A DNA stretch of 32,000 nucleotides from Ktedonobacterales bacterium (GCA_030167145.1 CP126532.1:3750001-3782000); one strand, 5' to 3'. Positions 1 through 32,000 are shown, counted from the first letter of the stretch. Numbers and translations are program-made. The notes: generated from the sequence alone by a model not told the origin.

Positions 1-1589
1 ACGGTGACCAGGTCGGCTTCGGACGCATAGACGCCGGGCTGCACCGCGCCTTCCATCCAGTCTGGCGCGGCGAGGCCCAGCCCGCGCAACGCGGTGGGGG
101 CCATGTTCAGCAGCAGCGCGTTGTCTACCTCTGCGCCAGCGTTGATGCCGGGGCCAGCGGCGATCATGATGCCATAGTCGTCGTGCCAGCCGCTGAGCGG
201 TCCGCGCACGTCGTCTTTGGTGAGCTTGGTGAAGAAGGGCGGCTCCGGGTTGATGCCGACGCGATACATCGGGTGCAGGCGCATGATGATGTCGGGCACT
301 TGCTCCATGTATGTGCCGGGGAAGATCTCTTCGCGGCGGTAGACGCCGAGCATGAGCGGTTCGTTGGTGTCGGGTGTGCGGAGTTCGCGGAGACCGGCGA
401 TGATCTTGTCGCGCAGTGCTTCGTATTCCTGGCCTGGCTGCACGATGCCCTGCGGCTGGCGTCCGGCGAGGTTGATCACGACGCCCTCGGCCTGGGTGAC
501 GATCTGGAAGCGGTATGCGCGGGTCTTTTCGGGGTCGAACTTGGTGCCGCTGTCGGCGACCTCGTAGACGCGATCCATCACGCCGCCGAGACCGGCTTTC
601 TTCACGACGGCGGCGGGCACTTTCAGCGCGGGTGAGATTCTGCGGAACCACGCCTGTTCTTTCATCTCGCGCACGGGGAAACGCTTGAGGCGCTTGATGG
701 CGGCACGAGTGAGGCCGTAGCCCGCCTTGGCAGCGCCGCCGCTGACCGGCACAAAGTAGCCCTGCTCAGCCAGCCAGGCGTTGAGGTGGAAGGCGTTGGG
801 GGCGGAGACGGTGCCGCCGTGGTCTGAGACCACGAGCACGGTCGTCTCTGGGCCAGCGTACTTCAGCAGGCGGGTGAGCGCTTCGTCCAGCGCGATGTAC
901 ATGCGGTCAATATAGTCGCCGTAGCGCGCGGCGTCGGCTTTGGTGTAGGCGGGGCTGCGGTCGTCGGAGTAGCGCATGAAGTAGTGATGCGCCCAGTCGG
1001 ACTCCATGAAGACGGTCATGAAGAGGTCTGGCTGCTCGTTGGTGAGCACTTCTTCGCAGATCTCGGTCTGGCGGGCGATATGATGCTTTGACCAATCGAG
1101 CCGCTTCACGGGGTCGAGGGTCCAGGTGACGCCGGTGAGGTTGCCCCAACGCGCGGCACGGTCGCGCGGGAAGGCGCAGGCGGACGAGCCAGCGGGCGCG
1201 GGATAGCCGGAGAACATGACGCCGTTGACCGGCCACGCGGGGAAGGTCATCGGAACGTGAATCGAGGCGACTTTCATGCCTGCCTTGCCGGCGATGTCGA
1301 AGATGGTTTTGCCCTGGCGCGCATCTGAGAGGGTGGGCGAGCCACGACGGCTGTACTTGGTGAGTTCCAGTTCGTAGAAGTTGAACGCGCCGTGGTTGCC
1401 GGGGGTCATGCCGGTGAAGCAGGTGGGCCACGCCGCTGAGGTATGGGGCGGATAGATGGACTCCAGCGGGGCGCTGGCGCCGCGCTGCATCAGCGCGGCG
1501 AGGGCGGGGGCGCGGCCTTGCTCGGCAAGGGGGCGCAGGAAACGGAAGGTGGCCCCATCGAGGCCCAGAATCATTACACGTGGTGGCAT
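1..1589 (-). CDS. Alkaline-phosphatase-superfamily enzyme, type I phosphodiesterase/nucleotide pyrophosphatase-like (paralog 1); C-terminal end runs off the window
   Basis: Absent from the ORF track because it has no stop in the window. My reverse-strand translation from the ATG (complement of 1587-1589) reads MPPRVMILGLDGATFRFL...YPPHTSAAWPTCFTGMTPGNHG...ESDWAHHYF...VLVVSDHGG. These are the metal-ligand Asp, Thr nucleophile, HH and DHG motifs of the NPP/AlkP fold. GGAGGAG Shine-Dalgarno lies 8 nt upstream and the frame stays open to position 1. The track ORF 907..1641 is an Arg-rich wrong frame of the same DNA. Confidence 0.85.
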   Translation of the reverse strand, partial: MPPRVMILGLDGATFRFLRPLAEQGRAPALAALMQRGASAPLESIYPPHTSAAWPTCFTGMTPGNHGAFNFYELELTKYSRRGSPTLSDARQGKTIFDIAGKAGMKVASIHVPMTFPAWPVNGVMFSGYPAPAGSSACAFPRDRAARWGNLTGVTWTLDPVKRLDWSKHHIARQTEICEEVLTNEQPDLFMTVFMESDWAHHYFMRYSDDRSPAYTKADAARYGDYIDRMYIALDEALTRLLKYAGPETTVLVVSDHGGTVSAPNAFHLNAWLAEQGYFVPVSGGAAKAGYGLTRAAIKRLKRFPVREMKEQAWFRRISPALKVPAAVVKKAGLGGVMDRVYEVADSGTKFDPEKTRAYRFQIVTQAEGVVINLAGRQPQGIVQPGQEYEALRDKIIAGLRELRTPDTNEPLMLGVYRREEIFPGTYMEQVPDIIMRLHPMYRVGINPEPPFFTKLTKDDVRGPLSGWHDDYGIMIAAGPGINAGAEVDNALLLNMAPTALRGLGLAAPDWMEGAVQPGVYASEADLVT

Positions 1590-1604
1590 AGCACGGTCTC
1601 CTCC

Positions 1605-1640
1605 ACAAACACTCCAACAAACACTCCAACAAACACTCCA
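1605..1640. repeat. Perfect tandem repeat, 3 x 12 bp (ACAAACACTCCA; minus-strand TGGAGTGTTTGT), directly abutting the SD of the AlkP paralog-1 gene
   Basis: Read directly: units at 1605-1616, 1617-1628 and 1629-1640 are identical. The flanking ctcc (1601-1604) is a partial fourth unit that forms the GGAGGAG SD on the minus strand. Confidence 0.95.
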
Positions 1641-1658
1641 CAGGTTCTTCTATGCGGC

Positions 1659-3557
1659 TCAGTCGTCTTGGGTTTCGTCGTCACCAGACGAACGTTTGCG
1701 TTCAGTTAAGCGTAACGGTATCGAGAGCTTCCCGGTGCCGCGGCGCGCGGGCGCCACAGGCGCATCAGCATCCCCGGCGAGTGCGGCGTATTTGGCCTCG
1801 GCTTCGCGCTCCAGTTGTTCGGCGTAGGTGTTCCAGATGGAGACACGCCAGAGGGTCAGGGTTTCCTGGGCATCGAAGCTTTCATCTATCACTGGCGGTT
1901 CATCGAGCCGCTGCTCAAGGATCGAGGTTTCCTCCCAGCGGGTGACCGCATGGTCTACGGCGGCGCGGGTGCGGTCGAGATGGCGTCCGGCTACTTTCTC
2001 GATGATGCGCAGCGCGCCATTGCGGAGCACGCGGTCGGTGAGCAGGCATTCCACCGCGTAGACGACGCCGAAGAGGAGAACGCTCAAGAGCAGGGGCAGC
2101 CACTTGCCGGCGAAGGTGTGTGGCGTGCCTAGCGGATGCGCGCTGAGTTCGGTGAGCGCGCCCCAGGCGAGCGCTCCGGCGACGCCCGCGAGCAGCAGCG
2201 GCTGGACCACGGCGCGGAAGAGCCGCTGGGCGCGCAGGCCGGTGAGGCTGCGTATATAGGCCACGCCGACGATGGTCGCGCAGATTTTGCCAGCGGTGAA
2301 GAGCGCGGCGGTGCCGACGATGCCGAACTTGAGCGGGGCAATGGCCAGGAACGGCAGCGCCAGGGCAAGCTGCAAGCCGGAGATGCGCCAGAAGATGCGG
2401 GCGCGTCCGGTGCCGTTGCAGAAGTTGCGCGTCACCAGGAAGTACGAATGCGCGAAGCCGTAGACGGCGAGAATCTGGAACGGCAGGAGCGCGGTATCCC
2501 ATTTGTGGCCGTAGGCCGCATGCAGCGCCGCCGGGCCGATCAGAATTGAGATAAGCGCAAGCGGCGCCGCATAGTAGCTGACGTAGCCGAGGGTGGTGTA
2601 GACGGCGGTGGCCTGCGCTTCGCGGCTGCCCTGGGCCTTGGAGAAGACGGGCAACACCACTGCCGCGACCACGCCTTCGGTGAGCACCTTGGCCGGGAAG
2701 TAGCCCAGCAGGAAGGCGAAGGCATAGGAGCCGAGCGCCGCTGCGCCAAGCACGCGGCCTACGGAGGCGTTATCGAGGTTGGTGAAGAAGAAGACCAGGA
2801 GCGACCCGGCGAGTACGTAGCGTCCGTAGCCGAGCAGCTCGCGCAGCAGGCGCGGGTCCCAGCGTGGGCGCGGGCGGTAGTCGGAGATGACATAGAGGCC
2901 GATGGTCCAGAAGCCATAGCCGACGACCTGGGCATAGCCGACGCAGAGCGGCCCGATGCCCGCTAGCGCCAGCCCGACGGAGAGGACGGCGACGATCAGC
3001 GGCTTGGAGATTTCGAGCCACATTTTGCGCCGGAAGCGCAGTTCTTTCTCGAAGAGGGTGTCGGGTACGGAGCCGATGGAATCTATGAAGAAGGCCAGCG
3101 TGGTGAGCCGCAGCACGCCCGCGCTCTCTGGCGACTGGAAGAAGAGGCCGATCTTGTCGGCGCCGATCCAGGCCGCGCCACAGAGCAGCGCGCCGATGGT
3201 GATGGAGACGAAGATGATCTGGTCGGCGGATTCGCGTACCCGTGTGGGGCGGTGAATCAACGTCTGGAAGACGAAGGCGTTGCGGGCGACGGTGGCGGCG
3301 GTGGTGACGATGATGGCGACGCTGATCGCGCCGTATTCGGAGCGCGCCAGAATCGCGGCGAGCAGGAGTTGCGAGAGGGTGTTGGCGGTCTGGCCCGCCG
3401 CCGTGGATGCGGTCAGCGCGAGCAGCGATTCGACGACGCGCTTGCGGAGATTCTGTGGCTGCCCGCCGTGGCGCTTGCCGTGCGTGGGTGTGGCCGGAAC
3501 CGGGGCATCCACTGGCATGCCGGTTTGTCCAGGCTCGACCCCTAACGTTTGAGACAT
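1659..3557 (-). CDS. MOP-superfamily polysaccharide/oligosaccharide flippase (Wzx / polysaccharide-biosynthesis-protein family) with a long hydrophilic C-terminal tail
   Basis: ORF 1659..3596 (645 aa) has many hydrophobic helices in the pattern typical of Wzx/PST flippases. Its last 125 aa or so are charged and non-membrane. I prefer the ATG at 3555-3557 (MSQTLGVEPG, preceded by a GGGGGGGAAA purine run) over the GTG at 3596; the start is uncertain. Confidence 0.75.
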   Translation of the reverse strand: MSQTLGVEPGQTGMPVDAPVPATPTHGKRHGGQPQNLRKRVVESLLALTASTAAGQTANTLSQLLLAAILARSEYGAISVAIIVTTAATVARNAFVFQTLIHRPTRVRESADQIIFVSITIGALLCGAAWIGADKIGLFFQSPESAGVLRLTTLAFFIDSIGSVPDTLFEKELRFRRKMWLEISKPLIVAVLSVGLALAGIGPLCVGYAQVVGYGFWTIGLYVISDYRPRPRWDPRLLRELLGYGRYVLAGSLLVFFFTNLDNASVGRVLGAAALGSYAFAFLLGYFPAKVLTEGVVAAVVLPVFSKAQGSREAQATAVYTTLGYVSYYAAPLALISILIGPAALHAAYGHKWDTALLPFQILAVYGFAHSYFLVTRNFCNGTGRARIFWRISGLQLALALPFLAIAPLKFGIVGTAALFTAGKICATIVGVAYIRSLTGLRAQRLFRAVVQPLLLAGVAGALAWGALTELSAHPLGTPHTFAGKWLPLLLSVLLFGVVYAVECLLTDRVLRNGALRIIEKVAGRHLDRTRAAVDHAVTRWEETSILEQRLDEPPVIDESFDAQETLTLWRVSIWNTYAEQLEREAEAKYAALAGDADAPVAPARRGTGKLSIPLRLTERKRSSGDDETQDD

Positions 3558-3758
3558 GAGCGATTTCCCCCCCGCACAACTTCCCGACACTCCCACCAGG
3601 GGGCCATCGTCGTATGATTTGCCGCGTGCGGCGTGCGAGTCTATGAGCCGCGCGCCCGCCAGGATTGCCCGTGGGCACGTGCCCTGAGCGCGAAAACGAA
3701 CGAGCAGCGCGAGTACGGCGAGGCTGGTGGCCCGATGGGCAGCGGCGCGAGCGGCGCG

Positions 3759-4436
3759 CTACTCGATGGCCACCAGCCCCTTCTTGATGGCATAGAGGAC
3801 CGCTTGCGAACGGTCGTAGATGCCGAGTTTGCGATAGATATTGCTTACGTGGTTGCGAACCGTTTTTTCGCTGACGCCCAACTCGTGCGCGATCTCTTTG
3901 GCCGCCAGCCCGCGCGCAAGCATGGCGAGCATTTGCAGCTCGCGGGGTGTGAGGCCGTCGTAGACCTGGCTCTGCTCTGGGCGCTGTTTGCTGAGTAGCT
4001 CGACCACTTGCCGTGTGACGCCTGGATCTATCACCTGTTCGCCATTGGCGACGGCGATGATGCCTGCGGCGAGCGCGGCGGGAGTGGCGTCTTTGAGCAG
4101 ATAGCCATCGGCGCCGACCATCAGCCCTTCGACGACGTAGCCGTCATAGATGAAGGAAGTCAGGATGATGACGCGGACCGCTGGCCAGCGCGCCTTGATC
4201 TCGCGGATGGCCTGGATGCCGTCCATCACGGGCATGCGAATGTCAATGAGAATGATGTCGGGGTGGAGTTTGCCCACCAGATCGAGCGCATCCTGCCCGT
4301 TGCCGCCGCGCCCGATGACTTGGATGCGGGTGTCTGGGCTGAGAAGGGCGATGATCCCCTCGCGGAGCAGCGTCTGGTCATCTACGACTACCACGCGGAT
4401 CGGCGGATCCGCGACCATGCTGTGCGCCTGACTCAT
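3759..4436 (-). CDS. NarL/FixJ-family response regulator (REC + LuxR-type HTH)
   Basis: 225 aa. Receiver motifs VVVVDDQ, DIILIDIRMP, ILTS and LLKD. C-terminal HTH reads LTPRELQMLAMLARGLAAKEIAHELGVSEKTVRNHVSNIYRKLG. The start overlaps the kinase stop by 4 nt (ATGA). Confidence 0.93.
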   Translation of the reverse strand: MSQAHSMVADPPIRVVVVDDQTLLREGIIALLSPDTRIQVIGRGGNGQDALDLVGKLHPDIILIDIRMPVMDGIQAIREIKARWPAVRVIILTSFIYDGYVVEGLMVGADGYLLKDATPAALAAGIIAVANGEQVIDPGVTRQVVELLSKQRPEQSQVYDGLTPRELQMLAMLARGLAAKEIAHELGVSEKTVRNHVSNIYRKLGIYDRSQAVLYAIKKGLVAIE

Positions 4437-5242
4437 GCCACGCCTCCCGGTTGTATGCGCCGCTTTGCGCGCCGCGCACCCGTTTGCGCTGGTATCACTC
4501 CGTCCTCTTTGACGCGCGGCACAGGCGGCGTAAGCGTGTCGCCGTCGCGCCGCCAGGGAACCGCTAGCTCAACGCAGGCGCCGCTGGCTGGGCTGGACGT
4601 GATGGTGAGCCAGCCGCCAAGACGCCGCACACGCTCGTGCATGCCGGCGATGCCGTGGCCGCCACCATCGGTGGCGGCGCGTGCGTGGGCCACAGCATCG
4701 CCTGCGAATCCGACACCGTTGTCAGTAATGATGACGCGCAACTGCTCAACATCGCACTGCACTAGGACCGTCGCTTCGGTGGCATGGGCGTGGCGCTCGA
4801 TGTTGGTGAGCGCCTCGCGCACGAGCAAATACAGCGCTGTCGTTATGTCGAGCGGCAAATCATCGGGCCAGCCGTCGTCGAGCAGTGTGAGCCGCAGACC
4901 CCGGCTGCGCGCCTGCGGCGCGACGTAGGTGCGCAGGGCGTCGGGCAGGCCGAGCCGCGCGTGTGGATGCCCATCGTGGATGCCCGCCAGTGTCGCGCGC
5001 AATGCGTCAAGCGCCTCGCGAGCGAGGTCTTTCCAGGCGGTGGCGTAGGCCTCGACCATGCCCCGTGTCACGGGCTGCGCTGGCGCGGCCAGCGATGCTT
5101 CTAATCCGATGACCAGCGCGCTGAGCGGCTGGATGACGGTATCATGCAGTTCGCGTGCGATATCGCGGCGCTCGGCTTCGCGAATCGCGACGGTGGCATC
5201 ATGCGCCGTCTGTCTCTCTTTGCGCGCGGTAGACCTGCGCAT
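4433..5242 (-). CDS. Soluble HisKA_3-type sensor histidine kinase lacking any recognisable input or transmembrane domain
   Basis: H-box ARELHDTVIQPLSAL, N-box EALTNIERHAHAT, G-boxes DNGVGF and GHGIAGMHERV. Only about 25-40 aa precede the DHp helix. The ORF track starts at 5293, but I prefer the ATG at 5240-5242 (MRRSTARKERQ) because GGGGGAGA sits just upstream. Confidence 0.88.
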   Translation of the reverse strand: MRRSTARKERQTAHDATVAIREAERRDIARELHDTVIQPLSALVIGLEASLAAPAQPVTRGMVEAYATAWKDLAREALDALRATLAGIHDGHPHARLGLPDALRTYVAPQARSRGLRLTLLDDGWPDDLPLDITTALYLLVREALTNIERHAHATEATVLVQCDVEQLRVIITDNGVGFAGDAVAHARAATDGGGHGIAGMHERVRRLGGWLTITSSPASGACVELAVPWRRDGDTLTPPVPRVKEDGVIPAQTGARRAKRRIQPGGVA

Positions 5243-5931
5243 GCTCGTCTCCCCCACACCACTTCGCCCTGATAGGCGTGCCGCAATTCGCATCTACACG
5301 ATAATCTACTCCGCCAGCATGCTGAACGGCGGCCCCATGACGAGGATTCCACGGAGTTCGCCATGCGTAACACGGGTGGCGCCCGCGCTTCCCCATACGC
5401 ATTTCGGCTCACTCCTGTTGTTATACGCGACTTTTCGCCAGACTGCCAGACGCAATCTGTGGCGCAGAGCGCGGAAACGCGCGGAGATCTCGCGCGGATG
5501 CCGCCCGCCCGCTGCCGCCTCTGCCGGGAATCTATCGCGAGGCGATGCAAACAAATGCGTAGCGTATTGCACCATAGAGGGAAACGGATAGCTTGTTCGG
5601 AGGTAACTTCCTGGGTACGGGTGGGCGTGAGCGCATGTGCGCTGTGTGCGATGAGCGCCGCGTCGCGCGGACCATGGCGCATGGAATGGTTGTGGTGTGC
5701 CTTGTGCGCCTCGCGGCCATCAATGTCTATCACTGGCTGGCATTTACGAGATGAGGCGGAAGCTGTGTCGCGCCACGAGCAGACTATGACCAAGTGGCAT
5801 CCTACAGTGCCGAATACTACTCTCTTGTCACAGCAAGTGGTAGCGCGAGAATGTGGCCAAATATCAAGCCCAGCATTATGGTTGCTCGCAGGTCGTAATG
5901 GCGCTGTTTAGCGGATTTTGTGTGATGACGC

Positions 5932-5961
5932 TTGCATTTTGGATGGTGTTTCCTGTACACT
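5932..5961 (+). promoter_or_regulatory. Possible sigma-70-like promoter for the large membrane-protein gene
   Basis: TTGCAT (5932-5937), an 18-nt spacer, then TACACT (5956-5961), about 60 nt upstream of the proposed GTG start. Pattern match only. Confidence 0.25.
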
Positions 5962-6019
5962 CATTTCCAATCACACAGGGGTATCACCGTGTGCTCCTAC
6001 AAGTGAGAGGAGAGAGGCA

Positions 6020-9000
6020 GTGGCGGAGTCGAGCGACTACAGTACACCTGGCGCTGGCAGTGCGCCCGCAGCACCCGCCATGCCCGCAGCGCCTGTCGCG
6101 AGCGCACCTATTACAAGCTACGCGGCTGGTGAAGAGCACGAGGGGCTGGCCGCTACCTTTCTGCGGCGGCGCATTCAGCTTGGCACGCTCGACCGTTCGA
6201 TGCGGCTGCTGATCCTACTGGCGACCACCATGTTCGGGTTGCTCGCCCTCGTTCTGATTATCGGTGTGCCCTCGATCCAGTTGATTACGCTGGTCATCGG
6301 TGGCGCGCTGGCGCTCGGCTGGAGCTTCCTGCTGGCGGGCGCGCTGTATGCGACGTGGCCGTTCCGCTTCGCCATTGTCGCGCTGCTTACGGTCACGCTC
6401 GGCTATGCGCCGCTGAGATGGCTTCTTGCCAATGGCTTCGCTGACCCCGCCTCACGGCTGCTGCGTTTCGCGGAACTGGGGATCGTGGTGGGCATCTGGC
6501 TGTGGGCTATTGGGATGTCGGTGTTCGGATGGCTGCGCCGCCGCCGGCCCGCAGTGTCGTTTCGAGCTGGCCTGACGTTTGGCGCGGTGCTGACGCTGAT
6601 GCTGGGTTTTCTGGAAATCGAATTGACCCTCGCTCATGGCGCGCTCTTCACCGGCAGCGATACCATTCGCTTCCAGTTGACGCAGTTGGGCAGCCTGATT
6701 CTCATCTTTCTGGTGTGGGCGAGCACTGATCTGGTCGAATGGAGCTTCGCCACCGCCAACACCGCTATTGGACTGATGCGACGCCGCACAGGGATCCCCA
6801 TCTTGCCGCCAGTGGCGACGGCTGGCGCGCTGGTGATGTTGGTACTGACGGTTCACCAAATACAAACCGGTTCCTATCGCATCAGTTGGATGGCATTGCT
6901 GGTGGATCTGGTCATTGTGGCGTTGCTGGCGCTGGGGCTCTGGCTGTTGCTGCGCTGGGTGCGGATCGAGCGCGCGACTCCGGCGCAGGCGCCCGCGCTG
7001 GCGCTGATCTGCGGCGCGGTGATCATCGAGGGCGTGCCGCTGCTGGAGATCGCGCTGCAACGCGGCTGGTATGAGCGCTTTTCCGCTGATACACTCTCGG
7101 TCAGCCGGTCGGCGGTGGAATGGCTGATCAATCAGGTGTTTCTTCTGCTGCTGTTGCCGGTGGGGTTGGCGCTGCTGGCTGTTGGGCGCTCGCGGCGCAG
7201 GAGTTCCGCTGTGGTGTGGGGCGTGATGCTCGTCGTGCTGGCGCTCTCGCAGATTGTGATGAACCTCAGCGTGTATCTCGTCGCGCTGGGCTTGCCGCTG
7301 ATCTATGTGCCCGACCCGGTGGATCGAAACATACTCAAGATTGCGACCGCCATTGCCATACTCGTGCTGTCGCTGGCGCTCGTCGTCCGGCAGCGCTGGA
7401 CCCCCGCCAGCCAGCGGCTCCTGGCCGCGCTCAGCGTGTTCCTCATCAGTCTTCAGATTTTCGATTGGCTCATTACGCTCGCCTACCAGTTTCAGTTGCT
7501 GCAAGTACGCATTGCGTTGTTTGGCGCGGTGGCGTTTCTGGCGACCATCGTTTGGGATTTCATCATGTCTGGCGAAGAGATTACCAACCAGGCGAGCCGC
7601 CGCCTGCCGCGTGAGGCGCGCGTCTTCCTCTATCTCGGCTACACCTTGATCGCCGCGGTGGCAATCGTGTACTTCTCGCTGGGCAGTGCGGTGTCGCGGA
7701 ACATCTTTTCGCTTGAGCAACTGCTCGCTTCGCTTATCGGGTGGTATCAACTTGGTGTGCCGTTGATTGTGGTGTTGCTGATTCTGTTGCTGATGCGCGC
7801 CCGCGAGCCGCTGCCAATGCCAGAGGTTCCGCGATCACCGCGGCGCGAGCGCCTGGCGTGGTGGGGCGCACTGGGCGCGAGTGGCGCTATGGTCGCGCTG
7901 GTCGCGGTGCTCATCATTGCCGGATTAGCGCCGCGCCTGTCGCATCTCTCGTATCGCTCGCCCTCCGCCGGTTGCGAGGGCAACAACTATGCGCTCTGGC
8001 TCACCAGCAACGCCAGCGTGGGCGAGCGGTGCGGCTTGCACAGCATGACGCTGACCTTTGGGAAGGGTTTTAGCGGTATGACGATGCAGGTGCCACATCG
8101 CTTTCCCGCGAACTTCGATCTCTCCGTGCGTGCGGACCTCACGCACATTGGTGATGACGATTGTTTGTTCATTGTGGATTATGCCGTGCCGTCAGGCGCG
8201 TATGTATACGATGCCATCATCCCGACTACGCAGCAGCAGGACACCTACTTGTATGGCGTGTGCGCCAGTGGCGCCGTCGAAATCGTCCGCGAGGACCAGA
8301 CTGCCGGAAGCACAGCGCCGGCAATTGTGACGCTCGCCAATGGCGTCATCGCTACGCCGGTGACGCAGGTCGCCCTGCATGTACACTCGCAAGGCTGGTT
8401 TCGCACGTTCGACATCAACGGCACACAACTGAACACCAGTGATGATGTGTATCTCGGCACGAATATGCTGGCGCTGGCCGCGAACCGGAGCCAGCAGACG
8501 CCAGGGTCGGTGGCTTTCAGCAATTTCGTTTTCACGCCGCTGGATCCGCTGCCTGAGCAGTCGCCGCCAGCGCCGCCGCCGGGTTTCCGCACGTATGTCT
8601 CGTCCAATACGGTCTGGTCTATTGGCTATCCTGAAGAGGCGGATATTGCGAAGAACACGCTTACCGCGCAGGGCATCACCGCGCAGACGGTGCAGTTCGC
8701 GATGGTTGGGGTGGATGACGCCGCCCTGACCGTGTATGACATTCCGCAGGTCATCGCCAGCGACCAGGCGCAGGGCATTGCTAGTTCGCTGATTCAGGCG
8801 TTCGGCGCGACCGATGTGCGCTATACACAGTCGTGGACGCCCGTTACCTATGCGGGGCTGGGATGGCAGCGGCTGACCATGACCGCGACGGTTGGCGGTG
8901 AGCAGTTCAAGATCGTCGTGCTGTATCACGTCCATGGGGCGCGTTCAATCGTGCTGGGCGCGGCGGCGCCGATTGACCAGTACGCGGGCTACGATACGTC

Positions 9001-9043
9001 TGATTTCACGCCGATGGTCAATACGTTCGCATTTCTCTCGTGA
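6020..9043 (+). CDS. Large polytopic membrane protein (more than 15 predicted helices) with a 368-aa C-terminal extracytoplasmic region: a ConA/LamG-like beta-sandwich plus a PsbP/DUF1795-like alpha/beta domain. Function unknown.
   Basis: ORF 5918..9043. I prefer the in-frame GTG at 6020-6022 because GAGAGGAGAGAGG lies immediately upstream. Hydrophobic segments recur up to about nt 7930. The tail (7937-9040) is hydrophilic, with a beta-rich segment (FDLSVRADL...CLFIVDY...GSVAFSNFVFTPL), a PPAPPP linker, and a segment ending TPMVNTFAFLS. Fold names are my impression from sequence patterns. Confidence 0.7.
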   Translation: MAESSDYSTPGAGSAPAAPAMPAAPVASAPITSYAAGEEHEGLAATFLRRRIQLGTLDRSMRLLILLATTMFGLLALVLIIGVPSIQLITLVIGGALALGWSFLLAGALYATWPFRFAIVALLTVTLGYAPLRWLLANGFADPASRLLRFAELGIVVGIWLWAIGMSVFGWLRRRRPAVSFRAGLTFGAVLTLMLGFLEIELTLAHGALFTGSDTIRFQLTQLGSLILIFLVWASTDLVEWSFATANTAIGLMRRRTGIPILPPVATAGALVMLVLTVHQIQTGSYRISWMALLVDLVIVALLALGLWLLLRWVRIERATPAQAPALALICGAVIIEGVPLLEIALQRGWYERFSADTLSVSRSAVEWLINQVFLLLLLPVGLALLAVGRSRRRSSAVVWGVMLVVLALSQIVMNLSVYLVALGLPLIYVPDPVDRNILKIATAIAILVLSLALVVRQRWTPASQRLLAALSVFLISLQIFDWLITLAYQFQLLQVRIALFGAVAFLATIVWDFIMSGEEITNQASRRLPREARVFLYLGYTLIAAVAIVYFSLGSAVSRNIFSLEQLLASLIGWYQLGVPLIVVLLILLLMRAREPLPMPEVPRSPRRERLAWWGALGASGAMVALVAVLIIAGLAPRLSHLSYRSPSAGCEGNNYALWLTSNASVGERCGLHSMTLTFGKGFSGMTMQVPHRFPANFDLSVRADLTHIGDDDCLFIVDYAVPSGAYVYDAIIPTTQQQDTYLYGVCASGAVEIVREDQTAGSTAPAIVTLANGVIATPVTQVALHVHSQGWFRTFDINGTQLNTSDDVYLGTNMLALAANRSQQTPGSVAFSNFVFTPLDPLPEQSPPAPPPGFRTYVSSNTVWSIGYPEEADIAKNTLTAQGITAQTVQFAMVGVDDAALTVYDIPQVIASDQAQGIASSLIQAFGATDVRYTQSWTPVTYAGLGWQRLTMTATVGGEQFKIVVLYHVHGARSIVLGAAAPIDQYAGYDTSDFTPMVNTFAFLS

Positions 9044-9166
9044 AACCGTGCGCTCACCAGTGCGCTAGAAGGATGAGCTGTACGGAGCCTTGCGTTTTGG
9101 GGATAGCGAGGATATGCTTGCCGCAGATGGGCGTTTGCGACGCTGTGCGCCCAAAAGGAGGGCACT

Positions 9167-9823
9167 ATGACGGCACGCTCTGAACGCCCCGACGCGGCAC
9201 AGACAGCGGCGACGCTCTCGCGCCGGGATGCGTTGAAGGCTGGCGCGGTGGGCATGGCCTGGCTGGTGGGGCTTGGGCATCTGACCCCTAGTATCATCCG
9301 TGAGCTTGAAGGTCTGGCACAGGGCAGGCCGATGACCGGAACACGGTTGGCTGGCATCCTGCGGGCCGAGCGTATTCGATGGAACACATTGCTGGCCCAG
9401 GTTGGTATGGTTCGCATGGAGACGCCGAATGTGGAGGGTACGTGGTCGGTGAAGGAGATCGTCGCGCATCTCACCTGGTATGAGCGCGCGGTTGTGGAAG
9501 GCGCGCGGCAGGTGATGAGCGGGGGACGTTTTATGCGTCCTGGGCAAGAGGACGGTGGAATGGATGAGCGCAACGCCCGCATCGCCGCCGAGAGCCACGC
9601 GCGCCCGGTGGGTGATGTGCTCGCCGAGGCGGACGCGACGTTCGGACACCTGTTGGCGATGATAGAAGCGTGCCCGAATGACTTGCTGAATGACCCTAAT
9701 CTGCTGGGGCTTCCCGATGATATTCCGCCGTGGATGCGCGTGGCGAACAACTCGTATGGCCACTACCGGGAGCATGAGGCGGCGATTCGGGCGTGGCTAG
9801 CGGAGACGGCGCGGTCCGCATAG
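9167..9823 (+). CDS. DinB/ClbS-like four-helix-bundle protein with a twin-arginine (Tat) signal peptide
   Basis: 218 aa. AAAGGAGGG SD lies 5 nt upstream of the ATG. N-terminal LSRRDALKAGAVGMAWLVGLG matches the S-R-R-x-x-L-K Tat consensus plus an h-region. WSVKEIVAHLTWYE and NNSYGHYREHEAAIRAWL resemble DinB_2/DUF1706-type bundles. Confidence 0.65.
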   Translation: MTARSERPDAAQTAATLSRRDALKAGAVGMAWLVGLGHLTPSIIRELEGLAQGRPMTGTRLAGILRAERIRWNTLLAQVGMVRMETPNVEGTWSVKEIVAHLTWYERAVVEGARQVMSGGRFMRPGQEDGGMDERNARIAAESHARPVGDVLAEADATFGHLLAMIEACPNDLLNDPNLLGLPDDIPPWMRVANNSYGHYREHEAAIRAWLAETARSA

Positions 9824-9873
9824 ACGGCAATGCAACACTGTTGCGGCACGCCTCAGCATGGGAATGATATGAG

Positions 9874-9910
9874 ACGCCCGGACACGGCTGCGTTGCCGAC
9901 ATCCGGGCGT
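9874..9910. terminator. Stem-loop between the convergent DinB-like and sat genes (candidate bidirectional terminator)
   Basis: ACGCCCGGA (9874-9882) pairs perfectly with TCCGGGCGT (9902-9910). An inner CGGC/GCCG pair extends the stem. There is no strong T-tract, so intrinsic-terminator function is uncertain. Confidence 0.45.
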
Positions 9911-9951
9911 TCTGCTGCGTATGGGCATCTGGTGGACGCCCGTTTACTGGG

Positions 9952-11118
9952 TTAGCTGGCGACGGGCGCGCCCTGCATCGCGGTGATCAGCACGCGGGCG
10001 ACTTCGGGGCGGCTGAACTCCGGCGGGGGCGTCTGGCCGGCGCGGAGCATGGTGCGAACGGCGGTTCCGCTGAGAATCACATGGCTCTCTGCGCCATGGG
10101 GGCAGGTCTTGGTGGAGGCCATGCTGCCGCAGGTCTTGCAGAAGAACGAGTGCTCGAAGAAGAGCGGGGTGATGCCCAGCTTGTCGCGGTCGAATTCGGA
10201 GAAGATCTCTTGCGCGGCGTAGGTGCCGTAGAAGTTGCCGACGCCGGCGTGGTCGCGCCCGACGATGAAGTGGGTGCAGCCGTAGTTCTTGCGTACCAGC
10301 GCGTGGAAGATGGCCTCGCGCGGGCCAGCGTAGCGCATGCGCGCGGGGAAGGTGCCGAGCAGCACGCGGTTCGCCGGATAGTAGTTTTCGAGCAAGACCT
10401 GATAGCATTGCATGCGCACATCGGCGGGCACGTCGTCTTCTTTGGTCTCGCCAACGAGCGGATGCAGGAAGAGACCTTCGACGATTTCCATCGCGCATTT
10501 CTGGATGTATTCGTGCGCGCGGTGAACGGGGTTGCGCGTTTGGAAGCCGACGATGGTTTTCCAGCCACGCGCCGCGAAGGCCGCACGAGCCAGCATCGGG
10601 CTGGCGGGGAACTCTGGGAACGGCCCCAGCGTCGGCGGCGTCAGCAGCCAGATCGGCCCACCCAGCAGCACGTCGCCCTGCTCGTTCAGCGCGCGGACGC
10701 CGGGATGGCTGGTGTCTTCGGTGCGGTAGACCATCTGCGCTTCGTGGGCTTTGTCGTAGGTGAATTTCTCATGCAGTTCCAGCAGGGCGCGGTCGTTGCC
10801 GTCGCTATCGCGCAGCACGACGGTCGTGCCTTCCTTCAGCCCGTCCGCCACTTCGCTGGAGACGGCCAGGGTGATGGGCAGCGACCAGGGCAGCCCGCTG
10901 GCCAGGTGCATGGTATCCACTACGGAGCGGTAGTCCTGGCTGGTCATGAAGCCGGCCAATGGGCTGAACGCGCCGACGGCGATCAGGTCGAGGTCCAGAA
11001 ATACCCGACGTCCGACGGTCAGCGAGGGCAGGCTTGTGACCACCTCAGACCAATTTTGCACGTCTTCTGTCGGCATAACACGGTTGATCAGAGCGCCACC
11101 GTGCGGCTGCGCTGTCAT
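9952..11118 (-). CDS. sat: Sulfate adenylyltransferase (ATP sulfurylase)
   Basis: 388 aa. Signature motifs [14 protein letters not shown] and [20 protein letters not shown] lies upstream of the ATG at 11116-11118. Confidence 0.95.
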
Positions 11119-11195
11119 AGGTTGTTCCTCTCCACATAGATAAAGTGTTTCGGCGGTGGCTGGCAGAGTTGGTGGCTGCCGTGCCGCCGCAGGCG

Positions 11196-11462
11196 TCAGT
11201 TCGCGGTGATGCGTGGGCCGCGCGGCAACGGAGATGGCGACGACATCGGTAGGCCCAGATGGCCGAGATAGGCGCGGGTCCAGGGATCGAACAGACTCGT
11301 GTCGAGGCTGGGATCGAGCTGCCCAACGAGATCGGCCAGCGCGCTGACATGGCGCTGGCGCTCGTCGTCGGTGCGCGATCCCGCGATAGCCCAGACGAGA
11401 TTGGTGACGAACTGGCGTTCAAGCGCCGCGCGTGGTGACTCGAATCGGTTCGATCTGTTCAT
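11196..11462 (-). CDS. Small hypothetical protein (88 aa) inside the sulfate-activation operon
   Basis: The ORF sits in the gap between AlkP paralog 2 (33 nt upstream) and sat (77 nt downstream) on the same strand. GGGGAAGG lies about 9 nt before the ATG. I recognise no motif. Confidence 0.5.
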
Positions 11463-11495
11463 AGCGGCCAGCCTTCCCCGCAGCGTCGCAGGATG

Positions 11496-12869
11496 TCATG
11501 CGCTAATGACTAGCGCGCCGTCCAGCCCGTCTGGCTGGGGCACGCGCATCAGATTGTAGACGGCGGGCACGACGTCTTCCATCGTGAGGGTGGACTTGAC
11601 GATGTCGTGGCCGGAGACGTAGAGCAGGGCGTCGTCGAAGGTGTGCTCGCCGATGAGCACATCGCCCTTATAGGTCAGATGTTCACGGTCCATCGCGCCC
11701 TTGAAGGCGTAGCCCGTGGTGGGCGAGATCACCAGGTCCGGCGCGTTCTGATAGTTTTCGCCGTGGTAGATCTCTTCGCGTTTGTAGACGCGCTGGACCA
11801 TCTTTTCGCCGGTGTCGGGGTCGCGCAGTTCCAGCAGTTCGTCGCTGAGCTGCTGGCGCACGCGCTCGTAGTCCGCGCCCGGCTCGACGCTGCCGCGCGG
11901 CTCGCGTCCGCGCAGATTGATGAAGACGCGACCGGGGTCCATGCTATAGGCGCGGGTGGCGGGAGTGATGCTGGCGATGCTCGGCGGCTTGCCGGGCGCT
12001 GGCTCGGTGGAGAGCCAGCCGTTCTCGCGCAGCCACGTGTTCAGGTAGACTTCTTTGCGGACGGTGCAGAAGCCGTGGTCGGAGAGAATCACCAGCGTCG
12101 TGTTCTCATCCACGCGCTCCCAGACCTGGCCGAGAATCGTGTCCACCTTTTCGTAGAAGTCGTAGAACTGCGGCGCCCAATAGGGGTCGTTGTTCTCCAT
12201 GTACTCCCAGAAGAAGTGGTGCAGCCGGTCGGTCTCCATGATGTGCGACATGAAGAAGTCCCACGGCTCGCTATCCATTAGCTCGAACATCACCGCTGCG
12301 CGGCGCTCCAGCACGTGGTGCAGTTCTTTCATGAAGTCGTCTTTGTTGCGGCGGGCGATAGCGGCGTCGGCGTCAATCTTGTAGCCCATCTGCTGCAAGC
12401 GCCCGGCAAGCTCCTTGGGATAGGTGGCTTTCTCCAGGCTGGGCGAAAGGAAGCACGAGACCATCAGCCCGTTAACCTGCCGTGGGGGGTAGGTCACGGG
12501 GACGTTCATCACCACGACTTCCTTGCCCGCCTTGCTCAGTTCGCACCAGATTGGCTCGCGCTTCATGGTGCTGCTGTTGGGCAGGAAGACATCGTAGGTG
12601 TTGAGACGGCGATCCACGAAGCCATAGATGTTGTGCTTGCCGGGATTACAGCCGGTCATGAAGGATGACCACGCGACCGACGAGACGAACGGCCACGAGG
12701 AGTTCAGCGGGCGCACCGTGCCCGCCTGAAAGATACGCGCTAGATTGGGCATGCGCCCTTCGGCGATCTGGCGCATCGCGAAGCTATAGGGCACGCCGTC
12801 AATGCCGATAGCCAGCACCCTGCGCGCTCCACCACCTGGCGCGGATTGGCGCCGCGCAAACCACTGCAT
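11496..12869 (-). CDS. Alkaline-phosphatase-superfamily enzyme, type I phosphodiesterase/nucleotide pyrophosphatase-like (paralog 2)
   Basis: 457 aa. VLAIGIDGVPYSF, PFVSSVAWSSFMTGCNPGKHN, METDRLHHFFW and LVILSDHGF are colinear with paralogs 1 and 3. No signal peptide. Confidence 0.88.
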   Translation of the reverse strand: MQWFARRQSAPGGGARRVLAIGIDGVPYSFAMRQIAEGRMPNLARIFQAGTVRPLNSSWPFVSSVAWSSFMTGCNPGKHNIYGFVDRRLNTYDVFLPNSSTMKREPIWCELSKAGKEVVVMNVPVTYPPRQVNGLMVSCFLSPSLEKATYPKELAGRLQQMGYKIDADAAIARRNKDDFMKELHHVLERRAAVMFELMDSEPWDFFMSHIMETDRLHHFFWEYMENNDPYWAPQFYDFYEKVDTILGQVWERVDENTTLVILSDHGFCTVRKEVYLNTWLRENGWLSTEPAPGKPPSIASITPATRAYSMDPGRVFINLRGREPRGSVEPGADYERVRQQLSDELLELRDPDTGEKMVQRVYKREEIYHGENYQNAPDLVISPTTGYAFKGAMDREHLTYKGDVLIGEHTFDDALLYVSGHDIVKSTLTMEDVVPAVYNLMRVPQPDGLDGALVISA

Positions 12870-13007
12870 TGTCTTCTACCCCTTCTTCGCGAGGCCCAAA
12901 CCCTGCGCGTCCGCGATGTCTGTGGGATGCGGCCAGCGTACCGTGAGGGCATCGCGCTAGCCGCACAATGTTACCAGGCCAAGCTGAGTTTTAGCTTAGC
13001 GTTCGCG

Positions 13008-13673
13008 CTACATATAGCCCAGGTCTTCGAGCCGCTTGGAGACTTCGGCCTCTTCCTCTTCGGAGTAGGCGCTTGAAGAGGACGGCGCGCTGGAGACCGG
13101 CACGGCCACCGCTACGGGCGCTGGCTCTGGCGCGGCTTTGGGCGCGGGCGTGAGGTAGCCATGCGCTTCGAGCCAACTGACGATGTCGCCCGCACTTTCC
13201 TCTGGTGTGCGCCCCTCGGTCTGCACGACGATCTCCGCGCTGGCTGGCGGCTCGTAGGGATCGGAGACGCCGGTGAACGAAGGAATCTCGCCAGAGATTG
13301 CCTTCTTGTAGAGGCCCTTCACGTCGCGCCGCGCGCACTCTTCGAGCGAGGTGGCGATATAGACTTCGACGAAGGCGGGGATGTTGGCCCGCACCTGCTC
13401 GCGCGCCTGGCGATAGGGCGAGATGGCGGTGGCGATGGCGACGACATCGTTGCGCGTGAGCACTTCGCAGACCCAGCCGATACGCAGAATGTTCGTATCG
13501 CGGTCTTCGCGGCTGAAGCCGAGACCTTTGCTCAGGTGGGTGCGCACTACGTCGCCATCCAGCATCTCAACCTTGTTACCGCGCTCGCGGATGGTCTGCT
13601 CGACGATCTCGCCGATGGTTGTTTTGCCCGCGCCCGAAAGGCCGGTGAACCAGAGTGTGAAACCACGACTCAT
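13008..13673 (-). CDS. cysC: Adenylylsulfate (APS) kinase with a 49-aa Pro/Ala/Ser-rich and acidic C-terminal extension
   Basis: The true start is the internal ATG at 13671-13673 (MSRGFTLWFTGLSGAGKTTIG, a P-loop). LDGDVVRTHL and FSREDRDTNILRIG are typical APS kinase motifs. The first 136 aa of track ORF 13008..14081 are Arg-rich and overlap the upstream AlkP gene, so I discard them. Confidence 0.93.
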   Translation of the reverse strand: MSRGFTLWFTGLSGAGKTTIGEIVEQTIRERGNKVEMLDGDVVRTHLSKGLGFSREDRDTNILRIGWVCEVLTRNDVVAIATAISPYRQAREQVRANIPAFVEVYIATSLEECARRDVKGLYKKAISGEIPSFTGVSDPYEPPASAEIVVQTEGRTPEESAGDIVSWLEAHGYLTPAPKAAPEPAPVAVAVPVSSAPSSSSAYSEEEEAEVSKRLEDLGYM

Positions 13674-13718
13674 ACCCAATGAACCTGCTTTCCGCACCAA
13701 AAAACTACAGGAGAACGC

Positions 13719-13734
13719 TGTGGCACGCGCCACA
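13719..13734. other. Short intercistronic hairpin between AlkP paralog 3 and cysC
   Basis: TGTGGC (13719-13724), loop ACGC, then GCCACA (13729-13734). A T6 run follows 14 nt downstream on the minus strand (complement of the A-run at 13699-13704). Function unknown. Confidence 0.3.
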
Positions 13735-13753
13735 CTTTTGCGGACCTTAGACG

Positions 13754-15175
13754 TTAGCCGATATGGACGCCCGCGGGAATGGGCACCGCGTGCTGGATCG
13801 GCGTGCCGCGCATATCGGCTGGCACGGGCACATCCAGCGCTTCGAGAATCGTCGGCGCGACATCCATCAGGTGGCGCGGGGCCACCTCGCCGCGCTGGGT
13901 CAGCCGGGCGTCGCGCATGATGACCATGCCGAACTGCGCGTGGTTGGCGTCGTCGGGGCCGGTGTCGTTCTCGAAGGTGTAGATCGAGCCGTTGCCGACC
14001 GTGCCGACGGAGCGCCAAAGCAGATCGCCGAAGAGCACGATCAGGTCGGGCGCGATGTTCTTCACTTCGCGATACGTCCACTCCGGCTTGGCGACGCGCG
14101 TGCCCATGGGCCGCCCGGAGTCATCGGGCAGCGCTTGCAGCTTCGCGGTGAGTTCGGCGCGCAGGCTGTCGTACTCTTCGGGCGCGACGCAGCCGCTCGG
14201 CTCGCGCCCGCGCACGTTCAAGAAGACGCGGGCGTAGTAGCCGCCCGCGCCCCAGGCGCGGGTGCGCTCCCAGTCAATCTCGCACTGGTTGAGGTTGACG
14301 ATCCCCTCGGGGCGGCTCTTGAGCACGAGATAGCCCTCGCGGATCAGCCAATCGTTGATGCAGATGCCGCCGTCCATGCGTTTCGCGCCGTGGTCGGAGA
14401 CGATCATGACGGTCGTTTCGTCGCCGACGCGCGAGAGCAGGCTGGCGATCTGCCCATCCAGGTAGCGATAGTATTCGCGGATGGAGTGCAGGAACGGCGT
14501 CGGCCCCGGATGCTTGCGGTGCTGGGGGTCCATGTACTTCCACAGGCCGTGGTGGATGCGGTCGGTGCCCATCTCGACGAACATGAAGAAGTCCCACGGC
14601 TTGGCGTCCATCAGATGGCGCACCAGCTTGAAGCGGCGGTCGGTCATTTGATAGATCTGCTGCAAGAGATAGTCGGTATTCTCGGTGCGGAAGTCTTTCA
14701 CGTCGAACATGTAGTCGGGTACGACGCTCAGCACTTCCTCGCGCAGTTCCGGCGGATAGGTGAACTGGCTCTTCAGCCCTGGGGTGAGGAAGCACGTCAC
14801 CATCTCGCCGTTCACCTGGCGTGGTGGATAAGTGCAGGGGATGCCGACCACCGTGGAGTGTTTATCGTGCTGCCCCAGCACGTCGTAGACGACCGGCTCT
14901 TTGATGTAGGTGCTGTTGGCGACCGCTGTCTCTTTATAGTTATGCTCAAGACGGTTACGGAAGCCGTAAATGCCGAGTTGTCCGGGGTCTTTGCTGGTGA
15001 GCATAGACATCCACGCGGGCACCGTAATCGGCGGCATGCAGCTTTCGAGCCGCGCGTAGATCCCCTCATCCATCAGCTTCGCGAAGGTGGGCAACTGCTC
15101 GCGCCACTGGTCGAAGACCAGTTCAGGCGCGGCGCAGTCCAGCCCGATGACCAGCACCCGCCGCTTCTTTTCCAT
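13754..15175 (-). CDS. Alkaline-phosphatase-superfamily enzyme, type I phosphodiesterase/nucleotide pyrophosphatase-like (paralog 3, divergent active-site motifs)
   Basis: ORF 13754..15202. I prefer the ATG at 15173-15175 (MEKKRRVLVIGLDC). Motifs PPITVPAWMSMLTSKDPGQLG, MGTDRIHHGLW and VMIVSDHGA. No signal peptide. Confidence 0.88.
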   Translation of the reverse strand: MEKKRRVLVIGLDCAAPELVFDQWREQLPTFAKLMDEGIYARLESCMPPITVPAWMSMLTSKDPGQLGIYGFRNRLEHNYKETAVANSTYIKEPVVYDVLGQHDKHSTVVGIPCTYPPRQVNGEMVTCFLTPGLKSQFTYPPELREEVLSVVPDYMFDVKDFRTENTDYLLQQIYQMTDRRFKLVRHLMDAKPWDFFMFVEMGTDRIHHGLWKYMDPQHRKHPGPTPFLHSIREYYRYLDGQIASLLSRVGDETTVMIVSDHGAKRMDGGICINDWLIREGYLVLKSRPEGIVNLNQCEIDWERTRAWGAGGYYARVFLNVRGREPSGCVAPEEYDSLRAELTAKLQALPDDSGRPMGTRVAKPEWTYREVKNIAPDLIVLFGDLLWRSVGTVGNGSIYTFENDTGPDDANHAQFGMVIMRDARLTQRGEVAPRHLMDVAPTILEALDVPVPADMRGTPIQHAVPIPAGVHIG

Positions 15176-15217
15176 AACCCGTCTCTTTCGCTCTCGATGC
15201 ACTCAGCCGCCCAAGCC

Positions 15218-15315
15218 GGGCGTCCACCGGACGCCCCTACGCGGGGTGATGCGTCCGTCCGGGGGACGCCCCTACGCGGGGTGATGCGTCCGTCCGGGGG
15301 ACGCCCCTACGCGGG
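15218..15315. repeat. Hairpin followed by about 2.5 tandem copies of a 35-bp GC-rich, self-complementary unit, between the TauE and AlkP-3 genes
   Basis: GGGCGTCC (15218-15225), loop ACC, then GGACGCCC (15229-15236). The unit GGACGCCCCTACGCGGGGTGATGCGTCCGTCCGGG occurs at 15229-15263 and identically at 15264-15298, with a 17-bp partial copy at 15299-15315. Each unit contains GGACGC...GCGTCC and CCCC...GGGG inverted pairs. Confidence 0.95.
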
Positions 15316-15379
15316 TCGGCTTATCGCTTACAACACCTGACGATAACACCCGATAACACTTGATTATGCCCAAAGACAT

Positions 15380-16183
15380 CTAGATAATCGCCAGCAATCG
15401 CAGCGCGGAGAGCAACAGCACCCCTGCTACGGCTGGCCGCAACACGATCTCCGGCACCACCTTGCTCATGCGGCTGCCGACGAGCACGCCGGGAATTGAG
15501 CCGATGAGCAGTTGCCCGACGATGGGAAAGGCGACATCGCCCAGTGTCCAGTGCGCCGCCGCCGCCGCGGCGGAGAGCAGACATCCCTGGAGCACATCGG
15601 TGCCGACGCGCCGGCTCATCTTCCATCTTGGATAAACGAGGAGCAAGGCAATCATAACAAGGCTCCCGCCACCTACGGATGTAAGTCCTACAAGGAAGCC
15701 GACGATAGCGCCGATGACGATCAAAATTGGCGTGCGAAAGCGCCGCAGCACCTCCAATCGCGCAAAGAAGACGTTCGGGCGATCTTCCGGCCAGAGCCGG
15801 TTGCGAATGAAGGGCTGGGCGACGAGCAGCACCGCGACGATGATGAGCATCGCGCCGACGGCATGAGCCACCAGATCTTCTACATCTACGCCGGGTATGT
15901 GACGCAGATGCGCGATCAGCCCGACGCCCAGGATGGATGCGGGGACGCTGCCGAGCGAGAGCCGTATGCTGGTCCACACTTTGATCTGCGTCTGGCGCAG
16001 ATGTTGGAGCGCGCCCACGGCCTTGGTGACAGTGGCATAAGCCAAGTCGGTGCCCACGGCGAGCGTCGGTTTCACGCCTAACAGCAGCACCAGGATCGGC
16101 GTCATCAGCGAGCCGCCGCCCATGCCGGTTAGCCCGACCAGCATGCCCACGAGTAGCCCGGTGAAAATGAACCGCGCGTCCAT
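15380..16183 (-). CDS. TauE/SafE (TSUP, DUF81) family anion permease
   Basis: 267 aa with roughly eight hydrophobic helices. The GLTGMGGGSLMTPILVLLLG motif is repeated in the second half as GLTSVGGGSLVMIALLLV. A strong GGAGGAGG SD precedes the ATG at 16181-16183. Confidence 0.88.
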   Translation of the reverse strand: MDARFIFTGLLVGMLVGLTGMGGGSLMTPILVLLLGVKPTLAVGTDLAYATVTKAVGALQHLRQTQIKVWTSIRLSLGSVPASILGVGLIAHLRHIPGVDVEDLVAHAVGAMLIIVAVLLVAQPFIRNRLWPEDRPNVFFARLEVLRRFRTPILIVIGAIVGFLVGLTSVGGGSLVMIALLLVYPRWKMSRRVGTDVLQGCLLSAAAAAAHWTLGDVAFPIVGQLLIGSIPGVLVGSRMSKVVPEIVLRPAVAGVLLLSALRLLAII

Positions 16184-16523
16184 CGGACCTCCTCCGCCAC
16201 AGCATCACCCATGTGTCACGCTTGATGCTCCCGCCGCACGCGGTCGAGAGCGTAGCGACTGTCGCTCTTGCAGCTATGCGTAGCACAGCGCGCCATGCGA
16301 ACAGCGTAGCAGTGGCGCATTTGTGCCACAATGGGCACTTCTACCCCAGTCGCTCTGGGCGGGTGTCCCATACGAGCAATACCGTGCTGGTTGCTGGTCG
16401 CATACAAGCGCCTACTGCGCCCGCATTTGCGCCGCTTGAGCTTAGGTAGGAGTGTATTGGGCGGAGCAGATTTCCCAGGCGCTTCGCTGCGATTCGGTTC
16501 GAGTGGAAGCGGTTACTGATGCG

Positions 16524-16602
16524 CATGTAGGTACGTTGGATTAGGGAGAGCGCGGATGCGCCAGCATGCGCCTGTTGCGCGTGTGGGCGCATGACCTACA
16601 TG
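16524..16602. other. Nested inverted repeats (candidate structured RNA or operator) in the TauE/GT2 divergent intergenic region
   Basis: Outer pair CATGTAGGT (16524-16532) with ACCTACATG (16594-16602). Inner pair CATGCGCC (16565-16572) with GGCGCATG (16586-16593). All are perfect complements read directly from the sequence. Confidence 0.6.
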
Positions 16603-16689
16603 CCAGCGGACGCCAGTCCCGTTCTATGGCGGGCGAATCGCCCCTATACAGTCATCCGGTGTGTAGGTACACTTTTGGAGGAGAGCGCG
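16526..16689. promoter_or_regulatory. Three copies of the TGTAGGT core at an exact 68-bp period with alternating orientation. The two direct copies extend to a duplicated TGTAGGTAC...GGAGAGCGCG motif of about 29 nt.
   Basis: TGTAGGT at 16526-16532, ACCTACA (its reverse complement) at 16594-16600, and TGTAGGT at 16662-16668. GGAGAGCGCG occurs at 16545-16554 and 16680-16689, which is 19 and 18 nt after the respective cores. Confidence 0.55.
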
Positions 16690-16845
16690 ACATCCAGGCG
16701 CTTTCCTTATGTGGATCACTGCACATGCAGTGGTGGATGCGAGTCGCTGAGTTGATGCCCTGCCGTATCGTGCGTCTTGAGCAGGCTATCATCGGGCTAT
16801 CATAGCGAGAACATGCGGGGTGGCAATGGGCAGGAGGTGGCAGGC

Positions 16846-18048
16846 ATGAGCGCCCTGGACCTATCAGTTGTGCTTCCCGTCTATAACGAGGAAGCGAACA
16901 TTGCGCGGCTGCACGCCGAGGTGAAGAGCGCGCTCGATGCGCTGGGCATGCGCTACGAAATCGTGTATGTGGACGATGGCAGCAAAGACCGCAGCTACGA
17001 GAAGTTGGCCGAGTTGGCCCAGGGCGATCCCAGTGTCTCGGTGATTCGCCTGCGCCGCAACTTTGGCCAGACCGCCGCTATCTCCGCTGGTATCGAACGC
17101 GCGGCTGGCGAGATCATCGTGCTGATGGACGCGGACTTGCAGAACGACCCACGTGACATCCAGCGCCTGCTCGACAAGATGAATGAGGGCTACGATGTGG
17201 TGAGCGGCTGGCGCAAACGCCGCAAAGATAAGTGGCTGACCCGCAAGCTGCCCTCGAAGATGGCGAACGGCCTGATCTCGCGGGTGACGGGCGTGCGCCT
17301 GCATGATTACGGCTGCACGCTGAAAGCCTATCGCCGTGAGGTGATGGAGTCGGTGCGCCTGTATGGCGAGATGCATCGCTTCATTCCAGTCTACGCGGAT
17401 TGGGCGGGCGGTCGCATCGCCGAGATTCCGGTGAACCATCGCAAGCGCGTCGCGGGCAAGTCGAAGTACGGGCTGCGCCGCATTCTGCGCGTGCCGCTGG
17501 ATCTGATCACGGTCAAGTTTCTGGGCACGTATTCCACGAAGCCGCTCTACATGTTTGGCTTTGTGGGCATGTTCCTGGTTCTGCTGGCCTTTGTTTCAGA
17601 GGGCGTGGCCATCACCGAGCGCTTCATACCGCCATACGTTCACCTCAATGCCAACCCGCTGACGCTGCTCGGCGCGATTCTTGTGGTGTTGGCGGTTCAG
17701 GTGGTGATGATGGGCCTTTTGGCCGAACTCATCATGCGGACTTATTATGAGTCGCAGAACAAGCCAACCTACATCATTCGCTCGGTCATCGTCGGCAATG
17801 CCAATGGCCCGCATCCGGTGATTGAGCTATCGCCACGGCCAGCCGGGCGCCGCCGCTATGACATCGGCTACGAAAGCGACGACCCCTATCTCGCATCGCT
17901 GCCGCATGCTGTGCCTGCGCCGGTGCCGCATCTGGAGCGCCAGCCGCAGGGATCGCCGAGCGAGCAGATTCTCGCTGCATCGGAGCCGATCCCAGGGATT
18001 ATCCCGACGGTTGTCCCGGCGGCCACCCCAGCCGACGCTCAACTCTGA
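16846..18048 (+). CDS. GT2-family polyprenol-phosphate glycosyltransferase (Dpm1/ArnC/GtrB-like) with two C-terminal TM helices and a Pro-rich tail
   Basis: I prefer the ATG at 16846 (MSALDLSVVLPVYNEEANI) with a GGAGGT SD 7 nt upstream, rather than the track start at 16777. Motifs YEIVYVDDGSKD and VLMDADLQNDP (DXD). Two hydrophobic helices follow the catalytic domain, as in GtrB/ArnC. The last 90 aa or so are low complexity. Confidence 0.88.
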   Translation: MSALDLSVVLPVYNEEANIARLHAEVKSALDALGMRYEIVYVDDGSKDRSYEKLAELAQGDPSVSVIRLRRNFGQTAAISAGIERAAGEIIVLMDADLQNDPRDIQRLLDKMNEGYDVVSGWRKRRKDKWLTRKLPSKMANGLISRVTGVRLHDYGCTLKAYRREVMESVRLYGEMHRFIPVYADWAGGRIAEIPVNHRKRVAGKSKYGLRRILRVPLDLITVKFLGTYSTKPLYMFGFVGMFLVLLAFVSEGVAITERFIPPYVHLNANPLTLLGAILVVLAVQVVMMGLLAELIMRTYYESQNKPTYIIRSVIVGNANGPHPVIELSPRPAGRRRYDIGYESDDPYLASLPHAVPAPVPHLERQPQGSPSEQILAASEPIPGIIPTVVPAATPADAQL

Positions 18049-18107
18049 GCGGGCGCGGCGCGTAAGATCACGCTAAGACGAGTCGTGGAAGAAAGTACGC
18101 ATATTTG

Positions 18108-18125
18108 CGCGGAACGAGTTCCGCG
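18108..18125 (+). terminator. Hairpin downstream of the GT2 gene (weak terminator or attenuator candidate)
   Basis: CGCGGAA (18108-18114), loop CGAG, then TTCCGCG (18119-18125), followed by TTCGTC. The T-tract is poor. Confidence 0.3.
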
Positions 18126-18197
18126 TTCGTCAAAGAACACAAGAGTCACCCTGTCCGGGCGTCATGAGCGACGCCATATCAAGGAGAGTATGAAATC

Positions 18198-19169
18198 ATG
18201 CGCTGTCTGGTGACGGGGGTCGCGGGCTTCGTGGGAAGCCATCTGGCGGAACGGCTGATCGCCGATGGGCACGATGTGCTGGGCGTAGACTGCTTCCTCG
18301 ACTATTATCCACGCGCGCTCAAAGAGGCCAACATCGCGGCGCTCCGGCGCTCGCCGCGCTTCCAGTTCATCGAAGCCGACCTGAACGCGAATCCGCTCGA
18401 TGAGCTGCTCTACGATATGGAGTGGGTGTTTCATCAGGCGGCGCAGGCTGGTGTGCGGGCAAGCTGGGGCACGAGCTTCGACATCTATACCGCCTCGAAC
18501 ATCAGCGCTACCCAGCGTCTGCTCGAAGCCGCGCTTACCGCGCCCAAATTGGCGCGTATCGTGTATGCCTCGTCGTCGTCGGTCTATGGCAATGCGGATG
18601 TGCTGCCGGTCACCGAGCAAACGCTCACGCGGCCGGTCTCGCCGTATGGGGTGAGTAAGCTTGCTGGCGAGCATCTCTGCGCGCTGTACTGGCAAAGCTA
18701 TCGTGTGCCGACTGTCGCGTTGCGCTACTTCACGGTGTACGGCCCGCGCCAGCGGCCAGATATGGCGTTCCACCGCTTCGGCAAGGCGATTCTCACTGGC
18801 GAGCCGATCACCGTCTACGGCGACGCCGCGCAGACGCGCGACTTCACCTACATTAGTGATGTGGTCGAGGCGAACATCCGCGCGGCCCAGACGCCTGATG
18901 TGGAGGGCATGGTCTTCAACATTGCTGGTGGCTCGCGGGTGGTGCTGCGTGAAGTGATCGAGACGCTGGCCACGCTTGCGGGCCGCGAGGCGCAGATAGA
19001 CTATCAGGAGACGGCGCGCGGCGATGTCCGCGATACCAGCGCCGACATCGCCCTGGCCCAGCGGCTGCTCGGCTATGCGCCGCAGGTGGCGCTGCGCGAC
19101 GGGTTGGAGCAGGAGTTGCGCTACCTTGAAGCGCTGTATCTCGCGCCTGTCCCCACGCCGGCGACATGA
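18198..19169 (+). CDS. NAD-dependent nucleotide-sugar epimerase/dehydratase (extended SDR; UDP-glucuronate or UDP-hexose 4-epimerase-like)
   Basis: 323 aa. Rossmann motif VTGVAGFVGSHL, catalytic YGVSKLAGE (YxxxK), and RYFTVYGPRQRPDMA, which is typical of this clade. AAGGAGAG SD lies 9 nt upstream. Confidence 0.9.
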   Translation: MRCLVTGVAGFVGSHLAERLIADGHDVLGVDCFLDYYPRALKEANIAALRRSPRFQFIEADLNANPLDELLYDMEWVFHQAAQAGVRASWGTSFDIYTASNISATQRLLEAALTAPKLARIVYASSSSVYGNADVLPVTEQTLTRPVSPYGVSKLAGEHLCALYWQSYRVPTVALRYFTVYGPRQRPDMAFHRFGKAILTGEPITVYGDAAQTRDFTYISDVVEANIRAAQTPDVEGMVFNIAGGSRVVLREVIETLATLAGREAQIDYQETARGDVRDTSADIALAQRLLGYAPQVALRDGLEQELRYLEALYLAPVPTPAT

Positions 19170-19556
19170 GGGAGCAGACGCATACCGCCGGAGGCCGCTG
19201 GTGGAGCGCCAGCGCGCTGGGCGGAGAAACGGTGATAGACTGATATCAAGGTCTGCCGGGCCGCTGTGGTGACGCGGTGCGCGTTTAGTAGGGGCGCAAT
19301 GGCGGCGACGGCGGACGCAGATGTCCAGCCTTTGTTCGATGTGGATGTAGTGTGTGGGAATAGGGAAAATGCTATGCGGCGCCGGAAAACAGTGATCTGC
19401 CGGTACAGATGTTGTGTCAATGCCGCAGTCTTGGTGGCCCTTTAGCCCCCTGTTTGACACCTTCCCGTGTATTCCTCGTTATAAACAAATGCCAGACCGT
19501 GCTGACTTCCCGTTCGCATGCTAAGACGACGAGAGCCAGATAGAGGAGGTTCCACC

Positions 19557-20756
19557 GTGACCGGTGAGCGCGACCAGACATCATCTCACTTCATCAACAA
19601 TTCCAGCCAGTATGTTCCGATGGATACGGTTACGACCCGGCGGGAGAACATTCCTGACGATTCGTTTCCTGATGACGGCGATCAGCCAACGCAGCAATTT
19701 CCGCGTTTTCGTCCGCAGGTTTCCTTGCCGCGCAGCCGTCGCGGCTTGCTGACACTTGGCGGCGTCATCTTCGCGCTGTTGCTGGTGGGGGTGCTTGTCG
19801 TGCCGAGGGTGCTGGGCAAGAAGACGCCGCACGTCACGCTCTACACGGTGCATACACAGCAACTTTCGGCGTATGTGGGTGGGGGCGGCCTCACATTTCC
19901 CAACCAGCAACTGAATATCGTCTTTCCCATCACCGCGCAGGTAGTGAAGGTGGACGTGCAGGTTGGGCAGAGTGTCAAGGTGGGCCAGGCGCTCGTCACC
20001 ATGGATAGCGCCGACCTCGACCGCCAACTCGCGCTGGCCTATTCGAGCTGGCAGAACGCGCAGAATTATGCCAACTCCGTCGCGGGGACCACGCAATACA
20101 ACTCTGCTATCACCCAGGCGGCCAACGCCAAAGCGGCCTATGACGCGCTCAACGCTTTCGTCAATTCGCCCACGTATCGCCATGGCAATCTGGTCGCGCC
20201 GTTCGCTGGTGTGGTGACGGCGCTGGGTGTGACGTCGAACTCTATCGCCAATGCTGGGGTGACGCTGGTCACGCTTCAGGATATCAGCAGCATGATCGTA
20301 CATGCGCAGTTCCCGCTGGAACAACGCAGCGCCGTAACGCTGGGCCAGACGGTAGAGGTGGACCCCGCCGCCACGCCCGATCAAAAGTTCAATGGCACTG
20401 TCAGTAACATTAATCCGGTGCTGACCAGTCCCGGCAGCGATACGTTTGAGGTCTGGATTACCGTGCCGAATCCCAACCAGTTGCTCTTCACCAGCGAAAG
20501 CGTGTACGCACGTGTGCTGACGCAGCAGAGTATGCCGGTGGTGCCGCAGCTTGCCGTCGTCAATCCTGACGCGGACTCCATTGTCTTCGTCTACTCCGGC
20601 GGCAAGGCGCACCTGCGCCATGTGGTCGTCGGCCCACGCAACGGCGACCAGTTCGGCATCGTGAATGGGCTGCAAGACGGCGATCAGGTGATCCTGATTG
20701 GTCAGTTCAACCTGAGCGATAACGAGCCGGTGGTTGTCTCGCGGGTGGAACAGTGA
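19557..20756 (+). CDS. HlyD/membrane-fusion-protein (periplasmic adaptor) family protein with an N-terminal TM anchor
   Basis: ORF 19518..20756. I prefer the GTG at 19557, 7 nt after GAGGAGG. TM segment GLLTLGGVIFALLLVGVLVV. Lipoyl-like hairpin halves VKVDVQVGQSVKVGQALVTMD and LVAPFAGVVTALGV flank a helical insert, followed by beta-barrel-like segments. Confidence 0.75.
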   Translation: MTGERDQTSSHFINNSSQYVPMDTVTTRRENIPDDSFPDDGDQPTQQFPRFRPQVSLPRSRRGLLTLGGVIFALLLVGVLVVPRVLGKKTPHVTLYTVHTQQLSAYVGGGGLTFPNQQLNIVFPITAQVVKVDVQVGQSVKVGQALVTMDSADLDRQLALAYSSWQNAQNYANSVAGTTQYNSAITQAANAKAAYDALNAFVNSPTYRHGNLVAPFAGVVTALGVTSNSIANAGVTLVTLQDISSMIVHAQFPLEQRSAVTLGQTVEVDPAATPDQKFNGTVSNINPVLTSPGSDTFEVWITVPNPNQLLFTSESVYARVLTQQSMPVVPQLAVVNPDADSIVFVYSGGKAHLRHVVVGPRNGDQFGIVNGLQDGDQVILIGQFNLSDNEPVVVSRVEQ

Positions 20757-22282
20757 GCGTAGCCCGCTGGAGGAGGGACCATCCAATGGCTGGCTCTACA
20801 TCCGATACGCGACCCAACGCCGGAGCGACTGGCGCGCCGCTGCCGCTGTTCTCGCCCGCTCTGCAGGAACGGCTCTGGTACTACGGCAAGCGCCTCTCTG
20901 GGTTCTTGCTGCGCGGCGGCATGATCTGGGCGATGCTCAGCATTCTTGGGTTGTTTGCCGCTTCCTATTCCCCCTGGATGGCGGTACCATTGATCCAGGT
21001 GTATCGCGGGTGGGATATTCCGATCAACCTGGGCTGGGGCGGTGTCATCCCGGCGATCAACTACGGCTCAGTATCGCTGGCGCTTGGCCTGGTCTTCCTG
21101 GTGCGCGCGGCGCTGGTCCCCTGGAAGCCGCTACGTCGGGGTTCTTTCGTGGTGATGGGCCTCGCCAGCTTTGGCGTGTTCGGCCTTTTTCTCTTCCAGT
21201 TCCTCTACGTTGACTTTCAATTTGTGTACCAGCTCTGGGAGCGTGAGAGCCGCTACCTCGTCATCAACAATCTGCTCGGCTACTCGATGCCTGCGCAGTA
21301 CTTCGCCTGGAATCCGTTCAGCTTCGACATGAACGGCGTCGGCGATCGCTGGAACCTCTTCCGCCAGCTTATCAATCCAGGCACATTGCTGCCGCTGGTG
21401 GCGGCGCTGTTGTGTTTCTTCGGCGCGGTGTTTGCGCCTACCAAGGCGGCGCTTCCGCAACGCGCGCTGATGCAGTATCCACGCTTCATCGAACGCCACC
21501 GGACGGCGTGGCGGCGCGGACTGGTGGGTGCGGCTATCGTGCTCGGCGCGCTGATTCTGGCGCGGCCCATCGTGGCGGTGCGGCTCTATTTCGATGCCCA
21601 ATCGGCCATCAAGGCGGGGAATTACCAGCCGGCGCTGGTGAATCTGAAGCGTGCGCGGCAGTTGTTGCCCACGCTCGACGCGCTCCCGGAATTCCACCAG
21701 TATCGTGGTGAGGCGCTGTATCAGCTTGGCCAGACACAGAACCTGGATGCGGGGCTGTATCTCGCCGCGCAGTACCGGGATTCTACCTCGTTGCAACAGG
21801 CGCTGCAAGAAGATAACATGCTGTATCAACGCTTCCCGAATTCGACGCTGGTGCGGCAAGACCTGGCGCTGACCCTGGAAATGCTCGCCAATCTCTACAC
21901 CAGTGTCAAGCTGCTGATTCCCGACAACGAGGCGCTGGCCACACAGCCGCAGCTTGCCGCGACGATCCAGATCCCGGCGACGGCCCTGCCCTGGCTGAAT
22001 CAATTGATCCAGATCGAGCCAGATAACGTGTACGGCTACTATCTGCGCGGGCGCATCCTCTTCTCGCAGCAGTCGTATGAGAATTCCGCTCACGACTTCG
22101 CCGAGGTCGTCAATCTCTCACACGACAAGGAAATGAAGTCCAGCGCCTATACGTACTGGGCATTCTGCGATGTCGGACGCAACAACATCGAAGGGGCACG
22201 CGCCCTGCTCTTCACAGCGGAGAAATTGGACGATGGCTACTTTAACACGACCGCCCGAGAAGCGCTCTCCGGCCTCCACTAG
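20753..22282 (+). CDS. Membrane protein (about 5 TM helices) with a C-terminal TPR-like helical-repeat domain
   Basis: The GTG start at 20753 overlaps the adaptor stop (GTGA) and GGTGGA lies 4 nt upstream, implying translational coupling. Hydrophobic helices fill the first 270 aa or so. The C-terminal half has TPR-like strings (YRGEALYQLGQ, YYLRGRILFSQQSYENSAHDFAEVVNL). Confidence 0.65.
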   Translation: MSVARWRRDHPMAGSTSDTRPNAGATGAPLPLFSPALQERLWYYGKRLSGFLLRGGMIWAMLSILGLFAASYSPWMAVPLIQVYRGWDIPINLGWGGVIPAINYGSVSLALGLVFLVRAALVPWKPLRRGSFVVMGLASFGVFGLFLFQFLYVDFQFVYQLWERESRYLVINNLLGYSMPAQYFAWNPFSFDMNGVGDRWNLFRQLINPGTLLPLVAALLCFFGAVFAPTKAALPQRALMQYPRFIERHRTAWRRGLVGAAIVLGALILARPIVAVRLYFDAQSAIKAGNYQPALVNLKRARQLLPTLDALPEFHQYRGEALYQLGQTQNLDAGLYLAAQYRDSTSLQQALQEDNMLYQRFPNSTLVRQDLALTLEMLANLYTSVKLLIPDNEALATQPQLAATIQIPATALPWLNQLIQIEPDNVYGYYLRGRILFSQQSYENSAHDFAEVVNLSHDKEMKSSAYTYWAFCDVGRNNIEGARALLFTAEKLDDGYFNTTAREALSGLH

Positions 22283-25200
22283 CACCGTGCCGCGCACACG
22301 TCCAGCGCAGGTCGCTCTGGATACGCTTCGCCGTGTCCGCTGGGTCTCGTGGCTGCTGCTGGCCGTCGCCTTCTTTGGCTTCAGTTACTTCGCCATCCAA
22401 TCGCTGCTGGTGCCCCAGGAACACGACTATCATGGCAACTGGCATGGCGCGCAGTGGATCACCGCGACCAACATGCATGATGGCATGGGGGCTGTGGTGT
22501 ATTTCCGCAAATCCATTACCCTGGAAGCTGCCCCAGACAATGCCTTTCTCACCATCCAAGGTTATCAGACCTATAGCCTCTACGTGAATGGGGCTTCGAT
22601 TGATAACACGGTCGGCGAGTTCAAGAAGGGCATTGTCTACGACACGAACCTGTACGACATCTCGCCTTTCTTACAAGCTGGCGACAATGTCATCGCCATT
22701 CGCGTCGCCAATAGCGACGAGAATTATTCCGCTGTGCGCGCTGTCATCGGCATGACGACCGCTGGGCATCTCGATGTCTACCCCTCCGACGCCACCTGGC
22801 TTGCGACGGCCGATTCGGCGCTGATGAATCCGATCATTGGCTCGGGGTCGCCCAACTGGAACAGCGCGGTTTTCAATGATACCGCCTGGCATAGCGCGAG
22901 CATCGTCAACAATCTGCCGATCCAAGACGGCCTCATGCCGTTCGACCCCAGTACCTTCGAGACGCCACTGCCCACGAACTGGCTGATCGCTGGAACCTCT
23001 AACGACGCCTATTACTATCGTGTGGTGAACCTGACCGAATTCAATGCCGCCTGGCTACGCATCGCCTCGACTGGTGACGCTACGGTGTACGTCAACGGGC
23101 AGGAAATCCTGGATCAACCTCCGGTCATCCCGAAGGACCAGACTGGCACGGCTCCGCCTTCCAAGGTGAACTACACCACAGGCGTCTACCGCATTGCGCC
23201 GTACCTGCACACCGGCACGAACACCATTGCGATTCATGTCGCCTCGGTTCCGCAACTGCTTGGCAATCAATGGGTAAATCCGCTGTCGCCGCCGACGGCG
23301 CAATCGTTGCCTGCCGCGATGATGATGGACATGTTGCTGACGAACAATGGCGCGCTCGTGCAGCATGTGGTCGCCGACACGACCTGGCGCGCCACCGCCA
23401 CTGCGACGCAAGGTTGGGTTACGGGCGCGGGCACTGGCGCATGGCCGCTCGCCACGCCGCTCGATGGCTCGGTGATCAGCAATGTCGCGTTCTACAAGAT
23501 TCCCGCCTCTGATTTGCCCGATACTCCCGACGCAGGCAGCCAGTATAATCGGTATCGCGAGGTCAGTTTCACGTCGCAGACGATTCTGGTCTTCTGGGTG
23601 CTGCTCGCCTTTCTCATTTTCATGGGACTCGGCATCGCCATCCAATGCTATCGCAACTGGCGTAGCGAGACGGTAGCCGCCGCCATTGGACGGATGGCGC
23701 TGGTGCTCTCGCCGACCCTTGCGCTGATGTTCATGTTCTATGTCATCGGCCTCGATCCCATTGTGCCGAATCCGTTCCCCTATTCGCCGATCTGGCTTGC
23801 TTTGCTTGCCGGCTTTACGTTGGCCACTGCCATCGTGATCTTCGCGCTCTCGCGCATCAGCTTCTTCCAGAATGAGACCGAGGCGGCGCGCACGCTGCTC
23901 AGACGCTTGACGCGCCGCCTGCCTGGGCGACCCGCGCCGGGGACGCTGTTTGCCTGGCTCTGCGCCGTTGCTATCGCTGCCCTGGGTTTCTATGTCATCT
24001 CCTATAACATTGGCTATGAATCCTACTGGCAGGATGAACTGGCCAGCATCTCTGCGGCTATGGGCGTGGCTCAGCACGGCATCCCCACCTGGTCTACGGG
24101 CTTCCTGTATACGAAGGCTGAGTTGTTCTCGTATGTGCTGGCCTTCTTCATCAAATTCTTTGGCACGGATCCTACCGTTCTGCGCATGGTCAGTTGCGTC
24201 GAGTTCGTCATCACGCTGGTGCTGGTCTTTGCTATCGGCAAGTATTTCCTGGGCAAGCGCGCGGGGCTGATCGCGATGGCGCTGATGCTGTTCTCGCCGC
24301 TGATGCTCTGGTGGGCACGTCAGGCGCGCATGTATCAGCAGGCGCAGATGTTCGCCTTGCTGACCATCTACTTTTTCTATCGCGCCGTCCAGCCGAAGGC
24401 AAAGCCGCACTATATCTACCTTGCCATGGCCTCCGCCGTGGCGATGTATCTCAGCCACGAGTTGACGTTCATCGTGCTGGCGCCGATGTTGGTGTACTTC
24501 CTCTGGACGCAGCGGCTTACCTGGATTCGCAATCGCCACTGGTGGATCGCGGGCCTCTCGGCCATCGCCTGCATCGCCGTGCAGCTTGCCGCGTGGCGTC
24601 TCACGCGCCGCCCGGTCCTCGGCACCGACCATAGCGTGTTGCCGCTGATTCACTTCAGCCCCAACAGCCTACGCTACTACTCGCGGCTGCTCTTCTCGAC
24701 CAATGGCGTGTATAGCGGCTCGCTGGTCAATTTCGCGACGCTCACCTGGCTGTGTATCATCGGCGCGCTGATTGGTGTCGTCACCCATCACAAGCAACTG
24801 CGCTACCTCGCGCTGTTCCAGTTTGGCTCACTGGCGGTGCTGTTCTTCTTTCTCTCGGTTCTCAACGACCGCTATCTCGTGCCGACGCTGCCGCTCTTTG
24901 CGTTTCTCGCGGCGGGCGCTGTCGTTTGGTTCGCCGATGCGGTTGGGCGTCTTGCCAGAGATCGCTTGCGCCCTACCGCCGCGCAGGCGCTTTCCTCGGC
25001 GGTGATGCTGCTCTTTGCTGTGGCGGTCATCGTGAGTATGATCCCATCGCCGGCTGGTGTGTCGCTGGCGGTGAGCCGCGCCTTCGGTATGCCGTATCAC
25101 AAAGTCAAGCCGGACTATCGTTCGGCCGGGGAATATGTGCTGGCCCACTGGCAGCCCGGCGACGCCTTGATCGGCCTGGCGCCTATCGGTGACGTGGATT

Positions 25201-25475
25201 TCTACTCGCAGAATCCTGACTACAAGCTCTATCAGGATAAGGTGCTCACCATCTTCGAGTACCAGGGCCATGTCAGTGACAACCGCAGCTACGACATTGA
25301 GCTTTTCAACGAGAAGGACTTCGATCAAGTCTTGCTCAAATATCATCGCGTGTGGATCTTCGCCGCGTCGGGCTATACATGTTGCGTTGGCAACTCCGGT
25401 ATCACACCGATTACCCAGAATTTCAGGCTCGTTTTCGAAGGTCAAGGCACGTTCATCTACCTGCATACTGGATGA
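22233..25475 (+). CDS. GT-C fold glycosyltransferase (ArnT/PMT_2, GT39/GT83-like) fused to an N-terminal TM anchor and two tandem galactose-binding-like beta-sandwich modules
   Basis: ORF 22170..25475. Candidate starts are ATG 22233 (GGAGAA upstream; 50-nt overlap with the previous gene) and GTG 22287 (5 nt after the previous stop). Module 1 reads YFRKSITL...LTIQGYQTYSLYVNG...FLQAGDNVIAIRVAN...FNDTAWHSA. Module 2 reads YYYRVVNL...LRIASTGDATVYVNG...LHTGTNTIAIHVAS. The GT-C core starts near nt 23940, with the first-loop acidic motif in YESYWQDELASI and a multi-helix stretch (LVFAIGKYFLGKRAGLIAMALMLFSPLMLWWARQARMY). Confidence 0.8.
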   Translation: MATLTRPPEKRSPASTSTVPRTRPAQVALDTLRRVRWVSWLLLAVAFFGFSYFAIQSLLVPQEHDYHGNWHGAQWITATNMHDGMGAVVYFRKSITLEAAPDNAFLTIQGYQTYSLYVNGASIDNTVGEFKKGIVYDTNLYDISPFLQAGDNVIAIRVANSDENYSAVRAVIGMTTAGHLDVYPSDATWLATADSALMNPIIGSGSPNWNSAVFNDTAWHSASIVNNLPIQDGLMPFDPSTFETPLPTNWLIAGTSNDAYYYRVVNLTEFNAAWLRIASTGDATVYVNGQEILDQPPVIPKDQTGTAPPSKVNYTTGVYRIAPYLHTGTNTIAIHVASVPQLLGNQWVNPLSPPTAQSLPAAMMMDMLLTNNGALVQHVVADTTWRATATATQGWVTGAGTGAWPLATPLDGSVISNVAFYKIPASDLPDTPDAGSQYNRYREVSFTSQTILVFWVLLAFLIFMGLGIAIQCYRNWRSETVAAAIGRMALVLSPTLALMFMFYVIGLDPIVPNPFPYSPIWLALLAGFTLATAIVIFALSRISFFQNETEAARTLLRRLTRRLPGRPAPGTLFAWLCAVAIAALGFYVISYNIGYESYWQDELASISAAMGVAQHGIPTWSTGFLYTKAELFSYVLAFFIKFFGTDPTVLRMVSCVEFVITLVLVFAIGKYFLGKRAGLIAMALMLFSPLMLWWARQARMYQQAQMFALLTIYFFYRAVQPKAKPHYIYLAMASAVAMYLSHELTFIVLAPMLVYFLWTQRLTWIRNRHWWIAGLSAIACIAVQLAAWRLTRRPVLGTDHSVLPLIHFSPNSLRYYSRLLFSTNGVYSGSLVNFATLTWLCIIGALIGVVTHHKQLRYLALFQFGSLAVLFFFLSVLNDRYLVPTLPLFAFLAAGAVVWFADAVGRLARDRLRPTAAQALSSAVMLLFAVAVIVSMIPSPAGVSLAVSRAFGMPYHKVKPDYRSAGEYVLAHWQPGDALIGLAPIGDVDFYSQNPDYKLYQDKVLTIFEYQGHVSDNRSYDIELFNEKDFDQVLLKYHRVWIFAASGYTCCVGNSGITPITQNFRLVFEGQGTFIYLHTG

Positions 25476-25619
25476 CCTGTACTGGGTGGCGCCCTCTGGG
25501 GCCGAGTGGGCGCGCCACGTGGACATCTCGTTCGTTCTCTACAAATAGATCGGTGTTGCGCGCGGCATGGTTCGCGCGCAACCAGCAGGCTGGCCACAGG
25601 CAAAGGTAGGTTGAGGCCC

Positions 25620-26804
25620 ATGCGTATTCTCATGCTCGCTCCGCTGCCATTTTTTCAGCCGCGCGGCGCGCCCTTCCAGGTCTATCACCGCGCGCGTGTG
25701 CTTGGCGAGATGGGGCATCATGTAGACCTCGTGACGTACCATGTCGGCGAAGATATCAACCTGCCTAATGTTCAGTTGCATCGCGCCTGGCCTGTTCCCG
25801 GTGTGCGCAGCGTCAAAGTTGGCCCGTCGCTCGCCAAATTTCCGCTGGATACGCTGCTGTTCCTCAAAGGTTTTTCGCTGCTGCTGCGCCATCGCTATGA
25901 CTGCGTGCATACGCATCTCGAAGCGGGTTTCTTCGGTGCGACCATCGGGCGGCTCTTCCGCCTGCCGCACGTCTATGATATGCACGACGACCTCGCCGAA
26001 ACGCTCGCCAGCTCCAATTTTACCCACAACAAACTGCTGATTGGCATGATGCGCGGCGTGGTGCGGACGACGCTGCGTAGCGCCAAATCTATCATCATTG
26101 TCTACCCTGAGCTACAAAATACGGTAGACACGCTTGCCCCCGGCAAACCTACCATGCTGATCCATAACACCGCCGTTACCGCTGGAGAAGATGAGGGCAC
26201 TCCCGAAGAGCGGGCCGCCCTGCTCGCGGATCTGCGCCGCGACCTGGACCTCCCCCCCAACGGCCCCGTGCTGCTCTACACGGGCACGTTTGAGCCGTAT
26301 CAGGGTCTCGATGCGCTGGTGGATAGTATGCCCACCGTGCTGGATGCCTATCCTGACGCCATCTACGTGCTCGTCGGCGGGCTGCCAGAGCAGATCGAAG
26401 CCATCCGCGAGCGCGCCCGTGAACTCGGCGTGGAGCATGCGTTGCGGCTGCCGGGCCGCCGTCCACACCAACATATGCCCGCCTACATGGCGCTGGCCGA
26501 TATTCTGCTCAGCCCGCGCAGCGAGGGCACCAATACCCCGCTCAAGCTCTTCACCTATCTGGATGCTGGCAAGCCTATCCTCGCCACCAACATCTACTCC
26601 AATACGCAGATCCTCACCCCTGATGTGGCGCTGCTGGTCAACTATGCCGCCGATGAACTGGCCCAGGGAGCGCTGACTCTGCTGGCCGATGCGCCGCGGC
26701 GCGAGCGGCTGGCTCGCAACGCCCGCGAGCTATCCGCGCAACGCTTCGACCCGGAAATCTTTGCCACCCGCACGGCCCAGGCGTACAGCGTTCTCACGGT
26801 TTAG
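25620..26804 (+). CDS. GT4-family (GT-B fold, Glycos_transf_1) glycosyltransferase
   Basis: I prefer the ATG at 25620 (MRILMLAPLPFFQPRGAPFQV), preceded by AGGTAGGTTGAGG. C-terminal GT-B half: LLYTGTFEPYQGLD...LVGGLPE...LSPRSEGTNTPLKLFTYLDAGKPILATN. The residue at the second position of the EX7E motif appears not to be Glu. Confidence 0.85.
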   Translation: MRILMLAPLPFFQPRGAPFQVYHRARVLGEMGHHVDLVTYHVGEDINLPNVQLHRAWPVPGVRSVKVGPSLAKFPLDTLLFLKGFSLLLRHRYDCVHTHLEAGFFGATIGRLFRLPHVYDMHDDLAETLASSNFTHNKLLIGMMRGVVRTTLRSAKSIIIVYPELQNTVDTLAPGKPTMLIHNTAVTAGEDEGTPEERAALLADLRRDLDLPPNGPVLLYTGTFEPYQGLDALVDSMPTVLDAYPDAIYVLVGGLPEQIEAIRERARELGVEHALRLPGRRPHQHMPAYMALADILLSPRSEGTNTPLKLFTYLDAGKPILATNIYSNTQILTPDVALLVNYAADELAQGALTLLADAPRRERLARNARELSAQRFDPEIFATRTAQAYSVLTV

Positions 26805-27053
26805 TCACATTTTGATTCGCGTCGGTGGGCGCTAGATTCACCTAGTCATCTTTCGTGTGCGCACGTGTGGCCACAATTTGCGCGTATCCAGCCGTATCCG
26901 GCCCCTCACCGCGCTGCATCCCGCGTGCTACACTGCTCCTATCAACACAGCGTGACAACCGCCATACCACGACAACGGCACATCGCGGGAGCGCAGCCTA
27001 CCGCACACGAATCGGCGGAATCGGCAACTGCTGTGTTCTCTGGCTTCCTTCGC

Positions 27054-27082
27054 CTGATTTTGTTTGCAGAGACTGGTATAAT
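27054..27082 (+). promoter_or_regulatory. Candidate extended -10 promoter for the polyprenyl synthase/ubiE pair
   Basis: TGGTATAAT (TG at 27074-27075, TATAAT at 27077-27082) is a perfect extended -10. A weak -35 (CTGATT, 27054-27059) sits at 17-nt spacing. The element lies about 70 nt upstream of the ATG at 27155. Confidence 0.5.
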
Positions 27083-27154
27083 CAGGAATGGCGTTGAATC
27101 TGGGAGGTGGAAGATGTCCACAGCAGTATCCGCACCGCACCCGTAGGAGGAAGC

Positions 27155-28144
27155 ATGAGCGACACGGCCACGTTGAGCCGGCTCTTCGCCAGTATTGATG
27201 CTGATCTGGACCTTGTGGAGCACACCTTTCAGCAGCAAGCCTCATCCGGCCTGGAGATCCTGAACTCCGCCGCCGCTTACGCTGTTGCTACGCCGGGCAA
27301 ACGCCTGCGCATGGCGCTGGCGTTGCTCTCTGGCCGGCTCATAGACTATCACCTCGACAAACTGCTGCCCCTCAGTGTCGCCCTTGAGATGGTGCATCTG
27401 GCTACTCTCGTCCACGACGACATCATTGACAACGCTACCACCCGCCGGGGCATGGCCACGGTTAATGCCCACTATGGCGACGGCGTCGCCATCTTGCTCG
27501 GCGACTACCTCTTTGCCAAAACCGCCGGTCTGATTGCTGACGTGGAAGACTTTCGCATTGATCGCCTCTTCTCGGAAACGGTTGCGCTGGTCTGCGAAGG
27601 CACGATCATCGAACTCCTCTCCGCCCACAAGCTCGACCTTTCCTTGGATACCTATCTTGAGCGCATCAGCCGCAAAACCGCCTGTCTGATGGCCGCGTGC
27701 TGTCGTGGCTCGGCTATTGTCTGCGGCGGAACCGACGCCCAGGTGGCGCTGCTGGAACAATATGGCCAGAATCTTGGCATGGCCTTCCAGATTCTCGACG
27801 ACATCCTCGACTACACCGCCAGCGAGGAGGCTATCGGCAAGCCCGCTGGCAACGACCTGCGCCAGGGTCTCGTGACCCTCCCGCTGATCTATGCGCTGCA
27901 AGCCCCCGACGCCAACGGCCACATGGAGCGCGTCAGCCGGGCGCTCAAAGCGCCGAACGCGCACGCCGACGACATCAACGGGATTGTGCAGTGGGTGAAG
28001 AGCGGACCCGGCATCGCTGAAGCATTCGCTCTCGCCGGACACTATGCGGCTCGCGCCCGCGCCGCGCTGGCGGAGTTTTCCGATTCGCCGGAGCGCGCCG
28101 TCCTTGAAGAGTTGGTGGATTTCGTCGTCGCCCGGAGCCGCTGA
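27155..28144 (+). CDS. Long-chain trans-polyprenyl diphosphate synthase (heptaprenyl/octaprenyl diphosphate synthase-like)
   Basis: I prefer the ATG at 27155, preceded by GTAGGAGGAAGC. First Asp-rich motif LVHDDIIDNATTRRG and second FQILDDILD. Confidence 0.92.
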   Translation: MSDTATLSRLFASIDADLDLVEHTFQQQASSGLEILNSAAAYAVATPGKRLRMALALLSGRLIDYHLDKLLPLSVALEMVHLATLVHDDIIDNATTRRGMATVNAHYGDGVAILLGDYLFAKTAGLIADVEDFRIDRLFSETVALVCEGTIIELLSAHKLDLSLDTYLERISRKTACLMAACCRGSAIVCGGTDAQVALLEQYGQNLGMAFQILDDILDYTASEEAIGKPAGNDLRQGLVTLPLIYALQAPDANGHMERVSRALKAPNAHADDINGIVQWVKSGPGIAEAFALAGHYAARARAALAEFSDSPERAVLEELVDFVVARSR

Positions 28145-28154
28145 GGGAGCATTC

Positions 28155-28916
28155 ATGACCACTACCCCATCGCCTGCGCCCCAGTTGCGCGCCCGCTTCG
28201 ACGCCGCCGGTGGCAAGCCGGTATATGTCCAACGCATGTTTGGCCGTATCGCCGGTGTGTATGATTTGATGAATCGCGTCATGACTGGCGGGCTGGATGG
28301 CCGTTGGCGCCGCTTCGCGGCCCAGCAAATCGCCCTTGGCCCTGGCCAGACTGGGCTGGACATCGGCACCGGCACCGGCGACCTCGCGATCACTCTCGCG
28401 CGTGTCAGCGCCCCCAGCGCGCGTGTGGTCGGCGTGGACTTCACTCCCGAAATGCTGGAACTGGGCCGCAAGAAGATCGGCAAACTCGGTCTTGCGAAGC
28501 GCGTTGAGCTCGTTCAGGGGGACGGCGAGCGCCTCGACTTTGCCGACAACTCGTTCGATGCCTGCTGCTCTGCGTTCGTGGTACGCAACCTCGCGGATAT
28601 CGAACACGGCTTCGGCGAAATGTTGCGCGTGGTGCGGCCGGGCGGGCGTGTCGTGTGCCTGGAAATGAGCCATCCCTACAATCCGCTCTTCAGCGCGGGC
28701 TTTCACCTCTACTTCGACCGCATTATCCCGCTGCTGGGTAAGCTCATTGGCCGCTCTGCTGAAGCGTACACCTACCTGCCGACCTCTGTCACTAGCTTCC
28801 CGGATGCTCCGGCGCTCAAGGGCATCATGGAGCGCGCGGGCTGGCGCGACGTGCGCTACTGGTATCGCATCGGCGGTGGCGTCGCCATCCATTATGGCGT
28901 CAAGCCTGCTCGCTGA
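28155..28916 (+). CDS. ubiE: Demethylmenaquinone/ubiquinone C-methyltransferase (UbiE/MenG family, class I SAM-dependent methyltransferase)
   Basis: I prefer the ATG at 28155, preceded by GAGGGAG. Motifs VQRMFGRIAGVYDLMNRVMTGGLDGRWRR, SAM motif GLDIGTGTGDLA, and FVVRNLADIE. Confidence 0.92.
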   Translation: MTTTPSPAPQLRARFDAAGGKPVYVQRMFGRIAGVYDLMNRVMTGGLDGRWRRFAAQQIALGPGQTGLDIGTGTGDLAITLARVSAPSARVVGVDFTPEMLELGRKKIGKLGLAKRVELVQGDGERLDFADNSFDACCSAFVVRNLADIEHGFGEMLRVVRPGGRVVCLEMSHPYNPLFSAGFHLYFDRIIPLLGKLIGRSAEAYTYLPTSVTSFPDAPALKGIMERAGWRDVRYWYRIGGGVAIHYGVKPAR

Positions 28917-28949
28917 CGCCAGAGACCACCATCTGATGAGCGCGTATGC

Positions 28950-31900
28950 TCACGATGGGTTACAGGTCGTGCCGCAGAACATCTGATTGCCACCGGTCAC
29001 TGCGATAATCGTCGAAGCAGCCACGGGCCGGTTCGCGGCGGGTGTGCCTGCCATCTCTGGCTGGAATCCCGCAATTACCAGCGACTTGACTGGCTCGCTG
29101 CCTGTCTGTGTGAAGGTGATGGCGCCACCCACGCCCAGGAAGGGATGATTGTGGTCGTATTGCAGCAGCCGCACCCGTATCTGTGTTGGCGTGGCATAGG
29201 CAATCTTGTTGCCGTTCATGTGGGTGTCGGGGGTCGCGGCTCGCACCAGTAATCGCACCGCATCGTAGCCGAGAATCGCCCCATCATCGGGCGCGGGCAG
29301 CCCAAAGTCATCTGTCGTGACGCCGTACTGCGCCTCGTAGTCATAGGGTAATGTCGGATGCACGACATCGGGCAAATTCAGCGCTGTCCATTCATTCAGG
29401 TCGGTTAGTTTCGTCACGTAGATGTTGCTGAGCAGAGCAGGATTCGTCCGCACGAATTGAGAGGTGTCGTCACCTGCTACCCCCAGCAATGACGGCGTAT
29501 ATGCCTGATGTGTCGTGATGATGTGGGGGGGTGGGGTGTACCACGTCTGTTGGTTGATCGCCTGCGAGAGCGACAACGCCTCGCTATCGCAGTTCTCGTT
29601 GCCGCACGCCAGGAAGATTAGACTAGCCCCCTGGCTCTGCGCCTGCCCGACAATCTGCGAGAAGCGAGATGTATCAGTGAAAGTGGTTGTTTGCGCGGTC
29701 ACGTTTGGATAACTGGCGAGACTCTGGAGAAAGCTGGTCGTTTCCGCAGCGCTTACATCATCATTCGCCTTCTTCAGGACCAGCACATGCTGGCCATTCA
29801 ACTGGGTCGCCACCGCGGTAGCAAGTTCTGCTGCTTGCTGTGAATCCGATGGCACCAGAGGAAAGAAGTTCGCATGCCCACCGAGGTTATCCTGGGTTGC
29901 GGTCGGCGAGACAATCGCCAGCCCCGAAGGGGCAAGCGCTGAGATGGCGAGGCGTGTCTCGGCGGATTCCGGCCAACCGACGATGCCGATCAGGTGTTGC
30001 GCGTTGCCAAGCTGAATCTCCTGCAGCAAGACGTTGGAGGCCAGGGTTGCGCCATCATCGGTCGCGCCAGAGTTGAGCACCAGCACGCGCAACTGCATGT
30101 GCCCTGGCAGCGGGTTCTCCTCGTTGATGCGCTGCTGCGCCAGGAATACGCCTTGCAGCATGTCGTGCGCCTCATCGGCATCGCCGTAAGAGACTGCCGC
30201 CACTACGGTTACATAGGGGTCTTTGGCCAGCAATATCCGCACATCCTCGGTATAGATGGCCGCTTCGGCGTCCGTTTGCACGAGCGCCATCGCGCTCTTG
30301 AATGACTGATATGCCGTGTGGAGATCACCTGTCGCCAGCGCCTGCGCGCCTTTCTGCTTCAGCGCGTTATTCGCCAGGCCCGTATCGAAGATATATTCGC
30401 CGCCACTCAGGCCGATGCCCTTATCCTGGTAGAGCTGGGCGATGCCGTTTGGCGTCGGCGTTGGCCCAATGGCCGCGCCGGCATTGGTATGGGGCAGAGC
30501 GGCATAGAGCACGCCGCCGCCCACCAGCACGATCAGCGCGACAATCGCCGTGATGAGCACCAATGGATTTTGAAGTGGCCGCTGGCGCGCCAGGACTAGT
30601 CGCCCACGCGCGTCACGCACGGGGGCCAGTCGCGCCGCACGCTCATCATCATCGAAGAGCAGATCTTCGGTCACATGAGTGAGGCGCTTATGCGAGAGGT
30701 CTTCGAGGGCCGTGCGCATCTCTTGCGCCGTTTGGAAGCGCTGTGTCGAAGACAGGCGCAGACCGCGCCCAATCAGTTCTTCAAGCTCTAGTGAGACGTT
30801 CGGATTCAGGTGGCGGGCTGGGGGGTGCATCGCGTTGGCGCGTGGCGCGGGCGCTGTGCCTGTGACCATGTGATGCAGCACCGCGCAGAGCGCATAGAGG
30901 TCCGAGCGCGTATTGGCCTGTCCGCGTGCCTGCTCCGGCGCGGCATAGCCCAGCGCGCCGCCTGCCATGCCATGCTCCACGCGCCCTTCGGGGTAGAGCA
31001 GGAGCATGGGCGAGAATCCCACCAGCACTACCTGGCCGCTCGGCCGCAACAGAATGTTGGCGGGGCAGATATTGCCGTGTAAGAAGGGAGGCCGCTGGTG
31101 CTCAAAGACATCGAGCACGTCCAGCAATTGCAGCGTATAGGCGATGGCTTGCTTTTCATCCAGCGCCCCTCTGACGCGCTGCAAACGGTCGAGCAGGAAC
31201 TCGCCCGATGGCAACTCATAGACGAGGAAGTGGCGGCCCTGCTCGCCAAAAGCGTCTAGCAGGCGCGGAATGCAGTGCGACTCGGCGATGTCTTGCACAT
31301 GCCGCGCGACATTCCGCCGCCACTGCTCCGCATCCACGGGCCGTGTTCCCATGGGGAAGCTCAATTCCTGCACCAACACGCGCTCACTGCCCAGTTCCTG
31401 GTCGGTGGCGATCAGCAAGGGTGGTTCGTTGCCCTGCGAATGAAAGGCGTCGGCAGCATGCAGACGTTGCAGAATGTGATAGCGGCCGCCCTTGAGCGAC
31501 GTGCCTGGCAGCAGCGCGCGCACAACCGCGCCGCCCAGCGCACCCGGCACTGCTGGCAGCCCAGCGCCATCGGCGGGGGCCATGGGCGCCATGCCTCCAT
31601 AGGCGCTGCCCATCGGCTGCATGGGTGGCTGCATGGGCGATATTGGTGGCTGCATTGGCATCATCGGCGACATGGACATATCGGGCATTGACCATTGTCC
31701 ACCGGACGGCCCGCTGAAGCCGTCTAGCGCGGGGCCATAGCTCGCTGGGGCGTCCGGCTGGCTCGACAGATCGGGGCGCGCGCCGCGCCGCCCGCCCGGC
31801 CAGCGCGGCTGAATGCCGTTGGGCAGCGCTTCGGGTCCGGAATATGATGGCGCGGATGGCGGCGCGGATGGCGAGGGGGTGGGCGCTTGTGGTGGGAGTT

Positions 31901-31988
31901 GCGCGGATGGCGGGCCGCCAAAGCGGGGCAGCGGACCTGGCGCACCGCCTTGCAAAGCGTTCGTGAGCCAGGGGGGTCGTTCGCCCAT
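28950..31988 (-). CDS. Single-pass membrane receptor: Pro/Met-rich N-terminal region, degenerate Ser/Thr-kinase-like (pseudokinase) domain, TM helix, and an extracytoplasmic type-1 periplasmic-binding-protein-like domain
   Basis: 1012 aa. Kinase-fold landmarks are present (GYAAPEQARG, SDLYALCAVLHHMVTG), but the catalytic motifs are replaced: there is no GxGxxG loop, VAIK reads VLVQ, HRD reads HGN (FLHGNICPANILL) and DFG reads GFS. TM segment LVLITAIVALIVLVGGGVLYA. The ectodomain resembles Leu/Ile/Val-binding-type PBPs (LRVLVLNSGATDDG...IGIVGWPESAETR...LAIVSPTAT). No in-frame stop lies between 31988 and the window end, so the N-terminus may extend further. Confidence 0.85.
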   Translation of the reverse strand: MGERPPWLTNALQGGAPGPLPRFGGPPSAQLPPQAPTPSPSAPPSAPSYSGPEALPNGIQPRWPGGRRGARPDLSSQPDAPASYGPALDGFSGPSGGQWSMPDMSMSPMMPMQPPISPMQPPMQPMGSAYGGMAPMAPADGAGLPAVPGALGGAVVRALLPGTSLKGGRYHILQRLHAADAFHSQGNEPPLLIATDQELGSERVLVQELSFPMGTRPVDAEQWRRNVARHVQDIAESHCIPRLLDAFGEQGRHFLVYELPSGEFLLDRLQRVRGALDEKQAIAYTLQLLDVLDVFEHQRPPFLHGNICPANILLRPSGQVVLVGFSPMLLLYPEGRVEHGMAGGALGYAAPEQARGQANTRSDLYALCAVLHHMVTGTAPAPRANAMHPPARHLNPNVSLELEELIGRGLRLSSTQRFQTAQEMRTALEDLSHKRLTHVTEDLLFDDDERAARLAPVRDARGRLVLARQRPLQNPLVLITAIVALIVLVGGGVLYAALPHTNAGAAIGPTPTPNGIAQLYQDKGIGLSGGEYIFDTGLANNALKQKGAQALATGDLHTAYQSFKSAMALVQTDAEAAIYTEDVRILLAKDPYVTVVAAVSYGDADEAHDMLQGVFLAQQRINEENPLPGHMQLRVLVLNSGATDDGATLASNVLLQEIQLGNAQHLIGIVGWPESAETRLAISALAPSGLAIVSPTATQDNLGGHANFFPLVPSDSQQAAELATAVATQLNGQHVLVLKKANDDVSAAETTSFLQSLASYPNVTAQTTTFTDTSRFSQIVGQAQSQGASLIFLACGNENCDSEALSLSQAINQQTWYTPPPHIITTHQAYTPSLLGVAGDDTSQFVRTNPALLSNIYVTKLTDLNEWTALNLPDVVHPTLPYDYEAQYGVTTDDFGLPAPDDGAILGYDAVRLLVRAATPDTHMNGNKIAYATPTQIRVRLLQYDHNHPFLGVGGAITFTQTGSEPVKSLVIAGFQPEMAGTPAANRPVAASTIIAVTGGNQMFCGTTCNPS

Positions 31989-32000
31989 GTCGTTGCCAGC

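Follow-up and report, generated by a model that had tools for sequence, protein, structure and literature searches.

A sulfate-activation operon interleaved with cytoplasmic alkaline-phosphatase-fold enzymes, candidate sulfotransferases of envelope glycans

Which enzyme uses the PAPS made by an operon that encodes ATP sulfurylase (Sat) and APS kinase (CysC) next to no familiar PAPS consumer? We studied this question in a 32,000-nucleotide stretch of a Ktedonobacterales genome (GCA_030167145.1 CP126532.1:3750001-3782000; the window), where sat and cysC are interleaved with genes for proteins of the alkaline-phosphatase (AlkP) fold. The features referred to below are as follows.

15380..16183, minus strand: TauE/TSUP-family anion permease, first gene of the operon (PF01925, E = 4.9e-45)
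13754..15175, minus strand: AlkP1, AlkP fold, cytoplasmic, Thr nucleophile in P-x-ITVPAW (PF01663, E = 4.7e-44)
13008..13673, minus strand: CysC, APS kinase, P-loop GLSGAGKTT (PF01583, E = 9.4e-48)
13011..13067, minus strand: conserved C-terminal tail of CysC, translated as YSEEEEAEVSKRLEDLGYM, a proposed docking peptide
11496..12869, minus strand: AlkP2, AlkP fold, cytoplasmic, Ser nucleophile in P-x-VSSVAWS (PF01663, E = 3.9e-50)
11196..11462, minus strand: orf88, small lineage-confined protein
9952..11118, minus strand: Sat, ATP sulfurylase with PUA_2 and ATP-sulfurylase domains (PF14306 and PF01747)
1..1574, minus strand: AlkP3, third PF01663 paralogue, its C-terminus beyond the window (E = 2.9e-37)
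1659..3596, minus strand: MOP/Wzx-type flippase (PF13440, E = 2.2e-48; NCBIfam MOP flippase and O-glycosylation flippase)
16777..18048, plus strand: ArnC/PgfS-like GT2, polyprenyl-phosphate sugar synthase, divergent from the operon (PF00535, E = 1e-38)
18198..19169, plus strand: SDR nucleotide-sugar epimerase/dehydratase (PF01370, E = 4.6e-55)
22170..25475, plus strand: GT-C glycosyltransferase, PMT_2/ArnT-like, with N-terminal carbohydrate-binding-like domains (PF13231, E = 1.8e-18)
25506..26804, plus strand: GT4 glycosyltransferase (PF00534 and PF13439)

The six co-directional minus-strand genes described by an earlier sequence-only reading, with gaps of 204, 80, 138, 33 and 77 nt, agreed with the ORFs and gene calls, and profile-HMM searches returned the families it had named (PF01925, PF01663 twice, PF01583, and PF14306 with PF01747). 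The Sat motifs, including GRDHAGVG, and the CysC motif GLSGAGKTT were found in the translations. Called genes tile the window fully, and no member of a sulfotransferase, PAPS reductase or CysQ family is among them, as that reading had reported for the 32 kb; the glycan genes that it listed (flippase, ArnC-like GT2, GT4, PMT_2-type GT-C and SDR epimerase) are all present. The best NCBIfam match of the GT2 is undecaprenyl-phosphate Ara4FN transferase, at 234 bits and under the cut-off of that model. The operon contained no Rfam element, and intergenic terminators did not exceed chance. AlkP3, which had been overlooked, lies directly downstream of the Wzx-like flippase; its JGI call is 558 aa long, and its orthologues in three relatives (L002-L004; 56-74% identity) also follow the flippase and end in ...IKERLxNLGYL.

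Sat matched PF14306 and PF01747 with E-values of 3e-51 and 1e-97 and scored 564 bits against NF003166 (cut-off 387), and NCBIfam confirmed both sulfate adenylyltransferase and adenylyl-sulfate kinase. CysC extends about 47 aa past the canonical domain: the NCBIfam APS-kinase profiles stop at residue 157 of the scanned 204-aa version, which is the 221-aa call minus its first 17 aa. The TauE/TSUP permease, which we infer is probably for sulfate uptake, keeps its position only in Ktedonobacterales relatives (L002, L004, L006 and L007), and at one further locus (L075) TauE adjoins an AlkP2-like gene. Only L004, L006 and L007 have a counterpart of orf88 (41-45% identity) in the corresponding position, and the protein matched no family in Pfam or NCBIfam.

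AlkP1 (473 aa in the JGI annotation, with a longest ORF that reaches 15202) and AlkP2 are paralogues, with 35% identity over 384 aa (E = 1e-63). Conserved motifs of AlkP1 are IGLDC, ITvPAW, G.DRiHH, SDHG and NDtGPDdaNH, and conserved residues of AlkP2 are D24, S63/S64, D214, H218, D264, H265 and H409. Conservation of the metal ligands and of the Ser/Thr nucleophile reaches 95% or more in both subfamilies. In AlkP1 and AlkP2 alike, the strand that bears the metal-binding Asp is the first of the core beta-strands and begins no more than about 20 residues from the N-terminus, which leaves no space for a signal peptide. The description of the pair as paralogues with intact metal-ligand and nucleophile motifs and no signal peptide is thus upheld. 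The closest PDB folds to an AF2 model of AlkP2 (pLDDT 94) were PhnA and NPP, at TM ~0.6 and only 12-18% identity. Like this clade (PDB 1EI6, 2GSN and 4GTW), the proteins of the window belong to PF01663, adopt the same overall fold, have Asp/His ligands for two metals and place a Ser/Thr nucleophile at the N-terminal end of a helix. They differ from it in being cytoplasmic rather than secreted or ecto-enzymes, in a large inserted cap (residues ~270-400), and in having sulfate-activating enzymes and glycan genes as genomic partners. Furthermore, where NPP has an Asn that binds the phosphoryl oxygen (T-x-P-N), AlkP1 and AlkP2 have Ala followed by an invariant Trp, and A-W stands at this place in the AlkP3-type consensus too.

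Cytoplasmic AlkP-fold enzymes adjoining sulfate-handling genes could also be metal-dependent, formylglycine-independent sulfatases that act on intracellular or imported sulfate esters, the released sulfate being re-activated by Sat and CysC for salvage or for remodelling of sulfated glycans. We consider this very improbable: the C/S-x-P-x-R formylglycine motif is absent, free sulfate would gain nothing from the fusion or tethering of enzymes, and the glycan neighbours are biosynthetic (GTs, Wzx and Wzy), indicating synthesis and not degradation. These points stand against a weak similarity to PF00884 and SGSH_C and a sulfatase-type spacing around the nucleophile, [ST]-x-x-x-x-(4 residues)-T-G.

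We surveyed 80 loci with AlkP2 relatives, 49 of which have at least 4.5 kb of upstream sequence. CysC lies directly upstream of the AlkP2 relative in 45 of the 80, and the full order Sat-AlkP1-CysC-AlkP2, with an AlkP1 orthologue between Sat and CysC, was found in 22 of the 49. The module loci come from Ktedonobacterales, Anaerolineae, Chloroflexia, Ardenticatenales, Roseiflexaceae, KSB1 and a MAG labelled Cytophagia, and CysC-linked members are scattered throughout the AlkP2 tree. Four loci have Sat-CysC-AlkP2 without AlkP1 (L030, L065, L072 and L076) and one has AlkP1-CysC-Sat adjoining heptose/nucleotide-sugar genes (L093), so either paralogue can accompany Sat and CysC alone. The genes are also fused: Sat to AlkP1 in several clusters (832-840 aa; P0173, P0182, P0215 and P0233), AlkP1 to CysC (705-728 aa; P0137), as a single uninterrupted ORF in L002, and AlkP to AlkP in tandem. 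The linkage of sat, cysC and PF01663 genes is therefore conserved across many genomes and phyla. A canonical cysH/sir set beside the operon might have accounted for it, but neither such a set nor a sulfotransferase was present in the window or among the families matched by at least 2 of the 123 ORFs flanking the 45 modules. A full-text literature search found no description of the link, in agreement with the claim that it was undescribed.

Fusion to Sat has a second interpretation, which leads to the main rival explanation. ATP sulfurylase-pyrophosphatase fusions are known from some eukaryotes, and the Sat+AlkP1 proteins, which recall them, would make equal sense if AlkP1 were a pyrophosphatase drawing the unfavourable sulfurylase reaction forward. 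One or both AlkP proteins would then help PAPS synthesis by hydrolysing by-products or excess, converting PAP to AMP as a CysQ substitute, splitting PPi into 2 Pi to pull the sulfurylase equilibrium or controlling the APS/PAPS pool, while the true sulfotransferase or PAPS reductase is encoded elsewhere. The fold is typical of phosphoester and pyrophosphate hydrolases, the window has no CysQ-type gene, and the active site contains many conserved Arg residues (R87, R130, R190, R215, R314 and R322), which would suit small polyanions. On the other hand, two to three paralogues per genome are hard to square with a clean-up role, and it is not obvious why a PAP phosphatase should need tethering to APS kinase. 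Together with the glycan neighbourhoods described below, these points make the explanation, in our judgement, unlikely.

Tethering is suggested by the CysC extension. Its final motif, ...RLxxLGY[LIM], preceded by a Pro/Ala/Ser-rich linker, ends CysC in 41 of the 45 modules and the AlkP1 C-terminus in 3 others; it also ends AlkP3-type paralogues and 117 of 120 haloarchaeal homologues but none of 120 AlkP2 proteins. The presence of the tail on CysC argues that PAPS synthesis is physically coupled to an AlkP partner, and the peptide may serve to tether the kinase that makes PAPS to one of the AlkP enzymes. In an AF2 monomer, however, the tail has a pLDDT of 54-66 and shows no docking, which counts against this role.

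Outside the module, AlkP proteins are found in polysaccharide and lipid-linked-sugar clusters (Wzx, Wzy, GT2, GT4, GT-C and WecA-like genes). Where sat and cysC are absent, the AlkP1-AlkP2 pair occurs with GT4, GT2 and GT2 in Brocadiaceae and with GT4 in Acidobacteria; AlkPs lie with GT2, Wzy_C and Wzx in Gaiellaceae and Thermoleophilia and with TauE and a WbaP-like transferase in a Proteobacteria MAG; and Anaerolineae have SDR, AlkP2-like, GT-C and WecA-like genes. An SDR of the window type directly adjoins AlkP2-like genes in 14 of the 80 loci, and at epimerase-type loci GT-C genes (TMEM260-like/PMT_2) follow them. Other fusion partners of the family are a membrane DUF2304 domain, a SAM methyltransferase and TPR domains. 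In a tblastn search of 72,556 plasmids, matches came almost only from haloarchaeal megaplasmids, whose homologues are located in glycosylation islands; in Halopiger, the neighbours of an AlkP2-like gene (37% identity) are a gene for a CysP-like sulfate permease and one of the CysD/PAPS-reductase family, and the surrounding island contains GT4, sulfatase-like and AlkP genes. The pairs without sat/cysC in polysaccharide clusters of four other phyla, the pairing of AlkP2-like genes with SDR, GT-C and WecA-like genes, the domain fusions and the haloarchaeal islands all speak against an auxiliary role in PAPS synthesis. The placement of the operon within a glycan island, claimed earlier, holds for Ktedonobacterales; in most Anaerolineae, the four-gene module stands alone amid unrelated housekeeping genes, an isolation that agrees with such a role, and no acceptor pathway is evident there.

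The same neighbours admit phospho-group chemistry, with the AlkPs as phosphatases, phosphodiesterases or phospho-substituent transferases on polyprenyl-linked or nucleotide sugars and sulfate activation serving a separate step. PF01663 membership, the NPP/PhnA-like fold and the recurrence of polyprenyl-phosphate sugar synthases, WecA-like enzymes, GT-Cs and flippases are in line with this, as are the phospho-group transfers of EptA and LtaS in the same superfamily. It nevertheless does not account for why these genes are interleaved with sat and cysC in 45 of the 80 loci, why they are found fused to those for Sat and CysC, why CysC carries the shared tail or why another PAPS consumer is lacking. 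The Ala-Trp replacement of the NPP Asn in all three paralogue types also counts against it. We regard it as improbable.

Sulfation systems offer closer parallels. In rhizobial nodPQ with nodH and mycobacterial cysNC with stf genes, as proposed for the window, ATP sulfurylase and APS kinase are encoded with a PAPS-using enzyme that sulfates a glycoconjugate, either of the envelope or serving as a signal. Those consumers are P-loop-like sulfotransferases with 5'-PSB/3'-PB motifs (PF00685, PF03567 and PF13469), whereas here the partners of Sat and CysC are two-metal AlkPs, which are interleaved or fused with them or have a tail in common with them. EptA/MCR-1 and LtaS, AlkP-superfamily enzymes with covalent intermediates, transfer phosphoethanolamine and glycerol phosphate, respectively; as in the mechanism proposed here, a metal-activated Thr/Ser carries a charged group from an activated donor to an envelope glycoconjugate. 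They are membrane-anchored, periplasmic or extracellular and move phospho-groups from lipid donors, while the window AlkPs are soluble and cytoplasmic and would move sulfuryl from a nucleotide donor. By pathway, the window resembles the three-component systems for lipid-linked sugar modification (ArnC/ArnD/ArnE-F/ArnT, GtrA/GtrB/Gtr* and Agl5/6-Agl7-Agl15 of Hfx. volcanii), with a GT2 polyprenyl-phosphate sugar synthase, a flippase and a GT-C around the operon and a proposed cytoplasmic modification of the lipid-linked sugar; unlike the window, none of these clusters is reported to contain sat/cysC. In the low-salt pathway of Hfx. volcanii, DolP-hexose is sulfated before flipping and Agl7 is required (PMC3892788).

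No description of the coupling to sat/cysC was found in the full-text search, but AlkP-superfamily sulfotransferases have one precedent, published in 2025: deletion and heterologous expression showed that Agl30 (VNG1056C) and Agl31 (VNG1057C) sulfate N-glycan sugars of Halobacterium salinarum (PMC11980604). Like the window AlkPs, these belong to the alkaline-phosphatase-core superfamily and not to canonical sulfotransferase folds, are adjacent paralogues in a glycosylation gene cluster, one of them soluble and cytoplasmic, and act on the lipid-linked glycan before flipping, as we propose for the window. Compared by description, they resemble formylglycine-type sulfatases (PF00884/S1; best PDB matches sulfatases), whereas the window AlkPs are PF01663. 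Sat/cysC are not described for their cluster, and the sulfate donor is unaddressed, with 0 occurrences of "PAPS" (PMC11980604).

Of the three functions first suggested for the AlkPs, we favour sulfo-transfer onto a glycan or lipid-linked sugar; recycling of PAP, APS or PAPS stays in contention, and nothing specific pointed to trimming of nucleotide sugars. We give roughly even odds that the AlkPs are PAPS-dependent AlkP-fold sulfotransferases acting on envelope glycoconjugates. Favouring this are the conserved linkage, the fusions, the single use of either paralogue and the lack of an alternative consumer; the glycan context without sat/cysC, the haloarchaeal islands and the Agl30/Agl31 precedent; and the intact catalytic apparatus, the cytoplasmic location and the tail on CysC. 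Against it, the closest structures are hydrolases, the precedent lies in the sulfatase-like branch outside PF01663, the Sat fusions and the isolated Anaerolineae modules have the other interpretations given above, and, to our knowledge, sulfuryl transfer at NPP-type sites is known solely as weak promiscuous hydrolysis.

In the proposed mechanism, sulfate, probably imported by the TauE/TSUP permease, would be turned into PAPS by Sat and CysC in the cytoplasm and consumed by AlkP1, AlkP2 and probably AlkP3. A metal-activated Ser/Thr alkoxide would attack the sulfur of the phosphosulfate anhydride, PAP departing, to give a covalent sulfo-enzyme intermediate, from which the sulfuryl group would move onto a sugar hydroxyl, a ping-pong scheme as in the phospho-group transfers of EptA/MCR-1 and LtaS. 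The most likely acceptor in the Ktedonobacterales genome would be a polyprenyl-phosphate-linked sugar or nascent envelope glycan, made by the ArnC-like GT2, exported via the Wzx-like flippase and transferred by the PMT_2-type GT-C, and the paralogues may sulfate differing positions or acceptors. Recurring in dozens of genomes, the arrangement probably marks a widespread family of putative glycan-sulfating enzymes.

The operon comprises six co-directional minus-strand genes at 9952-16183, separated by gaps of 204, 80, 138, 33 and 77 nt, and our gene calls reproduced the coordinates and gaps of the earlier sequence-only reading. That reading had missed AlkP3, a third PF01663 paralogue at the edge of the window.

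Genes of the operon and of the flippase-AlkP3 pair
1-1574, minus strand, AlkP3, third PF01663 paralogue of ~558 aa, its C-terminal end lying beyond the window
1659-3596, minus strand, Wzx/MOP flippase with AlkP3 directly downstream
9952-11118, minus strand, Sat (PF14306 and PF01747)
11196-11462, minus strand, orf88, small ORF between AlkP2 and Sat
11496-12869, minus strand, AlkP2 (PF01663)
13008-13673, minus strand, CysC (PF01583)
13754-15175, minus strand, AlkP1 (PF01663)
15380-16183, minus strand, TauE (PF01925)

All the Pfam families that had been proposed for the operon (PF01925, PF01663 twice, PF01583 and PF14306 with PF01747) were assigned, and the Pfam and NCBIfam matches had E-values of 1e-44 to 1e-97. 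Sat and CysC are a PAPS synthesis pair by profile and motif alike: Sat scored 564 bits against NF003166 (cut-off 387) and carries the HxxH and GRDHAG motifs, while CysC scored 166.9 bits against TIGR00455 (cut-off 138.7) and carries the APS kinase P-loop; the motifs quoted for both proteins were present in our translations. A scan of every window gene identified no sulfotransferase, PAPS reductase or CysQ, in agreement with the absences noted from the sequence alone, and no sulfite reductase either. No window protein matched the Pfam sulfotransferase families (PF00685, PF03567, PF13469 and Stf0) or the inositol monophosphatase family of CysQ-type PAP phosphatases (PF00459). Within the operon, we scanned for promoters, terminators and Rfam elements and saw no signal beyond what chance would give. 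The closest relatives of the window proteins are from Ktedonobacterales (Chloroflexota), and the G+C content of the window is ~62%. orf88 had no family match. Homologues, at 41-45% identity, were limited to L004, L006 and L007 (L-numbers denoting homologous loci in other genomes), all from Ktedonobacterales, and L002 and L003 lack one.

The operon had been described as sitting within a glycan-assembly island. The genes are real in the window, with an ArnC/PgfS-like GT2, an SDR epimerase, a PMT_2-type GT-C, a GT4 and the MOP flippase around the operon, but the island turned out to be a feature of Ktedonobacterales and the module of Sat, AlkP1, CysC and AlkP2 is self-contained. The flippase-AlkP3 pairing is kept in L002-L004, where AlkP3 bears an LGYL tail. 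We rejected the neighboring SDR as a UDP-sulfoquinovose synthase, as its score of 38 bits falls far below the cut-off (575) and its match is confined to the N-terminal Rossmann motif. Two plus-strand ORFs between a two-component system and the operon, one of 182 aa (5363-5911) and the following one of ~987-1041 aa with many predicted membrane helices and a soluble C-terminal region (5918-9043), have no Pfam family and may be part of the glycan machinery. Two further plus-strand genes, at 19518-22282, separate the epimerase gene from that of the GT-C; one product is membrane-fusion-like and of HlyD type, the other a TPR protein of 509 aa. A 1012-aa minus-strand protein with Ser/Thr kinase and periplasmic ligand-binding (Peripla_BP_6/ANF receptor) domains (28950-31988) is probably unrelated to the sulfate-activation finding.

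The sequence-only reading had made its proposal depend on the linkage of sat, cysC and PF01663 genes in other genomes. Taking one genome per GTDB species, we surveyed 80 loci with AlkP2 relatives and found the linkage kept: at 45 loci, the gene immediately upstream of AlkP2 is CysC. For 49 loci the available sequence reached 4.5 kb or more upstream, and among these CysC was present in 26, AlkP1 in 27 and Sat in 23, and the order Sat-AlkP1-CysC-AlkP2 was complete in 22. These loci come from Ktedonobacterales, Anaerolineae, Chloroflexia, Ardenticatenales, Roseiflexaceae, KSB1 and a MAG labelled Cytophagia, and CysC-linked members are scattered throughout the AlkP2 tree, deep branches included. 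The coupling of Sat and CysC to the AlkPs is reinforced by natural fusions, which join Sat to AlkP1 in proteins of 832-840 aa (homologous proteins P0173, P0182, P0215 and P0233) and AlkP1 to CysC (P0137; in L002, a single uninterrupted ORF of 728 aa). At other loci one of the two AlkPs stands by itself with Sat and CysC, as Sat-CysC-AlkP2 without AlkP1 (L030, L065, L072 and L076) or AlkP1-CysC(tail)-Sat without AlkP2 (L093; contig_9414, ERZ25039523). L093 has heptose-type nucleotide-sugar genes downstream (GHMP kinase, SIS isomerase and SDR) and an inositol-1-phosphate synthase gene upstream.

Among the 123 ORFs flanking the 45 modules, the highest family counts were six response regulators and five TauE proteins. 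The recurrent families in these flanks included no sulfotransferase, cysH or sir. As no family recurs in the flanks, we regard the four genes as a self-contained module. A conserved acceptor-synthesis gene travelling with the module was rejected on the same grounds, no partner family recurring beyond the four module genes.

AlkP1, AlkP2 and AlkP3 scored 151.8, 171.8 and 129.5 bits against PF01663 (gathering cut-off 23), and the two operon proteins are 35% identical, as expected of the paralogues they had been taken for. The two-metal ligands and nucleophile of AlkP2 are D24, S63/S64, D214, H218, D264, H265 and H409, with the equivalent positions of AlkP1 lying in IGLDC, ITVPAW, DRIHH, SDHG and DANH. 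In both subfamilies, conservation of these ligands and of the Ser/Thr nucleophile reaches 95% or more, bearing out the earlier description of the motifs as intact. The first core strand with its metal-binding Asp begins by residue 17, and the proteins therefore have no signal peptide, again as first read. AlkP1 and AlkP2 thus have the appearance of functional metalloenzymes of the cytoplasm, and they are distant from any characterized protein. NPPs bind a phosphoryl oxygen through the Asn of T-x-P-N, which follows the nucleophile by three residues; this Asn is absent from AlkP1 and AlkP2, which have Ala and an invariant Trp instead ([ST]-x-x-A-W), and A-W is also found in the AlkP3-type consensus.

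The AF2 model of AlkP2 (pLDDT 94) has the AlkP/NPP fold, and its best PDB matches were phosphonoacetate hydrolase and NPPs at TM ~0.6 and 12-18% identity. Of these, a sequence search returned PhnA alone (E 1e-3), and no NCBIfam equivalog covers the AlkPs. The family comprises 3,668 clusters at 50% identity (E <=1e-30) in Bacteria and Archaea. Its unusual fusions, in the members P0361, P0453, P0492 and P0503, comprise tandem AlkP-AlkP (1104 aa), AlkP-AlkP-TPR (1351 aa), AlkP with a SAM methyltransferase (862 aa) and a DUF2304 membrane domain with AlkP (709 aa). Against the formylglycine sulfatase family PF00884 (cut-off 25), AlkP1 reached 19.5 bits and AlkP3 28.6, marginally over, while AlkP2 had no match. 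The C/S-x-P-x-R formylglycine motif is absent from the AlkPs, its position reading T-V-P-A-W or S-S-V-A-W. That absence, together with the biosynthetic gene context, makes a role as formylglycine-independent sulfatases in sulfate salvage the least probable of the functions considered here.

Glycan genes lie near the operon and near AlkP homologues in six phyla, and AlkPs that have no sat and cysC beside them sit in glycan-assembly clusters. Brocadiaceae have AlkP1(tail)-AlkP2-GT4-GT2-GT2, Acidobacteria AlkP1-AlkP3(tail)-GT4, and Gaiellaceae and Thermoleophilia an AlkP pair with GT2, Wzy_C and Wzx; in a Proteobacteria MAG, an AlkP2-like gene accompanies TauE and a WbaP-like initiating transferase. 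In Anaerolineae, a clade of AlkP2-like genes (L008-L018, L027 and L034) has parted from sat and cysC; the gene order there is SDR epimerase, AlkP2-like, TMEM260/PMT_2 GT-C (935 aa), WecA-like transferase. L034 also has, next to these, a gene for a CysH-like PAPS reductase and a further two AlkP paralogues of 550 aa. In a search of 72,556 plasmids, the matches to AlkP1 and AlkP2 were almost all on haloarchaeal megaplasmids. On pHALXA01 of Halopiger xanaduensis (L088, 35317-54597), a gene 37% identical to window AlkP2 adjoins a CysP-like sulfate permease (annotated as a phosphate transporter) and a CysD/PAPS-reductase-family gene, within a glycosylation island of two 'sulfatase' genes, three GT4s and a 534-aa AlkP. 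The Natronorubrum homologue adjoins DegT aminotransferase, GNAT and glmS genes, and in Haloferax mediterranei GNAT and sugar phosphate isomerase/epimerase genes lie nearby. Alternatively, the AlkPs could assist PAPS synthesis as a PAP phosphatase, a pyrophosphatase or an APS/PAPS hydrolase, which would suit their hydrolase fold, their Arg-rich active site, the fusions to Sat and the modules standing alone. The clusters lacking sat and cysC, the number of AlkP paralogues and the range of fusion partners speak against such a helper role, and we consider it rather unlikely.

The window CysC runs ~47 residues past the canonical APS-kinase domain, through a Pro/Ala/Ser-rich linker, and ends in YSEEEEAEVSKRLEDLGYM (13011-13067, minus strand). 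Following a low-complexity linker, the consensus of this tail is Y[ST]xEEExx[VI]xxRLxxLGY[LIM], and it forms the end of CysC in 41 of the 45 modules; in three of the other four AlkP1 bears it, and in the last the contig begins at CysC. In AlkP1-AlkP2 pairs without CysC, the tail is on AlkP1 (L058, L062 and Brocadiaceae P0184). It is also present on AlkP3-type paralogues (L002-L004, L047 and L092). Among 120 homologues from haloarchaea (~540 aa), 117 terminate in VExRLAxLGY[LI]E. None of 120 AlkP2 proteins carries it. By this distribution, each system inspected consists of one tail-bearing protein and at least one tail-less AlkP. The AF2 monomer of a tail-bearing haloarchaeal homologue left the tail helix at low confidence (pLDDT 54-66), suggesting that the tail is not docked in cis and consistent with a docking motif acting in trans. 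Such a motif would tether the PAPS-producing kinase CysC to its AlkP consumer. The end of the APS-kinase domain itself, just before the linker, resembles the tail (...WLEAHGYL). We set aside readings of the tail as an HbYX motif or membrane anchor, as the peptide is strongly acidic and most host phyla have no 20S proteasomes. If the AlkPs performed phospho-group chemistry on lipid-linked sugars and sulfate activation served another step, the interleaving with sat and cysC, the fusions and the common tail would be left unexplained; we judge this very unlikely.

Two independent sets of associations, one with PAPS synthesis and the other with the assembly of lipid-linked sugars or polysaccharides, converge on sulfation of envelope glycoconjugates, and we therefore propose AlkP1, AlkP2 and AlkP3 as PAPS-dependent sulfotransferases. 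By analogy with EptA and LtaS of the same superfamily, the sulfo group would be held on the AlkP Ser/Thr as a covalent intermediate; we give this reading a probability of about one half. Tentatively, and at somewhat less than even odds, the cytoplasmic PF01663 family of ~3,700 clusters may as a whole be an overlooked class of sulfotransferases that use PAPS to modify lipid-linked sugars and the envelope glycans of prokaryotes by way of a covalent sulfo-Ser/Thr. The tail (...RLxxLGY[LIM]) would join these enzymes to one another and to APS kinase in a PAPS-channelling sulfation complex. Canonical PAPS-dependent sulfotransferases have a fold of their own with 5'-PSB and 3'-PB motifs, whereas the AlkP2 model has the AlkP/NPP fold.

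Sulfotransferases of the AlkP superfamily have a single, recent precedent in print, namely Agl30 and Agl31 from Halobacterium salinarum. These two sulfatase-like paralogues are encoded side by side; deletion of them strips sulfate from N-glycan sugars, and their expression leads to sulfation of the Haloferax glycan; the sulfate donor was not addressed (PMC11980604). The window AlkPs resemble them in the AlkP core fold and in being encoded amid glycan-assembly genes, but belong to PF01663, whereas Agl30/Agl31 are described as the sulfatase-like branch (PMC11980604). In the low-salt pathway of Haloferax, DolP-hexose is sulfated before flipping and Agl7 is required (PMC3892788). The window set mirrors this pathway with its ArnC-like GT2, cytoplasmic modifier, Wzx flippase and GT-C. 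Agl7 (HVO_2046, Hfx. volcanii) may itself be a PF01663/COG3379 protein; by name, it was absent among the 120 best matches of a Haloferax homologue. The arrangement of sat and cysC with AlkPs had been thought undescribed, and indeed our full-text searches found no description of the module or the family, nor of PF01663, COG3379 or the 'alkaline phosphatase family' linked to sat, cysC or sulfotransfer. We read the system as one in which PAPS synthesis would feed glycan sulfation directly, an AlkP-fold protein standing in for the canonical consumer and the tail peptide probably acting as tether.

Sulfated polymers are reported from cyanobacteria and from biofilm and granular sludge, and prokaryotes with sulfated glycans often have no recognizable sulfotransferase genes. 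The sulfated glycans of prokaryotes also include haloarchaeal N-glycans (PMC11980604, PMC3892788). If the AlkPs were PAP or PPi hydrolases, the module would be a non-canonical substitute for CysQ or pyrophosphatase, tightly wired to PAPS synthesis. If they are sulfotransferases, a function would be gained for thousands of genes that now carry the annotation 'alkaline phosphatase family protein' or 'nucleotide pyrophosphatase', and sulfuryl transfer would have a new catalytic route in which two metals and a covalent intermediate take part. The docking tail would then be a rare short linear motif organizing a bacterial metabolic complex, and Sat-AlkP-CysC-AlkP would be a small cassette that could be moved between hosts to engineer the sulfation of glycans.

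Follow-up and report, generated by a model that had tools for sequence, protein, structure and literature searches.

Whether a membrane receptor can signal across a bacterial membrane through a kinase fold that has lost its catalytic residues is the question raised by a reverse-strand gene lying at one edge of the stretch of Ktedonobacterales DNA analysed here (32,000 nucleotides; hereafter the window). Bacterial pseudokinases are a known gap in current understanding: the portions of a 2025 atlas and review drawn on here recognize only seven families, almost none of which has a known function or input signal (PMC12599244; bioRxiv 10.1101/2025.01.12.632604). The best-supported reading of the sequence is that the gene encodes a pseudokinase receptor that would signal without phosphotransfer, because the register of the kinase motifs is right, the substitutions within them are conserved, and the ectodomain has a binding-protein fold.

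Translation of the minus strand gave an open reading frame at 28950–31988 encoding 1012 amino acids inside the window, where it is truncated by the window edge. The genome sequence adds 66–68 codons upstream, with candidate starts at an ATG near 32186 or a GTG near 32192 (window coordinates, beyond its end), giving a full receptor of approximately 1078–1080 residues (longest open reading frame, 1080 residues; stop-to-stop frame, 1091 residues). The codons beyond the window encode an N-terminal zinc ribbon (MLCPRCG...CAQCG). The original prediction was right about the domains within the window; the protein is longer than the part it covered and begins with the zinc ribbon. The parts of the product are arranged as follows, with residues counted along the window product.

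28950–32000, minus strand: in-window part of the receptor pseudokinase gene, 1012 codons plus stop.
31527–32000, minus strand: disordered linker rich in Pro, Gly, Ala, Ser and Met, residues 1–154 (AF2 pLDDT <50; composition).
30669–31511, minus strand: pseudokinase domain with a complete bilobal kinase fold, residues 160–440 (Pfam, StkP/PknB alignments, AF2, Foldseek).
30570–30668, minus strand: conserved cytoplasmic juxtamembrane segment, residues 441–473 (family motif LxPVRDARGRLVLPRxRxxQ).
30498–30569, minus strand: single transmembrane helix, residues 474–497 (AF2 helix 475–496 and sequence reading).
30219–30452, minus strand: helical (TPR-like) extracytoplasmic subdomain preceding the binding-protein fold, residues 513–590 (AF2 helices 515–588, pLDDT >90; family consensus).
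28953–30218, minus strand: type-I periplasmic-binding-protein (Venus-flytrap) ectodomain, residues 591–1012 (Pfam, Foldseek, alignment, conservation).

The Pfam profile Pkinase (PF00069) matched residues 237–419 at 44.5 bits (cut-off 31.7), with the N-lobe of the domain falling outside the profile match. AF2 modelled residues 160–440 with pLDDT >90 and with β1–β5, αC, αE, αF and αG–αI all present, and Foldseek found the domain to resemble S. aureus PknB/Stk1 (TM 0.67–0.71). The register of the motifs was set by a phmmer alignment to StkP (9ru3; E 3e-16), in which VAVK of StkP corresponds to VLVQ of the receptor, the αC glutamate to N226 (placing N226/V227 at this position), HRDLKPQN to HGNICPAN, DFG to GFS, and SPEQARG to APEQARG. 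A longer loop, LHAADAFHSQGNEPP, stands where the GxGxxG glycine loop would be expected. Conservation at these sites was assessed in 103 full-length homologues (37–57% identity), all from Ktedonobacterales.

31362–31379, minus strand: β3 strand VLVQEL, with Q207 in place of the VAIK Lys (103/103 homologues) and L205 in place of the VAIK Ala (102/103).
31071–31079, minus strand: HGN in place of HRD (H304 and G305 in 103/103; N306 in 97/103).
31011–31019, minus strand: GFS (G324, F325, S326) in place of DFG (G in 103/103; S in 101/103).
30933–30941, minus strand: APE motif, kept and followed by a conserved QxRG (P351, E352, Q353 and R355 in 103/103).

None of the five features that a competent Hanks kinase requires (glycine loop, β3 Lys, αC Glu, HRD Asp and DFG Asp) is present, and their loss holds in 97–103 of the 103 homologues. 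By sequence, a pseudokinase is defined as lacking at least one of the VAIK Lys, HRD Asp and DFG Asp; here all three are gone and the loss is conserved. Because leucine replaces the VAIK alanine, the adenine pocket is probably filled, occluded by the bulky side chain of L205, and we infer that the domain does not bind ATP. These results bear out the substitutions that had been read by eye (Lys to Gln in VAIK, HRD to HGN and DFG to GFS) and the missing glycine-rich loop; every motif quoted in the original prediction was found in its place when the codon coordinates were translated, and the Pkinase match above cut-off agrees with the by-eye register. None of the alignments places Lys, Asp and Asp at the catalytic positions.

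The same register emerges from three independent alignments: the Pfam profile, a phmmer comparison with four kinases of solved structure, and an HMM built with the canonical paralogues. Their agreement argues against a misleading register that hides an active kinase with displaced residues, for which the only argument is a general one, that residues have migrated in WNK-type kinases. The companion idea, that the gene is a decaying relic without function, draws only on the receptor not having been found in some genera of its taxonomic family; against it, the frames are intact and stop-free in 26 genomes, and site-specific conservation extends over both domains in approximately 100 orthologues. 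We regard either version as extremely improbable. The substitutions are not one-off events, because they are invariant or nearly so across these orthologues, a check that had been proposed at the outset. Purifying selection on the receptor is already evident from this conservation, which is strong in both domains, and the receptor is a real, selected and so far uncharacterized bacterial pseudokinase family, not a new kind of system.

Conservation also extends to sites outside the catalytic motifs. Together with P351 and E352, the fold-holding residues D363 (the αF Asp) and R411 (the αH–αI Arg) occur in 103/103 homologues, and no conserved acidic residue was found at the αC position among them. 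The activation loop is full-length and conserved in sequence, with Ala/Gly at the positions of the PknB phospho-threonines. Equivalents of the PknB dimer surface are retained (R169 in 101/101, D245 in 99/103, and an aliphatic or aromatic residue at L199 in 93/103). Several polar side chains around what was once the active site (Q207, H304, N306, N311 and S326) are invariant or nearly so, and with them the pocket could still bind something. A bolder proposal is that the domain is not inert, and that these five residues form a new active or allosteric site that binds a nucleotide or small molecule non-canonically (STRADα-, ActPs2- or WNK-type) or catalyses another reaction (SelO- or SidJ-like). 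Polar residues at the old catalytic positions are indeed conserved beyond structural need, and non-canonical ligand binding is retained by some pseudokinases in the portion of the review drawn on here (PMC12599244). However, the receptor lacks a glycine loop, carries an acidic metal ligand at neither the catalytic-loop nor the DFG position, has a near-invariant L205 that should fill the adenine pocket, and shows no compensating conserved Lys in β2 (K166 precedes β1, within an ordinary LxGRY lead-in). SelO and SidJ, which carry out AMPylation and glutamylation, keep their metal-binding acidic residues, unlike the receptor. An active or nucleotide-binding site of this kind is therefore judged quite improbable.

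The ectodomain was expected to be an amino-acid-type binding protein, and both Pfam and Foldseek identify a type-I, LivJ/LivK-like fold: Peripla_BP_6 scored 38.3 bits (cut-off 31.7) and ANF_receptor 34.2 bits (cut-off 25.4), and the best structural matches were LivK, LivJ and leucine-binding SBPs (TM 0.75–0.82). AF2 pLDDT exceeds 90 for both folded domains of the receptor. In an alignment to the leucine-bound protein 4q6b/4mlc, S675 and T698 fall at the positions of LivJ Ser79 and Thr102. Across the 103 family members position 675 is Ser in 75, Thr in 11–12 and Ala in 13, and position 698 is Thr in 38, Ser in 31, Asp in 15 and Asn in 12 (Thr/Ser in 69/103, Asp/Asn in 27/103). The ectodomain signature residues, including S675 and position 698, are common to the ectodomains of active kinases. 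A conserved Cys pair (C1005, C1009) lies at the C-terminus; a Pfam match to Methanobactin in this region (E 0.26) was dismissed as chance, reflecting the two cysteines. No second copy of the ectodomain was found elsewhere in the same genome.

Arginine residues on the N-terminal side of the transmembrane helix indicate an N-in/C-out topology, with the kinase fold in the cytoplasm. The juxtamembrane segment is strongly conserved (R458 in 103/103 homologues; D459, G462, P467 and Q473 each in at least 90%), and Thr437, immediately before it, is found in 95/103. At the other end of the cytoplasmic region, residues 1–154 contain 24% Pro and 8% Met, in keeping with the Pro/Met-rich N-terminus originally described. 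Upstream of this linker, outside the window, lie short conserved motifs (WRE.., ERPxWL) and then the CxxC...CxxC zinc ribbon, which gives weak, below-cut-off Pfam matches to Zn_Ribbon_1 and DZR and is present in 42 of the 55 homologues whose gene call extends far enough.

The receptor family belongs with three other "H-G" pseudokinase subfamilies, and the four share a common origin, grouping in a single split that contains no active kinase (SH-aLRT 99, 165 domains; UFBoot 100/SH-aLRT 98 under LG+C20 PMSF, 76 domains). The clade as a whole was seen in Ktedonobacterales alone. Among 301 Chloroflexota genomes searched, the receptor was found only in Ktedonobacterales, as one copy per genome in 25 of the 44 genomes of its own taxonomic family. 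The hosts are Chloroflexota of environmental origin that form mycelia and encode kinases in large numbers. Approximately 26 canonical paralogues in the same genome carry GxGxxG, K, [HFYM]RD and D[FL]G, all at matching alignment columns, and 15 FHA-domain matches are found in that genome. The search for a partner active kinase proposed in the original prediction found none encoded near the receptor gene, the nearest other kinase gene in the genome being >170 kb away.

The genes flanking the receptor were compared across orthologous loci. Downstream, the window contains the following.

27107–28916, plus strand: convergent polyprenyl synthase and UbiE/MenG-type methyltransferase genes (Pfam; synteny in 6/10 orthologous loci).

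The receptor had been placed next to a glycan and quinone locus. The UbiE and polyprenyl synthase genes are indeed kept beside it in those six loci, but an operon with the quinone genes was rejected given their convergent orientation and this partial synteny. On the other side, just outside the window, a gene for a CPBP/Rce1-like intramembrane protease lies head-to-head with the receptor gene. This arrangement recurs in 23 of 26 genomes of the receptor's taxonomic family, across 11 genera, while the other neighbours vary; in the remaining three, either the CPBP match sits at the edge of a contig or no match was found. The CPBP protein keeps the EExxxR and FxxxH motifs in its sequence.

This gene order suggests a different role, in which the receptor would serve chiefly as substrate or regulator of the CPBP protease: ligand would expose the juxtamembrane segment or transmembrane helix to cleavage, freeing the zinc ribbon–linker–pseudokinase module in the style of an anti-sigma factor. 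The highly conserved juxtamembrane motif, the zinc ribbon at the N-terminus of an N-in single-pass protein, the retained protease motifs, and an M50 site-2 protease gene that adjoins the CPBP gene in one orthologous locus are all consistent with such regulated proteolysis. However, one genus keeps the CPBP gene in 11/13 genomes although the receptor was found in none of the 13, so that the protease does not depend on the pairing, which may be synteny retained by descent; the persistence of this orthologue weakens the case for CPBP as an obligate partner. The M50 protease was discarded as a part of the system, being confined to one lineage and not conserved at other loci. No sigma-factor or DNA-binding partner was found near the receptor and CPBP genes; an RHH-like open reading frame upstream of the CPBP gene occurs in this genome only and at none of the other 20 loci checked, and therefore lies outside the system. 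At eight loci of the sister H-G subfamilies, no CPBP gene was found within 6 kb. Moreover, the Abi/CPBP membrane proteins that tune sensor kinases, SpdC with WalK (PMC5854430) and Abx1/CflP with CovS (PMC13692083), work without proteolysis according to the portions of those reports used here. Taken together, we consider this role of the receptor unlikely.

We therefore favour, as the likely account, a single-pass receptor pseudokinase that is specific to one Ktedonobacterales family and acts as a non-catalytic, ligand-gated scaffold or allosteric partner. The protein comprises, from its cytoplasmic end, the zinc ribbon, a disordered Pro-rich linker of approximately 200 residues, a kinase fold predicted to be incapable of phosphotransfer, the juxtamembrane motif, one transmembrane helix, the helical subdomain, and a LivJ/ANF-receptor-type Venus flytrap outside the cell. 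A small ligand, probably amino-acid-like, would close the flytrap, and closure would be transmitted through the transmembrane helix and juxtamembrane motif to the pseudokinase domain, which would then serve as a ligand-gated protein-interaction module, with no enzyme activity. Three candidate partners can be proposed: one of the approximately 26 canonical Hanks kinases, engaged through the PknB-type N-lobe dimer surface (R169, L199, D245); FHA proteins, which by analogy with MviN–FhaA might bind a trans-phosphorylated threonine such as the conserved T437; or the head-to-head CPBP/Rce1-like protease, on the model of WalK and CovS, which are tuned by Abi/CPBP proteins.

A broader and doubtful extension is that the four subfamilies of the H-G clade, with as many as five copies in a genome, represent a radiation within Ktedonobacterales of receptor pseudokinases gated by ligand, all descended from a binding-protein-type receptor kinase that was inactivated once in the distant past, and that the subfamily studied here signals through its head-to-head CPBP protease. 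If so, it would constitute a so far undescribed bacterial pathway running from sensor to dead kinase to membrane protease without phosphotransfer.

The receptor combines a recognizable small-molecule sensor domain, strictly conserved replacement residues, a single copy per genome, active sister receptors with the same sensor for direct comparison, and a conserved candidate partner gene. These features make it a workable system for studying how a dead kinase domain signals across a bacterial membrane, a matter of interest for the evolution of signalling and not for medicine.

The receptor was compared with five of the seven named pseudokinase families (ActPs1, ActPs2, ActPs3, GLW and CP1; the other two are DYD and DLHK) by their hallmarks as described in the portions of the atlas and review drawn on, and it fits none of the five. 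Those sources assign to ActPs1 a G-helix deletion or PQQ domain, to ActPs2 a β3 Arg, DFG deletion and large insertions, to ActPs3 an activation-loop deletion, to GLW the motif GLW for HRD with LLLL/W in β3, and to CP1 a cytosolic location and a COG3899 domain (PMC12599244; bioRxiv 10.1101/2025.01.12.632604). By contrast, the receptor retains its αG helix and the whole activation loop, reads Q/HGN/GxS at the catalytic motifs, and joins a membrane-spanning helix to a PBP ectodomain. Neither Ktedonobacteria nor a binding-protein ectodomain is mentioned in the same portions, where "Chloroflex" appears only with the CCM1 family (PMC12599244; bioRxiv 10.1101/2025.01.12.632604).

Bacterial pseudokinases that have lost all motifs do have precedent in the part of the review used here, which describes MviN (MurJ, Rv3910) of M. 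tuberculosis, an ActPs3 member. Like the receptor, MviN is a membrane protein whose intracellular kinase fold, degraded in all three motifs, leads through a transmembrane segment to a ligand-binding domain outside the cytoplasm. Its role is that of a scaffold, which recruits FhaA once PknB has phosphorylated it; its ATP pocket is filled by bulky residues, and it forms a back-to-back dimer through the N-lobe. MviN differs in being actinobacterial, in having the ActPs3 activation-loop deletion where the receptor has a full-length conserved loop, in its carbohydrate-binding rather than LivJ-type ectodomain, in its fusion to a flippase, and in lacking the zinc ribbon and Pro-rich linker (PMC12599244). 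The mycobacterial GlnH–GlnX–PknG system senses amino acids through a solute-binding protein outside the cytoplasm, whose signal is passed to Hanks-type kinase signalling and FHA proteins; there, however, the binding protein, membrane relay and active kinase are three proteins, whereas the receptor fuses a binding domain to a dead kinase (PMC6069109). The Abi/CPBP systems likewise pair a CPBP-family membrane protein with a kinase-type membrane sensor, but in the reports as drawn on here those sensors are histidine kinases, and the receptor–CPBP pairing is inferred from conserved head-to-head gene order only (PMC5854430, PMC13692083).

The best sequence and structure matches to the kinase fold are PknB/StkP/Stk1 (9ru3, 4eqm, 1mru), which share the kinase–transmembrane–extracytoplasmic sensor topology, a SPEQARG-type P+1 loop and the N-lobe dimer-surface residues. 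They differ in being active, with GxGxxG, K, E, HRD, DFG and activation-loop threonines, and in sensing through PASTA repeats; the receptor has none of these repeats and reaches 73.8 bits with NCBIfam PknB_PASTA_kin (NF033483; cut-off 450). All matches to NCBIfam kinase families (PknB_PASTA, LanL, MAD6 and others) were sub-threshold. The architecture of the receptor recurs in uncharacterized active receptor kinases of Ktedonobacterales with a PBP-type ectodomain (e.g. P0145, P0148, P0152 and P0170), none of them encoded in the receptor's own genome. Their ectodomains are homologous (E 1e-60 to 1e-92 against the family ectodomain profile) and their kinase domains are 35–40% identical to the pseudokinase domain, but they keep GxGxxG, K, HRD and DFG, and the tree places them outside the H-G clade.

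Finally, the receptor is a bacterial parallel to eukaryotic receptors that join an ANF-type ectodomain to a kinase-homology domain. The natriuretic-peptide receptors and other receptor guanylyl cyclases are single-pass proteins with an ANF/LivJ-type ectodomain and a dead kinase-homology domain, and the pseudokinase of natriuretic-peptide receptors passes ligand binding on allosterically. They differ in being eukaryotic, in carrying the ectodomain at the N-terminus, and in their guanylyl cyclase output; in the receptor, Pfam and AF2 reveal the reverse topology and no guanylyl cyclase domain. The resemblance, drawn from the Pfam ANF_receptor match, is almost certainly convergent.

The reading frame of the receptor pseudokinase was still open at the end of the window, and in the genome, a single 5.07 Mb contig, it extends 66-68 codons further upstream to reach MRMLCPRCGRQNDRYASRCAQCG, a CxxC...CxxC zinc ribbon. 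The ribbon gave weak matches to Pfam Zn_Ribbon_1 and DZR, below cut-off, and the pattern M[QL]CPRCGxxN...CxxCGL starts 42 of 55 homologues (those with a gene call reaching that far). The public gene call (protein entry P0002, 890 aa) begins at an internal methionine, leaving out the ribbon together with the greater part of the disordered linker; this and other shorter database entries look like mis-called starts, and among homologues of 860-900 aa many seem to have been shortened in this manner too. The gene looks monocistronic. Within the window the following features were found (residues counted along the in-window protein):

28950-31988, reverse strand: receptor pseudokinase open reading frame, 1012 residues within the window
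residues 237-419: Pkinase (Pfam), 44.5 bits, above the curated cut-off
residues 609-796: Peripla_BP_6 (Pfam), above the curated cut-off
residues 612-973: ANF_receptor (Pfam), above the curated cut-off

Among proteins of solved structure, the best relatives found were StkP, S. aureus PknB/Stk1 and M. tuberculosis PknB, PknA and PknE. When the kinase domain was aligned with StkP, VAVK corresponded to VLVQ, so that Q207 occupies the lysine position; the αC glutamate corresponded to N226, HRDLKPQN to HGNICPAN, DFG to GFS and SPEQARG to APEQARG. An HMM built with the canonical paralogues of the same genome gave identical columns, at which these paralogues carry GxGxxG, K, [HFYM]RD and D[FL]G, and the codon coordinates of the receptor motifs were confirmed by translation. 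The original prediction had read the substitutions by eye (Gln for the VAIK lysine in VLVQEL, HGN for HRD, GFS for DFG); both alignments agree with its register, and there is no Lys/Asp/Asp at the catalytic positions.

A protein search recovered ~105 full-length homologues (37-57% identity), after which scores fell abruptly from 416 to 93 bits; all homologues bearing a source name are Ktedonobacterales. Conservation of the substitutions, which the original prediction had proposed as a check, proved invariant or nearly so in the 103 aligned homologues.

Conservation of kinase-domain residues in 103 aligned homologues
Q207, H304, G305, G324: in place of catalytic residues, 103/103
L205: in place of the VAIK alanine, 102/103
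S326: in place of the DFG glycine, 101/103
N306: in place of the HRD aspartate, 97/103
P351, E352, Q353, R355, D363, R411: fold-holding, 103/103

H304 and D363, both spine residues, are retained, and position 325 stays hydrophobic. Judged from its sequence, the β3 Ala-to-Leu change (L205) is expected to occupy the adenine pocket, which in MviN is taken up by bulky residues. The activation loop is conserved, yet carries Ala/Gly at the positions of the PknB phospho-threonines, which fits the loss of the HRD arginine. Residues R169, L199 and D245 are conserved as well; we take them to correspond to R10, L33 and D76, through which PknB dimerises back-to-back. Thr437 and a juxtamembrane motif, LxPVRDARGRLVLPRxRxxQNP, are also highly conserved.

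An AlphaFold2 model computed from the 103-sequence alignment had a mean pLDDT of 81.9, with values above 90 over residues 160-440 (kinase fold) and 515-1005 (ectodomain). Residues 1-154 were disordered and contain 24% Pro and 8% Met, matching the proline- and methionine-rich N-terminus of about 150 aa described from the sequence. The model contains one transmembrane helix (475-496) with arginine on its N-terminal side, which places the kinase fold in the cytoplasm and the C-terminal half outside the cell. Foldseek matched the kinase fold to S. aureus PknB/Stk1, and the ectodomain to LivK, LivJ and Leu-binding SBPs (TM 0.75-0.82) and also to class-C GPCR flytraps. Together with the Pfam matches, these results bear out both the recognisable kinase fold and the amino-acid-type periplasmic binding protein that had been predicted. 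At the extreme C-terminus an extracytoplasmic cysteine pair, FCGxxC (residues 1005-1012; window 28953-28976), is present in 101/103 homologues, and a second pair, C795/C800, lies within an insertion (residues 795-800) seen in ~20% of them; both are probably disulfides. A weak Pfam match to Methanobactin at the C-terminus was spurious, caused by the FCGxxC pair.

An exhaustive representative search returned 205 clusters at E < 1e-30, whose kinase domains were then classified. Four degenerate types were found, all with His-Gly at the HRD position.

Degenerate kinase-domain types (residues at β3 / HRD / DFG; PBP ectodomain; taxonomic family)
Present family: Q / HGN / GxS; ectodomain yes; f1
Second type: R / HGA / xHx; ectodomain yes; f3
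Third type: L or V / HGx / xxW; ectodomain yes; f2
Fourth type: C / HGL / xNF; ectodomain no

Every type forms a clade, and the four together form one split without any active kinase inside it (SH-aLRT 99 with 165 domains; UFBoot 100 / SH-aLRT 98 under a site-heterogeneous model with 76 domains). Fourteen canonically active kinase representatives bear the same type of ectodomain, with common signature residues. The simplest account is that a binding-protein receptor kinase was inactivated once, in the distant past, and that its descendants then diversified. Members of the fourth type (protein entries P0188, P0200, P0204, P0216 and P0228-P0231, from other genomes) are 370-740 aa long, and where the glycine loop would lie they have the segment 'RQEWLSGVYEA'.

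The present family was found, always as a single copy, in 25 of the 44 genomes of its taxonomic family; in the search of that family the receptor was found in 0/13 genomes of one genus (g7), 11 of which have an orthologue of the CPBP gene described below (e.g. loci L050, L051 and L054). Relatives occur throughout the order Ktedonobacterales. Among ~268 other Chloroflexota genomes no match was seen at E ≤ 1e-45, a figure that is a floor given the stricter first look used there, full-length relatives having E-values far below this threshold. On this comparative sequence evidence, we conclude that the receptor is a genuine, selected pseudokinase within an unnamed, order-restricted clade.

Beyond the window end, two genes diverge from the receptor gene (C1, genome contig; L001, this locus extended):

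C1:3782514-3782792 (L001 5062-5340), forward strand: RHH-like open reading frame, 92 aa
C1:3782789-3783655 (L001 5337 onward), forward strand: CPBP/Rce1-like protease gene, 289 aa

The RHH-like frame, seen in this genome only, overlaps the CPBP gene start by ATGA. The CPBP gene lies upstream of and head-to-head with the receptor gene at 12/12 present-family loci, and, judged by coordinates, the two genes are divergent neighbours in 23 of 26 genomes; the remaining three cases are contig ends or an incomplete genome. However, no CPBP gene was found within 6 kb at eight loci of the sister subfamilies, and in genus g7 the CPBP gene persists where no receptor was found; the association is therefore a lead rather than a demonstrated dependency. 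One genome, G141, contains a 688-aa open frame (L052 4192-6255) with the pseudokinase domain and no ectodomain, adjoining the CPBP gene, that may be a truncated or decaying receptor copy. In one lineage the CPBP gene has an M50 (site-2 protease) gene as its immediate neighbour (M50 gene at L013 5642-6910), an arrangement not kept at other loci.

The original prediction had placed the receptor next to a glycan and quinone locus. UbiE/MenG methyltransferase and polyprenyl synthase genes are indeed present downstream, but they are convergent with the receptor gene and kept at only 6 of 10 orthologous loci. The longest UbiE/MenG frame (28044-28916, forward strand) shares ~100 nt with the 3' end of the polyprenyl synthase frame (27107-28144, forward strand); the true UbiE/MenG start is probably the internal methionine at 'MTTTPSPAP'.

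The genome encodes ~30 kinase-domain proteins, ~26 of them canonical. A search for an active partner kinase, also proposed originally, found none of these encoded near the receptor gene, and none of the 15 FHA-domain matches in the whole genome lies near it. Further degenerate kinase domains are encoded at C1:1135939-1139220 (reverse strand), 4813011-4815518 (forward) and 1697214-1699457 (reverse). One of these is a 1094-aa open frame with two kinase domains, the second reading R / HLG / DFA; the other two proteins have K / HGN / DFG and R / HGN / DVG at these positions.

The prediction of scaffolding or allosteric signalling rather than phosphotransfer was supported and extended as regards the pseudokinase, all catalytic residues being lost and their replacements conserved, while its mechanism is one that we infer: the receptor would act as a ligand-gated scaffold or allosteric module and not as an enzyme, and its candidate partners are a canonical kinase, an FHA protein and the CPBP protein.

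In architecture the receptor pseudokinase comes closest to the natriuretic-peptide receptor, in which an ANF-type ectodomain is combined with a kinase-homology domain. The topology of the two is reversed, and the likeness is almost certainly convergent. In a 2025 atlas and a review of bacterial Ser/Thr kinases, seven pseudokinase families are defined (ActPs1, ActPs2, ActPs3, GLW, CP1, DYD and DLHK) and pseudokinases with all motifs lost are described as fairly common in prokaryotes (PMC12599244; bioRxiv 10.1101/2025.01.12.632604). Compared with the hallmarks given there for five of these families, ActPs1-3, GLW and CP1, the receptor fits none, and the two publications mention neither Ktedonobacteria nor a binding-protein ectodomain (PMC12599244; bioRxiv 10.1101/2025.01.12.632604). 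The receptor is of a known kind; judged against the five families compared, its family and its architecture appear to be new. In function the nearest counterpart is the pseudokinase of MviN, a scaffold that recruits FhaA once PknB has phosphorylated it (PMC12599244). Abi/CPBP proteins are reported to tune WalK and CovS (PMC5854430, PMC13692083), a precedent for the pairing between CPBP proteins and membrane sensors that gene order suggests here.
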